NCBI GenBank assembly: GCA_037441565.1
Contig: JBBIRW010000003.1
Location: 12,953-76,952 of the forward strand
Reading direction: 5' to 3'
Source: Deltaproteobacteria bacterium
GTDB lineage: Bacteria > Desulfobacterota > JBBIRW01
Length of the DNA: 64,000 nt
Shown here: one piece after another, positions 1 through 64,000 of the stretch
How positions within the stretch are numbered: position 1 is the first letter of the stretch
Layout: every line of letters begins with the position of its first letter
Made by a program: the position numbers and the translations under genes
The notes under the pieces: generated by a model
Database searches by the model: none
What the model saw: only the letters and a program-made list of their open reading frames with translations
Told to the model about the DNA's origin: nothing

Positions 1-2
1 CA

Positions 3-164
3 AAGGGGTTGCTTGTAGGATGGGTAACAAGGGTTGAAAAAACAGGAGGGATCTTCCAGAAAATAGAGGTCTCCCCTTCTGCTCAATTAAAAAGCCTCGA
101 AGAGGTATTGGTGATAAAAACGCAGCCTGAGTTATTAAAAGACAAAAACTATATTGAGGAATGA
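3..164 (+). CDS. mreC: rod shape-determining protein MreC, C-terminal fragment (gene begins upstream of the window)
   Basis: Frame-3 translation ...KGLLVGWVTRVEKTGGIFQKIEVSPSAQLKSLEEVLVIK... has no in-frame stop until TGA at 162-164, which overlaps the mreD ATG (ATGA). The position immediately upstream of mreD-mrdA-rodA fits the canonical mreBCD order. Confidence 0.6.
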   Translation, partial: KGLLVGWVTRVEKTGGIFQKIEVSPSAQLKSLEEVLVIKTQPELLKDKNYIEE

Positions 165-658
165 AGAAAATCTCGCTCAATGCATTGGTTGCACTTTTTG
201 TGATTCTCATACAGAGTACTATTATTTCGCGCATCGATATCTCAAATCTTAAACCAGATATAACGGTTATCCTTATTGTATTCCTTGGCTTCAATGTTGG
301 TTTTAACCATGGTATGATCCTTTCCTTCCTATCGGGTTATCTGATGGATCTTCTTTCCGGTAGTCCATCAGGCTTCTTTTCCCTGATAAAAACCGCTGGA
401 TTCCTCCAAAGCTACCTCATCCGCAGAAAGGTGGTAACGGGTGGAAGCCTTTTCTTCTTCATCGTTGTGGGATTGATAAGTCTCCTTGAAGGGATAGAGT
501 CTATTATTCTTATCATACTTCTTGGAATCGATCGGTCCATTGTTTACCAGATATGGGAAAATCTCATATCTTATGCATCACTAAATGTTATCTCTGCTGT
601 ATTTCTTCAGACAATCATTCAAAGATTCAGGAAGCCTTCCCTTCAGGAAGGGGTATAG
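161..658 (+). CDS. mreD: rod shape-determining protein MreD (polytopic membrane protein)
   Basis: 165-aa hydrophobic multi-TM protein directly preceding PBP2, with the start overlapping the mreC stop. Size and context are typical of MreD. Confidence 0.75.
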   Translation: MKKISLNALVALFVILIQSTIISRIDISNLKPDITVILIVFLGFNVGFNHGMILSFLSGYLMDLLSGSPSGFFSLIKTAGFLQSYLIRRKVVTGGSLFFFIVVGLISLLEGIESIILIILLGIDRSIVYQIWENLISYASLNVISAVFLQTIIQRFRKPSLQEGV

Positions 659-2512
659 ATGATACCAGGCTCAGAAATCTATTCCGATTATAAGGAGGAT
701 CCCGACGAGTTTTTAACGAGAACGAGGATAACCGTTTCCCTCGTTCTCATCATATTTCTGATCCTGATTGGCAGATTATTCTATCTCCAGATCCTCAAGG
801 GTGAATATTATAGACACCTTTCGGAAAATAACCGTATAAGGGTTTACAGGATTCAAGCCCCAAGGGGACTGATCAAGGACAGGGAGGGAAGGATAATAGC
901 ATCCAACAGACCATCCTTTGATCTCGTTTTCATGCCCTCTGAGATAAGGAATCCACGCGCCGCTGCGAAGATTCTCTCGCCCGTTATAAATATGAAAGAA
1001 GAAGAGATAGAGTCAATAATTGAGGAAGCAAAAGAAGAAGCATCTTTCCGTATCACAAGGCTCAAGAGGGATATTACAATGAACGAGGTATCATTTGTCG
1101 AATCAAACAGGCTTGATCTTCCCGGATTCTTCATCGTTTCACAAACAGTGAGAAACTACCCGTATCTTACGGTTCTTTCCCATCTTACTGGATACATTTC
1201 AGAAATTACAAAGAAGGAGCTTCAATCAGAAGAATATTCAGGATACAAGATGGGGGATTTTATCGGGAAATACGGCATTGAAAGGATATGGGATAAAACA
1301 TTGAGAGGGATAGATGGGGGGAGACAGGTTGAGGTTGATGCCTTTGGAAGGGAAATAAGTCCCATAAAGGAAGTTGAACCCATACCGGGTCATGATTTAA
1401 AAACCACCGTAGATCTTGATCTGCAGATAGTTGCAGAGGAGGCGATGCAGGGGAAAAACGGGGCAGTTATTGCCATGGACCCCAGGAATGGTGAAATCCT
1501 TGTTATGCTAAGTCACCCGGCTTTTGATCCCAATGAATTTATCGCTGGCATAAGCAGGGAGAAATGGCTGAATATTATTGAAAACCCTGACAAACCTCTT
1601 ATGAACAGATGCATTCAGGGTATTTACCCCCCTGGATCAACATTCAAGCTGGTAACAGCAATTGCTGGACTTGAGGAGGGTGTTATAATGCCTGATACAA
1701 TCCTTTATTGCCCTGGATATTATCCCTTTGGAAATAGAAACTTTAAATGCTGGAAGGAGAAGGGGCATGGAAGTGTTAATCTTCATCGCGCAATAGTGGA
1801 ATCATGTGATGTCTACTTCTATCAGGTAGGGCTCAGGACTGGCGTGGATACACTTTCCCATTACGCAAGGATGCTGGGTCTGGGTGTGCAAACAGGCATA
1901 GGGCTTCTTAATGAAAAGGATGGTATTATCCCATCTTCATCATGGAAGAGGCTTGTTCTCGGAGAAGATTGGTTTGAGGGAGAAACACTTTCTGTTGCAA
2001 TAGGGCAGGGTTACACAAGTATAACCCCGATTCAGCTTCTTACCCTTGTTTCCGCTATAGCCAACGGTGGAAAGGTATACATGCCAATCATCGTGAGTGA
2101 AATAGTTAGCAGGGAGGGTTTTCTATTGCAGAAATACCTCCCGACCATTGTAAGGGAACTCGATATAAATCCATCAACACTCGAGATCATAAGGGATGCT
2201 ATGTATGGTGTGGTTAATCAGCCCCATGGAACAGGATGGTCAGCAAGGCTTCCTGATGTTGAGGTAGGAGGGAAAACAGGAACAGCACAGGTAATAAGCT
2301 ATGATTCAAGGAGAAATGGTGGAACAAAATTAGACGATCATGCCTGGTTTATATCCTTTGCTCCTGTAAAGGGTCCTGAATTAGCTATTGTGGTTCTTGT
2401 TGAGCATGGAGGTCATGGTGCAACAGCAGCAGCACCAATTGCCCGAAAAATATTAAGTGCATATTTTGAAAAGAAAAAGAGGGCACAGAATGATAAATCA
2501 AAAGGGTCTTAG
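659..2512 (+). CDS. mrdA: peptidoglycan D,D-transpeptidase MrdA (penicillin-binding protein 2)
   Basis: N-terminal TM segment plus the transpeptidase motifs SxxK (GSTFKLVTA), SxN (ESCD...) and KTG (GKTGTAQ). Lies between mreD and rodA. Confidence 0.93.
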   Translation: MIPGSEIYSDYKEDPDEFLTRTRITVSLVLIIFLILIGRLFYLQILKGEYYRHLSENNRIRVYRIQAPRGLIKDREGRIIASNRPSFDLVFMPSEIRNPRAAAKILSPVINMKEEEIESIIEEAKEEASFRITRLKRDITMNEVSFVESNRLDLPGFFIVSQTVRNYPYLTVLSHLTGYISEITKKELQSEEYSGYKMGDFIGKYGIERIWDKTLRGIDGGRQVEVDAFGREISPIKEVEPIPGHDLKTTVDLDLQIVAEEAMQGKNGAVIAMDPRNGEILVMLSHPAFDPNEFIAGISREKWLNIIENPDKPLMNRCIQGIYPPGSTFKLVTAIAGLEEGVIMPDTILYCPGYYPFGNRNFKCWKEKGHGSVNLHRAIVESCDVYFYQVGLRTGVDTLSHYARMLGLGVQTGIGLLNEKDGIIPSSSWKRLVLGEDWFEGETLSVAIGQGYTSITPIQLLTLVSAIANGGKVYMPIIVSEIVSREGFLLQKYLPTIVRELDINPSTLEIIRDAMYGVVNQPHGTGWSARLPDVEVGGKTGTAQVISYDSRRNGGTKLDDHAWFISFAPVKGPELAIVVLVEHGGHGATAAAPIARKILSAYFEKKKRAQNDKSKGS

Positions 2513-3590
2513 GAACTTTGACTTCTTCCTTTTCTTTCTCACTTTGATACTGCTTCTGGCAGGACTTATAAACCTCTACAGTGCCACATTCAATCAATCA
2601 TCTGGAGGAGCATCTTCTATATTTTACAGACAGATCTACTGGACTGCATTAGGGATTCTAACCCTTCTGATCTTTGCATTCTTTGATTACCATTCTTTTG
2701 AGAACTATTCATATCATCTCTATGTACTTTCCATTGCCCTCCTTCTGCTTGTACTCATAGGAGGTAAAACAGTGGGTGGTGCGAAGAGATGGATCGGATT
2801 CGGCTCATTTACCATACAGCCATCTGAATTTGCAAAGCTGTGTCTGATCTTTGCCCTTTGCCGCTACTTCTCGCATAACCCAATCCCGGATGGTTACGGC
2901 CTATTCCAGATAATAATACCTATTGCAATATCCTCAATACCTGCAATTCTCATACTTTTTGAACCGGATCTCGGAACATCTGCCCTGTTGATGATAATGG
3001 CCTTCTCACTATTTGTTTATGCTGGCCTGCGTTTATATGCACTTTTATTTATGGTAATAGCCGGGGTTCTATCTACCCCTGTGCTCTGGGAATTTCTGAA
3101 GGATTATCAGAAGAAAAGGATCATCTACTTTCTTAACCCTGAATTGGACCCACTTGGTTCGGGATACCATCTGCTTCAATCCAAGATTGCCATAGGTTCG
3201 GGAAAACTTATCGGCAAGGGATTTCTGGAAGGCAAACAGGGGCAGCTTCACTTCCTACCAGAGGGGCATACGGATTTTATATTTTCTGTTTTTGCGGAGG
3301 AATGGGGATTTATAGGTGCTGTTGTGCTTCTTATTGCATTGGCTATGATAATTATTAAGGGGTTCCTTATTGCGGGAAATGCAAGGGATAGATTCGGAAC
3401 CTATGTAGCTGCATCAATTTCCTTTTATCTTCTCTGGCATACAGCTATCAACGTTGCTATGGTAACAGGCCTGATCCCTGTTGTGGGAATCCCCATGCCA
3501 TTTATGAGCTACGGTGGCTCTTTCCTATTTACAACAATGACATCCATAGGGATACTGATCAATATAAGCATGAAAAGAAATATCTTCTGA
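2490..3590 (+). CDS. rodA: peptidoglycan glycosyltransferase RodA (SEDS family, FtsW/RodA/SpoVE)
   Basis: Ten-TM SEDS-type protein with conserved C-terminal ...GIPMPFMSYGGSFLF. The start is set at ATG 2490 (MINQKGL), which has an AGAGGG RBS 7 nt upstream; the track ORF from 2457 would overlap mrdA. Confidence 0.9.
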   Translation: MINQKGLRNFDFFLFFLTLILLLAGLINLYSATFNQSSGGASSIFYRQIYWTALGILTLLIFAFFDYHSFENYSYHLYVLSIALLLLVLIGGKTVGGAKRWIGFGSFTIQPSEFAKLCLIFALCRYFSHNPIPDGYGLFQIIIPIAISSIPAILILFEPDLGTSALLMIMAFSLFVYAGLRLYALLFMVIAGVLSTPVLWEFLKDYQKKRIIYFLNPELDPLGSGYHLLQSKIAIGSGKLIGKGFLEGKQGQLHFLPEGHTDFIFSVFAEEWGFIGAVVLLIALAMIIIKGFLIAGNARDRFGTYVAASISFYLLWHTAINVAMVTGLIPVVGIPMPFMSYGGSFLFTTMTSIGILINISMKRNIF

Positions 3591-3592
3591 TA

Positions 3593-4075
3593 TCACTCCT
3601 TCAACTTCCTGGACTTTGATAAACCCTCGGAGAGATTGATCTTTGTGTCCTCCTTCTTGGTGGATAGCACAACAGATGTAAGGGTCCTTGTAACACCATC
3701 AATTGATCTTATTGCCCTTATAAGTTGCTCAAGGGTGGATGTATCCTTCGTCTTCACCTTCAGGAAAAGTGTATGTTCACCTGTTACGTGATGGCATTCA
3801 AGGATATCATCAAATTTCTCTATGGAGGTTTCGAAATTCTCAATATACTGCGGATGTATAATTGAGACCCCTATAAATGCGGTTATATCCCTGCCTACCT
3901 TTTTTGCATCAAGGATAGCCGTGAACTTCTTTATGATCCCTTTTTCCTCTAATTTTTTTACCCTTTCAAGAACCGATGGCGGGGAAAGTTTGACCTTTGC
4001 TGCAATATCAGAGAGGGGCTTTCTGCCATTTTCCTGAAGCATCTCAAGGATTTTAATATCTATCTCATCAAGCAT
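3593..4075 (-). CDS. Lrp/AsnC family transcriptional regulator
   Basis: Contains an HTH_AsnC N-terminus (ILEMLQENGRKPLSDIAAKVKLSPPSVLERVKKLEEKGIIKKF) and a C-terminal RAM domain. The start is trimmed to ATG 4075 (MLDEIDIK), preceded by a GGTGGAGGG RBS; the longer ORF to 4189 has no RBS. Confidence 0.85.
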   Translation of the reverse strand: MLDEIDIKILEMLQENGRKPLSDIAAKVKLSPPSVLERVKKLEEKGIIKKFTAILDAKKVGRDITAFIGVSIIHPQYIENFETSIEKFDDILECHHVTGEHTLFLKVKTKDTSTLEQLIRAIRSIDGVTRTLTSVVLSTKKEDTKINLSEGLSKSRKLKE

Positions 4076-4182
4076 ATACCCTCCACCTAATTTTATTAGG
4101 ATCTTGTGATCCCCTCTTTGCTTATAAGGGGTTTCCACTCCTATGTCAAGATAAATCTTGAGGGACTGGAAGAGTATAGTTC

Positions 4183-4210
4183 TTGACACATTGAAAAAAG
4201 GGGATATATT
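4183..4210 (+). promoter_or_regulatory. sigma-70-type promoter for gmhA (TTGACA-N16-TATATT)
   Basis: TTGACA at 4183-4188, a 16-nt spacer and TATATT at 4205-4210 give near-consensus hexamers. The -10 ends only about 10 nt before the gmhA ATG at 4220, implying a very short or leaderless 5'UTR. Confidence 0.5.
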
Positions 4211-4219
4211 TGTATATCA

Positions 4220-4810
4220 ATGGATCAAGAGGCAATTGAGCGAAGGATTTTGGAAAGTTTCTATGAGGGTGCAGAGCTGAAGAAGAGATTTGTGGATAGT
4301 AATGCATCCCTTATATTTGAGATATCTTCACTCATTGCAAATGCGATAAAAAATGGGAAAAAGATTATGCTTTTTGGTAATGGAGGAAGTGCCTCTGATG
4401 CCCAGCATATAGCCTCGGAATTTGTTAACCGATTCCTTATTGACAGACCACCGCTTCCTGCCATGGCCCTCACAACCGATACATCCATTCTGACAAGTAT
4501 TGGCAATGACTACAGATTTGAAGAGATCTTCTCCCGCCAGATCCGCGCGGTTGGGAAGGAAGGGGATGTTGCTATTGCCATATCAACAAGTGGTAATTCG
4601 AAGAATGTTATTGAGGCAGTGAAGATGGCAAAGTCAATGAAAATAAAAACTGTTGCGCTCACAGGAAAGGATGGTGGTCTTCTGGCAAAAATTGCGGACT
4701 ACTGCCTTCTTGTGGACTCATTTGAAACCCCGAGAATTCAAGAAATACATATCACTATTGGACATGTAATCTGCGATATAGTTGAAAGCATCCTCTTTAC
4801 AAATTTATGA
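4220..4810 (+). CDS. gmhA: D-sedoheptulose-7-phosphate isomerase (SIS domain, GmhA/DiaA family)
   Basis: SIS-domain protein of 196 aa carrying the GmhA-like motifs ...MLFGNGGSASDAQHIASEF... and ...AISTSGNS.... Confidence 0.85.
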   Translation: MDQEAIERRILESFYEGAELKKRFVDSNASLIFEISSLIANAIKNGKKIMLFGNGGSASDAQHIASEFVNRFLIDRPPLPAMALTTDTSILTSIGNDYRFEEIFSRQIRAVGKEGDVAIAISTSGNSKNVIEAVKMAKSMKIKTVALTGKDGGLLAKIADYCLLVDSFETPRIQEIHITIGHVICDIVESILFTNL

Positions 4811-5475
4811 AAAAGGGTAAGGAAAAAAAGATTATTTCAATATACGAGGGAATGCTGCATCATTTCGGACCCCGGGGATGGTGGCCTGCAGAAACGTCTT
4901 TTGAGGTAATAATAGGTGCGATTCTGACACAGAATACCAGCTGGTCAAATGTGGAGAAAGCAATCAAGAACATGAAAGAAAACAACTGCCTTGATCCGCA
5001 TGCACTCTTAATGATGGATGAGCGATTGCTTTCCCAAATCATAAAACCATCCGGTTTTTATAAGATCAAGGCCTCAAGGATAAAGGAGTTCATCAATTAT
5101 CTCTTCAAAAGACATAATGGTGATATAAGCCGTATGTTTACAATGGATCCAGATTCTTTAAGAAAGGAGCTCCTCTCAATAAGGGGGATAGGTCCTGAAA
5201 CAGCAGATAGTATACTTCTCTATGCAGGAGGCATGCCCTTCTTTGTTGTAGATTCATATACAAAAAGAATACTATCAAGGCATGGCGCCGTGGAAATGAA
5301 TGCTTCATATGACAGGATACAGTCATTTTTCCATAAAAATCTGCCTCGTGACTCCAGACTTTTTAATGAATTTCATGCACTCTTTGTTGCCACAGGAAAG
5401 TATTACTGCAGGAAGAATCCCAGCTGTGATCCGTGCCCTCTTAATAAAAGGGCGCTTTGGGGATGGAGGATATGA
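4807..5475 (+). CDS. HhH-GPD superfamily DNA glycosylase (endonuclease III-related, non-FeS-cluster type)
   Basis: Helix-hairpin-helix GPD motif (LLSIRGIGPETADSILLYAGGMPFFVVDSY) and an endonuclease III-like fold. The start overlaps the gmhA stop (ATGA). Confidence 0.75.
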   Translation: MKKGKEKKIISIYEGMLHHFGPRGWWPAETSFEVIIGAILTQNTSWSNVEKAIKNMKENNCLDPHALLMMDERLLSQIIKPSGFYKIKASRIKEFINYLFKRHNGDISRMFTMDPDSLRKELLSIRGIGPETADSILLYAGGMPFFVVDSYTKRILSRHGAVEMNASYDRIQSFFHKNLPRDSRLFNEFHALFVATGKYYCRKNPSCDPCPLNKRALWGWRI

Positions 5476-5516
5476 TCTTCAAAAAGTATAATTGAAGGAA
5501 GAGGGAGGTAACATAT

Positions 5517-6326
5517 ATGTTGATGAAGGAAAGGTTTATAACACTTCTTACAGATTTTGGAACAAAGGATCCATATACTGCATCACTCAAGGGTGCAATC
5601 CTTACAATCAATCCAAAAGTGGATATAATCGATATAACCCATGACATCCCTCCTCAGGACATCTTTGAGGCAGCATTCATACTTAAATGCACATATAAAT
5701 TCTTTCCAAGGGATACAATACACATTGCAGTTGTTGATCCCGGAGTTGGTGGAAGCAGAAAACCTATCCTTGTTAAAACAAGGGATTATATGTTTGTTGG
5801 CCCGGACAACGGCATCTTCAGTTTTATACTTGAGGAAGAAGAGGAGAAATATATATATCATCTGAATAACAAAAAATATCATCTCCCCGTGATAAGTGAC
5901 ACATTTCACGGAAGAGATATTTTCGCACCTGTTGCAGCCCATCTTTCACTTGGAGTTAATCCAGAAAAGGTTGGTGAGCTTATAGAAACAGCCTTCATTC
6001 TTGATATACCAAAACCTGAGATTAAAAAAGGGAAAATATGTGGAACGATCATACATGTTGACCGTTTCGGAAATCTCATAACAAACATTTCGGCGCATCT
6101 ATTCAGTAATTTTGTTGGAAATAATCCATTTGAAATAGAACTTGCACAAAGAACTATAAAGAAGGTAAACCGGGCTTATTCGGAATCCAATCCTGGTGAA
6201 CTGCTTGCAATATTTGGAAGTGCAGGTTTCCTTGAGATATCCATAAATCTCGGAAACTGCTCCAGGGAGCTTTCACTCGGCAAAGGTGATAAAATATCAG
6301 TAAGGGTCCACAGACTCGTTGGTTGA
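5517..6326 (+). CDS. S-adenosyl-L-methionine hydroxide adenosyltransferase (DUF62; SalL/FlA-like chlorinase/fluorinase fold)
   Basis: DUF62 signature N-terminus (ITLLTDFGTKDPYTASLKGAIL...IIDITHDIPPQDI...VVDPGVGG) and a protein of about 270 aa. Confidence 0.8.
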   Translation: MLMKERFITLLTDFGTKDPYTASLKGAILTINPKVDIIDITHDIPPQDIFEAAFILKCTYKFFPRDTIHIAVVDPGVGGSRKPILVKTRDYMFVGPDNGIFSFILEEEEEKYIYHLNNKKYHLPVISDTFHGRDIFAPVAAHLSLGVNPEKVGELIETAFILDIPKPEIKKGKICGTIIHVDRFGNLITNISAHLFSNFVGNNPFEIELAQRTIKKVNRAYSESNPGELLAIFGSAGFLEISINLGNCSRELSLGKGDKISVRVHRLVG

Positions 6327-6328
6327 TC

Positions 6329-8314
6329 ATGAAAAGATATACCATAAAGCCCGCTATTGAGAAAAAACCCTTCAGAATAGATTACGAAAAGGAGCTAAAC
6401 CCTCAACAGCTTGAAGTAGTAATGGCGCCATCCGGTCCTATTCTCGTAATAGCGGGGGCAGGAAGTGGAAAGACAAGGGTTGTCACCTTCAGGGTTGCGA
6501 GGTTAATTGAATCAGGTGTTGACCCTTCAAGAATACTCCTCCTCACATTTACAAACAAGGCTGCAAAAGAAATGCTTCACCGTGTTGAACATCTCCTCAG
6601 TATAGACACGAGGAGCATATGGGGAGGAACTTTTCATCACACAGGAAATTTAATATTACGAAGGCATTCAGAAATTCTTGGGTTCAAATCAAACTTCACA
6701 ATACTGGACTCAGAAGATTCAAAGGAATTACTTGAAACATGTATAGCGGAACTTGGCATTGAGACAAAGAAGAAGAGATTTCCAAAAGGTGAAGTCCTCA
6801 GGGACATTTCGGGATTAAGCATAAACAGGGAAAAGAGCATTGAGGAGATATTTGATGAGAGATACCCTTATTTCCTTGACCTCCATGAAGAGATACAGAG
6901 TGTGCTTACATTTTACAAAAAGAAAAAATTTCAGATGAATGCCATGGATTTTGATGACCTTTTGCTTTACTGGAGACATTTGCTTGAAAATCACCCAGAT
7001 ATACTTAATTATTATGCAAACAGATTCCTTCATATCCTTGTTGATGAGTATCAGGATACAAACAAATTGCAAGCAGATATTGTTGATCTTCTCGCTTCCA
7101 CCCATAGGAATCTAATGGTTGTTGGAGATGATTCCCAGTCTATTTATTCATTCAGGGGCGCACATTTTTCAAATATAATTGATTTCCCTTCAAGATACCC
7201 TGACTGCAAGATTTTCAAACTTGAAATAAATTACAGGAGCACACCCCAGATACTCTCCCTTGCAAACTCATCCATCTCAAACAACAAAAGGCAGTTTAAG
7301 AAGAGGCTCGTTTCGGTCAGGAAAGACGGACCCCTTCCTGCCATAGTTTCCCTGAGGGATCCATCACTTCAAGCAGAGTTCGTTGCCCAGAGAATACTTG
7401 AATTGAGAGAAAATGGTATACCATTCAATGAGATCGCTGTCCTTTACAGGGCACATTACCAATCTATGGAATTGCAAATGGAGCTTACCAGGAGGGGTAT
7501 TCCATATGAGGTGAGATCAGGAATCAGGTTTTTTGAACAGGCACACATCAAGGACATAGTATCCTTCCTGCGCTTCATTCTCAACCCCCATGATGAACTC
7601 TCTTTTAAAAGGATCCTGAAGATCTATCCTGGTTTAGGTCCTTCAACTGCGGAGAGGCTCTGGAATCTCTGTGTCTCTTCCAACAATCCTATTGAGGCGC
7701 TGAAAAGTAATGATTCAAAAAAAATAATTCCAAAAATGGGGATCGATGGATACAGGGATTTTCTTGAAACGATCGATAAATTAACAAAATGTGATATAAA
7801 TTCTGAGCCTTCCCCTCTGATAGAGATCATACTCGAAGGTGGATACATTGATTACCTGATCAGCCGTTATCCAAATGCAGAGTCCCGCCTCGAGGATATC
7901 GAGCAGCTTTCACTTTTTGCAAAGAAATTCAAAAATCTTGAATCTCTCCTTAGCGAGCTTTCACTGATGAGTGCTGTTGCTGCTGAGGATATAGCAGAAT
8001 CTGAGGCAGAGGATGAAAGGGTAGTGCTCAGCTCCATCCATCAGGCAAAAGGGCTGGAATGGGGAGTCGTATTTATCATATATCTTGCTGAGGGCAGGAT
8101 GCCATCTGCAAAAGGACTTCGTGATCCCGAGGGTGAAGAGGAAGAGAGAAGACTCTTCTATGTTGGAACAACAAGGGCAAAGGATGAGCTTTATCTCTGT
8201 TATCCACTGATGGGAAATAGCTGGGAAAGAGGTGGCCTCCTTCTGAAGCCATCGAGATTTATCCAGGAGCTCCCTGAGAACGTTTACGAGGAGTGGATTG
8301 TGGAGGAAAAATGA
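6329..8314 (+). CDS. UvrD/PcrA/Rep-family ATP-dependent DNA helicase
   Basis: Walker A (AGAGSGKTRVVTFRV) and SF1 helicase motifs (LVDEYQDTN, VGDDSQSIYSFRGA, and Q/R motifs in the 2A domain), 662 aa. The ATG at 6329 is preferred over the TTG at 6323 reported by the track. Confidence 0.88.
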   Translation: MKRYTIKPAIEKKPFRIDYEKELNPQQLEVVMAPSGPILVIAGAGSGKTRVVTFRVARLIESGVDPSRILLLTFTNKAAKEMLHRVEHLLSIDTRSIWGGTFHHTGNLILRRHSEILGFKSNFTILDSEDSKELLETCIAELGIETKKKRFPKGEVLRDISGLSINREKSIEEIFDERYPYFLDLHEEIQSVLTFYKKKKFQMNAMDFDDLLLYWRHLLENHPDILNYYANRFLHILVDEYQDTNKLQADIVDLLASTHRNLMVVGDDSQSIYSFRGAHFSNIIDFPSRYPDCKIFKLEINYRSTPQILSLANSSISNNKRQFKKRLVSVRKDGPLPAIVSLRDPSLQAEFVAQRILELRENGIPFNEIAVLYRAHYQSMELQMELTRRGIPYEVRSGIRFFEQAHIKDIVSFLRFILNPHDELSFKRILKIYPGLGPSTAERLWNLCVSSNNPIEALKSNDSKKIIPKMGIDGYRDFLETIDKLTKCDINSEPSPLIEIILEGGYIDYLISRYPNAESRLEDIEQLSLFAKKFKNLESLLSELSLMSAVAAEDIAESEAEDERVVLSSIHQAKGLEWGVVFIIYLAEGRMPSAKGLRDPEGEEEERRLFYVGTTRAKDELYLCYPLMGNSWERGGLLLKPSRFIQELPENVYEEWIVEEK

Positions 8315-9513
8315 TCTCTTTCGAACTCCTTGCAGAAAGGGTGATTAAAAAAATTGATGAAATAAAGAGTAACATCATAGAACTCAGTCATTATATACAT
8401 TCAAATCCAGAGATTGCATGGGAAGAGGTCAAGTCATCAAAAAGGATTTTAGAAATCTTGAAGAGTTTTTCCTTTGAGATAGATCATGTACCGCCCTCCA
8501 CTCCAACAGCTGTTGTAGCGAGAAAAACAAAAACTCCATCACTATCTGTTGCATTTATCGCTGAATACGATGCCCTTCCAAAAATTGGACATGGATGCGG
8601 ACATAACATTATTGCGGCAAGCAGTGTGGGGGCTGCAGTAGGTATTTCGGATATAATCGATCAAATAAATGGATCCATCTATATTATCGGCACACCAGCA
8701 GAGGAAGGCGGCGGAGGAAAAATCCACCTCCTGAAGGAGGGCATCTTTGATGGGATTGATGTTGCAATGATGATCCATCCTTCAAACAGGACGCAGATTG
8801 TTAAAAGAACACTTGCTGTAAAGGAGGTTACCTTCAAATTTTACGGAAGATCATCACATGCATCAGCAACACCCTTTTTAGGTATCAATGCACTGGATGC
8901 TGTTATCCAGACCTTCAATGCTGTTAATGCCTTAAGGCAGCAACTCCGTCCTGATGCAAGGGTTCATGGCATAATACTGGATGGAGGCGTAAGACCAAAT
9001 ATCATCCCTGATTTTGCATCATGCCAGTTTCTTGTAAGGGCTATTGATCTCGATTATTTATATGAAATTCTTGAAAAGGTGAAGAACTGTGCGCATGGAG
9101 CAGCACTTTCAACGGGGGCGAGGCTTGAGGTGGATATCTCGGAAAGGGTTTATGAGCCATTCCTTCCAAATTATGAACTATCGGGTTTATTCAGGAAGCA
9201 TCTTAAATCATTGGGTGTTGTCCCGGATGAGGAAGACGAGATGAAAAATCTCGGATCATCCGATATTGGAAATATAAGCAGGCGCCTTCCAACCCTCCAT
9301 GCCTATATAGCTATTTGTGACAGAAACATTCCCCTCCACTCTTCCACCTTTGCAGATATGAGTAAATCCCCACGGGCTGATGAAGTATGTTTAATTGCAG
9401 CAAAGGCGCTTGCACTAACAGCACTTGAAATTATTATATCGCCGGATATTTTAAAAAGGATTAAGGAAGAATTTAGAAGATCCTCCTCCCGGGGACAATC
9501 TTACCAAGGATAA
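8311..9513 (+). CDS. M20D-family amidohydrolase/peptidase (HipO/AbgA-like)
   Basis: M20 metal-binding region (GHGCGHN...GTPAEEGGGGK...H) is present. The start is set at ATG 8311 (MISFELL), which has a GGAGGA RBS and an ATGA overlap with the helicase stop. Confidence 0.8.
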   Translation: MISFELLAERVIKKIDEIKSNIIELSHYIHSNPEIAWEEVKSSKRILEILKSFSFEIDHVPPSTPTAVVARKTKTPSLSVAFIAEYDALPKIGHGCGHNIIAASSVGAAVGISDIIDQINGSIYIIGTPAEEGGGGKIHLLKEGIFDGIDVAMMIHPSNRTQIVKRTLAVKEVTFKFYGRSSHASATPFLGINALDAVIQTFNAVNALRQQLRPDARVHGIILDGGVRPNIIPDFASCQFLVRAIDLDYLYEILEKVKNCAHGAALSTGARLEVDISERVYEPFLPNYELSGLFRKHLKSLGVVPDEEDEMKNLGSSDIGNISRRLPTLHAYIAICDRNIPLHSSTFADMSKSPRADEVCLIAAKALALTALEIIISPDILKRIKEEFRRSSSRGQSYQG

Positions 9514-10639
9514 CAGGACCTTTTGCACCTGTTACTGATGGGATATTCGCGGGGATATTTAGGAAACACTGTCTTGCCAGAAGGGCAAAAGTGACAGCCT
9601 CAACAGCATCAGCGTTAATTCCATAATCATCAAATACTCTTACAGGGATTGGATCCATTGCATCACTTAATGCCTTCATTATAGAAGGATTCCTCGATCC
9701 TCCACCACAAACAACTATTTCATCAATTCTATCCCAGGGAAGGAATTTTCTATAATGATACTCAACAGATCTTACTGTAAATGCAACAAGGGTTGCAAGC
9801 AAGTCACTGAGATCGATCATCCTTCTTCCACTCCATGTAAGGATGTTTTTAAGAAAAACGCCACCGAATTCCTCCCTGCTTGTTGATTTGGGAGGTCTTT
9901 TTTTCAAAAAAGGATGATTCATAAGGATATGAAGAAGTTCATCATTAACTTTTCCCTTAACAGCAATCCTTCCATCTCTGTCCATCCTCTTCCTTCCTCT
10001 GGAAAGTTGATATATAACAGAGTCAAGAAGTGCATTACCGGGTCCTGTATCAAAAGCTATAACATCATATAGTGAAGAATTGACTGAAATGAAAGTTACA
10101 TTTCCAATACCACCAAAATTCTGAACTGCAATATTTTTTAATGAATTTTTAAAAAACTCATAGTGAAAATATGGTGAAAGTGGAGCACCCTGCCCACCTG
10201 CTGCCATATCAGCAATCCGAAAATCACCAATAGTTATAATACCTGTCCTTTCAGCAATGACTGAAAGCTCACCGGCCTGAAATGTTACCCTTGTATTTTT
10301 GAAAATTCCCCTACCCTTTGATGGATAATGACATAATGTCTGTCCATGGGATCCTATAAGTGCTACATCTCTGATATCTATTCCACTATCCTTTACGATT
10401 CTTAATGCGGCTGAGGCAAAAAGATCACCAATGAGAAAATGTAAACGGAAAAGCTCTTCCATTTTCACATCCTCACCGGAGGACACATTCATTATCATCC
10501 TCCTTACCTTTTCAGGATACCTGTATGTTTTAAATGATATAAGGTTGAACTTCAGACCATTTTCACCTTGCTCTATATCAACAAGTGCAGCATCAATCCC
10601 ATCCGCCGACGTTCCTGAAATAAGACCTATTATTAACAA
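9473..10639 (-). CDS. anmK: anhydro-N-acetylmuramic acid kinase
   Basis: N-terminus MLIIGLISGTSADGIDAALVDI is typical of AnmK (ASKHA fold), and the size of about 380 aa fits. Confidence 0.88.
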   Translation of the reverse strand: MLIIGLISGTSADGIDAALVDIEQGENGLKFNLISFKTYRYPEKVRRMIMNVSSGEDVKMEELFRLHFLIGDLFASAALRIVKDSGIDIRDVALIGSHGQTLCHYPSKGRGIFKNTRVTFQAGELSVIAERTGIITIGDFRIADMAAGGQGAPLSPYFHYEFFKNSLKNIAVQNFGGIGNVTFISVNSSLYDVIAFDTGPGNALLDSVIYQLSRGRKRMDRDGRIAVKGKVNDELLHILMNHPFLKKRPPKSTSREEFGGVFLKNILTWSGRRMIDLSDLLATLVAFTVRSVEYHYRKFLPWDRIDEIVVCGGGSRNPSIMKALSDAMDPIPVRVFDDYGINADAVEAVTFALLARQCFLNIPANIPSVTGAKGPVILGKIVPGRRIF

Positions 10640-11658
10640 CCCTCGTTCCCCCTTTTTAAGAGAATTACTTTTTCCATGTAAACAACAGCATCTTCAACAG
10701 ATGTCCTATCAGGAAGATTTGATGACGGAAGCATTATACTTCTTGATATATGTGTATCTCTTCCTATATGGCAGTTATTACCTATAACAACAAATGGACC
10801 TGCTGTTACATTTTTTCCGATACTTACATTCTCACCTATAACAACAGGTGGAATTATCCTTACCCCTTTTTTGTATGTTGTATTCTCTTCAATCCAAACG
10901 CCTTTTTCCACCTCCACCCCCTTTCTCAGATGAAGAAAGAGCTCATTTCTCAGCATCTCCATTGATGCCCTGTGATACTCATGAATATTCCCCATCTCAA
11001 ACCATAAATTCTTGTGAAGGTATCCGTAAACCTCCTCCCCAGAAAGGATGATCGGGACAAGGGTATCTCTCACAATGCAGGATGGTTTTCCATCCCCAAT
11101 GAAATCAAATATCCTTGATGATAAAACCTGAAGACCAGCATACATATAATTAGCATCAGGGGATGATGCGGGCATTTGCTTTATTCTTAACTCATCATCT
11201 ATGACAACTCCACTGTATCCTTTTTCCCTTTTCCTTATAAGTAGAGTTGCAATCCCTCCTTTTGACATATGGTAACTTGCTATATGATCATAATCAACAT
11301 CCATAATTGTATCGCCATTAAGAAGAAACAGCATCGGCGTTTTTATATAAGATGATGCCTTTTTCAATCCCCCACCGGTTCCAAGCAGTTCATTTTCAAA
11401 GGAAAAATTTATCTTTATTCCATATCTATCACCAACTGCGATTATCTCCTTAAACTTCTCACTTAAATGATGAACATTCATAACGATTTCCCTGATTCCA
11501 CTCCTTGAGAGGAGATAGAGATGATATTCAATAAGTGGCACATTAAGGAGAGGAATCAACACCTTTGGATACCTTTCTGTAATGGGTCTCATCCTCATCC
11601 CGTAACCTGCTGCGAGTATCATGAAGGAGAAATCTTTTATCCTATCGGACTTTATCAT
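10633..11658 (-). CDS. sugar-1-phosphate nucleotidyltransferase with C-terminal left-handed beta-helix (MurU/GlmU-like NDP-sugar pyrophosphorylase)
   Basis: N-terminal NTP-transferase motif (ILAAGYGMRMRPITERYPKVLIP) and C-terminal hexapeptide repeats (GENVSIGKNVTAGPFVVIGNNCHIG). Translationally coupled to anmK downstream and to the AmgK-like kinase upstream. Confidence 0.7.
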   Translation of the reverse strand: MIKSDRIKDFSFMILAAGYGMRMRPITERYPKVLIPLLNVPLIEYHLYLLSRSGIREIVMNVHHLSEKFKEIIAVGDRYGIKINFSFENELLGTGGGLKKASSYIKTPMLFLLNGDTIMDVDYDHIASYHMSKGGIATLLIRKREKGYSGVVIDDELRIKQMPASSPDANYMYAGLQVLSSRIFDFIGDGKPSCIVRDTLVPIILSGEEVYGYLHKNLWFEMGNIHEYHRASMEMLRNELFLHLRKGVEVEKGVWIEENTTYKKGVRIIPPVVIGENVSIGKNVTAGPFVVIGNNCHIGRDTHISRSIMLPSSNLPDRTSVEDAVVYMEKVILLKRGNEGC

Positions 11659-12671
11659 TCAAGATAACCAAATAGAACTTTTTTTAAATTTCTCAGCCAG
11701 GGGAACTTCTCAAGATTCTCACGGACATAGGAAAGGGTTGCCGGTATATAAGAAAGGTAATCATCTTTTCCCCTGACGGTCTTCTGATATGCAAATGTAC
11801 CCACTGCCTTGAGATTCCTCTGTATGCTCATAAGATCAAAAATCTCCATAAACCTCTCACGGTTATCTATCCTGCAACCATGTTCTATAAGGTTATCAAT
11901 ATAGTATGAAAGCATCCTGTTCCTTATCTCATCAGGAATGACCGTGTATGAGTCCCTGAGGAGCGATGCAATGTCATACTGAAGAGGACCCATCCTTGCA
12001 TCCTGGAAATCGATAATTCTTATTTCATCAGTGTAAATCATTATATTTCTGCTATGATAGTCCCTGTGTGTAAAGAAACGAGGCTCATGTGAAAGTATAT
12101 CGCAAATAAAGTGAAACTCCTTTCTCAAGATATTGAGGTCACAATTTGTTATTTTCCTTCCGAGAAGACCCTCTATCATGTGTTTAAGGAAAAAATCGAT
12201 TTCAAACATCAGTTTCTCTGTATCAAAACATACATGGCTGGCAATACACTCATCATCTAATCTTTCTGTTCCAACAGTCTGTATAAGAACAAGCTCATCG
12301 ATTGCCTTTCTGTAAATACGGATGAATTCCTCTTCTGATTTTCCAGCAAGATATTCCTGCATGGTGATATCCCCAACATCCTCAAGTATTATTATCCCTT
12401 CCTCAAGATTAAAAAAGTATATATTTGGGATACTGCAACCTATTCTGTTAAGATGCCTGTAAATATTTAGAAATGGATATTGAAAAGGATCACTGAGTCT
12501 TATGGACTCGTTCAAATCCATTAGCACAACCGAGGGGATCTGAGAGTCATGAAGAGTAATTCTGTAATAAGATCTAACAGATGCATCTCCTCTCAGTTTC
12601 TCAACAGATATATCTGAAAAGGTAAAGCCTGCTTCCCTGCTTAGAATCTCAGAGATTCTACCTTCATTCAT
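11655..12671 (-). CDS. aminoglycoside-phosphotransferase-fold sugar kinase, AmgK-like (N-acetylmuramate/N-acetylglucosamine anomeric kinase candidate)
   Basis: APH/ChoK-fold with the Brenner motif HRDYHSRNIMI and an IDFQDA (DFG-like) motif. It overlaps the start of the nucleotidyltransferase, a kinase/NTP-transferase pairing like the AmgK-MurU pair. Confidence 0.65.
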   Translation of the reverse strand: MNEGRISEILSREAGFTFSDISVEKLRGDASVRSYYRITLHDSQIPSVVLMDLNESIRLSDPFQYPFLNIYRHLNRIGCSIPNIYFFNLEEGIIILEDVGDITMQEYLAGKSEEEFIRIYRKAIDELVLIQTVGTERLDDECIASHVCFDTEKLMFEIDFFLKHMIEGLLGRKITNCDLNILRKEFHFICDILSHEPRFFTHRDYHSRNIMIYTDEIRIIDFQDARMGPLQYDIASLLRDSYTVIPDEIRNRMLSYYIDNLIEHGCRIDNRERFMEIFDLMSIQRNLKAVGTFAYQKTVRGKDDYLSYIPATLSYVRENLEKFPWLRNLKKVLFGYLE

Positions 12672-13494
12672 TGATGATCCTCATAAATTCCCCGTGAATT
12701 CTGTTAACCTCGCGGAGAAGTAGTTCATTTTTGCTTTCTCCCTGATCCCTCAATTCATATACAAATGGCCCGCTGTATCCTTTTCTCGAAAGAATCTCCA
12801 GCATCTCACTCCACGGTATCGTCCCTTGAAAGGGAAGAAGATGTTCATCACTGGAGCCCTTATTATCATGAATATGTATTGTCATAAGGTGGTTTATTAT
12901 GGCCTCAAGATTTTCTGAGAAATTACCAGAAATATGAGCATGTCCTGTATCAAAACATGTTCCAATTCTCAAAGATGAATATCTCTCTATGAAGGTGAGG
13001 ATGGAGTTTATCGATGCCGAAGAAGAAACACCATTTTCAAGTGCAATATTCAGGGCCATTCCATTACAATGATCCAGGATCTCCCCCAGTGAATAGAAAA
13101 GATTCTCCATCTCTTCCTCATTTATATCTCCCGAAAGACCTGTGTGGGTAATAACAGTATTACAATCAAAGAACTCCATCGCATCGACGACCCTCTTGAA
13201 AAGATCCAGCGTCCTCCTCCTTAATGATCTATCCTTGCTTGCCAGACTGAGCCATCTTCCCTTCACTGCATCGGAAATATCCTCATAAAGCGGCCCATGA
13301 AAGGATATAACCTTTATTCCATGAGAAGAGATGATATCCGCTATTTGCTTCAGATAATCCCTGTTATCGAATTCAAAATGAGGCTTCATTGCCCAGATTT
13401 CAAGGAACTGAAAGTTATTCCTGCTAATAATATCTATTGTTTCTCTTGACAGAGGATTGTAAAGGAAAAGGTGTGTGGAAATTGCCTTTATCAT
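12664..13494 (-). CDS. xylose-isomerase-like TIM-barrel sugar-phosphate isomerase/epimerase (AP_endonuc_2 fold)
   Basis: TIM-barrel family motifs (...VITHTG..., ...FDTGHAHISG..., ...HIHD...). Overlaps the AmgK-like gene by 8 nt and is the first gene of the operon. Confidence 0.75.
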   Translation of the reverse strand: MIKAISTHLFLYNPLSRETIDIISRNNFQFLEIWAMKPHFEFDNRDYLKQIADIISSHGIKVISFHGPLYEDISDAVKGRWLSLASKDRSLRRRTLDLFKRVVDAMEFFDCNTVITHTGLSGDINEEEMENLFYSLGEILDHCNGMALNIALENGVSSSASINSILTFIERYSSLRIGTCFDTGHAHISGNFSENLEAIINHLMTIHIHDNKGSSDEHLLPFQGTIPWSEMLEILSRKGYSGPFVYELRDQGESKNELLLREVNRIHGEFMRIINE

Positions 13495-13565
13495 AATTAA
13501 TAAATAATAACATCACCGTACACCATGGTCAATTTCCTAAAGCCATAACCCTACTCCTCCTTTTA

Positions 13566-15674
13566 TTGAAAGATGATCAACTATGTGATAATTTTCCTTT
13601 TATAATGTTAGGGGTCATCATCCAGATATTACTGGCACTTTCCTTATTAACCCAAAAAGCATACCCTTTAAACATTCCCATCGATATGGAGACAAAAAAG
13701 TTCCTCTCTGATGTCTCATCATCAAAGATCGAGAATATAGATACCGCCATATTAAAACTGGAGTCCATGAGGGGAAGATTAACGGAAATAGATGATTACC
13801 TCCTCTATTTCATTATAAAGCTTTACCTGAAAAAGGGAGACATCCAGGGGGCATACAGATATCTCGATCAATTTAATAACACTCATCAAAGATCCATCCT
13901 GAGGGGAAAGGTGAACCTCGCTTTTGCAAAAAGCCTCTATGAAAATGGGAATCCTGATGATGCACACAAATTTATAAAAATTGCAATGGAATGCTGGCTT
14001 GGAAGATCAAAGCCTGAGGCTCTGCTCATCGAAGGTCTCATACTTGAATCGATGGGAAATATAAGGGATGCGCTCAAATCATACTACAGGCTTCGTGGAG
14101 CCTTCCCCCTCTCTCCGGAGGTCAGAATAGCGAAGCAGAGAACCGAGCTTATCAGGAAAACAAGAGATATAACGCTGTATCCTTCGCTGGAGGAATATCT
14201 CTTTGTCGAAGGATCACTCCTAATAAAGGAAAGGCAATATGATGAAGCGGCTAAAAATCTTGATAGACTCATAAAGGAATTCCCTGAAAGTAATTTCGCA
14301 AGGGAGGGTAAATTCAAAAGGGCAGAGCTATTTGTGTTAATGGGAGAGCCGAAAAAGGCCCTTGATAGATTTATCAGCATAAAAAATGCATATCCAGGAC
14401 AGAGGATAGCTGCAGAAAGTATTATCAAGGCGATAAGTATTCTGTGGAAGGAAGATTCCATAAGTGATGTAAGATCCCTTGCACTTGAGCTTTACAATAA
14501 TTATCCCTATATCCCGTGGTCAGACAAGGCAGCCTATATCCTGGGCAGATTGTTTGAGGAGGAGGGGAAATGGGATCAGGCAGCATCCCTCTATAAAAAG
14601 GCATTGGACCAGTTCAAGAATAGCCCACTTCAAGAGAATCTTATGAAGAGAATAGCCTGGTGCTACTACTTAAAAGGGGATTTTTCTCGCTCCTCGGAAA
14701 TCTTCAATAAATTATCCAATAAATTTTCATCCCTTAAAGAATATGGCCTTTACTGGAAGGCAAGATCATTTGAAAAGATGGGCAAGAGGAGGGAGGCATG
14801 GGAAATCTTTAATTCATTGGCTAATCTTCCCTATACCTCCTATTATGGGGTCCTTTCATTAAAAAAGATAGGAAAATTAACCCCATGCAATGAAGGACGG
14901 ATCAGAGAAACCAAGGATAATAAAGGTGATGGCGCTTTCAATATTCCAGGGCTATTACGAGCAATGATACTGTCCGAATTATCTCTTCTTCCAGAAGCCG
15001 AGGAGGAGCTGGATGTCATAAGTAAGGCTGGTCTCGATCTGTCTGAAAAGCTCCAGCTCTCCCGCCTTTATAAAAAGGCCGGTTCACCTTATAAATCAAT
15101 AAAGATCGCATCCTCCATTGAAATGGAGTTAAAAAGCCGTAATGAGTTAGCCTTACCACTTCCTGAACTTGATATCCTGCTATTTCCCCTTGAATATAAA
15201 GATGAGATAATTAAATATTCCTCGGAAAACGGATTTGATCCTCTACTGATAGCCTCGATAATCAGACAGGAGAGTGCCTTTGACCCAGCAGCCATCTCGA
15301 GATCAAATGCGCTGGGACTCATGCAGATCATTCCTCAAACAGGGGTAATGATTGCAAAGAAAACAGGAATTTCGGAATTCACCCCTGATATGCTCTATCA
15401 ACCATCCATAAATATAGAGCTGGGCATATCCTATCTGAAGATGCTTAACAAAAAATTTAAAGGCGATACCATAAAAACCCTTGCAGCCTATAATGCGGGA
15501 GAAACAATTGTAGAAAAATGGTGGAAGAGGATTTCACATATGGAAGACGATGAAATTGTTGAGAATATACCCTACAGTGAAACAGAGAACTACATAAAGA
15601 ATATAATAAGAAACCACTACCATTACAGAAGGATATACTGTGAATCATCCGCGATGCCCAATCCATCCCTGTAA
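13566..15674 (+). CDS. soluble lytic murein transglycosylase (Slt70-like; superhelical TPR-like N-terminus + SLT catalytic domain)
   Basis: C-terminal SLT-domain motifs (ASIIRQESAFDPAAISRSNALGLMQIIPQTG; AYNAGE) and a long alpha-helical repeat N-terminus with signal/TM. Confidence 0.88.
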   Translation: MKDDQLCDNFPFIMLGVIIQILLALSLLTQKAYPLNIPIDMETKKFLSDVSSSKIENIDTAILKLESMRGRLTEIDDYLLYFIIKLYLKKGDIQGAYRYLDQFNNTHQRSILRGKVNLAFAKSLYENGNPDDAHKFIKIAMECWLGRSKPEALLIEGLILESMGNIRDALKSYYRLRGAFPLSPEVRIAKQRTELIRKTRDITLYPSLEEYLFVEGSLLIKERQYDEAAKNLDRLIKEFPESNFAREGKFKRAELFVLMGEPKKALDRFISIKNAYPGQRIAAESIIKAISILWKEDSISDVRSLALELYNNYPYIPWSDKAAYILGRLFEEEGKWDQAASLYKKALDQFKNSPLQENLMKRIAWCYYLKGDFSRSSEIFNKLSNKFSSLKEYGLYWKARSFEKMGKRREAWEIFNSLANLPYTSYYGVLSLKKIGKLTPCNEGRIRETKDNKGDGAFNIPGLLRAMILSELSLLPEAEEELDVISKAGLDLSEKLQLSRLYKKAGSPYKSIKIASSIEMELKSRNELALPLPELDILLFPLEYKDEIIKYSSENGFDPLLIASIIRQESAFDPAAISRSNALGLMQIIPQTGVMIAKKTGISEFTPDMLYQPSINIELGISYLKMLNKKFKGDTIKTLAAYNAGETIVEKWWKRISHMEDDEIVENIPYSETENYIKNIIRNHYHYRRIYCESSAMPNPSL

Positions 15675-15722
15675 TAAACCTGCAATTTCTAAAAATGGGG
15701 TTTTGATGTAAAATTTATACCA

Positions 15723-17312
15723 ATGCAAATCTTCAGGTTAAAGAGCCTGCAGATAAAGTTAATCTTGCTTATTATCCCCATACTTATAGCCATATTCATC
15801 ATCTCCACCTTTCTCAGTGCAAGGATGCTTAAAAGGTCTACAGAGGAGGATATGAAAAAAAGGTCTGTATCTATCGCCGAGGACCTTGCTTCCGACCTCC
15901 TTGAGCTCGAAACGATTAATGAAAAAAATATAAATGCCTTTTTACTGGAATCGATGAAATCCCATAGAGAAGTCCTTCAGATAGATCTCTTCAGAATAAA
16001 AAATGGGAGGGTATCAATTATAGCATCAACATCAGCAAAGAAAGAGGCGGTTCATTTTGATCCAAAAAGGATAATAAATTCCTTTTCGAGAGGGGAAATT
16101 GTAACAAAGCTTGAATCGAAGGAAGAGAGGAGACTCTGGACTGTTTACTATCCACTGAAGGAATTATCATTATGTTTGAGGATAAGGATTTCACTCCATG
16201 AGGCTGATGTGATAATAGAAAGACAGAAAAAACAGGCCATGATTATATCATCTATTTCTATCCTGCTCATAGCCTCTGTTATTATACTTTTTGTGAGAAA
16301 TACAATAAACAAACCCATAAGTAAGCTTATCAATGCTATGAAGCTTGCTGAAGAAGGAAAACTTGATACAGAGGTAAGTGTGGGAAGTGGAGATGAAATA
16401 GAAATCCTTACAAGGAATTTCAATAATATGATGAAAAAAATAAAGGAGAGCAGGGATGAAAATATCCTTCTACTCGAAAAGATAAATAAATTCAATCTTG
16501 AACTTCAAGAAAAGATAAAAGAAGCAACAAGGGAACTTGAGAATAGAAACCTTGAATTGCAAAGGGTAAATGAAATCCTCTTCCAAACGCAGATACAGCT
16601 TGGCCATATGGAAAAACTCGCTGCGGTTGGTCAGCTTGCAGCCATCATTGCACATGAAATAGGAACACCGCTTAATTCAATATCGGGCTATATTCAGTTA
16701 CTGCTGAGGGAAGATGCAGATAACGACTTGATAAGAAAGAGACTTGAAATAATGGATTCACAGGTCAATCGTGTAACGGAAATCCTTAAAAATCTGCTTA
16801 TAGCAACAAGACCGCCAGCTCCCTCAATTGAAAAGGTTAATTTAAAGAAGATACTCGATGAAATCCTGAGTTTCGCAACCCTCGGTCTCAGCGCCAAGGG
16901 GATTGTAACTGAAGTGGATATAGAGGAACTTCCAGAAATTGAAGCTGATCCGAACCAGCTTCAGCAGGCATTTCTTAATATAATAATGAACGCAATAGAT
17001 GCCATGCCTGATGGAGGAATACTGAGAATTAAAGCAGCAATGGATGGCAATGCCATAACCATATCCTTTACTGATACGGGCACAGGTATTCCTCCCGAGC
17101 ATCTGAAAAAGATCTTTGACCCCTTCTTCACAACAAAGGAAAGGGGGAAGGGTGCAGGTCTTGGACTCACGGTCTGCAAGGAAATTGTTAAGAAACACAA
17201 TGGTGAGATAAGGGTTGATAGTAAACCCGGTGAGGGAAGTTGTTTTACCCTCCATTTTCCATTGAAAGAGGAGAGCAACAATGATGAAGGGAAAAAGGAT
17301 ACTGATTCTTGA
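15723..17312 (+). CDS. sensor histidine kinase (TM-HAMP-coiled coil-HisKA-HATPase; NtrB/AtoS-like)
   Basis: H-box HEIGTPLNSISGY, N/G boxes (NIIMNAIDAM, DTGTGIP, GLGLTVCKEIV) and N-terminal TM segments followed by HAMP. Confidence 0.9.
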   Translation: MQIFRLKSLQIKLILLIIPILIAIFIISTFLSARMLKRSTEEDMKKRSVSIAEDLASDLLELETINEKNINAFLLESMKSHREVLQIDLFRIKNGRVSIIASTSAKKEAVHFDPKRIINSFSRGEIVTKLESKEERRLWTVYYPLKELSLCLRIRISLHEADVIIERQKKQAMIISSISILLIASVIILFVRNTINKPISKLINAMKLAEEGKLDTEVSVGSGDEIEILTRNFNNMMKKIKESRDENILLLEKINKFNLELQEKIKEATRELENRNLELQRVNEILFQTQIQLGHMEKLAAVGQLAAIIAHEIGTPLNSISGYIQLLLREDADNDLIRKRLEIMDSQVNRVTEILKNLLIATRPPAPSIEKVNLKKILDEILSFATLGLSAKGIVTEVDIEELPEIEADPNQLQQAFLNIIMNAIDAMPDGGILRIKAAMDGNAITISFTDTGTGIPPEHLKKIFDPFFTTKERGKGAGLGLTVCKEIVKKHNGEIRVDSKPGEGSCFTLHFPLKEESNNDEGKKDTDS

Positions 17313-18645
17313 TGATGATCCTGTAACCTGCAATTTTCTAAAAGAGCTACTCACTAAGGAGGGATACGAGGTATTCACAACAACAAAGGGCCATGAGGCA
17401 CTTAAACTCGGTAGGGAAATAGATTTCAATCTTGTTATATCCGACATAAGGCTTGATGAAAGTGATGGATTTGAGATTCTCAAAACCTTCAGAAGGATTA
17501 AGCCCGGATTACCAATAATCCTTATTACAGCATTCGGATCCGTTGAGGGAGCCCTTGAAGCAATAAAGGAGGGTGCATTTGATTATATAAGTAAGCCATT
17601 CAGAATTGATGATCTTCTCCAAAAGATATCTCAGGCTATTGAAAGAAGCATAAGTGAAGATGAAATAAAAACTCAGACTACAAGGAGACAATATGATTTC
17701 TCAGATATAGTAGGGATAAATACAAAAATGCTTGATATTTTTAAAACAGTTGCAAGAATTGCCAGCTCAAAGAGCACTGTTTTGATCCAGGGTGAAAGCG
17801 GAACAGGAAAGGAGGTTGTTGCACGTGCAATACATTTAAACAGTCCAAGGGCCTCGAAACCATTCATAGTTATAAACTGTAGCTCCATTCCCGAAACACT
17901 CCTGGAAAGCGAACTTTTTGGCTATGTTAGAGGAGCATTCACCGGGGCAACGATAAACAAAAAGGGATTGCTGGAAGAGGCGCATTATGGAACATGCTTT
18001 ATAGATGAAATCGGAGATCTTCCACAATCCATCCAGATAAAGCTCCTTCGCTTCCTTCAGGATCACAGGATAAGAAGGATAGGGAGCAATGAGGAAATAG
18101 AGGTTGATGTAAGAATTGTTGCTGCAACAAACAAGAATCTCGAAGAATTGGTAAAAAGGGGGGTTTTCAGAGAAGACCTTTATTACAGATTAAATGTCGT
18201 AAATATATACATACCTCCTCTCAGGGAAAGAAAGGATGATATACCCGCTCTCGTCGATCATTTTATAAGAAAATATGGTATTGAGAACAATAAAAAAGTA
18301 TATGGAATTTCTGATGAAGCAATTGATATACTTCTTTCATACGAATGGCCTGGCAATGTCAGGGAACTTGAAAATGTTATTCAGAGGGCAGTAACACTTT
18401 CTCATGGACCAATAATAAGACCGGAAGATCTCCCTGATCACATATGCAGGAAGGAACCATCCTGTCTTTCTTCAGATGAGCTTCTCTCCCTCAGAGAGGT
18501 GCAGAAAAGATATATTATAAAAGTCCTCGAGAAAACAGGCGGAAACAAAAGCAGAGCAGCGGAAATTCTTGGAATAAACAGAAAAACACTGTATAGAATT
18601 GCAAGGAGATACGGAATTGATATCGACAGAGACAGCAAAAACTGA
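17281..18645 (+). CDS. sigma-54-dependent response regulator (REC-AAA+-Fis HTH; NtrC family)
   Basis: REC domain (ILILDDD...D55), Walker A GESGTGKE, GAFTGA sigma-54 contact motif, ESELFGY, and a C-terminal HTH (AAEILGINRKTLYRIARRYGI). Confidence 0.92.
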   Translation: MMKGKRILILDDDPVTCNFLKELLTKEGYEVFTTTKGHEALKLGREIDFNLVISDIRLDESDGFEILKTFRRIKPGLPIILITAFGSVEGALEAIKEGAFDYISKPFRIDDLLQKISQAIERSISEDEIKTQTTRRQYDFSDIVGINTKMLDIFKTVARIASSKSTVLIQGESGTGKEVVARAIHLNSPRASKPFIVINCSSIPETLLESELFGYVRGAFTGATINKKGLLEEAHYGTCFIDEIGDLPQSIQIKLLRFLQDHRIRRIGSNEEIEVDVRIVAATNKNLEELVKRGVFREDLYYRLNVVNIYIPPLRERKDDIPALVDHFIRKYGIENNKKVYGISDEAIDILLSYEWPGNVRELENVIQRAVTLSHGPIIRPEDLPDHICRKEPSCLSSDELLSLREVQKRYIIKVLEKTGGNKSRAAEILGINRKTLYRIARRYGIDIDRDSKN

Positions 18646-20284
18646 GAAATTTTTGTTTCTATCCATTCTCATACTTTCCTTCTTTTTATTCATTTATGGA
18701 AATGGATCGATCAGCCTCTTTGATGTAGATGAGGTGAGTTTCGCTCAAGCTGCCCGTGAAATGATGGAGAGGGGAGACTACATCGTACCAACCTTCAATA
18801 ATCAATATAGATTTGATAAACCTGTATTTTTTTACTGGTTACTTATTGCGTCCTATAAAATCTTTGGAATAAATGAATTCTCCGCAAGATTCCCCTCTGT
18901 GATCTCTGCACTCCTTCTTCTTTCTATCCAGTACCTATTCCTTAAAGGATTTACAAATCGAGAAATATCGATCATCAGTATTGTTATGCTTATTACAAAT
19001 CTTGAATTTTTTGTTGTTGCAAAGGCTGCGATCACCGATATGCTTCTCTGCCTCTTTACATATATTATCCTTTACTCATTCTTTACTGCATTTCATAGGG
19101 AAGACAAATGGAGAAACATTTTTATATATTTAGCATCCATATCCGCCTCACTTGCTGTTCTCACAAAAGGACCTGTTGGAATAGTCCTTCCTTCAATTGT
19201 GATATTTTTTTATCTTATTATCAGTGGTGATCTCAAGAGAGTTTTTAAAACATTTCCGATTTTTACTTCATTGCTTATTTTCCTTATTATTGTTATTCCC
19301 TGGTATATAATAATACATTTAAAAACCGCAGGAAAATTCACTGAGGTATTCTTTTTTAAACACAACATACAAAGATATACAAGACCTATATCAGGCCATG
19401 CTGGACCTTTCTACTATTACTTACCTGTAATAATACTGGGTTTCTTTCCATGGTCAATAATGCTATTTCCATCTATTATCAGCTCCTTGAATAGTTTATG
19501 GAATAAAAATAATACAAGGCCAAGCTTTAGCCTTGATCTCTTTATGCTAATTATAATAGCAACATACATTATATTCTTCTCATTTGCAAAAACAAAACTT
19601 CCCCACTACATCCTTCCCATCTTTCCGGCAATGGCAACAATCTGCTCAGAATGGATTGTAGGAAAAAAGAAGAAACAAAAAGCAATTACTATATCGCTTT
19701 ATATAATGGCGATTATCCTTGGTCTCATCATCTATTCAATATTTATAATCAATAAAGACCCATCAATAATTGGCGAACACCTGGCAAATATTATTTCAGA
19801 ATACAGGATTCAGAAAGCTTACATATTGCTCATCTTCTCTATCCTGTTCTTCTCATCGTTTATTACTGCTGGTTATCTCTTTTCAAAAAATAAGATAACA
19901 ACAGCTTTTATCATTCTATCAGCAACGATGATAGTCTTTCAGATTAGTTCAATAAAGATCCTTGCCCCGCAGATAGAAGAGTTCGTCCAGGGTGATAGAT
20001 TAAGGATTGCAAAGGCATGCCGCTCAATTTTAAAGCCCGAGGATCAGCTCTATATATACAGGGACAATCTTCCAAGCATACTCTATTATTCAGGTCACCC
20101 ATATATATGGGTTACTTCATCAGGCATTGATATCATAAAAGAGAAGGTATCATCAGGTGAGCCATTTTTTCTGATCACATCAAAAAAGAATATGAAAAAT
20201 TTAATGGAAAAAGGATTTCATCTTCGCATATTGAAAATGGAAGGGAAATATGTAATCCTTTCCAATGGTATCCATGGGAATTAA
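18599..20284 (+). CDS. GT-C glycosyltransferase, ArnT/PMT (family 39/83)-like, 4-amino-4-deoxy-L-arabinose-transferase-like
   Basis: Multi-TM protein with the ArnT/PMT N-terminal motif LFDVDEVSFAQAAREMMERGDYIVPTFNN and ...KPVFFYWL.... The start is uncertain; it overlaps the 3' end of the regulator gene. Confidence 0.8.
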   Translation: MQGDTELISTETAKTEKFLFLSILILSFFLFIYGNGSISLFDVDEVSFAQAAREMMERGDYIVPTFNNQYRFDKPVFFYWLLIASYKIFGINEFSARFPSVISALLLLSIQYLFLKGFTNREISIISIVMLITNLEFFVVAKAAITDMLLCLFTYIILYSFFTAFHREDKWRNIFIYLASISASLAVLTKGPVGIVLPSIVIFFYLIISGDLKRVFKTFPIFTSLLIFLIIVIPWYIIIHLKTAGKFTEVFFFKHNIQRYTRPISGHAGPFYYYLPVIILGFFPWSIMLFPSIISSLNSLWNKNNTRPSFSLDLFMLIIIATYIIFFSFAKTKLPHYILPIFPAMATICSEWIVGKKKKQKAITISLYIMAIILGLIIYSIFIINKDPSIIGEHLANIISEYRIQKAYILLIFSILFFSSFITAGYLFSKNKITTAFIILSATMIVFQISSIKILAPQIEEFVQGDRLRIAKACRSILKPEDQLYIYRDNLPSILYYSGHPYIWVTSSGIDIIKEKVSSGEPFFLITSKKNMKNLMEKGFHLRILKMEGKYVILSNGIHGN

Positions 20285-20308
20285 TAAAAACAGAGAGGAC
20301 GATTTCAG

Positions 20309-21304
20309 ATGATATCCATAGTTATTCCATGTTTTAATGAGGAGAAGAGTCTGGAACCCCTTGTTGAGAAAATCAGAGATGTAATGAGCAGGATAACTGA
20401 AAGCTATGAAATAATCATTGTTGATGACGGCAGCACAGATAGAAGCACAGAAAGGATAAAAAATCTTTCCTTACGCTATACATCCGTCAAAGGATTAAGG
20501 CTCAAGAGGAACTTTGGACAAACAGCTGCCCTTGCATGCGGTTTTCATTATGCAAAAGGTGAGATAATAGTAACGATGGATGCGGATTTACAGAATGATC
20601 CTGAAGACATCCCTATTCTCCTTGAAAAAATAAATCAGGGCTATGATGTTGTAAGTGGATGGAGAATCAACAGGAAGGATAATTTCCTTACAAGAATTCT
20701 TCCATCAAAGATCGCAAACTACCTGATAGGAAAAATCACCGGTATAAAACTCCATGATTATGGATGCTCACTCAAGGCATACAGATCGGAAGTTATTAAA
20801 AATATGGAGCTTTACGGAGAACTTCACAGATTCATACCGGCGCTTGCAAAGATACAGGGTGCAGAAATAACAGAGGTGCCTGTTCAACATCATCCCCGTA
20901 TTCACGGAAAAAGTAAATATACACTTTCAAGAACATTTCGCGTTCTGCTTGATCTTATTCTTGTCAAGTTCCTTCTGAGTTATTCCACAAGACCGATTCA
21001 CTTTTTTGGAGCAGCTGGTCTTTTATTCTCATCGATCGGTTTTCTTATCTGCCTTTATCTTGGTTCAATGAAAATCCTCTATGCATACAGCATAGGGGGG
21101 AGACCACTGCTCCTCCTCGGAATACTTTTAATAACTACAGGCATACAGTTGCTTACAATCGGAATCCTTTCTGAGATCCAGATAAGAACATATTTTGAAT
21201 CACAGAAAAAGCCCATTTATGCAGTAAAGGAATTCATCAACATAAAAGAGACGAATCACTCAGGTAAGGTTTTCAACAAAGCTTCTGTTTCTGTCAAGGA
21301 TTGA
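20309..21304 (+). CDS. GT2 polyprenyl-phosphate glycosyltransferase (ArnC/DPM1/GtrB-like)
   Basis: GT2 N-terminus ISIVIPCFNEE...IIVDDGSTD, a DAD motif (TMDADLQND) and two C-terminal TM helices. Confidence 0.88.
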   Translation: MISIVIPCFNEEKSLEPLVEKIRDVMSRITESYEIIIVDDGSTDRSTERIKNLSLRYTSVKGLRLKRNFGQTAALACGFHYAKGEIIVTMDADLQNDPEDIPILLEKINQGYDVVSGWRINRKDNFLTRILPSKIANYLIGKITGIKLHDYGCSLKAYRSEVIKNMELYGELHRFIPALAKIQGAEITEVPVQHHPRIHGKSKYTLSRTFRVLLDLILVKFLLSYSTRPIHFFGAAGLLFSSIGFLICLYLGSMKILYAYSIGGRPLLLLGILLITTGIQLLTIGILSEIQIRTYFESQKKPIYAVKEFINIKETNHSGKVFNKASVSVKD

Positions 21305-22309
21305 ATAGAAAAGTCTCTTCTGAAAGCGCTGTACAGGAGGGAGTGATCTCCTTACTGTTTCAATTCTTCTGTGGCTTGCCTCAAGCTCAATCCTGTCAAT
21401 CTTTCCTTCCCTTATTGCTTTCTCAATCCCCTCTATTGCCATAAGTTGTTTTTTGTAATCATGACATATGAGCACAAGATCACATCCCGCCTTAAGCGAA
21501 AGCACAGCTGCCTCCTCTATTGAATAATTTGAAACGATCGCACCCATTTCCATATCATCAGTTATCACAAGGCCCCTGAACTCCAACTCCTCCCTGAGAA
21601 GATTTCTTATAATAATCCTTGAGAGTGTAGCCGGAAAAACATCGTCAATTAAAGTATAAAGGATATGTGCTGTCATTATGAGATTTACGCCCTCCTTTAT
21701 AGCCTCAATAAATGGTATTAGCTCCAGGTTTTTTAATCTTTCGATACTGTGATTTAAAACAGGCATATCATGATGGGAATCAGTTAACGTATCACCGTGC
21801 CCGGGAAAATGCTTACCCGTGGAAAGCAAACCAGCACTTCTCAGCCCCCTTATAACTGCCCTTCCCAGTCTTGCAACCTTATGTGGCTCCTTTCCCATTG
21901 ATCTATCACCAATCGCAAGATTCATCGGATTTGTATTCACATCAAGGACAGGGGAGAAAACTGCATTGATTCCAACATGGCTCAGTTCCTCACCAATGGC
22001 TTTCCCGAATGAATACGCAAGAAGTTCTGAGTCCCTTAATCCAAGATCCCTCATGGATGGAAATGGCGTAAAGGGTTCCTTTAATCTAAGAACCCTTCCG
22101 CCTTCTTGATCGACAAATATGAAAAGGGGGGTCTTTGATAGAGATTGGATTTCATGACACAGATTGTGAATTTGTTCCGGGCTTTCATAATTTCTTGTAA
22201 AAAGAACAATGCCTGCTATTCCCTTCCTTATAAGATCTTTTAATTCAACAGAAACACTCTTTCCCTTAAATCCTGCAACGATGAATGACCCACCCTGAAA
22301 ATTGGACAT
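21260..22309 (-). CDS. nagZ: beta-N-acetylhexosaminidase NagZ (GH3)
   Basis: GH3 N-terminal domain motifs (GGVILFTRN-like ...AGIVLFTRNY..., ...KHFPGHGDT...DSH..). The start is trimmed to ATG 22309 (MSNFQGG), which has an AGGA RBS 7 nt upstream and avoids overlap with lpd. Confidence 0.85.
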   Translation of the reverse strand: MSNFQGGSFIVAGFKGKSVSVELKDLIRKGIAGIVLFTRNYESPEQIHNLCHEIQSLSKTPLFIFVDQEGGRVLRLKEPFTPFPSMRDLGLRDSELLAYSFGKAIGEELSHVGINAVFSPVLDVNTNPMNLAIGDRSMGKEPHKVARLGRAVIRGLRSAGLLSTGKHFPGHGDTLTDSHHDMPVLNHSIERLKNLELIPFIEAIKEGVNLIMTAHILYTLIDDVFPATLSRIIIRNLLREELEFRGLVITDDMEMGAIVSNYSIEEAAVLSLKAGCDLVLICHDYKKQLMAIEGIEKAIREGKIDRIELEASHRRIETVRRSLPPVQRFQKRLFYSILDRNRSFVENLT

Positions 22310-22319
22310 CTTCAGATCC

Positions 22320-23729
22320 TCACGGTGTTTTTCCTCTGGGTGGAAGGTGAATGGCATTTCCATAGAAATCGTGGGCTGCCTCCATCAGTGACTCAGAAAA
22401 GCATGGGTGTGCATGAATTGTCTCAGCAATATCCCTGATATGAAGTCCAGCCCGCATAGCAACAGCAATCTCATGCACTAAATCAACAGCATGAGGTCCA
22501 ATTATATGTGCACCGATAATCCTCCCACTTTCACTATCTCCTATAATCTTTACCTCACCCACGATCTCCCCGGATGCATGTGATTTACCCAGAGCACGGA
22601 ATGGAAACCTTCCAATTCGAACGTTATATCCTGCTTCTCTTGCCTGCTTCTCCGTGAGTCCAATCCTCCCTATCTCTGGAGATGTAAATATACCCACGGG
22701 AACAACAGAGTAGTCCATCATTATTCTTCCACCTGTTGCATTCACTGCAGCCACAATCCCCTCTGCTGAGGCAACATGAGCAAGCATTAAACCCCCTACT
22801 ACATCACCAGCAGCATATATTCCTTTAACAACAGTTTCCATATACTCATTGACCCGCACAAACCCCTTTCCATACATATCGACACCGATCTCCTCAAGAC
22901 CAATCATGCTGGAATTTGGAGCCCTTCCAACAGAGACAATAATAATATCTGCCTCTACTGTCTTTCCATTGGAAAGATACGCCCTGATACCCTCTTCACC
23001 TTTTTCCACTGACTCAACCTTTGATTTAAGATGGAGGTCAATCTTTCTTTTTCTCATTTCCCTTTCAAGTATTTTTGAGATATCCTCATCTTCAAAGGGA
23101 AGCACCCTTTCCATGATCTCAACGGCAGTGACCCTGCATCCAAGCATATTAAAAATCATCGCATATTCACATCCGATAACACCTGCACCCACTATAAGCA
23201 CCCTCTCCGGTAGATATTCAAGACTCACAGCCTGATCTCCGGAAATGATCTTCTTTCCATCTATTTCCAGTCCCGGAAGATTATCAGGCCTTGAGCCTGT
23301 GCAGAGTATAATACTTCCGCAGGTGACCTCCATTTCTTCACCATCAACATTTACAAGCACCCTTCCCTTTCCCAGCACCTTCCCTTCTCCCCTGATAAGG
23401 TTAATTCCATTCTGTTTAAAAAGCGTTTCTATCCCATTTGAAAGTATACTCACAATTCGTTCCTTTCTTGAAATCGCATCCTTCATAGAAAAATAAACAT
23501 TTCCCTCTATCCTTATTCCAAACTCATTTGCCCTTCTTATTGATTCAAAAGCCGCTGCTGATGCTACAAGTGATTTTGTAGGTATACACCCTCTGTTAAG
23601 ACACACACCTCCAGTTTTCTCCTTCTCGATCACAAAAACCGAAGCACCCAGCTGTGCTGCCTTTATAGCTGCCACATATCCTGCAGGACCAGAGCCGATC
23701 ACTGCAATATCACACTTTTCCATTTTCAT
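22320..23729 (-). CDS. lpd: dihydrolipoyl dehydrogenase (E3)
   Basis: FAD-binding site (VIGSGPAGY), redox-active disulfide (GGVCLNRGCIPTK), NAD-binding site (VGAGVIGCE) and a dimerisation domain with HAHP. Confidence 0.92.
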   Translation of the reverse strand: MKMEKCDIAVIGSGPAGYVAAIKAAQLGASVFVIEKEKTGGVCLNRGCIPTKSLVASAAAFESIRRANEFGIRIEGNVYFSMKDAISRKERIVSILSNGIETLFKQNGINLIRGEGKVLGKGRVLVNVDGEEMEVTCGSIILCTGSRPDNLPGLEIDGKKIISGDQAVSLEYLPERVLIVGAGVIGCEYAMIFNMLGCRVTAVEIMERVLPFEDEDISKILEREMRKRKIDLHLKSKVESVEKGEEGIRAYLSNGKTVEADIIIVSVGRAPNSSMIGLEEIGVDMYGKGFVRVNEYMETVVKGIYAAGDVVGGLMLAHVASAEGIVAAVNATGGRIMMDYSVVPVGIFTSPEIGRIGLTEKQAREAGYNVRIGRFPFRALGKSHASGEIVGEVKIIGDSESGRIIGAHIIGPHAVDLVHEIAVAMRAGLHIRDIAETIHAHPCFSESLMEAAHDFYGNAIHLPPRGKTP

Positions 23730-23735
23730 CCTCCA

Positions 23736-24056
23736 TTATCTCTTTGTTTCATCGCAAACCCATTTTATATATCCTTCAAATCCGTTTGTAACAGGAAGTG
23801 ATATTATTTCCGGAACAGTATAGCTGTGGATACTCCTCACCCTTTCCACAAGCTCTGAGACCCTCTCAGGAACTGTCTTTACGATGAGCAGAACCTCATT
23901 CTCCTCCGAGAGCTTTCCTTCCCACCAGAAGAAGGACTTTACGCCTGGAACGATATTGACGCATGCGGCAAGCCTTTCCTCAATAAGTGTTTTTCCCAAT
24001 GTTTCAGCTTCCTTGTATGATGCTGATGTAATCAATATTACGCATATAGAACTCAT
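23736..24056 (-). CDS. cutA: divalent-cation tolerance protein CutA1
   Basis: 106 aa with the CutA1 signature ...SFFWWEGKLSEENEVLLIVKT.... Confidence 0.85.
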   Translation of the reverse strand: MSSICVILITSASYKEAETLGKTLIEERLAACVNIVPGVKSFFWWEGKLSEENEVLLIVKTVPERVSELVERVRSIHSYTVPEIISLPVTNGFEGYIKWVCDETKR

Positions 24057-24082
24057 ACTTCCTCCATCATCTTAATATTTCT

Positions 24083-25096
24083 TCAGGAAAAAAGTTTTGC
24101 GATCTCATCCCGCTCAAAGCGGGGAAGATCAAACCATCTATCACCACTCTTTATCTTCAATCCCATCTTACGTGATACAACTTCACCTATTATAGATGCC
24201 TTTATACCTGAGGCAATCAGTGCATTTAATATGTTTTCGGCGTCAGGAGATGGTGAGGAAATCAGCAGTGACCCGGAAGAAATAGCACCAAGGGGATCAA
24301 GGGGGTAATATTCCCTTATCTTCTCAAATTCCGCTATCACAGGTATTGAATCCTCGTAGACCCTTATACCAACAGAGGATGCTATTGAAAGTTCGTAGAG
24401 GGCCATGGCGAGACCCCCTTCGGTTGGATCATGCATTGCATGAACCCTTCCTGCATTCATGGATATCTCTGCTTCTTTTATAACACTAATACCCGGATCA
24501 TATATAAAATTCTTGCATCGCTCAACAAAATCACTTCCAGTTCTTTTTAAAAGTTCATCGTGCTTTTCTCTCGCAATTATTGATATTGCCTCAAGAGGAA
24601 CGCCCTTTGTCAATATAAGTAGATCTCCTTCCTTCGCCCCTCCTGTTGAAACAAGCCTTTCCTTCTCAACCTCACCGGCCATAAGACCAATAACAATTGG
24701 TCTGTCGATTCCGTAAGTTATCTCCGTATGACCACCACATAGTGAAACATTTATTGAGGAACAAGCTTGATTTATCTGGCTGAATAGCCTCTCAACATCC
24801 TCAGCGAAGAAACCCTCGGGGATCAGAAGTGTTACAAGAAACCATTTTGGTCTTCCACCGCTTGCAGCTATATCATTGGCATTTATGTGTACAGCATAGT
24901 ATCCAATATCCTCTGCAACGAAAGTAATGGGGTCTGTTTTTAAAAGAAGATACCTGTCACCGAAATCTATTGCAGTTGCATCCTCACCGATACATGGACC
25001 GAGAACAATCCTTCTGTCAGTGATGTTAACTTTGGAGATAAGTCTTTCAAGCAGGTCTAAGGGGATCTTTCCAATTGGAAGAGGCTGACCCTTCAT
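24083..25096 (-). CDS. AIR-synthase-related (PurM-like) ATP-binding protein of unknown specific function
   Basis: PurM-fold N- and C-domains (...GEDATAIDFGD...; ...HAMHDPTEGG...). It does not match the HypE, ThiL or SelD C-termini by eye. Confidence 0.6.
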   Translation of the reverse strand: MKGQPLPIGKIPLDLLERLISKVNITDRRIVLGPCIGEDATAIDFGDRYLLLKTDPITFVAEDIGYYAVHINANDIAASGGRPKWFLVTLLIPEGFFAEDVERLFSQINQACSSINVSLCGGHTEITYGIDRPIVIGLMAGEVEKERLVSTGGAKEGDLLILTKGVPLEAISIIAREKHDELLKRTGSDFVERCKNFIYDPGISVIKEAEISMNAGRVHAMHDPTEGGLAMALYELSIASSVGIRVYEDSIPVIAEFEKIREYYPLDPLGAISSGSLLISSPSPDAENILNALIASGIKASIIGEVVSRKMGLKIKSGDRWFDLPRFERDEIAKLFS

Positions 25097-25097
25097 C

Positions 25098-26531
25098 CTA
25101 CCTTACACCTTTATCCTTAAGGATCTTCTCTGCAAATTCAACCGCCTCATTCTTTGTTTTTATTATCCCCAGTAATCTCTTCTCATCAACCAGATCCAGT
25201 ATCTTGCCTATTATTGGACCTGGCGGGATCCCGAATATCTCCATAATATCCTTTCCCGTGATAAGTCTTTCCCTCTTCTTCGATGGGATGTAGGTGTTGA
25301 AATAGTAGTAAGTAAAGTGATTTACAAAATCATAAAGATTATCAAATTCTTTAATATCCCTCCTGGATGCCATTTTATCTGCGAAAAACAGGAGCATTGA
25401 TGATATAAACTCCTCTGTTCTTCTGAAAAATCTTGCCATTGTCCTTTCACTTTCATGCTTTCCATAAAAGAGCTGTGTGAGATATATGTAGGTCTCCATT
25501 GTATTCTCGATAAAAACAACTTCTCTTGTCGAAAGTTTTAGATTTCTTGCAATGGATTTTGCGATTTCAATACTCTCCTTTTCATGTCCATAGAAATGAA
25601 TTTTGCTATCAATGCCTCTTATTGCTGTTCTCGTTTTTCCCGAATCGTGAAGTAACGAAAGAAATTTTAAAAGTGACCTCCTGCTTCTCCCTTTAACAGG
25701 CTCTTCATCCATATAGGAGGATATGTGTTCTCGATTATTTATAAACTCATCCAGGATCTCAGTTGATCCACTCTCAATACCATTACATATAAGTTCAAGC
25801 TTCTCAAGGCAGATAAGTGTATGGGTCCAAACATCCTCCATATGGTAAGTATCCTGTTCAATCCTCTTCATCTCCTCTACAACTGGAATCATGAATGAAA
25901 GGAGTCCACTTTCCTCCATCTTTGCTATCAGATATGCACTATTTCTAATACCCAGTATTTTGAAAAACTCATCCCTTATCCTTTCGGGTGAAACATCCAT
26001 TATCTTGCTTTTATTTTCAGAAATTGCCTCAAGTGTTTCAGGCTCAATTATAAATCCAAGTGTGCCCGCAAGTCTGAAGGCACGGATAAGCCTTAATGGA
26101 TCAGCAACAAGGGTTTCTACTGACGTCATCCTGATAATTCCCTTACTGATATCATCTATCCCTCTCAATGGATCAACAATAGTCCTCCTCTTTAGATCGT
26201 AGGCTATTGCATCAATGGTAAAGTCCCTTAAAGAAAGGTCGTTCTCTATTGAACGTATCAGTGGTGAAAAATCAAAATTCCTCCCCCCTTTTTCCACAAA
26301 TCTAACAACCCCCTGTTCCCTGTCGAGAAAAAAAGGGGAGCCTTCAATTATTCCGGAGAGCTTTTTTGCAACAGAGAAGGGCTCGTCTTCCATAACAAAA
26401 TCTAAATCCTCAGGAATCCTGCCAAGGAGGATATCCCTTACCGCACCACCAACGAGATAGATATTTCCATTTACTATTTGTGACAATCTTTTAAATATTT
26501 CACAATCAAAGCCTGCTTTTTCCATGATCAT
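25098..26531 (-). CDS. cca: CCA-adding tRNA nucleotidyltransferase (PolyA_pol head + HD domain)
   Basis: [12 protein letters not shown]...EDLDF head-domain motif, RDFTIDA and a C-terminal HD domain (H...HD). Confidence 0.88.
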
Positions 26532-27823
26532 CCCTTTCTAATTAACCTCTTTCCGTAAACTTCCTTCCCTCTGTATATACCTTCCTTTCCCAGCTCCTCC
26601 TCTATCCTTATGAGCTGATTATATTTTGAAACCCTATCGGTTCTGCTTATGGAGCCTGCCTTTATCTGTCCTGCATTTACTGCAACTGAGATATCAGAAA
26701 TGAATGTATCCTCCGTTTCCCCTGATCTGTGGGATACAATAACAGTATAACCTGCTGACCTTGCAATCTCGATAACATCCAGTGTTTCAGATATTGTGCC
26801 TATCTGATTCACCTTGATAAGGACTGCATTTGCAACACCTTCCTCTATCCCCTTTGATAAAAGCGTTGGATTGGTAACGAATACATCATCGCCGACTATT
26901 TGAACGGTATCGGACATGCTCTCTGTTAACTTTTTCCAGCCCTCCCAATCATCCTCGCTCATCCCATCTTCTATACTGATTATTGGATATTGGTTTACCC
27001 AATTTGCATACAATTCTATAATTTCATCATTTCCATATTCCTTACCTGTTGACTTTTTGAATATATATTTCCCTTTTTCGTAAAGATTGGATGCCGCAAC
27101 ATCGATGGCAAGCCCTATATCTACACCAGGCTCATATCCTGCAACTTTTATTGCCTGACATATAAGATCAAAGGCTTCTTCATGGGCTTTCAACGACGGT
27201 GCAAAACCTCCTTCATCCCCAACAGAGGTGGAATATCCTTTTTTTCTTAAAATACCCTTTAGTTTATGGAATACCTCCGAACCCATCCTGATTGCATCAG
27301 AAAAGCTTTTCGCTCCGTAGGGAACTATCATGAACTCCTGAATATCAAAATTGTTATCTGCATGAAGTCCACCATTGATTATATTCATCATAGGAACTGG
27401 TAACACCCTGCCTGAAACACCTCCAACATACCTGTAAAGGGGGATCTTCAGATAGTTTGCAGCAGCTTTTGCCACAGCCACGGAAACACCAATAATTGCA
27501 TTAGCTCCAATTCTTCTTTTATTTTCTGTTCCATCAGCCTCAATCATGATTCTATCAATCTCCCTCTGCTTGAAAACATTAATCCCTTTTATTGCAGGTG
27601 CAATCAGTTCTTTTATATTCGATATGACCTTAAGAACACCCATTCCTGAATATCTTTTCCTATCGCCATCCCTTAATTCAAGTGCCTCCCTTTTTCCTGT
27701 TGATGCACCCGATGGAACTGAAGCCCTTCCCACTGTTCCATCCCTCAGAATAACGTCAACTTCTACAGTGGGATTTCCCCTGGAGTCAAGAATCTCCCTC
27801 GCATTAATTGTTAGAATCTCCAC
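26528..27823 (-). CDS. eno: enolase (phosphopyruvate hydratase)
   Basis: N-terminus (M)[23 protein letters not shown] is highly conserved. The start codon is GTG (complement of cac at 27821-27823), with an AGGAGG RBS 6 nt upstream. Confidence 0.95.
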
Positions 27824-27842
27824 CTCACACCTCCTGCCAGCT

Positions 27843-27880
27843 AAAACTGAAAAACCCCGCTGCCATCAGAACAGCGGGGT
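27843..27880 (-). terminator. rho-independent terminator downstream of nfu
   Basis: On the minus strand an 8-bp GC-rich stem (CCCCGCUG / CAGCGGGG) with an 11-nt loop is followed by UUUUUCAGUUUU. It ends only about 20 nt before the eno GTG start. Confidence 0.6.
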
Positions 27881-27902
27881 CTCTTTAGTCCGGACCATCA
27901 TT

Positions 27903-28127
27903 CTATATAGCGATAACTTCCTTTACTTCAGGAACCTCCTCCTTGAGATACTGCTCAACACCCATTCTCAATGTTATCTGTGAGGCAGGACAACCAGCGC
28001 ATGCGCCTGTTAATTTAACCTTAACAACACCCTCAGTTACATCAACGAGCTCAATATCACCCCCATCAGCCTGCAGCGATGGTCTTATCCTTTCAATAGC
28101 CTTTTCTATCCTTTCCCTCATTATCAA
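27903..28127 (-). CDS. NifU-like Fe-S cluster assembly/scaffold domain protein (Nfu)
   Basis: 74 aa with the Nfu/NifU C-terminal domain motif ...GGDIELVDV...LTGACAGCPAS.... Confidence 0.85.
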   Translation of the reverse strand: MIMRERIEKAIERIRPSLQADGGDIELVDVTEGVVKVKLTGACAGCPASQITLRMGVEQYLKEEVPEVKEVIAI

Positions 28128-28178
28128 TCCTCCTTCATTATTATTTTATCATATCCATTTTTTCCCGTCTAAAAGATT

Positions 28179-28859
28179 CTATCTATCCTCAATTATACGC
28201 TTAATTCCATCTGCAGAGATTATTTCTATAAAACCTCTTCCGCAGACAAGAACCCCCTTCCTTTCCATCTTTTTTATTATCCTTATTGCCGTCTCCAGTG
28301 TAATCGCTGACATATCTGCGATATCCCTTCTTGTAAAATTCAGCACATACCTTCCCCCTTTTCCTTCTTGTATCCTTTCCATAAGCTTTAGGATAATCCT
28401 TGCAATCCTTTTTTCTGCACTCTCTGTTGATACTGTGGCAATAAGTTCATGAGCACTTCTTAGCCTCTCCCATATGATTTTCATAATATGCGAATATATG
28501 TGCGGGTTTTTCCCGATGAATTGACTAAAACTGCTTCTACCTATTTTCAGGACAACACAATCACTCAATGCCTGAGCCGATGCCGGATAGGGTTCACCTC
28601 TCATAGCAGCAACAACTCCAAATATATCCCCTGGAAACAGTATTTCAAGGATTGTGTCCTTCCCCTCTTCTGAAGTCCTCAATATTCTTACTAATCCCTT
28701 TAATACAAAGTATATATAATGTGATGGATCACCTTCCATGAAAATGAATTCACCTTTTGTTATCTTCACTTCGATCGAACCGGAAAGGAGATCGTCAAGT
28801 GCCTTCTCAGTAATACCTGGAAAAACCTTTATATGATGGAGAAACTCCTTTGATTTCAT
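28179..28859 (-). CDS. Crp/Fnr family transcriptional regulator (cNMP-binding + HTH)
   Basis: cNMP-binding beta-roll (...GDIFGVVAAMRGEPYPASAQAL...) and a C-terminal HTH (RRDIADMSAITLETAIRIIKKMERKG). It lacks an Fnr-type N-terminal Cys cluster. Confidence 0.85.
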   Translation of the reverse strand: MKSKEFLHHIKVFPGITEKALDDLLSGSIEVKITKGEFIFMEGDPSHYIYFVLKGLVRILRTSEEGKDTILEILFPGDIFGVVAAMRGEPYPASAQALSDCVVLKIGRSSFSQFIGKNPHIYSHIMKIIWERLRSAHELIATVSTESAEKRIARIILKLMERIQEGKGGRYVLNFTRRDIADMSAITLETAIRIIKKMERKGVLVCGRGFIEIISADGIKRIIEDR

Positions 28860-28895
28860 TTTTCAGATTATTATATCATGATGATCAGATGAATA

Positions 28896-28944
28896 AAAAC
28901 ACAAGAGCCGGCCCCCCAACGGTTGCCGGCTCTTGTGTTTTTCC
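28896..28944. terminator. bidirectional rho-independent terminator (perfect 13-bp inverted repeat)
   Basis: aaaaaCACAAGAGCCGGC-cccccaacggtt-GCCGGCTCTTGTGttttt: a 13-bp perfect stem and 12-nt loop, flanked by an A5 run on one side and a T5 run on the other. Confidence 0.75.
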
Positions 28945-28977
28945 AGTGCGCCCCAATACAGCTCTGAAGCCCCTATT

Positions 28978-29058
28978 TACTTTTTCCCCTTCTTTGCAGA
29001 TTTCTTTGCCGAACCACCTTTCTTAGCACCGCAACCAGATCCTTTCTTTGTTGCCATT
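28978..29058 (-). CDS. putative 26-aa lysine/glycine-rich micro-protein (MATKKGSGCGAKKGGSAKKSAKKGKK)
   Basis: Minus-strand ATG at 29058 is preceded by an AAGGGGGUG RBS with 5-nt spacing. The ORF runs 26 codons to TAA (28978-28980) and is followed 38 nt later by the bidirectional terminator. It falls below the 60-aa cutoff of the ORF track. Confidence 0.35.
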
Positions 29059-29171
29059 CATTTCACCCCCTTTCTCTGTAGAATTTCTTTTTACTTCTCT
29101 CCTCATTTACCTATATCATAATAAAAATGCCTTTGTAAATATTTTTTTGATATTTTCTCAATTTTTTATCT

Positions 29172-30284
29172 TCAGAATCCATGCTTTTCCCTACCGAGAT
29201 TTTCCAGTGAAACAGAGATCCCGTATTTTTCGAATACGACCTTCAGCTGATCAAAATTTTTTCTCAAAAAATTCTCTGCGGAATCGTAACCATATTTCAA
29301 TATCCTATCCTTTCCCCTGGTACTCATAATATTGTAGCTAAACATAACAAGATCTTTCGGATCAGGCTCAATAACAACGAAATCTTTATCAGGGTATTTC
29401 TCCTTCATCCTTTTTAGATGGATGTAAGTTTTTGCATCGCTACTGATTCTTAAAGCCTGCTCAGCAATGTAGCTCAATCCCTTTTCACTTATACTACTAC
29501 ATTTTCCATAAAATGTTGGGATACACGGCTCCCTTTTTTCATTTTTTATGTGAACAAGTGGATTTACAACAATAATAAGCCCTGCGTTTTTATCTATTGC
29601 TATATCAAGATATGCCTCCCTCCCCAATCCACCATCAACAAAATATATATCCTTTATCTTAACCGGTTCAAAGAAAATAGGAATTGCACATGATGCCATG
29701 ATAGCCTTTGATATCTGAACATCAGAAAAATCTCCATCACCGAACACATGATACCATCCGGTATCGATATCAAAAGCAGGGATGTAAAGTTCCTTTCCTA
29801 CTGATCTGAAATCATCACTTAACCCGAAATGCGAGAAAACCCTCTTCATATATTTTTCAAGTCTGTCCAGATTATAAATTCCCTGTGGGAGGTTCTCTTC
29901 GATTGCATGGAGCGCATCAAGGAAGGAAAAGGATCCCCTGTTTTTCCTGTAATAATCAACTATATCAAAAATTCTCTGGAGAATCTTTTTAATAAACTCG
30001 AGCTGCCCTTTTATATTTAATCTGTAGAGATCGCTTCTCCTGAAATTCAATGGGTGGTCAGTATCAAAAAGAAGTGCTTTAAAGATTGACAAGGGTTTTA
30101 TTTTTTGACTGACCAGTGATGCCAGAACAGATCCAGAACTAACCCCTATGAATATATCAAATTCATTTACGGAAAAACCTTCTTTTAAAAAATCATCAAG
30201 TGCCGTAAGACAACCAACTTCATAAAGAACCCCTATAATCCCTCCTCCGGCCAGAGCAAGGGCAGTTTTTCCCTCTCTTTTCAT
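29172..30284 (-). CDS. patatin-like phospholipase
   Basis: Oxyanion motif GGGIIG, nucleophile GVSSG (GxSxG) and a catalytic Asp in a DGG motif (FVDGGLG). Confidence 0.88.
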   Translation of the reverse strand: MKREGKTALALAGGGIIGVLYEVGCLTALDDFLKEGFSVNEFDIFIGVSSGSVLASLVSQKIKPLSIFKALLFDTDHPLNFRRSDLYRLNIKGQLEFIKKILQRIFDIVDYYRKNRGSFSFLDALHAIEENLPQGIYNLDRLEKYMKRVFSHFGLSDDFRSVGKELYIPAFDIDTGWYHVFGDGDFSDVQISKAIMASCAIPIFFEPVKIKDIYFVDGGLGREAYLDIAIDKNAGLIIVVNPLVHIKNEKREPCIPTFYGKCSSISEKGLSYIAEQALRISSDAKTYIHLKRMKEKYPDKDFVVIEPDPKDLVMFSYNIMSTRGKDRILKYGYDSAENFLRKNFDQLKVVFEKYGISVSLENLGREKHGF

Positions 30285-30383
30285 ATCTTAATTCTAAGCT
30301 TCTGTTTATCAGAAACTATGCTGCCTCTCTATACTCAATCAAAGCCACGCTTCGGTAATATGCCTGAGCATACCTTCAATTTT

Positions 30384-30656
30384 TTATTTTACTGCGTCCT
30401 TTAATGCCTTCCCGGGCTTAAACTTAGGAACCCTTGTTGCAGGTATCTTGATTTCCTTTCCCGTTTGAGGATTCCTTCCCACCCTTGCCTTTCTCTTAGC
30501 AACAGAAAAGGTTCCAAAACCTGTAAGTGCAACCTTCCCTCCCTTCTTAAGGGTATTCGTCACTGCTTTAATAAAGGATCCAAGCGCTTTCTCTGCTGAC
30601 ACCTTGCTGATTCCTGATTCCTCGGCAATCTTTGCTACAAGTTCTGCCTTTGTCAT
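30384..30656 (-). CDS. hup: DNA-binding protein HU
   Basis: 90 aa with the HU/IHF signature ...GFGTFSV..R.AR.GRNP.TG..I.IPA and a strong AAGGGAGG RBS. Confidence 0.93.
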
Positions 30657-30695
30657 GACTATACCTCCCTTATTTTTTTATTAAAACAGCTATCA

Positions 30696-32567
30696 TCAAG
30701 TTGCCTGTCTCCCTATACTTACAACAGTATTTCCACCTCGACTTTTTGCAATATAAAGTGCATGATCTGCTTCTTTAACAAGGTCTACTGAACTATTCAC
30801 ATTATCATGAGGATAAACAGAAATACCTATGCTTGCAGTAATAGAAACACCTTTCCTTCCTATAAGAAATGTATCATTCTTCAACCTGCTCTTTATCCTC
30901 TCAGCAACAACTTCTGCCTCCTTTAAATCAGTATGGGGCAGCAAAATAATAAACTCATCACCTCCATATCGAGCAAGGATATCAACCTCTCTTAACTGAT
31001 TTTTAATAATCATGGATATCTCTCTAAGAACAGTATCTCCTGCTTGGTGGCCGAAGATATTATTTATGTTTTTGAAGTCATCAAGATCAACCATGATGCA
31101 GGACAGCGAATGTTTGTAACGCATTGCCCTTTTGAATTCATCATTTAGCCTTTCGTAAAAATGTCTGTGATTATAAAGCCCGGTCAGACTATCTATAATT
31201 GTAAGCTCCCTCAATCTCTCATTGGCTCTACGGAGAAGCTCTGTTGTCCTCCTTAGACCCTCTTCAAGGGACTTTTCCTTTGATATATCACGAAATGATA
31301 ACATTGCCAATTTCTTTTTTCCAGGAATGAGGCTTGCATTGATATAAACCCACTTTAATTCCTTTTTCCTTGTTTGAATTATAACCTCGGTACTCCTCGT
31401 TCCCTTTTCCTGAGAGAAAAGTTCCATTAAATTGTTTATCCTTTCCCTTGAATCATCTGAAATGAATTCAAGAAAACTTATCCCCCTTAACTCCTTTATA
31501 TTGTATCCCACAAAGTTCCTAAATTTTTTATTTATATGGACAATGGACCCATTTTCATTAACTGTTATGAGGGGATCCGATGCATTCTCAAACAAGAAAC
31601 GGGATTCTTTATTCATCTGGAGTCTCTTTTCCAGATATTTCTTCTCCCTGCTTTCCTTCAAGAATGCATCCTTGAGTATCTGGTGCTCAACAGCCTTTTT
31701 CAATGCACCCGCACAGATGCTTGCAACTGCCTGACAGAATCTTATCTCCCTCTCGATAAACCTCCTTTTCTTCTTATAAGCTTTAAGTATAAGTGTCCCG
31801 ATAACCTCCATTCCAAAAATTATTGGAACAACAAGGATTGATTTTATCTTCAGCATCAATAGTTGTTTTCGGACCTTTTCAAGTAAAGGATCTCGTGATA
31901 CGTCCTCAATTATAACTACTTCACCTGTAATTAGTGCCTTCTTTATCTCCGGATATTTATCTATTGAGATTTCGAGCCCCTTGATATCAGGATTATCATG
32001 GGATGCCATGACATATGCTTTATTTTTCGAAAGATCAACACTTATTATTGAACATCTCGAAACATCTATATTATCAGCAATTTTCTTAACACTTATGTAA
32101 AGAATCTCTACTGGATCAAGTGAGGATGAAACAATCCTTGCAATTTCAAGAAGTGCATGAATATCCCCACTTTCCCTACTGGTATCTTCTATCACCTCTA
32201 TCTGCTTCAAAGCCATTCCGAATTTCCAATTAATGTATCTCTTCCCCCACTCAATGCATATACAATCATCAACATAATATTTCTCAAAATCTATACTGGA
32301 AAGCTCCTTTGTACGGCTAAAAAGACATAAAATCGGAATATTTCCTGTTGAGTCATTACTCTTTATGGATTTAGTAAAACTCCACCCCTCACGCAACAGT
32401 AATCTCCCCTCTACAACGATAATGTCAGGACGGTCATCCATTGTGAAGTAGTATATTGAAGGAAAGCCATTAATAAAAGAAAAGCTAAAAAATTTCCCTT
32501 CGATGGTCTCTGCAAATTCTTTCTTTAATTTCTCATCGGAGAAGTAACAGTAAACTCTTCTCTTCAT
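30696..32567 (-). CDS. diguanylate cyclase with degenerate N-terminal receiver-like domain, GAF, PAS and GGDEF domains
   Basis: Active-site GGDEF (RYGGDEFIIL) with an upstream RxxD I-site (REVD), and a PAS segment (NASDPLITVNENGSIVHINKKFRNFVGY). The N-terminal roughly 120 aa are REC-like but lack the canonical phosphoacceptor context. Confidence 0.85.
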   Translation of the reverse strand: MKRRVYCYFSDEKLKKEFAETIEGKFFSFSFINGFPSIYYFTMDDRPDIIVVEGRLLLREGWSFTKSIKSNDSTGNIPILCLFSRTKELSSIDFEKYYVDDCICIEWGKRYINWKFGMALKQIEVIEDTSRESGDIHALLEIARIVSSSLDPVEILYISVKKIADNIDVSRCSIISVDLSKNKAYVMASHDNPDIKGLEISIDKYPEIKKALITGEVVIIEDVSRDPLLEKVRKQLLMLKIKSILVVPIIFGMEVIGTLILKAYKKKRRFIEREIRFCQAVASICAGALKKAVEHQILKDAFLKESREKKYLEKRLQMNKESRFLFENASDPLITVNENGSIVHINKKFRNFVGYNIKELRGISFLEFISDDSRERINNLMELFSQEKGTRSTEVIIQTRKKELKWVYINASLIPGKKKLAMLSFRDISKEKSLEEGLRRTTELLRRANERLRELTIIDSLTGLYNHRHFYERLNDEFKRAMRYKHSLSCIMVDLDDFKNINNIFGHQAGDTVLREISMIIKNQLREVDILARYGGDEFIILLPHTDLKEAEVVAERIKSRLKNDTFLIGRKGVSITASIGISVYPHDNVNSSVDLVKEADHALYIAKSRGGNTVVSIGRQAT

Positions 32568-32634
32568 AAAAACCTTATTTTCTTACTATTTTATAAGGCA
32601 TCAGTGTATTTTATACAAGCTTTTTCTTTGTAAT

Positions 32635-33318
32635 TCAAGGCAAAATGTGGCTTCTTCTGCGCCTTACAAAGAAAAAAACGAGGATAACACCGGAAATAAA
32701 CCCACCAATATGTGCCCACCATGCAACACCACCATGAATGCCCTGGGCTATAGATGCGGTGCCCGATAGAAATTGCATAAAGAACCAGATCCCGAGAAAG
32801 ATGAGTGCAGGGACTTCAACAATCTGCAAGAAAAAGAAAACAGGGATAATTGTTAGAACCCTCGCCCATGGATAGAGAATAAAATATGCACCAAGCACAC
32901 CAGCTATCGCACCACTGGCACCCACAATCGGAACTCTTGAAAAAGGATTCATTATTGCCTGAACAAGATTGGCAATTACCCCACAAGAGAGATAAAATAT
33001 GAGAAACCTCAAATGACCCATCCTGTCCTCAACATTATCACCAAATATCCAGAGATAGAGCATATTCCCACCGATATGAAACCAGCCACCATGAAGAAAC
33101 ATAGCAGTAAAAAGAGAAAAGATTCTTGAAAGTATCCCGATGTCGATATGCCCCCCAAAGAAAAGAATATATGGGATAAGACCATATCTGAAGATAAATT
33201 CATCGAGTCTTCTTCCCATCCCGAGTTCTATTATGAATACAACAATATTTAGCAGTATCAGTGAAACATTTATTATGGGATATGTCCTTGATGGGATTGT
33301 ATCCTTAAGAGGGATCAT
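32635..33318 (-). CDS. rhomboid-family intramembrane serine protease
   Basis: Six-TM protein with the GxSG catalytic motif (GASGAIAGVLGAYF), a catalytic His in the last TM helix (AHIGGFISG) and the HxxxN motif region (HGGWFHIGGNMLYLWIFG). Confidence 0.88.
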   Translation of the reverse strand: MIPLKDTIPSRTYPIINVSLILLNIVVFIIELGMGRRLDEFIFRYGLIPYILFFGGHIDIGILSRIFSLFTAMFLHGGWFHIGGNMLYLWIFGDNVEDRMGHLRFLIFYLSCGVIANLVQAIMNPFSRVPIVGASGAIAGVLGAYFILYPWARVLTIIPVFFFLQIVEVPALIFLGIWFFMQFLSGTASIAQGIHGGVAWWAHIGGFISGVILVFFFVRRRRSHILP

Positions 33319-33588
33319 CTGCTTTCTCGGTATATTTTAATTAATCATAATTAAAATAGAGCCTTTCCAATTAAAATTCTTTTAAGATAGTATTATTTCT
33401 GGACCTTTCCAATCAATCTATTTTTAAAGCCACTCAAAATTCACTTAAAAGGTATACCTCCGATTCACTAAACTACATAGAGATCTATTTTATTGATGGG
33501 ATTAAAGGGGATGTAGCAAGGATTGATCTCAAAATGTCCCGGATATATATAGGTGCGAGACCTGGTCTGGCATTCATGATTTCATTAA

Positions 33589-33668
33589 AGAAGGGGCAGG
33601 GTATCTGGGGGCCAAGAGTCTTTATATCAAGGGGCTTCAGAGGCTGACCCCGCCCCTTCAGTGGCGCC
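33589..33668 (-). other. candidate structured RNA / cis-element with mutually exclusive helices in a long intergenic gap
   Basis: On the minus strand, AAGGGGC can pair locally with GCCCCUU (16-nt loop), or AAGGGGCGGGG can pair with CCCUGCCCCUU about 45 nt downstream (11 bp with one G-U), followed by a CUUUCUUUAAU run. The site is about 35 nt past the ccsB stop. Confidence 0.25.
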
Positions 33669-33701
33669 TTAAAATAATATCAGGTTGCCAGCCCAATGTC
33701 A

Positions 33702-34802
33702 TCAGAAATCTTGAGGGGCAAGTAATCCCTTTATAATCCTTCCTGAAAGTAAAATCAAGAAAAGAAAGGAACCCAAAAAAAGAACAGGGACCCCCGGGTC
33801 CCACCTATAGGATAACGTTACACCCTCAATCACCCTTATTGGGGTAATGGAGACCTCCCCAAGGATAATATTCTCGCCTAAATGAAGCACAACAGGACCC
33901 TCGTCTTCTGTATTGTTTATGCCAGCCCTGAATAAGATTAGATAAGGTTTAATCTCCTCCACTGATCCGTCCCTTTTAAAAAGCCTTCCAGTTCTTAATG
34001 GAGAAACCTTGAAGGTTCCATTTTTAAGATTGAAGGGTTTTTCAGGCAGGACCGTAAATTCACCACCTCCCTTATCTTCCCTAATTAAAATCCTCTGCTC
34101 AATTCCCATGAGATAGAATACGAATCCCCACAACCTCAATGGATCATTCACCTCGAGTTCCTTTTCTCTGATCTTAACCCCATCCCTGTATAAAATTACC
34201 CTTGCCCTCCAGTCCTTTGGTTGAAGATTATCATCCCTGAGCTCAAATCTTGGTCCTCTTCCCCCGATACCGAAGGCTGTCTTCCATCTTTCAATCTTAT
34301 CCTTTGGATACTTAAGATGGGGCTTTTGATAATATTCCGTTTTCAGAGATAGAAGCTCTATTTCGATCCTTCCATCACTGCCTCCCACCCCCTCTACTAC
34401 CTTCCTTTCACCTTCAAAAACCGTTATTTCACCTTCAAATGAATAAAGATATGTAAGCCAGAATCCAGCAAAGCACAATATAAGACAGATGTGGAAACCC
34501 AGTGAGAAGAGTGATCCATATCCGATCCCCTGTTTATAAGCACGAATAGCTGCACTGACTGTACAGCATATAAGGTTTAAAAAGAAAAGGAGGCTTAAAA
34601 AAAGGAAGAGTGGGGAAGAAAAGATATTCAATAAATTAAAGGTTCTCACAAATCCTACATACCGCCCCCCTGCCCTGATATATTCCTCCAGATCACTCCC
34701 TTGCGGAAAGATCGTTCCAAGAAGAAAGAAAATGCACAAAATGCCAAGCAGGAGTATGGAAGTCTTTATGGATGTAAGTGCTTTTAAAATCCAGCGAACC
34801 AT
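33702..34802 (-). CDS. ccsB: cytochrome c biogenesis protein CcsB/ResB (system II)
   Basis: ResB-like N-terminal TM segments (...SIKTSILLLGILCIFFLLGTIFPQG...), a large periplasmic domain and a C-terminal TM segment. It lies immediately downstream of ccsA. Confidence 0.75.
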   Translation of the reverse strand: MVRWILKALTSIKTSILLLGILCIFFLLGTIFPQGSDLEEYIRAGGRYVGFVRTFNLLNIFSSPLFLFLSLLFFLNLICCTVSAAIRAYKQGIGYGSLFSLGFHICLILCFAGFWLTYLYSFEGEITVFEGERKVVEGVGGSDGRIEIELLSLKTEYYQKPHLKYPKDKIERWKTAFGIGGRGPRFELRDDNLQPKDWRARVILYRDGVKIREKELEVNDPLRLWGFVFYLMGIEQRILIREDKGGGEFTVLPEKPFNLKNGTFKVSPLRTGRLFKRDGSVEEIKPYLILFRAGINNTEDEGPVVLHLGENIILGEVSITPIRVIEGVTLSYRWDPGVPVLFLGSFLFLILLSGRIIKGLLAPQDF

Positions 34803-34810
34803 TTTTTATC

Positions 34811-35686
34811 TCAAACTGAATATATATGGAGGCTTGGTATACCAAGAAGTTTTGCAAGCCAGTTTACACCAAGAAATGTCATTATCATACAAATAAATCC
34901 CAATATATTGAAGAGTGATGATTGCCACCCCCTCCACTCGCGCACAACCATAGAGTGGAGATACAGTGTATATACACACCATGTTATAAGTGACCATGTT
35001 TCTTTTGGATCCCAGCCCCAGAATCTTCCCCACGCCTGATACGCCCATGCAGCACCTGAGATAATCCCGAAACTGAGAAATGGAAAACCGATCAGGGCAA
35101 GCTTGTAGGCAATTTCCCTCATCTGGTTTACCGTTACAGGATTCCCTGATGACCCTCCTCTTCTTTCCAGCAGACTCGCATAGATACTGCTTATTTCAAA
35201 GGAGGCACTTACAACGAAGACTGCATAGGATAGGAATGACAGGGCAACATGCCATATAAAAAACCCACTCTGAAGTGCGGGAGGTAAGGGATCAATGGAT
35301 GGGATCCTCGAGCTTATTGCATAAAATGTTGAACCGAATGAAATTGCAGACACAATAAGCGCAGGAAGTAAAACCCTGGCCTTTATGTAATAAACAAAAA
35401 CAAGCGTAACAGCACCAATCCATGAAAACCATGAAAGGCTTTCATATAATGACTGGAATGGTGCCCTTCCTCCCTCATATATCCTGAGAATAACAACAGC
35501 CGTATGGAGAAGAACATTTATAGTAAGAATCCTCATGCACATGCGACCGATGATTCCCTTTCCTGTTGCCCAGTATAAAAGGGAAAGGATTGTGCTCAAT
35601 CCATAAATAATGGATACAGTTGCAAACAGTTTTAATTCCAGAGCAAGCAGATATGCATCCTTTTCGAGAAGGATTCCGATATGCAT
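34811..35686 (-). CDS. ccsA: cytochrome c biogenesis protein CcsA/ResC (system II haem-handling WWD protein)
   Basis: WWD domain (AWAYQAWGRFWGWDPKETWSLITW) and conserved His residues within a polytopic membrane protein. Confidence 0.88.
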   Translation of the reverse strand: MHIGILLEKDAYLLALELKLFATVSIIYGLSTILSLLYWATGKGIIGRMCMRILTINVLLHTAVVILRIYEGGRAPFQSLYESLSWFSWIGAVTLVFVYYIKARVLLPALIVSAISFGSTFYAISSRIPSIDPLPPALQSGFFIWHVALSFLSYAVFVVSASFEISSIYASLLERRGGSSGNPVTVNQMREIAYKLALIGFPFLSFGIISGAAWAYQAWGRFWGWDPKETWSLITWCVYTLYLHSMVVREWRGWQSSLFNILGFICMIMTFLGVNWLAKLLGIPSLHIYSV

Positions 35687-35723
35687 TTTCTCATCCCCTT
35701 TTATTAAATATCCTTAAAAATAC

Positions 35724-36887
35724 TTAATCAAGCCTCTTCTGGAATCTCACTATGCTTAAGAATATTATTACTATCCCTAAAAGGATGAGGGCAATCGTAT
35801 GAATCCATAAATGATAGAGTCCAACACCCTTTAGTATAATCCCCCTCAATATGATGAGAAAATATGTAATGGGAAGAAGATAGCCAGCCATCTGAGCAAG
35901 CCAGGGCATTGCCTCCCTCGGAAAAATAAATCCTGAAAGAAGTATACTTGGAAGGAAGATAAAAAATGAAAGCTGGAATGCCTGGGCCTGGGTCTTTGAT
36001 ATCGTGGAGAGCCATAATCCCAATCCGAGACTTGAAAGCATGAAGAAGAATGTGAGTGCATATAGAAGAAGAATTGACCCCGCAACTGAAACATCAAATA
36101 TCCATGAACCAAGCAGAAGTATTATCGTAAACTGCATATAGCCGATAAATATGTATGGAAGCATCTTTCCCAGCATAAGCTCAATCTTTGTAATCGGTGT
36201 GACAATTAGCTGCTCAAGTGTTCCCTGCTCCCTCTCCTTTACTATTGCAACTGCAGTATATGTCATTGTTGTCATCATAAGGATGATCCCGCAGATTCCC
36301 GGGATCATAAAATTAGCACTCAGCTGATCAGGATTATACCATGCCCTGATCTCCACATTAACGGGAAGAAGCCTCTTCGATTCTTCCTCTGAAGGAAGTG
36401 TACTTCTTATCCCATTTCCCCCCTCCCTTATCCTCATGATAAGAAGATCTATGGACCAGAGCTGACCTATGGCATGTGCAGCACTGAGTGCTGATGAAGA
36501 GGTCATCGGATCCGATGCATCTATGATAACCTGAACCTGTGTGCTCCTTCCCGCCTTAATGTTTTTCTCAAAATCAACAGGGATAATAATACCAACCTTT
36601 GCACTACCACTGTCTATGAGATCTGAGAGTGTCTTAAAATGGGGAGGATAAAATCTTATATCAAAATACTGTGTATTTCTAAAATTATCAATAAGTCTTC
36701 TTGATTGTTCTGATCGACTGTAATCTATAACAGCAGTGGGAAGGTGTTTTGCCTCGGTATTGATGGCGTAGCCATAAAGGAGAAGTTGAAAAGTAGGAAT
36801 TATAACCATCATAGCAAGTGTTATTCTGTCCCTTTTTACATGAATTAACTCCTTCCATACTATTGAAAATAGCCTTGTTGTTGACAT
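35724..36887 (-). CDS. ABC-2 family transporter permease (YbhS/YbhR-like)
   Basis: N-terminal TM segment, a large extracytoplasmic loop and five C-terminal TM segments, characteristic of ABC-2 permeases of HlyD-linked efflux systems. Confidence 0.8.
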   Translation of the reverse strand: MSTTRLFSIVWKELIHVKRDRITLAMMVIIPTFQLLLYGYAINTEAKHLPTAVIDYSRSEQSRRLIDNFRNTQYFDIRFYPPHFKTLSDLIDSGSAKVGIIIPVDFEKNIKAGRSTQVQVIIDASDPMTSSSALSAAHAIGQLWSIDLLIMRIREGGNGIRSTLPSEEESKRLLPVNVEIRAWYNPDQLSANFMIPGICGIILMMTTMTYTAVAIVKEREQGTLEQLIVTPITKIELMLGKMLPYIFIGYMQFTIILLLGSWIFDVSVAGSILLLYALTFFFMLSSLGLGLWLSTISKTQAQAFQLSFFIFLPSILLSGFIFPREAMPWLAQMAGYLLPITYFLIILRGIILKGVGLYHLWIHTIALILLGIVIIFLSIVRFQKRLD

Positions 36888-36890
36888 TCC

Positions 36891-37616
36891 CTACTCCTTT
36901 GAATGTAAAAGTGATATGAATATATCCTCAACTGTTTTATACCCGGACATCTTCAATTCTTCGGGCGATCCACAAACACGAATCATTCCATCATACATTA
37001 TCCCAATCCTGTTGCATTGCTCAGCCTCATCCATATGGTGGGTCGTAAGAAAAACTGTGGTTCCTTTATCAGATAGATCGTAAATGAGATCCCATATCCT
37101 CCTTCTCTCCTCAGGATCCATGCCCGCTGTTGGTTCATCAAGAAAAACGAGCTCCGGTTCATGGATTATTGCACATGCAAGGCCAAGGGATTGTCTTACA
37201 CCCGAAGGCAATGTTGATGCCTTATTCTTCCTGTATCCTTTAATATCCAGGAGTTCCAAAAGATACTCAACCCTATCCTTGAAACCTTCATAGCTCGAAT
37301 AATACAGACCCCAATAAAAATAGAGATTATCCTCAACATCCATATCCCTGTAAAATCCAAATCTCTGTGACATATACCCGATTCTTTTTCTTATCTCTTC
37401 TGCCTCTCTTTCTATATCAAATCCTAATACAAGACCCTTTCCCGAGGTTGGTCTTAGCAGACCGCATAACATCCTAACGGTTGTTGATTTCCCCGCACCA
37501 TTGGGACCAAGGAGGCCAAATATCTCTGCTCTTTTCACCTCGAGATCTACACCTTTTACAGCATAAAAATTTCCGAATTTCTTTGTGAGACCCTTTACAG
37601 AGATTTCAAGTTCCAT
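36891..37616 (-). CDS. ABC transporter ATP-binding protein
   Basis: Walker A GLLGPNGAGKST, ABC signature (LSGGMRQ-like ...PSGVRQSLGLA...) and Walker B VFLDEPT. Confidence 0.9.
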   Translation of the reverse strand: MELEISVKGLTKKFGNFYAVKGVDLEVKRAEIFGLLGPNGAGKSTTVRMLCGLLRPTSGKGLVLGFDIEREAEEIRKRIGYMSQRFGFYRDMDVEDNLYFYWGLYYSSYEGFKDRVEYLLELLDIKGYRKNKASTLPSGVRQSLGLACAIIHEPELVFLDEPTAGMDPEERRRIWDLIYDLSDKGTTVFLTTHHMDEAEQCNRIGIMYDGMIRVCGSPEELKMSGYKTVEDIFISLLHSKE

Positions 37617-37622
37617 ATCCCT

Positions 37623-38555
37623 TTATCTCTCAGATAAAGACCCTTCCTTCTTGAAGAAATTGAAAAGATCGCTAACAGAAAATTCACTACTGGTTATTAG
37701 AAAATCATCATAACCTTCTCCTCTCACATATTCAGCTATCCTATCACCATCATCTTTAGTTTCCACCCAGATATATATACTATCACCGGAAAGCCTCACG
37801 CCTTTTACAAAATCAAGTGATCGAAGTTTTTGTCCGATCTTCCCCGGCCTTCTGCATCTCATCACAAAAAGTTTACCAGCCATCCTTGATTTAAGATCAG
37901 AAAGAGATCCTGAAGCAATCAACCTGCCTCTGTGGAAAAAACCGATCCTGCTGAATTTATCAGCCTCCTCCATATAGGATGTTGAAATAATAAACGTTAT
38001 CCCCTCCCTGTGTAGTTCGTTCAAAAAACCCCATATATCCATCCGGGAAACAGGATCAAGACCTGTTGTCGGTTCATCCAGTAGAAGTAAGCCGGGTTTA
38101 TGAATAACCGCACAGGCAAGGGCAAGTTTCTGTTTCATCCCTCCTGAAAGGGAGCCTGATCGATGGTGGCGAAAGGATTTAAGTTTTGTTATCTCAAGGA
38201 GAAAAGATATCCACTCCTCGTTTCCCTTTTCCTGAACACCGTAGATAGATAAAAAGAATCTCAATAATTCACTAACTGTGAGATAATCATACAGATTTAC
38301 TCCCTGGGGAAGATAGCCTATGTTGCGCTTTATTGACTCCTCCTCCTCTAAAATATCTTTCCCAAAAATTTTTACACTTCCTTTTGTTGGCGATATTATA
38401 CCCGCAATAATCCTTAAAAGCGTTGACTTCCCTGCCCCATCAGGACCAATTAAGCCAAAAACCTCGTCTTTCTTTATGTCTAAATTTATTCCACGGAGTG
38501 CTTCATCCTCTCCAAAGCTCTTTGTTAGATTCGTGATTTCAACGATATTTACCAT
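37623..38555 (-). CDS. ABC transporter ATP-binding protein (second ATPase, with C-terminal extension)
   Basis: Walker A GLIGPDGAGKST, signature LSGGMKQKLALA, Walker B LLLDEPTTGLD and an extra C-terminal domain of about 80 aa. Confidence 0.9.
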   Translation of the reverse strand: MVNIVEITNLTKSFGEDEALRGINLDIKKDEVFGLIGPDGAGKSTLLRIIAGIISPTKGSVKIFGKDILEEEESIKRNIGYLPQGVNLYDYLTVSELLRFFLSIYGVQEKGNEEWISFLLEITKLKSFRHHRSGSLSGGMKQKLALACAVIHKPGLLLLDEPTTGLDPVSRMDIWGFLNELHREGITFIISTSYMEEADKFSRIGFFHRGRLIASGSLSDLKSRMAGKLFVMRCRRPGKIGQKLRSLDFVKGVRLSGDSIYIWVETKDDGDRIAEYVRGEGYDDFLITSSEFSVSDLFNFFKKEGSLSER

Positions 38556-38573
38556 ATCCTGATATGAGGATCT

Positions 38574-39563
38574 TTAGGGTTTGTATATGATCACATCAGC
38601 AGGCATGCCTGGCTTAAGGAGCATCTCCTTATTTTCCACCAGGATCTTTACCGAAAAAACAAGATGAACCCTTTCCTTCCGTGTTTGAATAAACTTGGGG
38701 GTAAATTCAGCCTTACCTCCAATTTCACTAACAATCCCATGAAAGATCCTTCCAGGGAATGAATCAACCATGATGTCAACCTTAGCCCCTATCATCACCC
38801 TTCCAATCTCATCCTCAGGGATAAATACCCTTACCCATGCATTTTCAATATCACCAATTACAGCCACTGGATAAAGGGGTGAGACCACCTCACCTTCATC
38901 CATGTTTTTAAGAAGAACAACACCCGATACAGGGCTTTCAAGTACTGCCTCATCGAGCTGCTTCCTCGCATATTTCAATGCTGCTTCAGCCTCTCTTACC
39001 CTTTCCCTTGCCTCTTCTATCTGGTATTTCCTTGAGCCCTCTTCAAGCAGTTTTAACTTCTCCTTTGCTTCTCTGACACGTGACTCAGCCTGATCAAGAA
39101 GTGTCTTTGCCTCATCCCTCTTCCTCTCAGGAATAACACCTTCCTCAAAAAGTGCCTTTGCCCTTTCAAATTCGTTCCTTGCAAACACAAAATCGGATTC
39201 TGCCCTCCTTAGTTCTGCCCTTGCCATTTCGATTTCCTGAATCCTAAAGCCTTCAAGAAGATCATTAAGGTATGCCCTTGCCCTCCTCAGGGCCGCCTCT
39301 GCCTCCTCCACCCTTGCCTTCAGCTCCTCATCATCAAGGGTGGCGAGGATCTGCCCTTTTTCAACCCTATCACCTTCTCTGAAGTTTATCTTCTTTATCC
39401 TTCCTGGAATTTTAAATGCAACTTCAACCTGCTTTACCTCCACAGTCCCTGTTGCCCTTAATGTGCTACTGTTCTCTTTAACCCATACCCTGTATGTCCT
39501 TATACCAAGGAGGAAAAAACCAGCTATGATGGCAATACTCGCATATATCCACTTACGTCTCAA
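38574..39563 (-). CDS. HlyD-family membrane fusion protein (YbhG-like)
   Basis: N-terminal TM segment, a biotin/lipoyl-like half, a long coiled-coil region and a beta-barrel C-terminus. The start codon is TTG (complement of caa at 39561-39563), preceded by a GGGAGGGG RBS. Confidence 0.85.
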   Translation of the reverse strand: MRRKWIYASIAIIAGFFLLGIRTYRVWVKENSSTLRATGTVEVKQVEVAFKIPGRIKKINFREGDRVEKGQILATLDDEELKARVEEAEAALRRARAYLNDLLEGFRIQEIEMARAELRRAESDFVFARNEFERAKALFEEGVIPERKRDEAKTLLDQAESRVREAKEKLKLLEEGSRKYQIEEARERVREAEAALKYARKQLDEAVLESPVSGVVLLKNMDEGEVVSPLYPVAVIGDIENAWVRVFIPEDEIGRVMIGAKVDIMVDSFPGRIFHGIVSEIGGKAEFTPKFIQTRKERVHLVFSVKILVENKEMLLKPGMPADVIIYKP

Positions 39564-39574
39564 AACCCCTCCCT

Positions 39575-40720
39575 TTAAACCTTAAATCTGAGAAGGGCAC
39601 CTATTTGAATGGGTTTATCGTTGTAATAGAAATCATAGTGGATCTCTTTTAGTTCACTCCCTGTGCTTATAGAGAGATTTACTGCATCATCAACAATATT
39701 TTCCCTCTCCTCCATCTCCTTTCTGCAGTAGGGGCATGCCTCCTGCCTCCACCAGATATAACCGCACTCCCTGCATATGGCACCCTTTTCCCTGTAGCCT
39801 TCACGCACGATGAGCAAGCGAACAGCCCCCTTCTGTATTGCGAAGAGCGTATTATCAAGTCCAAAACAACCAGGTCCCTTTGAGGAAACCTCTTTAAAAA
39901 TCTCATCCATAAGCCTTTTCTCTTCCGCCTTTCTTATCTCCTCCTCCACCGATCTCATGACCTCCTGCACCTGGGATACAGGTGCATTGATAGCCATATC
40001 CAGCCTTGCTGCAATCCGGCTTTTCAGGTTATTTGGAAGATGAAGCTCAAATTTGCTGATGAGTTTCTGATTCCCTCCAATGATCATATATTCAATATCC
40101 CGAATTTTGAAGAATTCAGAGACTGCATCACCAACCCTTTTAAGGTATCTCTGCAGGTGATCCTCTATGTGTCTCTCAATTCGTCTTTCCGCAAGTCCAT
40201 ACCATCCCGCCATCTTTACCTTTGATGGAACATCACTTAGCATGTGTGACTCTTCACTTATAATACCCATGTAGTAGTGGAATATACGGGATGCATCCCT
40301 GTCAAGGATTACCATCCCGAATCTATGATACCCATCCATCAGAAACATAAGCGGTTTAATAAAAGGCCTGCTATCAACAATCATCATATTTCTTACAGGT
40401 ACTGGAAGGCAAATTAATTCCCAGAGTCCAGCATTGCGAGATGAGAAAAGAACGAGACCTTTTGTTCCTTTTCTCTCAAATTTCCGTGTTACAAAATTAA
40501 GGGTATCCTGAAGCTCTTTTTCAATAATTAATCTCTTTTCCCTTTCAACCTCGAGTCTTTCCATCTCTTCCTTTTTCTCCTTTATCAATCCTTTGAGCAC
40601 GATTTCATACTCCTTTTTTGGATACAATTTCCCATCGACATTGAGATAAAGACTCACCACAGGGAAGCCTTTTGTATCCATTGAGATGATCTCTTTTACT
40701 TTCTGCAAAACATTAATCAT
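39575..40720 (-). CDS. bacterial eRF1/Pelota-like (baeRF-type) protein with C-terminal zinc ribbon; GGQ motif absent
   Basis: Central domain (HRFGMVILDRDASRIFHYYMG) and C-terminal domain (GPGCFGLDNTLFAIQKGAVRLLIV) follow the eRF1/Dom34 domain 2-3 pattern. A CRECGY...CPYC insert forms a Zn ribbon. The GGQ-loop position reads MAGWYG, so peptidyl-tRNA hydrolysis is not expected. Confidence 0.6.
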   Translation of the reverse strand: MINVLQKVKEIISMDTKGFPVVSLYLNVDGKLYPKKEYEIVLKGLIKEKKEEMERLEVEREKRLIIEKELQDTLNFVTRKFERKGTKGLVLFSSRNAGLWELICLPVPVRNMMIVDSRPFIKPLMFLMDGYHRFGMVILDRDASRIFHYYMGIISEESHMLSDVPSKVKMAGWYGLAERRIERHIEDHLQRYLKRVGDAVSEFFKIRDIEYMIIGGNQKLISKFELHLPNNLKSRIAARLDMAINAPVSQVQEVMRSVEEEIRKAEEKRLMDEIFKEVSSKGPGCFGLDNTLFAIQKGAVRLLIVREGYREKGAICRECGYIWWRQEACPYCRKEMEERENIVDDAVNLSISTGSELKEIHYDFYYNDKPIQIGALLRFKV

Positions 40721-40730
40721 AAAAAACCCC

Positions 40731-41459
40731 CTATTTAGCTCTGCCGTGATATATTGAAAACATCTCTTTCATGCGGATGGCATCTTCAAACATCGAGATA
40801 TTATTAAACATGAAATATCCTTCCTTAAAATCCTCTGTCATCTCAATGAGCTTCTTCAGATCACTATAAGTGTATTTATATCTGTACCCATCCCTTCCAT
40901 GCAATCGTAGATAGAATATTGAGAAGCCTGGAGGTATTGTTCTGAAAGGGTCCAGGCATGGGACTAAATCAAGTTCCCTGCATATATGGAAGATCTGCTC
41001 ATTTTCCCAGTATCCCCTTGGTTCCCAAACACATATTATCCCCTTCCTTTCGATCTTTCTGAAAAATCCTTTTAAATTTCTTATGCTCTCATCTGATGGA
41101 ATGAATGATGAAGAGGTCTGAAAAACAACAATCCGTGATGAAAGGACTTCAGCAATTTTTCTTACAACCTCCCACGCTTCAAAAACCTCGTCAGTATTCT
41201 GAAAATTTCCATATCTCCCCTTCTTACCCTCATCAATCCTTCTCTTTAATCTCCTGTATGTTGGGCTTGTGGGAGAATGGGTAATGAGCTGCCAGGCCTT
41301 TACAGTAAATTCAAAACCCTCAGGAACATCCTTTCTCCATTTCTCAATAGTTGAAAGACAAGGTGGATCATAGAAGATCTGCTGAACCTCAACAACATCA
41401 AGATACCTCACATACTTTTCCCTTGATACGGAAAAGCCACAACATCCAACCCTTATCAT
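40731..41459 (-). CDS. DUF72 (YecE/UPF0759) family protein
   Basis: TIM-barrel-like DUF72 pattern: N-terminal ...IRVGCCGFS..., ...FEFTVKAWQ..., ...YLRLHGR.... Confidence 0.75.
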   Translation of the reverse strand: MIRVGCCGFSVSREKYVRYLDVVEVQQIFYDPPCLSTIEKWRKDVPEGFEFTVKAWQLITHSPTSPTYRRLKRRIDEGKKGRYGNFQNTDEVFEAWEVVRKIAEVLSSRIVVFQTSSSFIPSDESIRNLKGFFRKIERKGIICVWEPRGYWENEQIFHICRELDLVPCLDPFRTIPPGFSIFYLRLHGRDGYRYKYTYSDLKKLIEMTEDFKEGYFMFNNISMFEDAIRMKEMFSIYHGRAK

Positions 41460-41905
41460 AAATCTTTATTCCTGGAAATGTCCTTTATAATTACAGATGC
41501 CTTAAGAATGATATCCCTTTCACTATCATAGTTCATAATCTTCACAGCCTCCTCAATTGGAAACCACCTTACCTCCTCAACCTCAAAGTCGTGATCCTCA
41601 ACACTTCCAGATAGATATTCAAGGAGATAGAAATGAACAGTTTTATTGATCTTGCTTTCGCTCTCCCTATCATAAAACCAGTAGTTTATCTCGCCTATCT
41701 TATCCACAATCCTTCCATCAAGTCCTGTTTCCTCTTTTACCTCCCTTGCGGCTGTCTTTTCAAGATCCTCTGATTCCTCAACGATCCCCTTTGGTAAGCA
41801 CCAGATCCTGCCACCTCCTCTGCGTATAAGGGCAATAAATACCCTCTCTCCTTCACTCCTGTATATGACACCTCCGGATGAGACTTGCTTTATAATTCTC
41901 CCCAT
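41456..41905 (-). CDS. NUDIX hydrolase
   Basis: Nudix box GIVEESEDLEKTAAREVKEETGL (Gx5Ex7REUxEExGU), 149 aa. Confidence 0.88.
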   Translation of the reverse strand: MGRIIKQVSSGGVIYRSEGERVFIALIRRGGGRIWCLPKGIVEESEDLEKTAAREVKEETGLDGRIVDKIGEINYWFYDRESESKINKTVHFYLLEYLSGSVEDHDFEVEEVRWFPIEEAVKIMNYDSERDIILKASVIIKDISRNKDL

Positions 41906-42975
41906 AGCGAACTCCTGCCAAGCTCTCTTCCAGAGCTACATATCTTTAATGAGCCCAGCTGAAGAAATCTTACCCTTGCTGGAATCTTCAGTGGTGTAAG
42001 TATATGAAATACACATCTTCTTATATCAAATTTTATCAATATTCCAAGGGCAATTGTATTTAAATGCCTGTCACTCAGACCAACAAGGAGATTTTCGAAA
42101 TCCTCTATTTCGTAAATCTCTAATTCATTAACAGAAAAGACATCCTTTATTCTGAAAAGATTTTCCCTGCTATAACCTCCCCTCGTGATTATGGTCATCC
42201 TGTTTGTCTTTCTTTCCGCATAGAGCACAGATGTTTCGAGTTCCCTCGATAGGAAGGAAAGGTCACTACTTGTAACCCTCTTCCCAATCCCAATTGTTGC
42301 ACCTATTATGGATATATCCTCGATGGGAAACTCCAGTTCTGATGCCATGGAAAAATATTCTCCAAACATCTTCTCCCTGTATGCCTTTCTTGCCTCCCTT
42401 TCCCTCTGTTTCACTGCCCCAACCGGTTTTAACTCATAGATCCTTAAATCCTCCATCTTCCTGAAAGGGTTCAAGATAGGCTCAAGCTCTCCATCATCAA
42501 TCACAACTATGTTTTCCGGTTTAATTACATCTATTTTGTACAGTTTAAGCGTCCTTGCTGCCCTTCCATGGATAAGACCTGATGTGTCAACAATAGTGTA
42601 TTCACAGCCAAGATAAGCTGACCTCTCCATAAGTGCCTTTACACCAGCAATGATAGGAACAAAGAATCCAACAGGTGAGGTGGAACCTATGAATCTGGTT
42701 CCCACACATCTGATTTCATATCTACCTTCCTGCTTCTTTCTTGCAAGTCCTAATGCTATTGTTGTGGGAAGACCGATTGACTGTTGACCGACATCTGTAT
42801 CGAGCAAACTTACACGCTCGCCTCGCATTGTAAGTTCATCAACGATAAACCTTGAGAGTGTGCTCTTTCCTGAATCGGTTTTTCCGAGAATTACAGTTGG
42901 ACCCCTTCTCTTTCTTATTTCAGAAACAAGATCGACCCATTCGGGCGGGATCAGAATTTTATCTCTCCTTTCCAT
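41890..42975 (-). CDS. Clp1/Grc3-family P-loop polynucleotide 5'-hydroxyl kinase-like protein
   Basis: Walker A GKTDSGKSTL followed by the Clp1-diagnostic LDxDxGQ motif (LLDTDVGQQSIGLP) and a Walker B-like IVDTSG. Overall Clp1 N-/central-/C-domain proportions at about 360 aa. Confidence 0.65.
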   Translation of the reverse strand: MERRDKILIPPEWVDLVSEIRKRRGPTVILGKTDSGKSTLSRFIVDELTMRGERVSLLDTDVGQQSIGLPTTIALGLARKKQEGRYEIRCVGTRFIGSTSPVGFFVPIIAGVKALMERSAYLGCEYTIVDTSGLIHGRAARTLKLYKIDVIKPENIVVIDDGELEPILNPFRKMEDLRIYELKPVGAVKQREREARKAYREKMFGEYFSMASELEFPIEDISIIGATIGIGKRVTSSDLSFLSRELETSVLYAERKTNRMTIITRGGYSRENLFRIKDVFSVNELEIYEIEDFENLLVGLSDRHLNTIALGILIKFDIRRCVFHILTPLKIPARVRFLQLGSLKICSSGRELGRSSLWGEL

Positions 42976-42993
42976 TTTAACTCACCTGAAATC

Positions 42994-44091
42994 TCAATAG
43001 GCATCGGAAAGCAGGTGAACATTTCCGATTCTAACCCTTCTTAATCCCTCTTCGTGGGCAACCTCCATGCATCTCTCCGCATGTGATCTTGATGTCCTCG
43101 GAAGATCTGTAAGATAAAACTGAGGATAGAATCCAAGAAGGGAATAAGGGATCTCAGGGTCAATAGAAGAGATAAAGCGTGCTATGGATCTTACCTCTTT
43201 TTCATCCACATATCCCGGAACAAGTAGTGTGCTTGCAATAAGCAAAGGAGGTTCCCTTCTCTTTTTAACAAATGATGCTGCAAAACGAAAATTCTCCAGG
43301 GTCTGATCATTATATGTATTGCACAGTGCCATATGGAGATTCTTATCCCATGCCTTTAAATCAAACTTCACACAACCTCCGCTATTAAGTGCAATATTCA
43401 TGATCTCTTCGAGAAAATCCTCCTTCATGGAACCATTCGTCTCCCAGCAGATCCTCAATATCCTCTCCCTCTTTCTCTTCAATGCAATCCTTGATGCTTT
43501 TATAGAATGGATGATCTGGGATGAAGGATCCCCACCAAAATAGCACACGCAGCTCGTTCTCTCATCGATAGCATCAACCAGCTCCTCTGCAGATATACCC
43601 TTTCCCTTTATGTCCATCCTTCTGAAATGCCAGTTCTGACAGAAAAGGCAGTTGAATGTGCATGCGTGATAGAAAACAGCAAGATTTTTATAACCTATTT
43701 CGGGTCCTTTTTTATAACAGAACTCGGGATAACCCGAGCCAGTCCCTCCTGGACATACCCAGTCAGCAACACAGTTTGTTGGGAGCGGATCATGATAGTA
43801 GCTAAGATAGCCTTCTCCTCCTCCCCTGAGATAACCATCTTCAAACCTCCTTATGCCGCAAAAACCCCTTTCACCTTCCGGGATGATACATCTGTTGCCA
43901 CAAAAATCACATTCCTTACCGCCAACCTTTGGGATCTCCTCTCTTAACCCAAATCTCCTTCTGCTTTCTCTATGCAGTTCGAAAATATCTTCTCTAATAT
44001 CGAAAGAACCTCCCCTTATACAATCCGCACAATATCCAAGAATAGATGAAATGGTCAATGAACGATTTTTACAACTTTTACATCTGCCCAC
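42994..44091 (-). CDS. radical SAM enzyme, pyruvate-formate-lyase-activase-like (AmmeMemoRadiSam/PflX-type) with N-terminal CxxC-CxxC zinc ribbon
   Basis: Radical SAM cluster motif CTFNCLFCQNW (Cx3Cx2C), a preceding C..C...G..G.CG.R element as in the PFL-AE-like subgroup, and an N-terminal CKSC...CADC. Confidence 0.75.
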   Translation of the reverse strand: MGRCKSCKNRSLTISSILGYCADCIRGGSFDIREDIFELHRESRRRFGLREEIPKVGGKECDFCGNRCIIPEGERGFCGIRRFEDGYLRGGGEGYLSYYHDPLPTNCVADWVCPGGTGSGYPEFCYKKGPEIGYKNLAVFYHACTFNCLFCQNWHFRRMDIKGKGISAEELVDAIDERTSCVCYFGGDPSSQIIHSIKASRIALKRKRERILRICWETNGSMKEDFLEEIMNIALNSGGCVKFDLKAWDKNLHMALCNTYNDQTLENFRFAASFVKKRREPPLLIASTLLVPGYVDEKEVRSIARFISSIDPEIPYSLLGFYPQFYLTDLPRTSRSHAERCMEVAHEEGLRRVRIGNVHLLSDAY

Positions 44092-44099
44092 TTATTTCC

Positions 44100-45368
44100 C
44101 TAAAAAAGCTTCATCTGTCTGTCATCACTTATCGGGACATCCTTTCCATGCTCACCTTCGTCATCCCATGCAATGGAAACCTTACCGTAAATACCATCAT
44201 AACCAGGGATTACTTTTACACAACCCTCCCTTACCTTTATAACGCCGGAATATATTTTTTGTGGAAGAAGCTTTGAAAGTTCTTCAGGGGTAAGGTTCAG
44301 AAGTATATTAAATTCCGATCCACATTGGGAGACTATTTTTCTATATTCCTTCTCAACCCTTTCTGTTCCCACACCAACCCCTAATGCATCTGCAATGATT
44401 TCCTCAAGCGGAATCAGATGCTTCGCAGGAATCGCGCCTTCTGGAGTATAGCCCTCGGGTCTGTCAGCAAGCTCCTCGACCCTGTGCATAACACCTATGG
44501 TTAATGGAGAATTACATACTGGACACCTGTTATTATACTTTCTACTCTCAGCAGGAGAAAGGGAAACCCCACAATTCCTGTGACCATCGAAATGGTATTT
44601 ACCTTCCTGGGGAAAGAACTCAATTGTAAAACGAAACTTATCCCTGGATTTCGTCTTTAAGGACTCCACAATATCCCTGTATGTAAGGGGGCAATTGAAA
44701 ACATTTGCCTCCCTTCCAATTCTCGATGGTGAATGGGCATCTGAATTAGAGATCAGGGTAATATTATCAAGTGCTGACAGACGCCAGTTCATCTGTGGAT
44801 CTGAGGAAAGACCTGTCTCAATGACCCTTATCAGATCTGCCTGATCCTCAAATGCCTCCTCAATGGAATCAAAACCGGAGAATGAACCGAAGAGGGAAAA
44901 CCAGGGTGTCCATACATGTGCAGGGATGATCATTGCATCAGGAGAGATATCGTAAACCATCTTTACCAGATCCTTTACAGGAAATCCGAACACCGGTCTT
45001 CCATCTGATCCGATCTTACCCATTCGTGAAAGCAATGAATTAAGTTTTTCAGCAGCTTCAAAGGATGGAAGGAAGATGATGCAGTGAACTTTTCTGAGCC
45101 TTCCACCACTTGAAAAGATGTTGCTAACCTCTCCTGTGAGCATGAATTTTACCGATGGATCACCCTTCTTTAATGAGAATAGCCCATTTCCCTCAGGTTT
45201 GAGCTTTCCCATCAATTCTGCAAAGTATGTTGGATGGGTAAAATCACCTGTTCCAAGAAGGTTTATCCCCTTCAGCTTTGCCCATTTCGCCATATTCTCC
45301 ACATCCATATCCCTGCTCGTTGCCCTGCTATACTTCGAATGGACATGAAAATCCGCAATAATCCTCAT
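44100..45368 (-). CDS. endonuclease Q-like PHP-domain nuclease (TIGR00375-type) with C4 zinc finger
   Basis: PHP motifs (DFHVHSKYS; GTGD; PAHVWTPW; SNSDAHSP), a CPVC...C zinc finger and C-terminal VIPGYDGIYGKV. Length 422 aa fits EndoQ. Confidence 0.7.
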   Translation of the reverse strand: MRIIADFHVHSKYSRATSRDMDVENMAKWAKLKGINLLGTGDFTHPTYFAELMGKLKPEGNGLFSLKKGDPSVKFMLTGEVSNIFSSGGRLRKVHCIIFLPSFEAAEKLNSLLSRMGKIGSDGRPVFGFPVKDLVKMVYDISPDAMIIPAHVWTPWFSLFGSFSGFDSIEEAFEDQADLIRVIETGLSSDPQMNWRLSALDNITLISNSDAHSPSRIGREANVFNCPLTYRDIVESLKTKSRDKFRFTIEFFPQEGKYHFDGHRNCGVSLSPAESRKYNNRCPVCNSPLTIGVMHRVEELADRPEGYTPEGAIPAKHLIPLEEIIADALGVGVGTERVEKEYRKIVSQCGSEFNILLNLTPEELSKLLPQKIYSGVIKVREGCVKVIPGYDGIYGKVSIAWDDEGEHGKDVPISDDRQMKLF

Positions 45369-45407
45369 GAAAACCCCCTTTTGAACATTACATGTTTCCC
45401 TTTCTGG

Positions 45408-45662
45408 CTATTCAATAACCCTGTAGACAAGATCAGAAGGTCTTACCCTCTCACTGACCTTTATCCCCACGAGATCCCCCTCTGATGCTGTTTCTACATT
45501 CTGGTGTTCAATCTGCATGGACTCAACCCTCTGCACAAAGTCAGTGGTGTTTCCCTGAAAATGGAGGGAGTCCCCTAACCTTATAGAACCCTTTGTAATC
45601 TTTACTGCTGCAACCCCTATCTTTGCAAAATATTTAACAACCTCTCCAACCTTTTCTTCCAT
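45408..45662 (-). CDS. small EF-Tu-domain-II-like beta-barrel protein (hypothetical)
   Basis: 84 aa with the G.V..G.I..GD.L......V.S.......V..A..GD.VGI pattern typical of translation-GTPase domain 2 barrels. Lies between the EndoQ and PolX genes. Confidence 0.4.
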   Translation of the reverse strand: MEEKVGEVVKYFAKIGVAAVKITKGSIRLGDSLHFQGNTTDFVQRVESMQIEHQNVETASEGDLVGIKVSERVRPSDLVYRVIE

Positions 45663-45683
45663 AAAAACCTCCTGATTCAGGTT

Positions 45684-47402
45684 TTATCTCCCTCTCGAGG
45701 TCCTCTTAATAAGTTCATTAAGAGGGAGGGTATTCAATACATCATCCTTTGTCAGCCAGCCTCTCCTCGCTACAGCTATACCAAATTCCATCAGTTCAAG
45801 ATGATTTATAATATGTGCATCCGTATTTATACAAAGCTTTACCCCTAACTCTTTTGCCCTCCTTGAGAGGATATCATTTAAATCCATCCTCTGAGGGTAA
45901 GCATTTACCTCAAGCGAAATATCTCTCCTCTTTGCCTCTTTCATAATAAGGTCGAAGTCCAGCTCATAAGCCTCCCTTTCTCCAATAAGCCTTCCAGTGG
46001 GATGGGCTATGATATTTACATAGGGGTTAGACATGGCATTCAGGATCCTTTTTGTAAGAATCTCTTTTCCTGCCTTGAACCCATAATGGATCGATGCAAT
46101 AACTATATCAAGCTTCTTTAGAACCTCATCAGGTAGATCAAGTGATCCATCTCCGAGGATGTCAACCTCAATCCCTTTAAGTATCTTTATCTTTGATTTC
46201 TTATTGAGCCTTTCAATCTCCTCTATCTGGTCCATAACTTCCTCTGGTCCCATCCCCCTTGCAATCCCAAGGGATTTTGTGTGATCTGCTATCGCTATAT
46301 ACTCGTAACCCTTTTTTTCTGCATATCTGGCAATCTCCTCTATATCATGAGCACCATCACTCCATTTAGAGTGTATGTGGAGATCTCCTCTTATATCAGA
46401 TAGTTCAATAAGCTGAGGAAGTCTTCCTTCGGCTGCTGCCTCAATCTCCCCCTGGTCCTCCCTTAATTCCGGTGAAATCCATTTGAGTCCGAGCGCACTG
46501 TAAACCTCATCCTCCTCCTTTCCCGCGATCTTTTTCCCTGTTTTTTCATCAAAAACGCCATATTCACTTATTTTCAGGCCCAGCCTATCTGCTATCTGTC
46601 TTAGGTGTATATTATGATTCTTTGATCCTGTGAAATACTGAAGCGCTGCACCGAAACTTTCAGGTTCAACGACCCTCAGATCAACCTGAAGCCCATCATG
46701 GGTAAGCACGCTGGACTTTGTTGAACCCTTGGCAAGCACATCAGCGACATAGGGAAGAGAAACGAAATGATCCATAATCTTTTTTGGATCATGGGAAATT
46801 ATGAGTATATCCACATCCTTTATGGTTTCTTTCATCCTCCTTAAACTCCCCGCTATATTTAATCTCTTTACCTCTTTGAGCGAAAGTAGTGCCTTTTCAA
46901 ACTCCCTGGCAATGGGAAGAACCCTTCCAAGGGGCATCCTCTCCCTCCCCTTTTTATAAAGCTCTATACCCTTTCTGATATTCTCCTCGGTTTTTTCCCT
47001 TATCCCTGGAAGTTTACACAGCTTGTGACTTTTTGCAGCCTCCTCCAGTTCTTCTATAGTTTTTATCCCAAGGGATTCATATATAAGCTTTGCAGTCTTT
47101 GGTCCAAGACTGGGTATGGAGAGCATCTGCACAAGTCCTCTGGGTATCTCCTTTTTCAGCTTCTCATAATCCTCAAATGTCCCTCTTTCTATGATCTCAA
47201 CGATCTTCTGTGCGAGGTCTTTGCCTATACCCGGAATCTTTGTAAGCTCGCCCCTTTTGGAAATATCCTCTATATTCTCCGTAAGATTTTCTATATTCTG
47301 GGCTGCCTTCCGGTAGGCTCTGATTCTGAAAGGGTTTTCATCTTTGATTTCGAGGAGATCAGCAACATCGTTGAATATCCTTGCAATTTCCATGTTTCTC
47401 AT
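45684..47402 (-). CDS. DNA polymerase X (Pol-beta-like polymerase + C-terminal PHP 3'-5' exonuclease/AP endonuclease domain)
   Basis: N-terminal 8-kDa/HhH domain (IARIFNDVADLLEIKDENPFRIRAYRKAA), Pol-beta palm (GS.RR..E...D.DIL) and C-terminal PHP motifs (DLHIHSKWSDG, ADH). Confidence 0.92.
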   Translation of the reverse strand: MRNMEIARIFNDVADLLEIKDENPFRIRAYRKAAQNIENLTENIEDISKRGELTKIPGIGKDLAQKIVEIIERGTFEDYEKLKKEIPRGLVQMLSIPSLGPKTAKLIYESLGIKTIEELEEAAKSHKLCKLPGIREKTEENIRKGIELYKKGRERMPLGRVLPIAREFEKALLSLKEVKRLNIAGSLRRMKETIKDVDILIISHDPKKIMDHFVSLPYVADVLAKGSTKSSVLTHDGLQVDLRVVEPESFGAALQYFTGSKNHNIHLRQIADRLGLKISEYGVFDEKTGKKIAGKEEDEVYSALGLKWISPELREDQGEIEAAAEGRLPQLIELSDIRGDLHIHSKWSDGAHDIEEIARYAEKKGYEYIAIADHTKSLGIARGMGPEEVMDQIEEIERLNKKSKIKILKGIEVDILGDGSLDLPDEVLKKLDIVIASIHYGFKAGKEILTKRILNAMSNPYVNIIAHPTGRLIGEREAYELDFDLIMKEAKRRDISLEVNAYPQRMDLNDILSRRAKELGVKLCINTDAHIINHLELMEFGIAVARRGWLTKDDVLNTLPLNELIKRTSRGR

Positions 47403-47455
47403 GGTTTCACCATGAATAGATTATACTACGGCTTTTCTCCTCCATAAAGTTTCCC

Positions 47456-48676
47456 CTAACAAACAGGAAATCTCCCATCTAAAAGCATCTCGCAGAATGA
47501 CCCTATACGGGAAAGTTCTTCATCGATTATATGCTCACAGCTTCTCGATATCTTTTTAAAACTCACCCGATCCTTCTTCAATATCTGTGCCGATGCGATC
47601 TTCGGCCGATCAATGGGAGAGCCGATCTGACTGCATAACCACACATATACCTCCCTTATTCCATCCACCTCCTTATATATCCTGTTTGCAATCTGGTGGG
47701 CAAGGATATTGTATATCTTTCCCACATGACTTACAGGATTTTTCCCAGCAGCTGCCTCTGCGCCCGTAGGCCTGTTCAGGGCAATTATCCCGTTTACCCT
47801 GTTCCCCCTCCCAACCTGACCTGAATCTGCATCCTCAGCTGAGGTCCCAAGGACGCTCAAATATACCCCTTCAACCCCCCTCCCTTTCCTGTCAAGGGTA
47901 TTGAAGTACAGGTTGGTATTTCTGAAGTAGCCTTTATTTGAAAGGGTAAAGTTTTTTATTTCCCTCATTACAACCCTCTTTCTCTCGAAATAATATGCCT
48001 CATTCTCGATAAATCTATCTATGAAAGGCATGGCAATGGTAAGGTGGATATCCCTCCCCTCCCTGAACCCCATAACTTTTACATCTTCACCCGTTTCAGG
48101 AAACTTGTTTTTGAACTCTGAAGAATTAAGGAATCTCTCGATCTCCAGAACAAGCTTTTCCGTTGGTGTAAGTGGCGCATAACCAATAGCAGCTGATGTA
48201 TCATTTGATCCATACAATCCCTTCCTGTCCTTTTTGAATATAGATGTAAGTTCCGATGATCCCGGCTTCAACTCAACTTGGTAACGGACATGCTCTTCAG
48301 GATCAACAAACCTCAAATTCTTTCTTATCCAGTCCTTTGCAGTTTCAACTGCAATCTCCTCCACTGCTATCACTTTTCCATCCACCCTGACCGTTGCCCT
48401 ATCACCTATGATAATCTTCATAGGCTCTATAACCCTTCCACCACCAAATCTTCTCTCCACACCACCTGCAACAAGAAGCCCCTTGTCTATGTTAAAATGG
48501 CATATACTCCCTGTGATCCGTAAATACTCGCGCGAAAGTGCCCTTGAGACCTCCTCCATTATGGAATCACATATGAAATCAGGATGACCAAGACCCTTGC
48601 GCTCAACTATCTCAACCTTCTGTTCTTCGATCGGGATTGACTTCAGCTCTTCCACAATTATCTTCCTTATACTCAT
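47456..48676 (-). CDS. archaeal-type S-adenosylmethionine synthetase (methionine adenosyltransferase, PF01941 class)
   Basis: ERKGLGHPDFICDSI, GYAPLTPTEKLVLEIERFLNS and GTSAEDADSGQVGRGNRVNGII...GKNPVSHVGKIYN are near-identical to archaeal MAT signatures. The start is trimmed to ATG 48676 (MSIRKIIVEE), which has a GGAGAGGGG RBS. Confidence 0.9.
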   Translation of the reverse strand: MSIRKIIVEELKSIPIEEQKVEIVERKGLGHPDFICDSIMEEVSRALSREYLRITGSICHFNIDKGLLVAGGVERRFGGGRVIEPMKIIIGDRATVRVDGKVIAVEEIAVETAKDWIRKNLRFVDPEEHVRYQVELKPGSSELTSIFKKDRKGLYGSNDTSAAIGYAPLTPTEKLVLEIERFLNSSEFKNKFPETGEDVKVMGFREGRDIHLTIAMPFIDRFIENEAYYFERKRVVMREIKNFTLSNKGYFRNTNLYFNTLDRKGRGVEGVYLSVLGTSAEDADSGQVGRGNRVNGIIALNRPTGAEAAAGKNPVSHVGKIYNILAHQIANRIYKEVDGIREVYVWLCSQIGSPIDRPKIASAQILKKDRVSFKKISRSCEHIIDEELSRIGSFCEMLLDGRFPVC

Positions 48677-48833
48677 CCTTCCCCTCTCCATTTTCCTTTT
48701 TTCTCTTCTGGATTGCCTGCTGGGCAATACACTCCCCATCCGTTGGATCACAACCCTTCTCTCTCAATTCACACCATCCATCCATGCTGTACTTGCAATA
48801 CATCTATTCCTTTTTACCACAAAAAGGGCTCGA

Positions 48834-50204
48834 CTATAAACCCCTTATTTTCTTTTTCAAGTCCCTCAGCAGGTCAATATCCCACCCTGACTTTCTACAG
48901 CATAGTATGGAATTGTTATGAAAGAGGGGCTCCTCCTCAATGGGAAATGGTGATGCAGCAACAGCCTCTTTCCACATCTCTGTTCCAGGAATGGGTGAGT
49001 ATTCAACAAGTATCGGTTTTGCACCGCAGGTATGAACGAATATGGCCGTATCGAGAACCTCATGGGAGCGCTGTCCTGGAAGACCGCACATTATATAAAC
49101 CCCTATATCATCCCTCCTGTATCCAGCTTTTCTAAGGGATTTTACACAATCAATGAATTCACTCTCCGTTACCTTCGCTCCTTCTCTTTCATGCCACTCA
49201 TCATCCTTTACCTCAAATCCAAGTCTTATGGTTTTGAATCCTGAAAGATAAAGTAACCGAGCAACCTCCTCATCTATAAACCTTATATGAAGCCCGTTGG
49301 GACAGTGAAACCTGAGTTGAAGATTCTTCTTGATTATCTCTTTGAGTAATGGGACAAAATATTCATATGCATTAACAAGGAGCGCATCGTCGTAGAACAC
49401 AAAATCAAGGCAGCCAAATCTGTTATGCCAGTAAAGGACCTCCTTTAAAACATTCTCAGGTGTTCTTCTTTTAAATGAAGGAAAGAGCATATTGGAGGCA
49501 CAGTAAGAACATTGGAATGGGCAGCCTCTCGAGGTCAGGATAGTAACATAATCGATCCTTTTCAAAAGATCAAAGGCGGGGTATGGAAGGGTTTCCGGTG
49601 AAAGCGCATCGGGAACAAAATCGGGTTCGAACTTGAATAACCCCTTAATTACTTGCAAAATTTCATTTTCACCATAGCCCTTAATAACATAATCAGCCCC
49701 GGAATATTTGAGTGCATGCTCATGGCAGAGTGTCGCATATATTCCACCCAGTACCACAGGTATCCCTGGAAAGTTCCTCTTAAGGATTGATATAGCTTCA
49801 AAAACACCCTGATACCAGTATGTCATCCCTGATGTGACAAGGATGAGATCAGGTGGAGGGGAGATACTTAACTCCCTGAGAAACAGGTCCTCCGGATAAC
49901 CAAACCTCTTGTACCTCCTTGGTATCGATGAAAGCTTTTCGGGCTTCTTCGCTTCAGTCCAGAAGAACTCTCCTCTGCCGTCAAACCTTCTCTTAATCGG
50001 TTTTCTCCTATAAAGCCCCAAGCAGGGATGGTGTACATCCAGTGCATCTATAAGGGTGATTGCAAAGCCATTCTCTCTTAAAATGGATGCAATATAAAGA
50101 AGGCCAAGGGGTTTTGCCCAGAGATCAAAGTAAGAAAAATCGTAAACCCATGGATTGATCAGAAGGACATGCCTTTTGCCTTCCATCCCTATAAATGTTA
50201 TCAT
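48834..50204 (-). CDS. B12-binding-domain radical SAM enzyme (class B)
   Basis: N-terminal cobalamin-binding Rossmann domain (VLLINPW...LGLLYIASILRENG) and a radical SAM core (TSRGCPFQCSYCAS). The start is trimmed to ATG 50204 (MITFIG) or 50186 (MEGKRH); the longer track ORF would overlap dtd. Confidence 0.82.
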   Translation of the reverse strand: MITFIGMEGKRHVLLINPWVYDFSYFDLWAKPLGLLYIASILRENGFAITLIDALDVHHPCLGLYRRKPIKRRFDGRGEFFWTEAKKPEKLSSIPRRYKRFGYPEDLFLRELSISPPPDLILVTSGMTYWYQGVFEAISILKRNFPGIPVVLGGIYATLCHEHALKYSGADYVIKGYGENEILQVIKGLFKFEPDFVPDALSPETLPYPAFDLLKRIDYVTILTSRGCPFQCSYCASNMLFPSFKRRTPENVLKEVLYWHNRFGCLDFVFYDDALLVNAYEYFVPLLKEIIKKNLQLRFHCPNGLHIRFIDEEVARLLYLSGFKTIRLGFEVKDDEWHEREGAKVTESEFIDCVKSLRKAGYRRDDIGVYIMCGLPGQRSHEVLDTAIFVHTCGAKPILVEYSPIPGTEMWKEAVAASPFPIEEEPLFHNNSILCCRKSGWDIDLLRDLKKKIRGL

Positions 50205-50235
50205 TCCATAAATATAATATAAACGGGTTGCAGAA

Positions 50236-50685
50236 TTGAGGGCAGTTGTCCAGAGGGTGAAAAGGGCTGAAGTGAGGGTTAATGGAGTCATTTGTGGTTC
50301 CATAGGGAAGGGGCTTGTTGTTCTTATTGCAATCGGAAGGGAAGATGGGGATGAAGATATAAGCTATATGGTTTCAAAAATATTGAATCTGAGAATCTTT
50401 GAGGATGAACAGGGGAAGATGAATCTCTCACTCAAAGATATCTCAGGGGAACTCCTCATTGTCTCCCAATTCACACTATATGGCGATTGTAGAAAGGGAA
50501 GAAGACCCAATTTCCTTGAAGCTGCACCGCCAGAGCAAGCACTACTTCTTTACAGCAGATTTATAGATGAAATAAGAAAAGAGGGATTCGACCCAAAACA
50601 GGGTGAATTCCAGAAGATGATGGAGCTTGAGCTTGTAAATGATGGTCCTGTTACCATCCTTCTTGACAGCAAAAGGATATTCTAA
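50236..50685 (+). CDS. dtd: D-aminoacyl-tRNA deacylase
   Basis: SQFTLY motif and Gly-cisPro-like region of Dtd, 149 aa. The initiation codon at 50236 is TTG. Confidence 0.88.
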
Positions 50686-51365
50686 AGCTCTAACTCCTCA
50701 CCTGGTTTCAGAATTATGCACTTTGTTTCCGTTCCTGCTATCTTTTCAGAAAATCTCTCTGGATCAGCCTTTATAATATCAAATGTATCGTAGTGCATCG
50801 GTATAACAAAAGCTGGTTTCAGCATTTTTACTGCCTCAGCTGCATCATCGATACCCATTGTGAAGTTATCACCTATTGGTATCATAGCGAGATCAATCTT
50901 TTTACTCCTTCCCAGAAGCTCCATATCGCCGAAAAGACCTGTATCTCCAGGATGATAGATCCTTTTACCTCCGATCTCGATCAGGAAGCCACAGGGATTG
51001 CCCGTATACTCTATCGTATCCCCGACGACTGCTGAACCATGAAGTGCAGGTGTCAATTTAACCATTCCAAAATCAAATTTGAAACTTCCACCTATGTGCA
51101 TCGGATGAACCTTTGCACCCTGCCTCTGGCAATACATAGCAAGCTCAAAAGGTGCAATTATCGTTGCATCAGTCCTTTTTGCAATAGGAATTGCATCGCC
51201 AAGATGATCCCCATGACCGTGTGTAACAAGTATGTACTGAACACTTATATCTTCCATCTTCATAGCCGCCTTTGGATTTCCGGTGATGAATGGATCTATT
51301 ACAATCCTGTAATTGTTGTGGGTTATGAGGAAGGCTGCATGGCCGATAAATTTTACCTTTGGCAT
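50682..51365 (-). CDS. metallo-beta-lactamase-fold metal-dependent hydrolase (UPF0173-like)
   Basis: HxHxDH motif ([11 protein letters not shown]) plus downstream His/Asp ligands, 227 aa. Confidence 0.8.
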
Positions 51366-51395
51366 TATCTCCCCCTTTCTTTATTCAGGAAGCAA

Positions 51396-52313
51396 TCAGT
51401 AAATAAAAAGTGGTTTGTTATCCTGTATTATTCTCTGTTGCTCTTCCAGTTCTGTTCTCAAATACCTCGGAAGCGAGAACATACCTATGTGTGCTGTTCC
51501 ATCGTAGAATTTGAGTTCACCGGAAATACGTGTGCCAACTCTCCTGTCGATCTCCTCCTTTTTAATAGAAAGCGGATCGAGCCCGCGGGTTGCCATATTA
51601 AATCCCCACGGTTGTCCGAAAGATGATATAGGAACCCAGTATGGTGCAACAACGGGAAAAACGACTTTCAATGTTCTGTGGATTGCCGTAAAGCTCAACA
51701 ACTCGCCCACCTTTGTGCTTCCCGATTGAATAGCAACAATCCCATCCTCTGTCAGTCTTTCCTTCAGTATTTTGAAAAACTCAACAGTAAATAATAAGTA
51801 TGATGGTCCCTCTTCAATGGGATCGGTACTATCCATAAGTATCACATCAAACTTCTCCTCAGTTTCTTCCAGATACTTTCTTGCATCAGCATATATAATC
51901 CCTGCCCTGCTATCGTAAAAAGAGCCGCAGTGGATCTCCGGCAAGTATTCCTTGCAACTTTCAACAACATCCCTGTCTATATCAACCATAAGAACCCTTT
52001 TAACAGTCTTATGCTTAAGTATCTCCCTCAGTGTTGCTCCCTCTCCACCACCAACAATAAAGACCTTTTCAGGACATGGATGGAGTATCATTGCAGGGTG
52101 AACAAGTGTTTCATGATATAGGAACTCATCCTTCTCCGTTGACTGAACCTTTCCATCGAGGATAAGACTTTTCCCATAGCTTCCAAGCTCAACAATATCA
52201 AGATTCTGATAAGGTGTTTTTTTAGAAAAGATGATCCTCTTTATTGAATGGAGATGAGCCTCATCAGGACTCAGGTAGTCAAAAAACCATTTTGTATTCT
52301 TTTGCTCCATCAC
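51396..52313 (-). CDS. speE: spermidine synthase (aminopropyltransferase)
   Basis: N-terminal tetramerisation domain plus ...VFIVGGGEGATLREILKH... and ...DSTDP... aminopropyltransferase motifs. Confidence 0.9.
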   Translation of the reverse strand: MMEQKNTKWFFDYLSPDEAHLHSIKRIIFSKKTPYQNLDIVELGSYGKSLILDGKVQSTEKDEFLYHETLVHPAMILHPCPEKVFIVGGGEGATLREILKHKTVKRVLMVDIDRDVVESCKEYLPEIHCGSFYDSRAGIIYADARKYLEETEEKFDVILMDSTDPIEEGPSYLLFTVEFFKILKERLTEDGIVAIQSGSTKVGELLSFTAIHRTLKVVFPVVAPYWVPISSFGQPWGFNMATRGLDPLSIKKEEIDRRVGTRISGELKFYDGTAHIGMFSLPRYLRTELEEQQRIIQDNKPLFIY

Positions 52314-52707
52314 TTTCTCCGCTTTTCTCTACCTTATGAGGGAGTTCTGAAATAGAAACCGAGAGAATTCCGCGGCTGATTTCCACTATCTGCGGACTTT
52401 TTGATTGGAACCTTTCTATGAGGTATTCAGCAGCCTTCTCAGGTTTGAGCTGGGTTCCACAGGTAAATATATCACATGCGGCATATCCATATTCAGGCCA
52501 TGTATGAATGGAAAGATGGGATTCCGCAATGATAACCACGCCGCTTATTCCAAACGGATTGAATCTGTGAAAGCATGCCTCGACAATTGTTGCACCGGAT
52601 CGCCTGGCTGCTTCCATTAAGACCTCTTTGATCCCCTCGATGTCATCAAGAATTTTTGTTTCGCACTCCCTGAGTTCGAGCAGTATATGTCTTCCCAGGG
52701 CTTTCAA
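52279..52707 (-). CDS. speH: S-adenosylmethionine decarboxylase proenzyme (small class 1, SpeH-type)
   Basis: Processing-site motif ESHLSIHTWPE (Ser pyruvoyl precursor), 142 aa. Confidence 0.88.
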   Translation of the reverse strand: MKALGRHILLELRECETKILDDIEGIKEVLMEAARRSGATIVEACFHRFNPFGISGVVIIAESHLSIHTWPEYGYAACDIFTCGTQLKPEKAAEYLIERFQSKSPQIVEISRGILSVSISELPHKVEKSGESDGAKEYKMVF

Positions 52708-52801
52708 TCCTCATCCTCCACATCAATCTTTATGTCACCTTTAAAATAGAAACATCAAAGCTAAAATATATATAAATGATTTTATCATTGCAAGAAAAAT
52801 T

Positions 52802-53485
52802 TCAATTACCTCCCCTTTTTAACCCTCCTTTCCCAAACCTTTTTCCAAGTTCTTTGAAAATATCATCGGGTGTTATTTCGCAGTAACCCATGATCAGCAG
52901 GGAGTGAAACCATAGATCTGCTATCTCATATATAATCCCTTCTTTGACTCCATCCTTTGCACTGAGACAGACTTCTCCTGCCTCCTCAATAATCTTCTTT
53001 AAAATCCCATCCAGCCCCTTCTTCATCATATGTGAAACATAAGAATTCTCCTTTGGATGGATCTTCCTGTCCACAATGACATTGTAAATCTTCTTTATTA
53101 TAGCTGATCCATATAGCTCTTCAGGTCCGATCTCCCTTTCTATAATAGTGGATGATCCGCTGCTCCCCCACTTTCTGAAAAAGCAACTTTTATATCCCTC
53201 ATGACAGCAAACACCATGTTGCTTTACTTTAAGAAGTATTGCGTCCAGATCACAGTCGTAAAATACCTCTTTTACCTCCTGTATATTTCCCGACTCCTCA
53301 CCCTTCATCCAGATTCTATTCCTCGATCTGCTAAAGAAATGCGAATAACCTGTTTTTACTGTTCTCTCTACTGCCTCCCTGTTCATATATGCGAGCATCA
53401 GAACCTCTCCACCTTCAGCATCCTGAACGATTGCCGGAATAAGGCCTCTCTCATCAAACTTTACAATACCCATCAGGTCTTCCAA
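52802..53485 (-). CDS. hisI: bifunctional phosphoribosyl-AMP cyclohydrolase / phosphoribosyl-ATP pyrophosphatase
   Basis: HisI domain (LIPAIVQD...VLMLAYMN...[11 protein letters not shown]) fused to a HisE MazG-like C-terminus. Confidence 0.9.
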
Positions 53486-53498
53486 ATTCCACCTCCTT

Positions 53499-54257
53499 TT
53501 AAATGATCCTCACAGGAATACCCTTTGATCTTAAATATTCTTTTACTTCATTTATCGTATACTCACGAAAGTGAAATATCGATGCTGCCAGTGCAGCATC
53601 AGCAAAACCCTCTGCAAATACCCTCCAGATATGTACAGCTGATCCCGCACCACCCGATGCAATAACAGGTATATTAACTGAAAGTGAAACCTTCTTTGTA
53701 AGCTCTATATCATATCCATCCTTTGTTCCGTCCATATCCATGCTTGTAAGAAGTATTTCACCTGCGCCAAGTTTTTCTACATCCTTTGCCCACTGAATTG
53801 CATCGATGCCTGTTTCCCTTCTTCCACCATGTGTGTAGACAACCCAGCTATCACCTTTCCTTTTTGCATCAATGGCAACGACAATACACTGGCTTCCAAA
53901 TTTCCACGCTGCCTCGGCAACAATGGATGGATTCTCAACCGCTGCTGTATTAATAGAAACCTTATCAGCCCCCGCATTCAGAAGATCTCTTATATCATCA
54001 AGCGTTCTTATACCTCCTCCTACAGTAAGGGGCATGAAAACCTCAGCAGCTGTTCTTTCCACAACATTGAGCATTATCTTCCTTTTTTCGTATGATGCTG
54101 TTATGTCAAGAAAGGTCAGCTCATCTGCACCTTCATCCTCATAAAATTTTGCATTAATAACAGGATCCCCCGCATCCCTGAGGCTAAGAAATCTTATACC
54201 TTTGACAACCCTTCCATCCTTAACATCAAGGCATGGTATTATCCTCTTTGCAAGCAT
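53499..54257 (-). CDS. hisF: imidazole glycerol phosphate synthase cyclase subunit
   Basis: (beta/alpha)8 HisF motifs: [29 protein letters not shown] and GGGIR. Confidence 0.93.
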
Positions 54258-54268
54258 GCGAGATCCCT

Positions 54269-55024
54269 CTAAAGAGATTTCTTCCTTAACAGATCGATTG
54301 CATTCCTTAATGAAATCGCACCTGTGTAGAGTGCCTTTCCGATAATAATACCCTTAAGATTTTCAGCCCCTATATTAAGGATCGATTCAACATCTGCAAG
54401 CGATGATATCCCACCCGATACGATAACAGGAATCCTCGTGTTCTCAAGCACCCTCTTCAATAAATCAATATTGGGTCCCTTAAGTGTTCCATCCCTGCTT
54501 ATGTCCGTATAAACTATTCCACCAACGCCTCTTCCTTCCATCATCCTGATAAATTCCTCTGGTGCAAAATTACTCACACTCCTCCAACCCCTTATTGCAA
54601 CCTTTCCAGATTTTACATCCATCGCAACATACACCCTTCGAGGGTATATCGAACAGACTGTGCTTACAAAACTCGCATCCTCAACAGCGGATGTGCCAAG
54701 AATGATCCGTTCAACACCCCAGGAGAGATATTCCTCTATATCCTCCATCTTTCTCAATCCACCCCCAACCTGGATGGAAACGCCTGCTTTATCTATTATC
54801 CTTTTTATCAAATCCTTATTTACTGCCCTTCCCTCGAAAGCACCATCAAGATCAACGACGTGAACTATCCTTGCACCCTCCTGACCCCATCTTATAGCAA
54901 CATCAACAGGGGACAGTGAGTAGATCTGCATCTTTTCCACCATCCCCTGAATAAGTCTTACAACCTTTCCATCCTTTATATCTATTGCAGGGATTATATC
55001 CAAGGTCGACCTCAGCTGATCCAT
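54269..55024 (-). CDS. hisA: 1-(5-phosphoribosyl)-5-[(5-phosphoribosylamino)methylideneamino]imidazole-4-carboxamide isomerase
   Basis: HisA motifs [23 protein letters not shown] and VSGGISS. Confidence 0.92.
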
Positions 55025-55632
55025 TTCATGAAGTTGGAAAGAAATCTCAAACCCTTTTTCTGGCTTTTCTCAGGGTGAAACTGCACAGCAACTATATTAT
55101 CCACTGCAATGGCTGAAACAAATTCTATTCCATAATCCGATGTCATAAGCACAACTGAACTATCATCAGGTTCAACATAGTATGAATGCACAAAATAGAA
55201 ATATTCCCCATCCTCCAGACCATCAAAAACAGGATGGGATTTTTTCATCCTTACCTTATTCCATCCCATGTGTGGTATCTTAAAGGGAGAGCAGGAATCT
55301 TTAAATGAAAATCTCTTCACACTACCCCTCAGTATATTCAATCCAGGGGTCTTCCCGAACTCTTCACTTTCAGTGAATAAAATCTGCAGTCCAAGACATA
55401 TTCCAAGGTATGGTTTCCCTGCTCTTATTTCATCCCTCAATATATCAATGAGTCCCATCGCCTTTAGATTCTCCATACAATCCCTGAATGCACCCACACC
55501 CGGTAGAACTATCGCATCTGAAGATTTTATCGCAAACTTATCCGAGCTAACAAAAGCGGGTGCACCAATCTTCTCAAATGCTTTCAAAACACTCCTCAGA
55601 TTTCCCATCCCGTAATCTACTATTGCTATCAT
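55012..55632 (-). CDS. hisH: imidazole glycerol phosphate synthase glutaminase subunit
   Basis: Class I glutamine amidotransferase with the Cys-His-Glu triad context (GICLGLQ...HSY). Confidence 0.92.
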   Translation of the reverse strand: MIAIVDYGMGNLRSVLKAFEKIGAPAFVSSDKFAIKSSDAIVLPGVGAFRDCMENLKAMGLIDILRDEIRAGKPYLGICLGLQILFTESEEFGKTPGLNILRGSVKRFSFKDSCSPFKIPHMGWNKVRMKKSHPVFDGLEDGEYFYFVHSYYVEPDDSSVVLMTSDYGIEFVSAIAVDNIVAVQFHPEKSQKKGLRFLSNFMKWIS

Positions 55633-56213
55633 AGAAACCCTTTTGTTGAAGGAACATCCGTCAATCTCTCATCCTCCCTGGTTGCCTCCTTAATTGCCCT
55701 CCCCAGTGATTTAAATATTGCTTCTGCTATATGATGCATGTTTCTTCCGTAAATGAGATTAATATGGATTGTGACTCCCCCATGCACGCAAAATGCCTGA
55801 AGAAATGTTTCAATAAGCTCCATGTCAAATTTTCCGCTCCTCTTTCTCCTCACATCTACATTGTAGACAAGGTATGGTCTTCCACTGAGATCAACAACAC
55901 TCTGCGCCAGTGTTTCATCCATCGGGACTGTTGCTTCACCGTATCTGTTTATTCCCCTTTTATCGCCCACTGCCTTTTTTAATGCCTCACCAAGACATAT
56001 TCCAACATCCTCGACGGTATGATGGTAATCCACATCCACATCACCCTTTGCATGGATGAAAAGATCAAAGAGTGCATGTTTCGCCATTAGTGAAAGCATG
56101 TGATCGAAAAATGGTATCGATGTTGAAATTTCATATTTCCCGCTTCCATCGATATTCAATTCCACCCTTATATCGGTTTCAGAACTCTTTCTTTCTACAA
56201 AAGCCCTCCTCAT
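55629..56213 (-). CDS. hisB: imidazoleglycerol-phosphate dehydratase (monofunctional)
   Basis: IGPD motifs (...HH..ED.GI..G...) in a 194-aa protein with no fused phosphatase domain. Confidence 0.9.
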   Translation of the reverse strand: MRRAFVERKSSETDIRVELNIDGSGKYEISTSIPFFDHMLSLMAKHALFDLFIHAKGDVDVDYHHTVEDVGICLGEALKKAVGDKRGINRYGEATVPMDETLAQSVVDLSGRPYLVYNVDVRRKRSGKFDMELIETFLQAFCVHGGVTIHINLIYGRNMHHIAEAIFKSLGRAIKEATREDERLTDVPSTKGFL

Positions 56214-57502
56214 TTCTCCTCCATCCTTATTATAATGGATCTTCCATGCCCCTCAAGACCCTCCATCCCTGATAACAAAATGGCAAAATTACCCATCCTC
56301 CTGAGGGAGCTTTCAGTCATGGATATTATGTTTGTCCTCTTAATAAAATCATCAACATCCAGTGGTGAAGAAAAACGGGCGCATCCTCCAGTTGGGAGCG
56401 TATGGTTAGGTCCCGCAATATAATCCCCTATTGCCTCAGGACTGTAGGAACCAAGGAATACGGCACCAGCATTCCTGATACCGGGAAGAAATTTCCATGG
56501 ATCCTTCACAGCAAGCTCAAGGTGCTCGGGTGCAATCTCATTCACAATCTCCAGGGCTTCATCGATATTGCTTGCAACAAGGATGAATCCTCTACTCTCA
56601 AGCGATTTATTCGCAATCGCCGCTCTGGGAAGCGTTGAAATCTGCAATCTTATCTCGTCAAGAATAAGAGACGTAATATCCTCATCTATAGTTATTACAC
56701 CCGCAAGAGCGTCTTCATCATGTTCTGCCTGCGAGAGAAGATCAGATGCTATATACCGTGCTGGAGTGCTCCCATCGGTCAATATCAGTATCTCACTTGG
56801 ACCCGCAATCATATCGATCCCCACATCGCCAAAAACAAGCCTCTTGGCTGTCTCAACATAGATATTTCCTGGACCAACAATCTTGTCCACTCTGGGAACA
56901 GTGGCTGTTCCATATGCGAATGCGGCGATCGCCTGTGCACCTCCTATCCTGAAGATGCGTTTAACACCTGCAAGTTCTGCAGCAACAAGCACAGCAGGGT
57001 TTATCCCCTCAGATGATGGAGGTGTTGCCATATATATTTCGGAAACACCCGCTATATTTGCAGGAACTGCATTCATAAGAACAGTTGATGGATAGCTAGC
57101 CTTTCCTCCAGGAACATAGATTCCAACCCTTTTAAGGGGTCTAACAATCTGTCCAAGCACGATACCATCTTCACAATCATTAAACCATGAGAGAAAACTT
57201 CTCCTGCTGTGAAATTTCTCTATCCTCTCCTTCGCCAATTTAAGCGCAGCAAACTGCTCATCCGAAATTCTCCTTCTTGCATTTAAAATCTCCTCATCTT
57301 TTACAATGAGTTCATTCTCCTTCATCTCAATCCCATCGATCTCCCTTGTCAATCTCAAAATGGCACTATCTCCATGATTGCGAACATCTTCGATAATCCT
57401 CTTTACCCTTTCCAGAACAGCCCTCTCCCTCTCAGTATCCCTCTTTATTCTTTCAAACAGTTCTCTTCTGAAGGCAGTGTTTTTCGTATTGAAAATCTTC
57501 AT
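56210..57502 (-). CDS. hisD: histidinol dehydrogenase
   Basis: 430 aa with conserved HisD regions (...GPGNIYV..AK...; ...SQAEHDE...). Confidence 0.92.
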   Translation of the reverse strand: MKIFNTKNTAFRRELFERIKRDTERERAVLERVKRIIEDVRNHGDSAILRLTREIDGIEMKENELIVKDEEILNARRRISDEQFAALKLAKERIEKFHSRRSFLSWFNDCEDGIVLGQIVRPLKRVGIYVPGGKASYPSTVLMNAVPANIAGVSEIYMATPPSSEGINPAVLVAAELAGVKRIFRIGGAQAIAAFAYGTATVPRVDKIVGPGNIYVETAKRLVFGDVGIDMIAGPSEILILTDGSTPARYIASDLLSQAEHDEDALAGVITIDEDITSLILDEIRLQISTLPRAAIANKSLESRGFILVASNIDEALEIVNEIAPEHLELAVKDPWKFLPGIRNAGAVFLGSYSPEAIGDYIAGPNHTLPTGGCARFSSPLDVDDFIKRTNIISMTESSLRRMGNFAILLSGMEGLEGHGRSIIIRMEEK

Positions 57503-58167
57503 CGCTTCACCATCCCGACAGGTTTTGCCTCATCCATCCTTCTTAAAATATCCCCGATCCTCTTTGATTTAAGCTTCATAGAAGCCCTGTTTACAATAAC
57601 CCTTCCGGTAACCTTCATAATCTCCTCCACTTCCTCAAGATCGTTAACTCTGAGTGTCTCACCTGTACTTACAAGATCAACAATCATATCCGATAAACCA
57701 AGCAATGGGGCAAGCTCAACGGCTCCATAAAGTCTGATTATCTCAACCTGTATACCTTTGTGTATAAAATATTTTTGTGTTATTGATGGAAATTTTGTTG
57801 CAACACGAGGGATACCCATTGGAATTAATAAATTTTTCCTCTTGGGTCTTGCAAGGACCATCCGGCAGAATCCTATACCGAGATCAAGCGGTTCATAAAC
57901 ATCCCTTCCCTGCTCCATGATAACATCCTTTCCAGCAATGCCGATATCACACACACCTTTCTCCACATAAGTAGGAATATCGAAGGATCTTAGAACAACG
58001 ATCTTAAGTCCTTCATGATGATATTCAAAACAGAGCTTCCTTGTATTGTTAATAATCTCTTCAACAGAAAGCCCCATTTTAGAAAGTATCTCGCAGGTCT
58101 CCGGAAGAAGCCTTCCCTTGGATATTCCAATCGTAATAAGATCTTTCACCTCTCCTTTACCCTCCAT
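57499..58167 (-). CDS. hisG: ATP phosphoribosyltransferase, short form
   Basis: [12 protein letters not shown]-terminus and a PRPP-binding region. At 222 aa it is the HisZ-dependent short class with no C-terminal regulatory domain. Confidence 0.88.
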
Positions 58168-59402
58168 ATCTTTGCACCAAGGGATGCCATCTTTTCCTCT
58201 ATCCTCTCATAGCCTCTGTCCAGATGATAAACCCTGAGGACTTCTGTTCTTCCTTCCGCAACAAGCCCTGCAAGTATAAGGCATGCACTTGCCCTCAAAT
58301 CCGTTGCCATAACAGGAGCCCCTGTAAGCTTTTCTACCCCTCTTACAATAGCACAGTTACCTTCAAGCTTTATATCAGCACCCATCCTTTTAAGTTCGCT
58401 TACATGCATGAATCTATTTTCAAAAATTGTTTCTCTGATCACACTTATACCCTTTGAGATACACATTAGCGCCATCATCTGCGCCTGCATATCAGTTGGA
58501 AATCCAGGATAGGGTGCTGTCTTTATATCAACACTCCTTATCTCATCTTTACCTATCACCCTTACCGCACGATCCTCCTCAACGATTTCAACACCACTTT
58601 CCTTCAGCTTATCGACAACTGCAGTCATAAAGTGAATGGGTGCATTTAAAATCCCTATATCACCTCCTGTGATTGCGGCTGCAACCATAAACGTCCCTGC
58701 CTCTATCCGATCGGGCATAACAGCATAATCAACAGGTTTGAGATCTGAAACTCCTTCAATCTCTATGGTTTCCTCTCCGGCCCCATCGATCCTTGCTCCC
58801 ATCCTCTGAAGTGCCTTTGCAAGTTCAAGAACTTCTGGTTCTTTTGCAGCATTGTTTATCACCGTCCTTCCTTCAGCAAGCACTGCGGCCATCATAATAT
58901 TTTCGGTTCCTGTAACTGTTGGAATGTCAAGATTTATGATGTTCCCTTTTAATTTCCTGCATGAAGCCTCTATATAGCCGTGCTTTATATCTATCTCAGC
59001 ACCAAGTGCCTGTAACCCCTTTAAATGAAGATCTACAGGTCTTGCCCCTATTGCGCAACCACCTGGAAGCGAAACACGTGCCCTCCCATACCTTGCAATA
59101 AGTGGACCAAGGACAAGAACAGAAGCCCTCATCGTCCTGACAAGATCATAAGGGGCTTCAAAATTTTTTATATTATGTGTGTCTATGATAAGGGTATCAT
59201 CCTTTCTTTCTATCTCAGCACCCAGATGGTTCAGAAGAACACACATGGTTTTTATGTCAACAAGATCAGGTATGTTTCTTAATATGTTTTTTCCACACGT
59301 AAGGAGTGTGCTTACCATCAGTGGAAGCGATGCATTTTTAGCACCGCTTATGCTAACATAACCCTTAAGAGGTTTCCCGCCCTCGATTATAATCCTATCC
59401 AT
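58146..59402 (-). CDS. murA: UDP-N-acetylglucosamine 1-carboxyvinyltransferase
   Basis: N-terminus [29 protein letters not shown] and EPSP-synthase fold. Active-site region ...[16 protein letters not shown]... with Cys. Confidence 0.93.
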
Positions 59403-60249
59403 CCGCCTTCCTGCTTACTATGTACCTTTCACTTCCCGAAAGGTCTTTGAATATCATGCAATCAATATAATTACAGCCCTTCAAAATTTCAAGGACAGAA
59501 GGTTCCTGACCTTCACCTATCTCCATCACCAGAAAACCCCCTTTTTGTATATAATGATGGGAATCCCTTGCAATTCTTCTTATTACATCAAGCCCATCCA
59601 AACCGCCATCGATAGCAATCCTCGGCTCATAATCCCTTACCTCCGGGCCCAGAAGGGGTATGTCACGGGATGGTATGTATGGAGGGTTTGAAACAATGAG
59701 ATCAAATTTCTCTCCGGGATCCAGTCCATCGAAGAGATCTGACTTTACAAATTCTATTCGGGACTCTACCCCATGCAGTATTGCATTCTTCCTTGCAACA
59801 CTAAGGGCATCATCAGAGATATCGGTAGCACATATCTTAAGCTCTGGAAAATATAGCGATAATGTTATAGCAATAACGCCACTTCCAGTTCCTATATCCA
59901 GCATATTTTTGATATTATTTAATGCAATGATATCCATCACCCTCTCAACGAGTGTTTCTGTCTCGGGCCTTGGAATCATCACTTTCTGTGATACAAGGAA
60001 TTCCCTCGAAAAGAACTCCTTCTTTCCTGTGATATAGGCAACAGGCTCCCTTTTCTTCCTCCTTTCGATAAACTTCATAAAATAATCGGTCCTATCCCGA
60101 TCGAGCATCTCGTTAAGAAGCAAAAAGAGCCCTTCCCTCCTGCATCCAAGGGCATGCCTCATCAGTATTTCAGCATCGAGATACGCTGTATCTATACCTT
60201 CTTCTGCGAGCATCCTGCCTGCAGAACAGATCAGCTCCGCAATCTTCAT
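59395..60249 (-). CDS. prmC: release factor glutamine N5-methyltransferase (HemK/PrmC)
   Basis: Class I SAM-binding site ([10 protein letters not shown]) and N-methyltransferase motif IVSNPPY. Confidence 0.9.
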
Positions 60250-61322
60250 GAATTCTCTCCCCCCATCACACTTCTCTTATTCGTAAGTGCAAGTGCATCG
60301 ATTATCTCATCAAGATCTCCATCGAGCACATCCTCCAGTTTATGGAGTGTTAATCCTATCCTGTGATCTGTAACCCTCCCCTGTGGAAAATTGTATGTCC
60401 TTATTCGCTCACTTCTGTCCCCTGTTCCAACCTGCTTTCTCCTCTCCTCCGATATCTGCTCCTCCTGCTCCCTCCTCCTCATATCGAGAAGCCTTGACCT
60501 GAGGATCTTCATCGCCTTCGCCCTGTTCTTATGCTGAGATTTTTCATCCTGACATACAACAGAGATTCCTGTAGGAAGGTGTGTTACTCTTACTGCGGAG
60601 TCCGTTGTATTTACACTCTGCCCACCAGGCCCTGATGCCCTGAAAACATCAATCCTTAGATCCTTCGGATCTATCCCAACCTCAACCTCCTCCGCTTCAG
60701 GAAGTATGGCAACTGTTACAGTTGATGTATGGATTCTTCCCTGTGATTCGGTAACAGGTATCCTCTGAACCCTGTGAACTCCCGATTCATATTTGAGCCT
60801 GCTGTAGGCACCCTTCCCCTCTATAAGGGCAATTATCTCTTTGAACCCGCCAAGTCCCGTTGGATGAGCACTCATTATTTCAACCTTCCACGATCTCTTC
60901 TCGGCATATTTCGAATACATCCTGAATAGATCAGAAACAAAGAGTGCTGCCTCCTCACCCCCAGCTCCTGCCCTTATCTCCAGAATAATATTCTTCTCAT
61001 CCCTTGGATCCTTCTCAATAAAATGACTTTCGAGCTCCCTCTTTATCCTTTCTTTCTCCTTTATCAACTCTTCGATCTCCTGTTCAGCAAGCTCCCTGAT
61101 CTCTGAATCATCTTCCTTCAAAAGCAGCCTGTTATTTTCGATCTCTTTGTTAATCTTCTTCAATTCAGCGTAAAGTTCAACAATCCTCTTTAACCTTGAA
61201 TGTTCCCGAAGGAGCTGCTGATACTCTTTTACATCCTTGATGAACTCATGATCTGAGAGTTTTTTCTCAAGTTGCCTGTATCTCTCCTCTATTTCTATTA
61301 GTCTATTTTCAAGGATTTCCAT
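60246..61322 (-). CDS. prfA: peptide chain release factor 1
   Basis: GGQ motif ([16 protein letters not shown]) and a PxT-type decoding region (...[12 protein letters not shown]...), 358 aa. Confidence 0.93.
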
Positions 61323-61351
61323 TTTCTCAATCCTGAGTCTTTATTTACAAA

Positions 61352-61382
61352 ATAAAAAAAGGGATGCATCATGCATCCCCTT
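61352..61382 (-). terminator. rho-independent terminator downstream of thyX
   Basis: On the minus strand the hairpin GGGAUGCAUGAUGCAUCCC (7-bp stem) is followed by UUUUUUUAUUUU, about 25 nt past the thyX stop. Confidence 0.6.
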
Positions 61383-61403
61383 AAAGCACAACCCCTTCAT
61401 CCT

Positions 61404-62090
61404 TCAAATCCGTGAAAACTCTTCCCTTACACCCGCAGGATCTCCACAACTCATCTCCCCTTCCTGACATCTACCGGAGATGCATGATGGCCCAGCATAT
61501 TGAAATACTGAATATGCCTTCTCCCTTGCAACTCTGAGCATCTCCTTTGCAACCTGCCTGATCTCCCACTGCGCCCTTCTGCAACACCTAAGCTTGAAGA
61601 AATGAATGAGTTCTCTTGCGTTCATGGTAACGATGATCTTTGTCTCCGTTGCATTAGGAAGTATGTAGCGTGCATCCTCTATGGGACAACCCATCTGCAC
61701 AAGTTCCACATATCTCTTTTTTATCAACTTCAATGTATTCATGTAAATCTTCATTGCCTTTCTGTCAGCTTCAATGCTCGGCGGGATAACAAACAGCGAT
61801 TTCTCCATATTCACATATCTTTGACTCTGCTGGGAATACGATGCTATCCTGTGACGAACAAGCTGATGAGAGCAAGCCCTTGAGATCCCCTCGATTCCGA
61901 ATGTGAATGATACATGTTCAAGCACCGAGAGATGACCCATCCTGATTATTTTCCTGATAAGCGCTCTTGCACCATCAATTGTAAGCTTATCCTTTAATCC
62001 ATCGATATCACTCGATGAATAGCAAAGCCTTGCTGCAAGAGCAATAGTCATCTCAGGATCCGGTGTATGCTCAAGAAGGACTACCTTCAA
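61404..62090 (-). CDS. thyX: flavin-dependent thymidylate synthase ThyX
   Basis: ThyX motif [14 protein letters not shown] (RHRx7-8SxR) and a protein of about 228 aa. Confidence 0.9.
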
Positions 62091-62311
62091 CGCTTCTCCA
62101 CCTTCTTTCCTTCACCTTCATATTTCCTCATGAACTTCTCTATCCTTCCCTCAGTGTCAATTATCTTCTGTTTTCCGGTAAAGAGTGGGTGGCATTTTGA
62201 GCATATCTCTACCTTTATTTCCCTCTTTGTTGATCTTGTAATAAATGTATTACCGCATGCACAGCTTACCCTGGCAATACCATAGCTCGGATGGATCCCC
62301 TTTTTCATCAC
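62087..62311 (-). CDS. rpmE: 50S ribosomal protein L31 (Zn-ribbon type)
   Basis: ...IHPSYG...CxCG...[13 protein letters not shown]... with four Cys. GGGAG RBS. Confidence 0.92.
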
Positions 62312-62399
62312 TTTTTCTCCCTTCTATAAGGCGTTATTTAAGGCTAACAGAAATTGCATTCTTTATCAATATTCAATGGAATTTGCTTAAATTGCAGCC

Positions 62400-63674
62400 C
62401 TACTTATTCATTGACTCAAGGAATTCCTTATTTGTCTTTGTCTGGGACATCTTATCGAGGAGAAACTCCATACTCTCAATAGGACTGAGCGCTGAGAGAA
62501 CCTTTCTAAGGATCCATACCCTGTTAAGCTCATCCTTCTCTAAAAGCAGTTCTTCTTTTCTTGTCCCTGATTTTGTTATGTCGATGGCGGGGAATATTCT
62601 TCTGTCTGCAAGTCTCCTGTCGAGCACAATCTCAAGATTTCCTGTTCCTTTGAATTCCTCAAAAATCACCTCATCCATGCGGCTTCCCGTATCTATCAGT
62701 GCAGTTGCTATAATTGTAAGACTTCCACCTTCCTCTATGTTCCTTGCTGCGCCAAAAAATCTCTTTGGCTTCTGAAGGGCATTGGAATCAACACCTCCTG
62801 AAAGCACCTTTCCGCTGGGAGGTATTATGGCATTATTTGCCCTTGCCAGTCGGGTAATGCTGTCAAGAAGTATCACCACATCCCTTTTATGTTCAACAAG
62901 CCTCTTTGCCTTTTCGAGAACCATATCAGCCACCTGAATATGCCTCTGTGGCGGTTCATCAAAGGTTGAGCTTATAACCTCCCCTCTCACAGTCCTCTGC
63001 ATATCTGTTACTTCTTCAGGTCTTTCGTCTATTAGAAGAACGATCAGGTATATTTCCGGATGATTCTTTGTAATAGCATTTGCAATATTTTGCAGAAGCA
63101 TGGTTTTTCCTGCTCGTGGAGGTGAAACAATAAGACCCCTTTGACCCTTACCTATTGGACAGAGCAGGTCAAGCACCCTCGTAGAGAGATTCTTTGGATC
63201 CGTTTCAAGCTTTATCCTTTCCATGGGGTAGATAGGCGTGAGGTTATCGAAGAGGGTCTTCTCCCTTGCTACTTCAGGATCATCCATATTTATAGATTCA
63301 ACCTTCAGGAGAGCAAAATACCGCTCCCCATCCTTGGGCGGTCTGATCAAACCAGCAACAGTATCTCCAGTTCTTAGATTGAATTTTCTGATCTGGGATG
63401 GGGAAACATAGATGTCATCAGGACCTGGAAGGTAGTTGTAATCGGGACTCCTTAAAAATCCAAACCCCCCATCCTGAATGATTTCAAGCACACCTTCTCC
63501 ATAAATCATTCCGTTCTTTTCACTCTGGGCCTGAAGTACAGCAAATATGAGCTCCTGCTTTGTCAAATTTAAAACCCCATCCACATTAAGAGCCTTTGCT
63601 ATGGAGACAAGCTCGTTTATTTTCTTCTCTTTAAGTTCTTTTAGATTAATCCTTTCAAGCTTTACTTCTGTCAT
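62400..63674 (-). CDS. rho: transcription termination factor Rho
   Basis: N-terminal RNA-binding OB fold, Walker A ([12 protein letters not shown]), Q and R loops, 424 aa. Preceded by a GGGAGAAGGGG RBS and a leader of more than 300 nt. Confidence 0.95.
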
Positions 63675-64000
63675 AAATATCCCCTTCTCCCATATGGGTT
63701 TTTATTAATGATTGTGTGCTTCGAATAAATGTCAAATTGACAAAAATCTTCAACTGTTTTAATGAAGATAAACCTTTATGTGGATGGAGCTCCCACTATT
63801 TAATCTTAATAAATATATAATTCTTTCCCTTGATGTGAAATTAAAAAGATGTATTATTTATCCTCTTTACCGTTGTTTTTTCGAAAATTCCTTTTTTTGA
63901 TAGAACTGATCTCTCTGAAAGGTTCTTCTGTTTATTTTAAATCCATTTTAAATCATAAAATATATTTGTGTCAATTATTTTCAATCCCCATTAGCTCATA

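What the first reader, a model, noticed from the sequence alone, without database searches (positions are those of the whole stretch)
9473..13494. Four-gene translationally coupled MurNAc recycling-bypass operon with an unexplained TIM-barrel isomerase
anmK, a GlmU/MurU-like nucleotidyltransferase, an AmgK-like APH-fold kinase (HRDYHSRN, IDFQD) and a xylose-isomerase-like TIM-barrel gene overlap start-to-stop (12664/12671, 11655/11658, 10633/10639). The AnmK/AmgK/MurU route that recycles MurNAc back to UDP-MurNAc, bypassing de novo MurA/MurB synthesis, is established in Pseudomonas and confers intrinsic fosfomycin tolerance. The described pathway uses a HAD phosphatase (MupP) or a SIS etherase (MurQ), not a TIM-barrel enzyme. 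Here a TIM-barrel 'sugar phosphate isomerase/epimerase' is the first, coupled gene of the operon. Slt (13566), nagZ (21260), the elongasome genes (1-3590) and murA (58146) sit in the same window. The nucleotidyltransferase is also atypical, carrying a left-handed beta-helix tail that canonical MurU lacks.
Basis: partly seen in the sequence, partly recalled or inferred. Interest (0 to 1): 0.55.

Follow-up and report, generated by a model that had tools for sequence, protein, structure and literature searches.

The report
Cell-wall sugar salvage operon, new enzyme
Four overlapping genes encode a route that turns recycled cell-wall sugar (MurNAc) back into its activated building block, and the unexplained first gene looks like a zinc-dependent phosphate-removing enzyme rather than an isomerase, probably doing the step that a different, unrelated enzyme does in Pseudomonas.

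Summary
Four minus-strand genes (9473-13494) overlap by 8, 4 and 7 nt. They encode a TIM barrel, an AmgK-like kinase, a MurU-like nucleotidyltransferase with a short beta-helix tail, and AnmK.

The TIM barrel is probably not an isomerase. It belongs to the uncharacterised MJ1311 family (PDB 3WQO). A global profile alignment matches all nine ligands of the endonuclease IV three-metal site. That points to phosphoester hydrolysis.

The TIM gene lies directly upstream of the AmgK-like gene in 8 of 14 other TIM-carrying genomes of the window's phylum. It does so in 40 of 40 in a second phylum, and in several metagenome contigs. It often also sits beside Slt, AnmK or NagZ.

None of 55 TIM-carrying genomes has MurQ, and 46 have AnmK. 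No MupP ortholog was found in the 201 genomes sampled from the window's phylum.

Best reading (about 0.5): a non-HAD MurNAc-6-phosphate phosphatase that stands in for MupP. Counter-evidence: one family keeps the cluster without AnmK, and 15 AnmK+AmgK genomes lack the TIM gene.

First readers of this scan noted the same arrangement in at least six other genomes. I found no paper that links the two.

The parts
13504..13532 (-). promoter-like site (TTGACC-17-TATTAT with a TG extension) in the 71-bp gap between slt and the TIM gene
   Evidence: it is a consensus match only (10 of 12), and the region holds fewer such sites than its shuffles.
12664..13494 (-). MJ1311-family TIM barrel (P0001, 276 aa) with an endonuclease IV-type three-metal site; proposed MurNAc-6-phosphate phosphatase
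   Evidence: Pfam AP_endonuc_2, 113 bits. Profile against 3WQO E 8e-39. AF2 model pLDDT 94.8 and TM 0.83 to 3WQO. Nine ligands aligned to Nfo. Conserved upstream of AmgK-like genes.
11655..12671 (-). AmgK-like anomeric sugar kinase (P0002, 338 aa), APH fold, with HRDYHSRN and IDFQD
   Evidence: NCBIfam AmgK models score 133 and 100 bits; the next family scores 25 bits. The only PDB hit is 3CSV.
10633..11658 (-). MurU-like sugar-1-phosphate nucleotidyltransferase (P0003, 341 aa) with a short C-terminal left-handed beta-helix (about residues 245-330)
   Evidence: The N-domain alone matches MurU NF045761 best (129 bits). The tail matches only the first ~83 helix positions of Arch_glmU.
9473..10639 (-). 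AnmK, anhydro-N-acetylmuramic acid kinase (P0004, 388 aa, TTG start)
   Evidence: NF007148 scores 437 bits (cut-off 387); Pfam AnmK scores 334 bits.
13566..15674 (+). Slt-type lytic transglycosylase (TPR + SLT domain), divergent from the operon; the pairing is conserved
   Evidence: Pfam SLT 106 bits. A homolog lies divergent from the TIM gene in L004, L151, L152, L156, L158 and L162.
21260..22363 (-). NagZ beta-N-acetylhexosaminidase, an associated recycling step 8 kb away
   Evidence: NF003740 scores 263 bits (cut-off 207). In the second phylum NagZ closes the same operon as TIM-AmgK.
8293..9513 (+). M20 amidohydrolase, convergent with anmK and overlapping its 3' end by 41 bp; its link to the pathway is tentative
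   Evidence: TIGR01891 scores 214 bits (cut-off 154). The same neighbour is present in L004. The genome has no AmpD hit.

Best explanation

Proposed steps:
1. AnmK opens 1,6-anhydro-MurNAc, the product of lytic transglycosylases such as the divergently encoded Slt, and makes MurNAc-6-phosphate.
2. The TIM-barrel protein removes the 6-phosphate. It is an MJ1311-family enzyme with an endonuclease IV-type three-metal centre.
3. The AmgK-like kinase phosphorylates free MurNAc at C1.
4. The MurU-like nucleotidyltransferase makes UDP-MurNAc, bypassing MurA/MurB.

On this reading the TIM barrel is a non-homologous stand-in for the HAD phosphatase MupP of Pseudomonas.

What is shown: the gene order and overlaps; the family assignments of AnmK, kinase and transferase; the metal-ligand set of the TIM barrel; the conserved TIM-AmgK adjacency; and the lack of MurQ and of a MupP ortholog.

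What is inferred: the substrate of each enzyme, and above all the phosphatase activity and its substrate.
For: (1) Chemistry. H66, H117, E153, D182, H185, H209, D216, H218 and E247 are invariant or nearly so in 52 homologs. In a global profile alignment (98% probability) they align with the nine residues of the genome's own Nfo. By alignment to E. coli 1QTW and from memory of Hosfield 1999, those nine are the ligands of the trinuclear zinc site. Ketose epimerases keep only four of them (established knowledge). The best NCBIfam match is the phosphodiesterase CbiR, a superfamily member that acts on a small molecule (PMC7733943).

(2) Closest structure. This is the function-less MJ1311, 3WQO.

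(3) Gene linkage.
- TIM->AmgK->NTP is colinear in 8 of 14 other TIM-carrying genomes of the window's phylum, spanning four families.
- TIM->AmgK is adjacent in 40 of 40 TIM-carrying genomes of a second phylum.
- It is also seen in L004, L005, L069, L168, L169 and L173.
- AnmK is adjacent in two families with different orientations.
- Slt lies divergent in four families.
- NagZ sits in the same operon in the second phylum.

(4) Pathway gap.
- The window's genome has AnmK, but no MurQ (best 32 bits against a cut-off of 302) and no MupP (best HAD 33 bits against 359).
- MupP scored over the cut-off in 0 of 201 genomes.
- MurQ is in 0 of 55 TIM-carrying genomes, and AnmK is in 46 of 55.
- In the window's phylum MurQ occurs only in AnmK+ genomes that lack both AmgK and TIM.
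Against: - Four genomes of one family (99-100% complete) keep Slt<>TIM-AmgK-NTP but have no AnmK even at E 0.01. Four further TIM-carrying genomes of the window's phylum also lack it (two are only 84% and 91% complete), and so does the genome of L069.
- Nine genomes of the window's phylum and six of the second phylum have AnmK and AmgK, no MurQ and no TIM. Another phosphatase must therefore exist.
- The window's genome has four generic HAD phosphatases that could do the job.
- The MupP model is narrow and rings in none of the 14 control genomes, Caulobacter included. Its absence therefore says little.
- A large Terriglobia clade of the same TIM family sits beside a gamma-glutamyltranspeptidase in MurQ-positive genomes. 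The family as a whole is therefore not tied to this step.
- To my knowledge, no phosphomonoesterase acting on a free sugar phosphate has been characterised in this superfamily.
- In the second phylum no nucleotidyltransferase lies beside the kinase.
Confidence: 0.5

Rival explanations
1. The TIM barrel is a metal-dependent phosphoesterase that works with the AmgK-like kinase on a different substrate. Candidates are GlcNAc-6-phosphate or another amino-sugar phosphate or phosphodiester. It would release the free sugar that the anomeric kinase then phosphorylates, giving a two-step 6-P to 1-P bypass that does not depend on AnmK.
For: The conserved core is TIM-AmgK, not TIM-AnmK. Family f51 keeps the cluster without AnmK. 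AmgK is annotated as a MurNAc/GlcNAc kinase (NCBIfam name). In the second phylum the operon continues with GNAT, FemAB-like acetyltransferase, GT4, PIG-L deacetylase and NagZ genes rather than a nucleotidyltransferase.
Against: AnmK is in 46 of 55 TIM-carrying genomes and is adjacent in two families. MurNAc-6-phosphate is the only intermediate of the operon's own enzymes that lacks a consumer in this genome.
Confidence: 0.2
2. The TIM barrel acts on the sugar itself. It would be an isomerase or epimerase, or an enzyme that opens the 1,6-anhydro ring of anhydro-MurNAc without ATP, so that AmgK can use the product directly.
For: Fold matches are dominated by ketose 3-epimerases. PF01261 enzymes (LgdB1) take part in opening the 1,6-anhydro ring of levoglucosan (PMC10066097). 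Family f51 has Slt, TIM, AmgK and NTP but no AnmK. An earlier first-reader note (e1-5096841) proposed the same.
Against: The five extra metal ligands beyond the epimerase tetrad are invariant or nearly so, which an epimerase does not need. LgdB1 acts by beta-elimination on a 3-keto sugar made by a dehydrogenase (PMC10066097). MurNAc carries a lactyl ether on O3, and no oxidoreductase is in the operon. If TIM replaced AnmK, the two should not share one operon, yet they do here and in L004, and they are adjacent in family f29. Scores against the epimerase and isomerase models are 20-40 bits against cut-offs near 300.
Confidence: 0.12
3. The kinase and nucleotidyltransferase activate some other sugar for a surface glycan. 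AnmK, Slt and NagZ are merely neighbours, and the TIM barrel serves that other pathway.
For: Both enzymes score far below the AmgK and MurU equivalog cut-offs (133 against 550; 129 against 250). AmgK-like genes occur in 135 of 201 genomes, and most of those lack both AnmK and TIM. Sources annotate the transferase only as 'NDP-sugar synthase'. Glycosyltransferase genes follow in the second phylum.
Against: Linkage to peptidoglycan-turnover genes (Slt, AnmK, NagZ, a PBP5-type carboxypeptidase in L005) recurs in independent arrangements. In the window's phylum 16 of 17 AnmK+ MurQ- genomes carry the AmgK-like gene, while all 8 MurQ+ genomes lack it.
Confidence: 0.1
4. The TIM barrel is a second AP endonuclease acting on DNA.
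For: All nine endonuclease IV ligands are present. MJ1311 was once listed as the predicted EndoIV homolog of M. jannaschii (PMC2770678).
Against: The genome has a canonical Nfo that scores E 3e-52 to E. coli endonuclease IV. P0001 scores only 19-26 bits on the Nfo models against cut-offs of 130-333. Its gene context is cell-wall sugar genes in every lineage examined. From memory, the 3WQO paper reports no DNA-binding groove.
Confidence: 0.03

Closest known systems
AnmK-MupP-AmgK-MurU anabolic MurNAc recycling of Pseudomonas (Gisin 2013; Borisova 2017, PMC5371407; Fumeaux and Bernhardt 2017, PMC5371409)
   Same: AnmK, an AmgK-like kinase and a MurU-like transferase are present. MurQ is absent and MurA is present. 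The logic is the same: anhydro-MurNAc to MurNAc-6-P to MurNAc to MurNAc-1-P to UDP-MurNAc.
   Different: No MupP (HAD) ortholog was found. All four genes sit in one overlapping operon led by a TIM-barrel gene. The transferase carries a beta-helix tail. AmpG and AmpD were not found in this genome.
MJ1311 of Methanocaldococcus jannaschii, PDB 3WQO ('D-tagatose 3-epimerase-like protein')
   Same: Same family (profile E 8e-39, 24% identity, TM 0.83). Same HxHDN...DEH motif set. From memory, the structure paper notes the nine conserved endonuclease IV zinc ligands and no DNA groove.
   Different: MJ1311 has no known function, and its host is an archaeon without murein. The window's protein is tied to AmgK-like genes.
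Endonuclease IV (Nfo; 1QTW)
   Same: TIM barrel of the same superfamily. All nine ligands of the trinuclear metal centre are conserved.
   Different: Very low overall similarity (19-26 bits on the Nfo models). A separate genuine Nfo exists in the genome. The gene context is sugar salvage, not repair.
CbiR cobamide-remodelling phosphodiesterase (PMC7733943)
   Same: It is the best-scoring NCBIfam model for P0001 and for its paralog. It is a precedent for a small-molecule phosphoesterase in this superfamily that was found through gene neighbourhood.
   Different: 44 bits against a cut-off of 105. No cobamide genes lie nearby.
LgdB1 3-keto-levoglucosan beta-eliminase (PF01261; PMC10066097)
   Same: Same Pfam family. 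It acts on a 1,6-anhydro sugar.
   Different: It needs a 3-keto intermediate and a partner dehydrogenase. Neither is possible or present for 3-O-lactyl MurNAc here.

Membership tests
AnmK (NCBIfam NF007148; Pfam PF03702) | Whole-protein score over the curated equivalog cut-off | tested here: met
   437.5 bits against a cut-off of 387; Pfam 334 bits.
AmgK (NCBIfam NF045759 / NF045698) | Score over the equivalog cut-off | tested here: not met
   132.9 against 550, and 99.6 against 500. These are still the best models by more than 100 bits.
AmgK | APH-fold catalytic loop HRDxxxxN and the metal-binding DFQD motif | tested here: met
   HRDYHSRN and IDFQD are in P0002. Pfam APH scores 65 bits.
AmgK | Gene paired with a MurU-type nucleotidyltransferase | tested here: met
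   4-nt overlap here. The same pairing is seen in the loci.
AmgK | Phosphorylates MurNAc/GlcNAc at C1 | not testable with these tools
   Needs an enzyme assay.
MurU (NCBIfam NF045761) | Score over the equivalog cut-off | tested here: not met
   129 bits against 250. It is nevertheless the best model for the catalytic domain alone.
MurU | Single-domain protein of about 225-240 aa | tested here: not met
   341 aa with an LbH tail at about 245-330. Short forms of 228-242 aa pair with AmgK-like genes in other genomes.
MupP (NCBIfam NF009696, HAD-IA) | HAD fold with a score over the cut-off | tested here: not met
   P0001 is a TIM barrel. The best HAD of the genome scores 32.7 against 359. The claim is 'works like MupP', not membership.
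MJ1311-like TIM barrels (PDB 3WQO) | Full-length sequence and fold similarity | tested here: met
   Profile E 8.4e-39 over residues 1-268. Foldseek TM 0.83/0.84.
Endonuclease IV-type trinuclear metal site | Nine ligands (3 His/Glu, Glu/Asp/His/Glu, His/Asp/His) | tested here: met
   H66, H117, E153, D182, H185, H209, D216, H218 and E247 align to the Nfo ligands. They are invariant or nearly so in 52 sequences. Metal occupancy itself was not tested.
Endonuclease IV (Nfo) | Score over the Nfo model cut-offs | tested here: not met
   19-26 bits against cut-offs of 130-333.
Ketose 3-epimerases / sugar-phosphate isomerases | Score over any curated epimerase or isomerase model cut-off | tested here: not met
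   Best is 40 bits against 305 (fructoselysine 3-epimerase). The others score 15-33 bits against 200-353.
CbiR | Score over the cut-off, and cobamide gene context | tested here: not met
   44 bits against 105. No cobamide genes are adjacent.

The most novel reading that the evidence does not exclude
The MJ1311 family has a solved structure but no assigned function. On this reading it is a new, non-HAD class of MurNAc-6-phosphate (amino-sugar phosphate) phosphatase built on an endonuclease IV-type three-metal TIM barrel. It would be the missing MupP step of anabolic peptidoglycan recycling in Nitrospinota-like and other uncultured Gram-negative lineages.
Probability: 0.45. Interest if true: 0.7.

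Novelty: new variant of a known kind. Interest (0 to 1): 0.58.

Why it matters
The AnmK-MupP-AmgK-MurU shortcut is the basis of intrinsic fosfomycin tolerance. It is used as a tool for metabolic labelling of cell walls. Its phosphatase step is known only from Proteobacteria.

A conserved, unrelated metalloenzyme in that position would have three consequences:
- It would give a first function to a structurally solved orphan family.
- It would add a phosphomonoesterase activity to the xylose-isomerase/endonuclease IV superfamily.
- It would let annotators recognise the recycling route in many uncultured phyla, where the gene is now called 'sugar phosphate isomerase/epimerase'.

The hypothesis can be tested directly with one purified protein and one substrate.

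Tried and rejected
These have a gamma-glutamyltranspeptidase-TIM-AsnRS context and no kinase. The tree shows they form a separate clade (98% SH-aLRT). They are MurQ-positive, so they say nothing about this operon.
- The MupP model NF009696 found nothing over its cut-off in 201 genomes. It also rings in none of the control genomes, so I give that absence little weight.
- Local profile alignments to Nfo stopped after five ligands. Only a global hhalign covered all nine.
- In six TIM-less genomes of the second phylum an M28 peptidase occupies the slot upstream of the kinase. I considered it a functional replacement. I rejected that because it carries an N-terminal signal-like hydrophobic segment, whereas the TIM protein has none.
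- I looked for a HAD gene beside AmgK or AnmK in the TIM-less AnmK+ genomes and found none.
- The paper on 3WQO could not be fetched. Its content is cited from memory only.
- Literature searches found no paper that links AmgK, MurU or MurNAc with a TIM barrel or xylose-isomerase-like protein.
- Sequencing runs: no RNA holder is listed. The DNA holders are subsurface metagenomes of one study, which may be the source.
- No complex prediction was run, because I make no binding claim.
- The taxon of the window's genome could not be named. Its close relatives are unnamed assemblies.

Full report
**Observation**

- The junctions read ATGAATGA, ATGA and TTGTTAA. These give overlaps of 8, 4 and 7 nt.
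- A promoter-like site (TTGACC-17-TATTAT) lies in the 71-bp gap to the divergent slt gene.
- No convincing terminator separates the genes.
- The named neighbours are confirmed: PBP2, RodA, Slt, NagZ and MurA.
- The window lies in a 1.87-Mb genome that is 98% complete and in 24 contigs. It comes from subsurface metagenomes.

**The three recognisable enzymes**
- AnmK passes its equivalog cut-off (437 against 387 bits).
- The kinase has an APH fold with HRDYHSRN and IDFQD. Its two best NCBIfam models are both AmgK (133 and 100 bits). The next family scores 25 bits, and Pfam choline kinase scores 18. It is therefore AmgK-like, although far below the equivalog cut-offs.
- The nucleotidyltransferase as a whole scores best on archaeal GlmU-type and ManC-type models, because of its tail. 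Its catalytic domain alone scores best on MurU (129 bits).
- The tail matches only the first ~83 positions of a GlmU-type beta-helix. It is therefore a short helix, not a full acetyltransferase domain.
- In related genomes the AmgK-like gene is paired with either tailed (310-390 aa) or untailed (228-242 aa) transferases. Public sources call the tailed form 'NDP-sugar synthase'.

**The TIM barrel**

Pfam places it in AP_endonuc_2. It reaches no curated isomerase, epimerase, Nfo or CbiR cut-off. The best NCBIfam model is the phosphodiesterase CbiR at 44 bits.

A 52-sequence alignment shows these positions as invariant or nearly invariant: H66, R92, H117, E153, N154, D182, H185, H207, H209, D210, D216, H218 and E247.

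The closest solved structure by far is MJ1311, PDB 3WQO (E 8e-39). The AlphaFold model has pLDDT 94.8 and superposes on 3WQO at TM 0.83.

A global profile-profile alignment to the genome's own endonuclease IV (98% probability) pairs nine residues with conserved residues of that enzyme. These are H66, H117, E153, D182, H185, H209, D216, H218 and E247.

By alignment to E. coli 1QTW, those correspond to H69, H109, E145, D179, H182, H216, D229, H231 and E261. From memory of Hosfield 1999, these nine are the ligands of the trinuclear zinc centre. Also from memory, the 3WQO paper made the same observation and saw no DNA groove. I could not fetch it.

Epimerases of this fold need only the E-D-H-E tetrad. 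The extra five conserved ligands argue for phosphoester hydrolysis. CbiR shows that this superfamily includes small-molecule phosphoesterases (PMC7733943).

**Gene neighbourhood**

In a sample of 201 species from the window's phylum:
- The TIM protein (E<=1e-20) is in 15 genomes.
- In 8 of the 14 others it is followed colinearly by the AmgK-like and transferase genes. These span four families at 31-39% TIM identity.
- An Slt homolog lies divergent from the TIM gene in four families.
- AnmK is adjacent in two families. It is co-directional here and in L004, and convergent in family f29.

In a second phylum, that of a MAG titled Nitrospinota (51 species):
- The TIM gene is in 40 genomes, plus one broken or divergent copy.
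- It lies immediately upstream of the AmgK-like gene in all 40.
- The operon runs on through two GNAT-type genes, a GT4 glycosyltransferase and a PIG-L deacetylase to NagZ.

Further TIM-kinase pairs occur on an Acidobacteriota genome, in a different gene order (L069), and on metagenome contigs.

First readers of this scan noted the same trio in at least six other genomes, none of them followed up. I treated these as leads only.

**Phyletic pattern**

Window's phylum:

| Feature | Genomes |
|---|---|
| AmgK-like | 135/201 |
| AnmK | 25/201 |
| MurQ | 8/201 |
| MupP over cut-off | 0/201 |

- All eight MurQ genomes have AnmK and lack both AmgK and TIM.
- Of the 17 AnmK+ MurQ- genomes, 16 have AmgK and 7 have TIM.
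- All 15 TIM genomes have AmgK and none has MurQ.

Second phylum:

| Feature | Genomes |
|---|---|
| AnmK | 50/51 |
| MurQ | 0/51 |
| AmgK | 49/51 |
| AmpD | 4/51 |

Across both phyla, 46 of 55 TIM carriers have AnmK and none has MurQ.

The window's genome itself has no MurQ. It has no MupP-like HAD, no AmpD and no AmpG.

**Mechanism proposed**

Between AnmK and the AmgK-like kinase, the only missing chemical step is MurNAc-6-P to MurNAc. The only unassigned enzyme in the operon has the metal site of a phosphoesterase. I therefore propose a MupP-like MurNAc-6-phosphate phosphatase, with confidence about 0.5.

**What speaks against it**
- Family f51 (four genomes, 99-100% complete) keeps Slt<>TIM-AmgK-NTP with no AnmK at E 0.01.
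- Fifteen AnmK+AmgK+ MurQ- genomes lack TIM, so another phosphatase exists.
- Generic HADs are present in the window's genome.
- A well-supported Terriglobia clade of the family sits next to a gamma-glutamyltranspeptidase in MurQ-positive genomes, one of which lacks AmgK.

The family is thus broader than this one role, and the conserved core is TIM plus kinase.

**Rivals**
- A phosphoesterase for another amino-sugar phosphate that feeds the kinase (0.2).
- A sugar-modifying or anhydro-ring-opening enzyme (0.12). PF01261 eliminases do act on levoglucosan (PMC10066097). That chemistry needs a free 3-OH and a dehydrogenase, which 3-O-lactyl MurNAc and this operon do not offer. It also does not explain the extra metal ligands.
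- A different nucleotide-sugar pathway (0.1).
- A DNA endonuclease (0.03).

**Novelty**

Full-text searches found no paper connecting AmgK, MurU or MurNAc with a TIM-barrel or xylose-isomerase-like protein. MupP is described only as a HAD enzyme of Proteobacteria (PMC5371407; Caulobacter homolog in PMC13046382). The pathway is known. The candidate enzyme and the compact operon are a new variant of it.

Noticed in passing
window 8293-9513 (+): An M20 amidohydrolase (TIGR01891, 214 bits) overlaps the 3' end of anmK tail to tail by 41 bp, and the same neighbour is kept in L004. The genome has no AmpD (PF01510) or AmpG (TIGR00901) hit, so this enzyme could stand in for the MurNAc-L-Ala amidase or a peptide-trimming step.
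   Followed up: partly
own genome G000:C7:46383-50079 (loci L002, L003, L093): A second MJ1311-like TIM barrel (26% identical to P0001, same HxHDN...DEH motifs) lies next to a beta-phosphoglucomutase-family HAD hydrolase and the canonical endonuclease IV gene.
   Followed up: partly
L201:1402-7935 and L199:1611-8407 (second phylum): The conserved operon reads TIM - AmgK-like - GNAT - Acetyltransf_6 (FemAB-like) - GT4 glycosyltransferase - PIG-L deacetylase - NagZ. No nucleotidyltransferase lies beside the kinase. The GT4/PIG-L pair recalls thiol-glycoside (bacillithiol-type) synthesis genes.
   Followed up: partly
L205:7082-7981, L207:3733-4746, L208:6487-7515: In TIM-less members of the second phylum a secreted-looking M28 metallopeptidase sits in the slot upstream of the (NTP-)AmgK genes.
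   Followed up: partly
L006, L007, L008 and most of L011-L088 (Terriglobia/Acidobacteriota): A separate clade of the same TIM family overlaps the stop of a gamma-glutamyltranspeptidase gene. It is followed by an AsnRS/AspRS-type synthetase, an arginase and a D-Ala-D-Ala ligase. Its function is unknown.
   Followed up: partly
L144:3897-5516 (G075): An AnmK ORF with an N-terminal extension of about 150 residues (the longest ORF is 539 aa and the AnmK domain starts at residue 156) lies 1.4 kb from the NTP-AmgK pair. The start codon was not verified.
   Followed up: no
L163:4669-6629 (G006): Two MJ1311-like TIM genes lie in tandem. One is closer to P0001 and the other to the paralog TIM2.
   Followed up: no

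Follow-up and report, generated by a model that had tools for sequence, protein, structure and literature searches.

A recurrent endonuclease Q neighbourhood within a nine-gene block of an uncultured Thermodesulfobacteriota bacterium: a candidate DNA-lesion repair cluster

Introduction

Do nine closely spaced bacterial genes with an archaeal flavour form one functional system, and were they acquired together? The question is raised by nine successive open reading frames, all on the minus strand, at positions 39575-48676 of the window, a stretch of 64,000 nucleotides of ordinary chromosomal DNA from an uncultured Thermodesulfobacteriota bacterium. An earlier note on this DNA had described the layout and assigned each gene to a family. 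The open reading frames were found as described, with an inter-gene spacing of -16 to +53 nt, and all nine family calls were reproduced by matches to profile and structure databases:

39575..40720, minus strand: baeRF family 10 protein (PF18854); outside the recurrent cluster
40731..41459, minus strand: DUF72 TIM-barrel protein (PF01904); core cluster member
41456..41905, minus strand: Nudix hydrolase, Ap4A-hydrolase-like (PF00293); lineage-specific insertion
41890..42975, minus strand: Clp1-family polynucleotide 5'-hydroxyl kinase (PF16575); peripheral cluster member
42994..44091, minus strand: radical SAM (rSAM) enzyme, PFL-activase-like (PF04055); core cluster member
44100..45368, minus strand: endonuclease Q (EndoQ) homologue, PHP-domain lesion-specific endonuclease (PfuEndoQ match); core cluster member
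45408..45662, minus strand: EF-Tu-domain-2-like beta-barrel protein, 84 aa (PF03144); core cluster member
45684..47402, minus strand: bacterial PolX, pol-beta-like core and PHP domain (NF006375); Clp1-associated in some lineages
47456..48676, minus strand: archaeal-type methionine adenosyltransferase, MAT (PF01941); outside the recurrent cluster

Some of these families are rare in bacteria: Clp1 has been reported in 0.9% of bacterial species (PMC6777427), and reports of EndoQ are likewise confined to a limited set of bacteria (PMC5961232). Our comparative analysis revealed that only the middle five or six of the nine genes form a recurrent cluster, which is found in other anaerobic bacteria, and that three others, encoding the SAM synthetase, the Nudix protein and the eRF1-like factor, adjoin it in this lineage only. 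The open-access literature searched contained no paper describing this cluster or naming three or more of its families together.

Results

Genomic setting of the nine genes

The view of the nine genes as a distinct unit did not hold. They are embedded in a run of 40 successive minus-strand genes (21260-63674; median gap 11 nt), and the tight spacing extends past the block. By the limit of 55 nt used in the earlier note itself, the tight run comprises 15 genes (33702-48676) and takes in six unrelated ones, encoding HlyD, two ABC ATPases, an ABC permease, CcsB and a 366-aa protein, which represent an efflux ABC transporter and cytochrome c biogenesis. The 366-aa protein is without a family match in the window, and its counterpart in the related locus L001 is ResB (PF05140). 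Outside the block, 65% of the gaps are also no longer than 55 nt. Scans of the region for consensus promoters and terminators returned matches no better than those in shuffled sequence. The cluster genes may be co-transcribed.

Recurrent gene neighbourhood

Neighbourhoods were compared across 160 homologous loci, or 159 after removal of the window itself (79 Clp1-anchored genome loci and 80 rSAM-anchored metagenome loci), with at most 10 kb, and often much less, surveyed on either side. The comparison revealed a same-strand cluster of variable content that consists of the EF-Tu-domain-2-like barrel, the PFL-activase-like rSAM enzyme, EndoQ and DUF72, with DUF763, DUF488, a second rSAM gene and a Clp1-type kinase as frequent further members. 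It was seen in at least five diverged lineages, in permuted gene order and with varying accessory genes, and the loci that carry it represent at least five rSAM clades with a mutual identity of only 54-62%. At the 79 Clp1-anchored loci the rSAM gene was encountered 8 times, EndoQ and DUF72 7 times each, the barrel and DUF763 6 times each, DUF488 5 times and PolX 3 times; the 80 rSAM-anchored loci yielded the barrel 8 times, DUF488 7, EndoQ 5, and DUF72 and DUF763 4 times each. With one randomly placed copy assumed per 3-Mb genome, chance would give about 0.2-0.4 hits per family. The counts for five families lie at least 10-fold above this expectation, and the Poisson figures overstate the significance, because loci of one clade are not independent. 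The recurrence of five genes in diverged bacteria in different orders argues for a functional link among these repair-type genes.

Partners were absent, within flanks of at most 10 kb and often far less, from 68 of the 79 Clp1 loci and about 60 of the 80 rSAM loci; the link is therefore facultative. Clp1 was found at none of the 80 rSAM-anchored loci, and the remaining neighbours of both anchor genes are lineage-specific housekeeping genes. Conservation as a cluster thus applies to the barrel, rSAM, EndoQ and DUF72 genes, joined in some loci by DUF763, DUF488 or Clp1, and does not apply to the Nudix, baeRF10 and MAT genes, none of which lies near the Clp1 or rSAM gene in the 159 non-self loci. 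These three adjoin the cluster only in two close relatives of the window. The functionally linked system proposed in the earlier note therefore stands in part: the barrel, EndoQ, rSAM, Clp1 and DUF72 genes recur together, whereas the eRF1-like, Nudix and MAT genes do not. Likewise, from the suggested combination of Clp1, Nudix and rSAM genes, Clp1 occurs with rSAM at 8 of the 79 Clp1-anchored loci and the Nudix gene at none of the 159. The suggested combination of baeRF with DUF72 was not seen at the four baeRF10-anchored loci, which carry none of the other genes from the nine-gene block.

EndoQ homologue

The alignment of the window EndoQ with PfuEndoQ (5zb8; E 1.7e-53) spans the full length of the protein. 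Within it all six Zn ligands of the PHP domain (H8, H10, E76, H84, H139 and D193) are identical, and H195, T142 and W144 are likewise conserved (residue list from PMC5961232). With these ligands and the lesion-pocket residues, the protein resembles the enzymes of EndoQ-initiated alternative excision repair in Pyrococcus furiosus and Bacillus pumilus. It differs from the characterised enzymes at the C4 Zn site (Cys249, Cys252, Cys268, Cys271), which reads H-C-C-C with His at the Cys249 position and could still bind Zn, and in its TIGR00375 score of 194.7 bits, below the cut-off of 326.6. On sequence grounds it belongs to a diverged bacterial branch of the family, and orthologues with 52-62% identity are present at 12 non-self cluster loci. 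Furthermore, no dedicated gene cluster has been reported for the characterised EndoQ enzymes, whereas the window protein is encoded together with rSAM, barrel, DUF72, Clp1 and PolX genes.

Clp1 kinase and PolX

Clp1 (PF16575, 120.7 bits against a cut-off of 26.6; PDB matches 8hmy and 4ohv) carries complete Walker A, Walker B, clasp and lid motifs. Alignment A2 shows the Walker A sequence GKTDSGKST, DxD-GQ, DT(S/T)G and the lid arginines to be invariant (G31, D34, G36, K37, T39, D59, D61, Q64, D130, T131, G133, R196 and R200). The short bacterial form and these conserved motifs are shared with Ts-Clp1 of Thermus scotoductus, the sole bacterial Clp1 characterised by assay, which prefers ssRNA over ssDNA (PMC6777427). 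Ts-Clp1 has no known genomic partners, in contrast to the window Clp1 and about 14% of the sampled loci, where EndoQ, DUF72, rSAM or PolX is nearby; DUF72, EndoQ or the rSAM gene shares the locus with Clp1 in 11 of 79 cases.

PolX (equivalog NF006375, 605 against a cut-off of 426) possesses both the DVD...D palm triad and the DLHIHS motif of the PHP domain. It lies adjacent to or near Clp1 in three further loci (L010-L012; 56-57% identity), so that the pairing is limited to a few lineages, namely these and that of the window. A polymerase with intact palm triad and PHP motifs is paired here with a 5'-OH polynucleotide kinase, much as mammalian Pol beta is with PNKP, and bacterial PolX has its own PHP domain for cleaning 3' ends. 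A division of labour as in single-strand break and base-excision repair is predicted, in which gaps are filled, 3' ends cleaned and 5' ends phosphorylated. Unlike in the Pol beta/PNKP system, the kinase is of the Clp1 family and not of the T4 or PNKP type, and scaffold and ligase are not encoded.

Radical SAM enzyme and its barrel partner

The rSAM enzyme (PF04055, 51 bits) comes closest to the PFL-activase (PFL-AE) and AmmeMemoRadiSam types in core sequence and fold, and it remains far under their cut-offs (TIGR04337, 77.6 against 220; TIGR02493, 43 against 232). Its AF2 model (pLDDT 84) has PFL-AE 3c8f as top PDB match (TM 0.73 on target), and its CxxxCxxC motif (C144/C148/C151) is invariant in the alignment. 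It further differs from both types by a unique Cys-rich N-terminal extension of 130 aa with two extra Cys clusters (CxxC..CxxC, then CxxCxxxC..C) and by the lack of their partner genes, as a glycyl-radical enzyme, AMMECR1 and Memo are absent both from the window and from the neighbour families that recur across the 160 loci. More than 7000 homologues share about 57-62% identity. The size and high conservation of the family, often amid housekeeping genes, suggest a role broader than lesion repair.

The barrel protein (PF03144, 33 bits against a cut-off of 30.3) belongs to a family of 2431 cluster representatives. Orthologues with 48-63% identity are encoded beside the rSAM gene at 14 loci other than the window, and in most other loci the barrel gene is located directly upstream of it. 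Several family members are fused to TIR domains or to Lys-rich histone-H1-like tails, and these cationic tails argue for nucleic-acid association.

DUF72 and Nudix proteins

DUF72 (PF01904, 102 bits) has orthologues with 44-53% identity at 7 Clp1-anchored and 4 rSAM-anchored loci. The literature relates its fold to UV-damage endonuclease, assigns it no function, and finds DUF72 genes over-represented around DNA-damage-inducible PolB2 operons (PMC11791011). The Nudix gene overlaps its neighbours on both sides. Its product (PF00293, 83 bits) contains a complete Nudix box, GIVEESEDLEKTAAREVKEETGL (consensus GX5EX7REUXEEXGU), has Aquifex Ap4A hydrolase as top PDB match (3i7u; E 3e-25) and falls nearest to the Ap4A-hydrolase/RppH group.

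Independent neighbours: baeRF10 and MAT

The baeRF10 protein (PF18854, baeRF_family10, 93 bits against a gathering cut-off of 27.1, with an additional eRF1_3 match) shows the three-domain aeRF1 architecture, aligns over its full length with Balon and eRF1, and has Balon MSMEG_1130 as top PDB match (8v9j; full length, E 2e-12). A CxxC..CxxC ribbon lies within its C-terminal domain. For baeRF family 10, a conserved catalytic Gln in the GGQ-equivalent loop was reported by Burroughs and Aravind (PMC6514570). In the window protein Trp occupies the aligned position: the loop M-A-G-W-Y-G, aligned to the eRF1 GGQ by eye, reads AGW, and G-W is found there in most of 21 aligned relatives. Homologues elsewhere have unrelated neighbours; an HPF-like gene adjoins two of four, and heat-shock and stress genes are nearby. 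In architecture, top match and these HPF-like neighbours the protein resembles the hibernation factors Balon and baeRF-1. It differs from Balon in missing all NCBIfam RHF family cut-offs (81.6/480, 66/330 and 37/320) and in its position beside DUF72 and an efflux system, with no HPF neighbour. The baeRF10 protein is probably a Balon-like, non-catalytic protein of ribosome hibernation or rescue that is independent of the cluster.

MAT scored 561.7 bits against PF01941 (cut-off 27) and 661.7 against NF003363 (cut-off 557). It is preceded by 157 nt, the sole sizeable gap of the run, with a 10/12 promoter-like site inside it (in a scan at shuffle level), and upstream of it lie a B12-radical SAM gene, speE and speH. 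It is read as a neighbour independent of the cluster that would supply SAM beside SAM-consuming and polyamine genes. The earlier note took the lack of bacterial MetK as a hint that MAT may be the only SAM synthetase of the cell; this absence concerns the 64-kb window and has no bearing on the rest of the genome.

Discussion

The gene identities, the conserved catalytic motifs and the recurrent co-localisation in permuted order are established. On balance, and with moderate confidence, we favour the reading of a DNA-lesion repair cluster that is facultative and centred on EndoQ, that has here been combined with PolX and Nudix genes, and that is flanked by independent genes. It most probably serves DNA repair that starts from the lesion ('alternative excision') in anaerobes. 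We infer DNA as the substrate, and the order of steps may be the following. EndoQ would nick 5' of deaminated or abasic bases, PolX would fill gaps and clean 3' ends by its PHP domain, and the Clp1 kinase would restore 5'-phosphates. DUF72, as a UVDE-like TIM barrel, might also cut at lesions or process ends, the rSAM enzyme with its small nucleic-acid-associated barrel might act on the lesion or a partner protein by SAM-dependent radical chemistry, and a housekeeping ligase would complete the repair. Intact catalytic motifs in EndoQ, PolX, Clp1, Nudix and rSAM speak for this proposal, as do the recurrence above chance in diverged clades, the cationic tails in the barrel family, the setting of DUF72 near PolB2 operons and the lack of a PADLOC defence signature; the lack of a ligase gene in the cluster speaks against it. 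Further points against it are the missing Clp1 at rSAM-anchored loci, the RNA preference of Ts-Clp1, the facultative linkage and the size and conservation of the rSAM family.

The neighbourhood connects EndoQ, a characterised lesion endonuclease, with uncharacterised families, namely a very large and highly conserved rSAM family, a small EF-Tu-domain-2-like barrel, DUF72, DUF763 and DUF488, and with Clp1, which is rare in bacteria. Should this linkage prove functional, it provides testable hypotheses for several DUFs and bacterial Clp1 and points to anaerobe-specific DNA repair chemistry. The failure of the nine-gene 'system' as a unit is a useful correction of the previous reading.

A more specific proposal, which we regard as possible and rather doubtful, is that the barrel, rSAM, DUF763, EndoQ, DUF72 and DUF488, sometimes with Clp1 and PolX, constitute an unrecognised rSAM-dependent DNA-lesion repair pathway of strict anaerobes, in which the rSAM enzyme would reverse or process a base lesion. 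The analogy behind it is spore photoproduct lyase. If true, such a pathway would assign a function to Clp1, rare as it is in bacteria, and to three DUF families of long standing.

It is unlikely that the block serves RNA repair and translation quality control, with Clp1, Nudix, the EF-Tu-domain-2-like barrel and the eRF1-like factor acting on damaged RNA and stalled ribosomes. Here Clp1 would be an RNA 5'-kinase and the Nudix protein an RppH/Ap4A-like 5'-end pyrophosphohydrolase. The ssRNA preference of Ts-Clp1, the nearest relatives of the Nudix enzyme and the translation-factor fold of the barrel fit such a role, as do the baeRF10-DUF72-Nudix-Clp1 adjacency conserved in the close relatives L001 and L007 and the rescue roles proposed by Burroughs and Aravind for baeRF-1 proteins in RNA-damage conflicts. 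However, baeRF10 and Nudix are missing from every other cluster-bearing locus, the four baeRF10-anchored loci are without any partner, and the partners conserved beside Clp1 act on DNA or are linked to DNA repair (EndoQ, PolX, and DUF72 by its UVDE-like fold); moreover, RNA ligase, RtcB and Hen1 are not present, and the window baeRF10 has AGW in place of GGQ.

Coincidental juxtaposition of unrelated leading-strand genes in a compact genome, with recurrence due to shared ancestry of a few related lineages, also appears improbable. The 40-gene co-directional run with its short gaps, its continuation into transporter and cytochrome c biogenesis genes and the missing partners at most homologous loci are what coincidence would produce, but the association extends over at least five clades of 54-62% mutual identity, permuted order and varying accessory genes are not expected of inherited synteny alone, and five families are at least 10-fold over random expectation.

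Still less probable is a DNA-modification or anti-phage conflict system, with a modified base introduced or taken out by the rSAM enzyme and with EndoQ and DUF72 as nucleases that depend on the modification. DUF5131 is a phage-associated family, and the second rSAM gene of the cluster resembles it; TIR fusions of the barrel domain in other proteins and the variable, mix-and-match composition point the same way. Against this, a PADLOC search gave no meaningful defence matches, the rSAM, EndoQ and barrel proteins evolve slowly (55-62% identity across clades), unlike typical defence genes, and the setting is one of chromosomal housekeeping genes in which a methyltransferase or restriction partner is absent.

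Recent insertion of a horizontally acquired 'archaeal' island, suggested by the mainly archaeal or eukaryotic distribution of Clp1, EndoQ, PF01941 MAT and the aeRF1 fold, is highly improbable: block composition and codon usage match the contig and therefore give no sign of recent acquisition (GC 0.423 within the block and 0.411 elsewhere; codon-usage distance 0.136 and 0.129, p = 1.0; tetranucleotide correlation 0.969 within the contig's own range of 0.959-0.983), no tRNA, integrase or repeats were detected, and flanking synteny is kept in a relative whose Clp1 shares just 75% identity. The 'archaeal flavour' of the earlier note holds as a description of family distribution and fails for the closest homologues, almost all of which, among those listed, carry bacterial labels; the single archaeon-labelled rSAM match among them comes from a bacterial-looking contig.

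The nine-gene string and its setting

Nine consecutive minus-strand genes at 39575-48676, as described in the earlier note, were reproduced together with every family name by our ORF listing and by Pfam and NCBIfam searches, the intergenic gaps in the ORF listing ranging from -16 to +53 nt.

Genes of the nine-gene string
39575-40720, minus strand: baeRF_family10 protein (baeRF10; PF18854, 93 bits)
40731-41459, minus strand: DUF72 protein (PF01904, 102 bits)
41456-41905, minus strand: Nudix protein, Nudix box complete
41890-42975, minus strand: CLP1_P kinase (Clp1; PF16575, 121 bits)
42994-44091, minus strand: PFL-AE/AmmeMemoRadiSam-like radical SAM enzyme (rSAM), scoring under both families' cut-offs
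44100-45368, minus strand: EndoQ homologue, with Pyrococcus furiosus EndoQ (PfuEndoQ) matched over its full length
45408-45662, minus strand: 84-aa EF-Tu-domain-2 barrel (PF03144, 33 bits)
45684-47402, minus strand: PolX (equivalog, 605 bits)
47456-48676, minus strand: archaeal-type methionine adenosyltransferase (MAT; 662 bits, exceeding the cut-off)

The proposal that these nine genes are a distinct unit was not borne out, the limits of the string being arbitrary and close packing continuing beyond the block. In the window ORFs the string lies among 40 minus-strand genes in a row (21260-63674), the run of gaps of at most 53 nt starts at MAT and reaches 33702, taking in HlyD, two ABC ATPases, a permease, CcsB and lastly a 366-aa gene, and gaps of at most 55 nt make up 65% of those outside the block. 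Close same-strand packing is thus a property of the genome, not of the block. The 366-aa gene is without a family match in the window, and its counterpart in L001, one of the two close relatives of the window, is ResB. Promoter and terminator consensus scans returned counts equal to those of shuffles, so that transcription units are not definable from them. The 40-gene stretch combines purine-rich coding strands with a strongly negative GC skew of about -0.2 to -0.35, consistent with a long leading-strand segment of a compact genome.

The suggestion of a horizontally acquired block likewise found no support. Its GC content (0.423 vs 0.411 elsewhere), synonymous codon distance (0.136 vs 0.129 elsewhere, p = 1.0) and tetranucleotide correlation (0.969, within the 0.959-0.983 range of other 9-kb windows) are not deviant, on which ground recent transfer was rejected, and L001 (Clp1 75% identical) is syntenic across both the block and the downstream flank. 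The flanks are bacterial (HlyD, GGDEF, CcsB, Crp/Fnr), no tRNA genes, RNA families or mobile-element signature were found in the window, and the second close relative, L007, is a 94%-identical locus of an uncultured Thermodesulfobacteriota MAG.

Two further features of the minus-strand run were observed. Beginning 11 nt after baeRF10, an HlyD-type adaptor, two ABC ATPases and a permease (35724-39563, minus strand) look like a split RbbA-like efflux system, judging from the match of the ATPases and permease to successive segments of the RbbA 'ribosome-associated ATPase/transporter' model, which is a single polypeptide. A patatin-like phospholipase (29172-30284, minus strand), flanked by a Crp/Fnr regulator on one side and a GAF-PAS-GGDEF protein on the other, weakly matches the CBASS cGAMP-activated phospholipase (46 bits vs a cut-off of 200) and an anti-phage phospholipase, with no cyclase seen nearby.

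A smaller cluster recurs in other lineages

Homologous loci (L-numbers) were collected by a genome scan anchored on the Clp1 kinase, with a 7-sequence Clp1 alignment as query (80 loci, L007-L086), and by a metagenome scan anchored on the rSAM enzyme (80 loci, L087-L166); window proteins were searched against six-frame ORFs of each locus and extra families were named by Pfam. Partner genes are absent in most of the 160 loci, and a same-strand cluster is present in a distinct subset.

Gene order in loci carrying the cluster or parts of it
Syntrophobacterales / Thermodesulfobacteriota (L040, L043, L053, L065; partial in L052, L059, L083): barrel > rSAM > DUF763 > EndoQ > DUF72 > Clp1 > second rSAM > DUF488
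Metagenome clade (L113, L131, L155, L159, L161, L162, L165; whole or partial): barrel > rSAM > (DUF763) > EndoQ > (DUF72) > (DUF488)
Brocadiales (L025): DUF72 > Clp1 > rSAM > NTPase_1
Single locus (L098): rSAM > EndoQ
Two loci (L068, L069): DUF72 > Clp1
Six loci (e.g. L092, L141, L157, L160): rSAM with DUF488

PolX adjoins Clp1 in L010 and L011 and lies 2.4 kb away in L012. The window order (PolX > barrel > EndoQ > rSAM > Clp1 > Nudix > DUF72 > baeRF10) is unlike that of every other locus group, and DUF763, DUF488, the second rSAM gene and NTPase_1 were not found elsewhere in the window. Identity to the window proteins in the other loci amounts to 48-63% for the barrel, 52-62% for EndoQ, 54-59% for rSAM, 44-53% for DUF72 and 27-40% for Clp1, and at least five rSAM clades, 54-62% identical to each other, bear the cluster. 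Chance alone would give about 0.2-0.4 occurrences per family, a generous estimate in that one copy is assumed per 3-Mb genome; 4-8 per family were observed (Poisson P 1e-4 to 1e-10) and 3 for PolX (P 7e-3), figures that are upper bounds on significance because same-clade loci are not independent. The permuted gene order across clades is a stronger argument for association than the counts. Other recurrent neighbours of rSAM (NusB, FabD/ACP, YceD) and of Clp1 (sigma-54 activators, ABC exporters, S49 peptidase) are lineage-specific and functionally unrelated. An 'archaeon'-labelled rSAM homologue (P0079) was set aside, its contig being bacterial-looking and partner genes absent.

The recurrent unit is a cluster of five to eight genes, probably for repair. 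The larger nine-gene system proposed earlier, with the eRF1-like protein (baeRF10), Nudix and MAT, did not hold up: these three lie beside the cluster in the two close relatives only and in 0/159 other loci (the window itself excluded). Each part of the cluster is a known family. Bacterial Clp1 (PMC6777427) and EndoQ (PMC5961232) are rare among bacteria, no partners for either were described in the literature searched, and no earlier paper treating at least three of DUF72, Clp1, radical SAM, EndoQ and PHP together in this sense was found in the open-access literature searched. The interest of the cluster is moderate and lies mainly in its tying a characterised lesion endonuclease, EndoQ, to several uncharacterised families.

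In Candidatus Brocadia (L002/L003 8268-11077; also L013, L018, L063) a Clp1-type kinase gene begins on the last base of recJ (1-nt overlap), another DNA-end-processing pairing; limited to this genus and hence to one lineage, it was discounted as evidence for the cluster.

Proposed role in DNA-lesion repair

An EndoQ-centred DNA-lesion repair cluster is the best-supported reading of the region. The EndoQ homologue conserves all Zn ligands (H8, H10, E76, H84, H139, D193), plus H195, and keeps the PfuEndoQ pocket residues T142, W144, E167, G169, L170 and N191; in its C4 site, His replaces the first Cys. In PolX the DVD...D palm triad is present, as are the PHP motifs, and the Clp1 kinase motifs are intact. 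DUF72 is a TIM barrel akin to UV-damage endonuclease and enriched near damage-inducible PolB2 operons (PMC11791011). The identities, motifs and co-localisation are observed, and DNA as the substrate, co-transcription and the order of steps are inferred. In this reading EndoQ would cut 5' of deaminated or abasic bases, PolX would fill gaps and clean 3' ends, Clp1 would add phosphate to 5'-OH ends, DUF72 would serve as a second lesion nuclease or as an end nuclease, rSAM and the barrel would contribute a radical step of unspecified kind, and a housekeeping ligase would seal the product.

The repair reading is weakened by the facultative link within the cluster, by the absence of Clp1 from the 80 rSAM-anchored loci and by the preference of Thermus scotoductus Clp1 for RNA (PMC6777427). 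Furthermore, the wide spread of the rSAM family among housekeeping genes hints at a broader role. This family has more than 7000 members, the best 120 listed of which are about 57-62% identical, with an invariant CxxxCxxC motif and an N-terminal extension bearing CxxC..CxxC and CxxCxxxC..C motifs. In the AF2 model (pLDDT 84) PFL-activating enzyme is the top fold match; the fold search returned generic radical SAM cores only, and no match for the N-terminal 130 aa. The public gene call (P0062, 354 aa) leaves out the first 11 codons, counted from the GTG at 44091, and is probably too short, since the longer form includes the first CxxC (C4, C7), invariant across the family.

The barrel family (2431 representatives; single-sequence AF2 model of the 84-aa window protein, pLDDT 49) includes several homologues with long Lys/Ala/Pro-rich histone-H1-like tails, which argue for association with nucleic acid, and others that begin with TIR domains at the N-terminus, in most cases ahead of two barrels (P0260, P0277, P0278, P0281, P0299, P0306 and P0316 exemplify the fusions). 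Judging from the TIR fusions, the barrel could serve conflict systems as a sensing or targeting module; a PADLOC search for defence systems gave no credible match.

Genes outside the recurrent cluster

MAT is preceded by a 157-nt gap, the sole sizeable one of the run, with a 10/12 promoter-like site of a kind whose scan counts equal those of shuffles; searches of the window, and of the sequence upstream of MAT, gave no Rfam family, SAM riboswitches included. Directly upstream (48834-52707, minus strand) lie genes for a B12-binding radical SAM protein, an MBL-fold hydrolase, spermidine synthase (speE) and SAM decarboxylase (speH), and the his operon is upstream as well. This neighbourhood of SAM-producing and SAM-consuming genes may explain the location of MAT. 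The nearest solved match of the Nudix protein is Aquifex Ap4A hydrolase (3i7u, E 3e-25).

The baeRF10 family is small (79 clusters), and none of the partner genes lies near four diverse homologues (L167-L170). The top solved match of the window protein, over its full length, is the ribosome hibernation factor Balon (8v9j, E 2e-12). At the eRF1 GGQ position, aligned by eye, its loop reads A-G-W, and G-W in most relatives, which makes peptidyl hydrolase activity doubtful. Immediately upstream of two of the four homologues is a gene that weakly matches S30AE/HPF and sigma-70 region 4, and GroES/EL, HSP20 or ArsA-HSP20 lie nearby; these neighbours agree with the HPF association reported for baeRF-1 families (PMC6514570). 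In L167 (4987-5979) and L169 (4657-5670) a single protein of about 330 aa joins the two weakly matching domains; such a fusion is unusual, and the protein may regulate or partner the baeRF10 family. A DUF4931/GalT-like gene (HIT-superfamily nucleotidyl transferase) lies directly downstream of the baeRF10 homologue in L168 (7153-8193), followed by another radical SAM gene, and also two genes upstream of the recurrent cluster in L043 (2855-3844), which may be a coincidence.

What the first reader, a model, noticed from the sequence alone, without database searches (positions are those of the whole stretch)
39575..41459. eRF1/Pelota-like protein lacking GGQ, with inserted zinc ribbon, coupled to a DUF72 gene
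The 381-aa protein shows eRF1/Dom34 domain-2 and domain-3 signatures (…MVILDRDASRIFHYY…; …GLDNTLFAIQKGAVRLLIV…). The segment that should carry the universally conserved GGQ loop instead reads KMAGWYGLAERR. A CRECGY…CPYC zinc ribbon is inserted in the C-terminal domain. That profile fits a Pelota-like ribosome-rescue or sensor role, or a conflict-system effector of the baeRF type, rather than a peptide-release enzyme. Only 10 nt separate it from a DUF72/YecE gene of unknown function upstream.
Basis: partly seen in the sequence, partly recalled or inferred. Interest (0 to 1): 0.6.

Follow-up and report, generated by a model that had tools for sequence, protein, structure and literature searches.

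The report
Balon-like ribosome hibernation factor homolog
The gene encodes a bacterial copy of the archaeal/eukaryotic release-factor fold that has lost its stop-codon and peptide-release motifs. It most likely parks in the ribosome's A site as a Balon-type hibernation factor, and its closeness to the DUF72 gene is a coincidence of a tightly packed genome.

Summary
The 381-aa ORF (39575-40720, minus strand) is a three-domain aeRF1-fold protein. AGW sits where GGQ should be. A CxxC...CxxC zinc ribbon lies in the C-terminal domain. A DUF72 gene ends 10 nt upstream.

This is a member of a known family, not a new kind of protein. It belongs to Pfam baeRF_family10. So does Msmeg1130, the Mycobacterium smegmatis Balon homolog, which is also its best match among solved structures by both sequence and fold. 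The most likely function is therefore a non-catalytic A-site ribosome hibernation factor.

The zinc ribbon is an ancestral aeRF1 feature, present in about 90% of relatives, and not a new insertion. The loop that replaces GGQ is not degenerate. It keeps the eRF1 loop length and reads (A/G)GW(Y/G)G(L/Y)EERRIERHIE across more than ten phyla, so Trp has replaced the catalytic Gln. That detail is uncharacterised and mildly interesting.

The DUF72 coupling fails in both directions. No divergent baeRF10 locus (0 of 56) carries DUF72, and no divergent DUF72 locus (0 of 8) carries a baeRF. DUF72 instead travels with the upstream radical-SAM and Endonuclease Q genes. No defence-system signal was found.

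The parts
39575..40720 (-). Gene for the 381-aa baeRF family-10 / Balon-type aeRF1 homolog (stop codon 39575-39577)
   Evidence: ORF list; Pfam PF18854 at 93 bits; best PDB sequence hit is Balon Msmeg1130; AF2 pLDDT 92.7; Foldseek top 5 are all Balon structures
40367..40720 (-). N-terminal domain (res 1-118), equivalent to the aeRF1 decoding-centre domain but without the NIKS and YxCxxxF motifs
   Evidence: In alignment A1 the classical aRF1-like sequences P0079 and P0081 carry SSNIKS and Y(Y/R)C..F where the window protein has KEKKEE and IVDSRPF
39962..40366 (-). Middle (RNase-H-fold) domain, res 119-253, matching baeRF_family10
   Evidence: Pfam stretch 119-253 against profile 1-136/143
40163..40228 (-). 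Loop and helix aligned to the GGQ loop (res 165-186: PSKVKMAGWYGLAERRIERHIE), with Trp173 at the Gln position
   Evidence: Gapless alignment to eRF1 GRGGQSAL. This is the most conserved segment of the subfamily (P165, V168, G172, W173, G175, E178, R180-E182, I185-E186). It is conserved across phyla. It is the lowest-pLDDT segment of the model (67-69), consistent with a flexible loop
39578..39928 (-). C-terminal (Pelota/eRF1_3) domain, res 265-381
   Evidence: Pfam eRF1_3 at 28.5 bits, above the 25.8 cutoff; invariant C-terminal LRF motif
39725..39775 (-). Zinc ribbon C316-x2-C319 ... C329-x2-C332 inside the C-terminal domain
   Evidence: C316 and C329 invariant, C319 and C332 in >=90% of 79 homologs. 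Four Cys in 133 of 151 unbiased representatives. Same columns as the CxxC...CxxC of the aRF1-like P0079 and P0081. Msmeg1130 has a Cys-free insert at the same site
40721..40733 (-). DUF72 stop codon (TAG) and 10-nt spacer GGGGTTTTTT, with an SD-like AGGGG 6 nt before the ATG
   Evidence: Sequence read directly
40731..41459 (-). Adjacent DUF72 gene. It is physically next door but does not belong to the same functional unit; it belongs with the upstream rSAM/EndoQ cluster
   Evidence: Pfam DUF72 at 102.5 bits; linkage tests

Best explanation
The gene encodes a non-catalytic, Balon-type ribosome hibernation factor of the bacterial aeRF1 clade (Pfam baeRF family 10).

Shown here:
- It has the full three-domain aeRF1 fold.
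- It lacks both stop-codon-reading motifs (NIKS, YxCxxxF) and the catalytic GGQ.
- Its nearest relative with a solved structure, by sequence profile and by predicted fold, is Msmeg1130. The Balon paper (PMC10901736) showed by cryo-EM and pelleting that Msmeg1130 occupies the A site of 70S ribosomes.
- The bacterium has its own RF1 and PrmC, so this protein is not the release factor.

Inferred mechanism: under starvation or stress the protein enters the vacant A site independently of mRNA. The N domain contacts the decoding centre. The middle-domain tip, the conserved (A/G)GW-YGL-EERRIERHIE loop and helix, contacts 23S rRNA at or near the peptidyl-transferase centre. There the invariant Trp probably stacks on an rRNA base, as Balon's loop wraps A2602, and no peptide is released. 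The C domain, with its zinc ribbon, faces the factor-binding site and may hold EF-Tu. The ribosome is thereby silenced and protected until growth resumes.

The gene acts on its own. It has no conserved partner gene, and DUF72 is only a neighbour.
For: Pfam baeRF_family10 scores 93 bits against a 27.1 cutoff, and Msmeg1130 itself scores 124.8 bits on the same model. PDB phmmer: the top hit is 8v9j_z, Balon Msmeg1130, E=2.3e-12 over res 13-358. The family profile A3 gives 8v9j_z at 1.4e-28 full length, aRF1 4af1 at 2.2e-17, Rv2629 at 4.3e-12, Pelota at 2.7e-9 and P. urativorans Balon 8rd8_B at 2.3e-7. The AF2 model has pLDDT 92.7 and pTM 0.83. Foldseek ranks 1-5 are all ribosome-bound Balon structures (E 2.6e-25 to 5.7e-20, TM 0.59-0.68), ahead of aRF1/eRF1 (1e-19 and below, TM about 0.5) and Pelota (1e-9). 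NCBIfam ribosome-hibernation-factor models hit full length at 81.6, 66 and 37 bits. NIKS and GGQ are absent whereas the aRF1-like P0079 and P0081 keep them. Canonical prfA (534 bits) and prmC (282 bits) are in the window. Mechanistic background on Balon and Msmeg1130 comes from PMC10901736. Burroughs and Aravind had predicted that baeRF-1 proteins are non-catalytic A-site blockers (PMC6514570).
Against: - All three NCBIfam hibernation-factor equivalog models score far below their cutoffs (81.6/480, 66/330, 37/320), and the aRF1 model scores about as well (85.4/234.7). The protein is therefore not an ortholog of any tested Balon.
- Identity to Msmeg1130 is only about 18%.
- The loop keeps the eRF1 length, and often both glycines, unlike Balon's 'lasso'.
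- The C-domain insert is an intact zinc ribbon, not the Cys-free beta-loop that Balon uses for EF-Tu(GDP).
- There is no RaiA/HPF or stress gene beside it here or recurrently in 99 neighbours of homologs, whereas Balon genes are often in stress operons.
- Balon's HP motif and bL27 trap could not be located.
- There is no experimental datum for any member of this sub-clade.
Confidence: 0.65

Rival explanations
1. It is a still-active, codon-independent peptidyl-tRNA hydrolase, that is an alternative release or rescue factor. The loop keeps the eRF1 length and, in many relatives, both glycines (GGW). Catalysis would come from the loop backbone, and Trp would merely replace the Gln side chain.
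For: The loop aligns to eRF1 without gaps. GGW, GGF or GGY occurs in many members and the loop is under strong constraint. Burroughs and Aravind singled out family 10 as potentially catalytic. From my own knowledge, not tested here: in bacterial RFs the Gln side chain is partly dispensable for hydrolysis while the glycines are essential.
Against: The window protein has AGW, not GGW, and no Gln anywhere in the loop. The Gln that Burroughs and Aravind noted fits the GGW(S/A/E)Q and AGQ sub-types, not this one. Msmeg1130, in the same Pfam family, was shown to inhibit translation without releasing peptide (PMC10901736). A bulky indole is hard to fit where Gln positions a water molecule.
Confidence: 0.1
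2. It is a Pelota/Dom34-like ribosome rescue factor. It recognises stalled or empty-A-site ribosomes and promotes subunit splitting or recruits other rescue factors, instead of storing ribosomes.
For: It belongs to the same superfamily, is non-catalytic, and binds independently of mRNA by loss of NIKS. Burroughs and Aravind proposed this as one option for baeRF-1. It lacks the stress-operon context typical of Balon.
Against: Pelota matches are much weaker and cover only the middle and C domains (profile positions 178-307, E=2.7e-9; Foldseek 1e-9, TM 0.36). The N domain is aeRF1-like, not Pelota-like. From my own knowledge, bacteria lack ABCE1, the splitting partner. The nearest characterised homologs stabilise ribosomes and do not split them (PMC10901736).
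Confidence: 0.12
3. It is a two-gene module with DUF72, or a conflict/defence effector. The baeRF protein would sense or attack ribosomes together with the DUF72 enzyme.
For: A 10-nt gap on the same strand with no terminator between the genes. The adjacency is kept in the two close relatives (93% and 76% identity).
Against: Those relatives are syntenic over more than 15 kb, so they add no information. 0 of 56 divergent baeRF10 loci have DUF72 within 8 kb. 0 of 99 immediate neighbours are DUF72. 0 of 8 divergent DUF72 loci have a baeRF. The 10-nt gap is ordinary here, where the median is 8 nt. There is no PADLOC or PHROG hit.
Confidence: 0.03

Closest known systems
Msmeg1130 (MSMEG_1130), the Mycobacterium smegmatis Balon homolog; PDB 8v9j/8v9l; NCBIfam NF052288
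   Same: Same Pfam family (baeRF_family10). Alignable over the full length. Three-domain aeRF1 fold. No NIKS and no GGQ. Similar length (375 against 381 aa). Best sequence and fold match.
   Different: About 18% identity, and far below the NCBIfam equivalog cutoff (81.6 against 480 bits). Msmeg1130 has ...ERAGQMREQ... in a loop with indels, where this protein has the canonical-length AGWYGL loop. Msmeg1130 has a Cys-free insert where this protein has a four-Cys zinc ribbon. Actinobacterial hypoxia-regulon context against a housekeeping context here.
Balon of Psychrobacter urativorans (PDB 8rd8/8rdv/8rdw; NCBIfam NF052287)
   Same: aeRF1-derived A-site protein lacking NIKS and GGQ. Foldseek E about 2e-20, TM about 0.6.
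   Different: Only a distant profile match (2.3e-7). Balon's lasso loop, bL27 trap, HP motif and EF-Tu(GDP)-binding beta-loop could not be identified here. Balon is usually next to raiA.
Archaeal/eukaryotic release factor aRF1/eRF1 (TIGR03676; PDB 4af1, 3agk, 1dt9)
   Same: Domain order. Loop length at the catalytic tip. Zinc ribbon in the C-terminal domain at the same alignment columns. The C-domain passes the eRF1_3 Pfam threshold.
   Different: NIKS, YxCxxxF and GGQ are all absent. 85.4 bits against a 234.7 cutoff. The host is a bacterium with its own RF1 and PrmC.
Pelota/Dom34
   Same: Non-catalytic member of the same superfamily; related middle and C domains.
   Different: The N domain does not match. 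Much weaker sequence and fold scores. No known bacterial splitting partner.

Membership tests
Pfam PF18854 baeRF_family10 (Burroughs & Aravind 2019) | Middle domain scores above the family's gathering threshold | tested here: met
   93 bits against 27.1, res 119-253 on profile 1-136/143. All close homologs carry the same precomputed Pfam hit.
Pfam PF18854 baeRF_family10 (Burroughs & Aravind 2019) | Standard three-domain aeRF1 architecture (N domain, RNase-H-fold middle domain, Pelota-type C domain) | tested here: met
   AF2 model at pLDDT 92.7. Full-length Foldseek alignments to Balon and aRF1.
Pfam PF18854 baeRF_family10 (Burroughs & Aravind 2019) | Well-conserved glutamine in the catalytic loop, noted by the authors for family 10 | tested here: not met
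   The window loop KMAGWYGLAERR has no Gln. A Gln occurs in the sister sub-types GGW(S/A/E)Q and in Msmeg1130 (AGQ). This is a descriptive feature and not a membership criterion of the HMM.
Balon-type ribosome hibernation factors (Helena-Bueno et al. 2024) | aeRF1-like three-domain fold, 360-420 aa, bacterial | tested here: met
   381 aa. Foldseek top 5 are Balon structures. The closest genome is a Thermodesulfobacteriota MAG.
Balon-type ribosome hibernation factors (Helena-Bueno et al. 2024) | Absence of the NIKS stop-codon motif | tested here: met
   Alignment A1: NIKS of P0079 and P0081 aligns to KEKKEE in the window protein.
Balon-type ribosome hibernation factors (Helena-Bueno et al. 2024) | Absence of the GGQ peptide-release motif | tested here: met
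   AGW at the aligned position. There is no displaced GGQ.
Balon-type ribosome hibernation factors (Helena-Bueno et al. 2024) | N-domain 'HP motif' insertion that contacts A1492/A1913 | not testable with these tools
   The papers give no residue numbers. The P. urativorans Balon sequence could not be retrieved. A candidate equivalent (P-F-I-K-P-L against Msmeg1130 P-F-I-H-P-L) is only a guess.
Balon-type ribosome hibernation factors (Helena-Bueno et al. 2024) | Lasso loop around A2602 and the bL27 trap in the middle domain | not testable with these tools
   This needs a ribosome-bound structure. The loop here is eRF1-length and differs in sequence from Msmeg1130's.
Balon-type ribosome hibernation factors (Helena-Bueno et al. 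2024) | Distinct beta-loop in the C domain used to bind EF-Tu(GDP) | tested here: inconclusive
   At the site where Msmeg1130 has a Cys-free insert, this protein has a four-Cys zinc ribbon. Burroughs and Aravind regard the two-strand insert as a possibly degenerate zinc ribbon at the same site.
Balon-type ribosome hibernation factors (Helena-Bueno et al. 2024) | Binds the ribosomal A site and inhibits translation | not testable with these tools
   Experimental.
NCBIfam hibernation-factor equivalogs NF052288 / NF052287 / NF052289 | Score above the curated equivalog cutoff | tested here: not met
   81.6/480, 66/330 and 37.1/320 bits.
Classical aRF1/eRF1 (TIGR03676) | NIKS, YxCxxxF and GGQ motifs, and score above cutoff | tested here: not met
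   All three motifs are absent. 85.4 against 234.7 bits.
Pelota/Dom34 | Pelota-type N domain, with best similarity to Pelota over the full length | tested here: not met
   Profile hits to Pelota cover only positions 178-307. Foldseek TM 0.36, E 1e-9, ranked below 28 Balon and eRF1 entries.
Known anti-phage defence systems (PADLOC-DB 2.0) | Match to a defence-system protein model | tested here: not met
   0 families for the baeRF10 protein and for DUF72. No PHROG hit for the baeRF10 protein.

The most novel reading that the evidence does not exclude
The zinc-ribbon-bearing (A/G)GW clade may not be just another Balon. It could be a mechanistically distinct, near-ancestral A-site factor. Its eRF1-length loop would reach into the peptidyl-transferase centre and plug it with an invariant Trp in place of the catalytic Gln. 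Its intact aRF1-type zinc-ribbon C domain would engage EF-Tu in the aRF1/aEF1-alpha manner (GTP form), not in Balon's EF-Tu(GDP) manner. That would make it a 'missing link' between release factors and hibernation factors.
Probability: 0.2. Interest if true: 0.55.

Novelty: new member of a known kind. Interest (0 to 1): 0.3.

Why it matters
Balon-type factors were recognised only in 2024, and three have been studied structurally. This protein shows that a large, phylum-spanning sub-clade of the same Pfam family keeps two aRF1-like traits, the zinc ribbon and the loop length, while fixing Trp where the catalytic Gln was. If studied, it could show how a release factor was converted into a ribosome-silencing factor, and whether all 'Balons' use EF-Tu in the same way. 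For annotation, such genes should not be called 'peptide chain release factor subunit 1', as several sources currently do. The negative result on DUF72 prevents a false operon inference. It also redirects attention to a better-supported linkage of DUF72 with a radical-SAM enzyme and Endonuclease Q.

Tried and rejected
- The search for related loci with the broad alignment A1 failed because no stretch was conserved enough. I repeated it with the sub-clade alignment A2. That search was seeded on the GW...ERR and IERHIE peptides, so motif conservation in those 61 loci is partly by construction. I therefore re-measured it on 150 HMMER-selected representatives.
- The promoter and terminator scan around the genes was at background level (31 against 27.2 expected; 12 against 9.4), so it says nothing about operon structure.
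This is weak evidence, and it covers only 64 kb of the genome.
- I tried to recover the other Balon sequences through a PDB phmmer search with Msmeg1130, in order to locate the HP motif. Msmeg1130 finds only itself, so the HP motif and bL27 trap stayed untestable.
- I considered IIGGNQ (res 213-218) as a displaced GGQ and rejected it. It is the structural strand-turn conserved as IIGG in the family, and its N and Q are not conserved.
- I considered a defence-island context and rejected it.
- The close relatives (L001-L005) were discarded as linkage evidence because the whole region of more than 15 kb is syntenic.
Full report
**1. The observation**

The ORF list shows a 381-aa ORF at 39575..40720 (minus strand). 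A 242-aa ORF at 40731..41459 lies directly upstream on the same strand. The 10 nt between them read GGGGTTTTTT. An SD-like AGGGG overlaps the DUF72 stop codon and ends 6 nt before the ATG.

Pfam assigns the 381-aa protein to baeRF_family10 (93 bits, cutoff 27.1) and eRF1_3 (28.5 bits, cutoff 25.8). The upstream protein is DUF72 (102.5 bits). A gapless phmmer alignment to human eRF1 puts KMAGWYGL opposite GRGGQSAL, so the GGQ position reads AGW. The protein's only GG-x-Q string (IIGGNQ, res 213-218) is the structural IIGG strand of the middle domain, with non-conserved N and Q. It is not a displaced catalytic motif.

**2. What the protein is**

Against all PDB sequences the best hit is Msmeg1130, the 'ribosome hibernation factor Balon' of M. 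smegmatis (8v9j_z, E=2.3e-12, res 13-358), ahead of eRF1 (about 4e-10). A profile of 79 homologs (A3) sharpens the ranking:
- Msmeg1130: 1.4e-28, full length
- aRF1 4af1: 2.2e-17
- Rv2629 Balon: 4.3e-12
- Pelota: 2.7e-9
- P. urativorans Balon: 2.3e-7

Msmeg1130 is itself a baeRF_family10 protein (124.8 bits), so the window protein shares a Pfam family with a factor whose ribosome-bound structure is solved. An AlphaFold2 model built on A3 is confident (pLDDT 92.7, pTM 0.83). The only soft segment is res 161-180, the loop aligned to GGQ. In Foldseek against the PDB, ranks 1-5 are all ribosome-bound Balon structures (E 2.6e-25 to 5.7e-20, TM 0.59-0.68). aRF1/eRF1 follow (1e-19 and below), and Pelota appears only at about 1e-9.

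NCBIfam's three 'ribosome hibernation factor' equivalog models match full length but far below their cutoffs (81.6/480, 66/330, 37/320). The aRF1 model does about as well (85.4/234.7). The protein is therefore a family-level relative of the characterised Balons and not an ortholog of any of them.

**3. Motif anatomy**

In alignment A1 the two most distant hits (P0079, P0081) are classical aRF1-like proteins with SSNIKS, a YxCxxxF-type motif and GGQ. At those columns the window protein has KEKKEE, IVDSRPF and AGW. Both stop-codon reading and the catalytic Gln are therefore gone. The Balon paper lists these losses as characteristic of Balon, Msmeg1130 and Rv2629 (PMC10901736).

The loop is not degenerate. 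In the window's sub-clade, P165, V168, G172, W173, G175, E178, R180-I181-E182 and I185-E186 are invariant or nearly so. This makes the loop and helix the most conserved part of the protein.

I then looked at 150 HMMER-selected representatives at 50% identity, a set not chosen by motif. The family has 2,845 such representatives at E<=1e-3 and 261 at E<=1e-30. About 117 of 151 sequences carry an aromatic residue (mostly Trp) right after the glycine(s). Only about one carries GGQ at the aligned site. Three sub-types appear:
- (A/G/S)GW(Y/G)G(L/Y)EERRIERHIE, with eRF1 loop length (the window type; many members read GGW)
- A shorter QGGW(S/A/E)Q type
- A DxG-DWDRD type

Burroughs and Aravind remarked that family 10 retains a conserved Gln (PMC6514570). 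That fits the GGWxQ type and Msmeg1130's AGQ, but not the window's type.

**4. The zinc ribbon**

C316 and C329 are invariant, and C319 and C332 are present in at least 90% of 79 homologs. Four cysteines occur in 133 of 151 representatives. The aRF1-like P0079 and P0081 have CxxC...CxxC in the same columns.

Burroughs and Aravind describe a zinc ribbon inserted in the Pelota-type C domain as a common feature of aeRF-1. They note that many baeRF-1 families have a two-strand, possibly degenerate version at the same site. Msmeg1130 has exactly such a Cys-free insert there. The zinc ribbon is therefore an ancestral trait that has been retained, and not a novel insertion. It is still a real difference from the characterised Balons. 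Their C-domain beta-loop forms the unusual EF-Tu(GDP) interface.

**5. The DUF72 'coupling'**

The two close relatives (93% and 76% identity) keep DUF72 next door. They are syntenic over the whole region from PolX to the patatin gene, so they carry no information. The linkage fails every other test:
- Among 56 divergent loci from at least ten phyla, none has DUF72, NUDIX, CLP1, the rSAM or EndoQ within 8 kb (tblastn, E<=1e-5).
- Neighbour clustering shows only lineage-specific synteny. Examples are MtnA, PNP and XerC in Atribacteria, and GalT, thymidine kinase and NupC in Deferribacteres.
- A Pfam scan of 99 immediate neighbours shows no DUF72 and no recurrent HPF.
- Among 8 divergent DUF72 orthologs (51-54% identity), none has a baeRF neighbour.

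The DUF72 orthologs travel with other genes. An ortholog of the window's radical-SAM gene lies nearby in 6 of 8 loci. An ortholog of the window's MJ0043-like gene does so in 3 of 8, the small EFTU_D2-like protein in 2 of 8, and CLP1 in 1 of 8. The MJ0043-like protein is an Endonuclease Q homolog (5zb8, E=1.7e-53).

The 10-nt gap is ordinary in this window. The median same-strand gap is 8 nt, and 34 of 54 gaps are <=20 nt. DUF72 belongs with the genes upstream of it, and the baeRF10 gene is a stand-alone gene that happens to follow.

**6. Other readings**

PADLOC and PHROGs give no hit for the protein, and the neighbourhoods are housekeeping. The conflict-effector idea therefore has no support.

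Canonical prfA (534 bits) and prmC (282 bits) lie at 59395-61322. This fits the statement that baeRF-1 never replaces RF1/2.

A residual catalytic role cannot be excluded from sequence alone, because the loop length and often the two glycines are kept. I rate this at about 0.1. A Pelota-like rescue role (about 0.12) is disfavoured by the much weaker match, which is limited to the middle and C domains.

**7. Mechanism proposed**

Shown: the fold, the loss of decoding and catalytic motifs, the closest relationship to A-site hibernation factors, and the presence of a normal RF1.

Inferred: the protein binds the A site independently of mRNA during stress. The Trp loop and helix dock at or near the PTC without hydrolysis. 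The zinc-ribbon C domain sits at the factor-binding site, possibly with EF-Tu. The result is ribosome silencing and protection. Confidence is about 0.65.

**8. Novelty and interest**

The family (Pfam PF18854, 2019) and its function (Balon, 2024) are known, so this is a new member of a known kind. The uncharacterised detail is a widespread clade that retains the zinc ribbon and has Trp in place of Gln. I found no paper on a zinc-ribbon-bearing Balon. It could be an intermediate between release factors and Balon, which makes it modestly interesting. Overall interest is 0.3.

Noticed in passing
window 40731-47402 (-); loci L066-L068, L070, L072, L073: DUF72 is part of a recurrent cluster. An ortholog of the window's radical-SAM gene (42994-44091; AmmeMemoRadiSam-like, 53-58% identity) lies beside DUF72 in 6 of 8 divergent loci. 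An Endonuclease Q homolog (44100-45368; PDB 5zb8, E=1.7e-53) does so in 3 of 8, an 84-aa EFTU_D2-like protein (45408-45662) in 2 of 8, and CLP1_P kinase in 1 of 8. DUF488, DUF763 or Peptidase_M54 also appear in some. In the window, PolX (45684-47402) and a MutT-like NUDIX (41456-41905) join in. This looks like a DNA/RNA-repair cluster and gives DUF72 a testable context. No paper in the library mentions EndoQ together with DUF72.
   Followed up: partly
window 59395-61322 (-): Canonical bacterial release factor RF1 (prfA, 534 bits) and its GGQ methyltransferase PrmC (282 bits) sit 19 kb from the aeRF1-like gene, followed by thyX and rho.
   Followed up: yes
window 47456-48751 (-), with 44100-45368 and 41890-42975: Several archaeal-type genes are concentrated here in a bacterial (Thermodesulfobacteriota-like) genome. 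They are an archaeal-type methionine adenosyltransferase (NF003363, 662 bits; Pfam PF01941 in L001), EndoQ, a Clp1-type P-loop kinase and the aeRF1 homolog.
   Followed up: no
proteins P0020, P0021, P0219 (homologs): The GGQ-equivalent loop carries a roughly 35-residue insertion that duplicates the YGLAERRIERR loop-helix motif (…EYGLAERRIERRGRRSES…GVYGLAERKIERHIE).
   Followed up: no
loci L008, L009, L010, L012, L013, L019 (Deferribacteres, KSB1): The fourth zinc ligand of the zinc ribbon is replaced: CP(H/I/Y)D, or CTND in L009, instead of CPxC. These homologs therefore have three Cys plus an Asp.
   Followed up: no
loci L054, L056 (Desulfobacterales): These homologs have an expanded Gly/Ala-rich loop without the Trp (…VKQSMTAGAGGAVQAGLGDKRIERHIE) and only three Cys.
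   Followed up: no
PDB-wide: Msmeg1130 does not detect Rv2629 or P. urativorans Balon by pairwise phmmer at E<=0.01, whereas the window protein detects Msmeg1130 at 2e-12. The 'Balon family' is therefore extremely divergent, and this clade is closer to Msmeg1130 than the three characterised Balons are to one another.
   Followed up: partly
window 21260-64000: There is an almost unbroken run of about 45 minus-strand genes with strongly negative GC skew (-0.2 to -0.3) and very short or overlapping intergenic gaps. Adjacency alone is therefore weak evidence of operon membership anywhere in this window.
   Followed up: yes
homolog annotations: JGI and NCBI sources label many of these GGQ-less, NIKS-less bacterial proteins 'peptide chain release factor subunit 1' or 'peptide chain release factor 1'. 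This is probably a mis-annotation.
   Followed up: no
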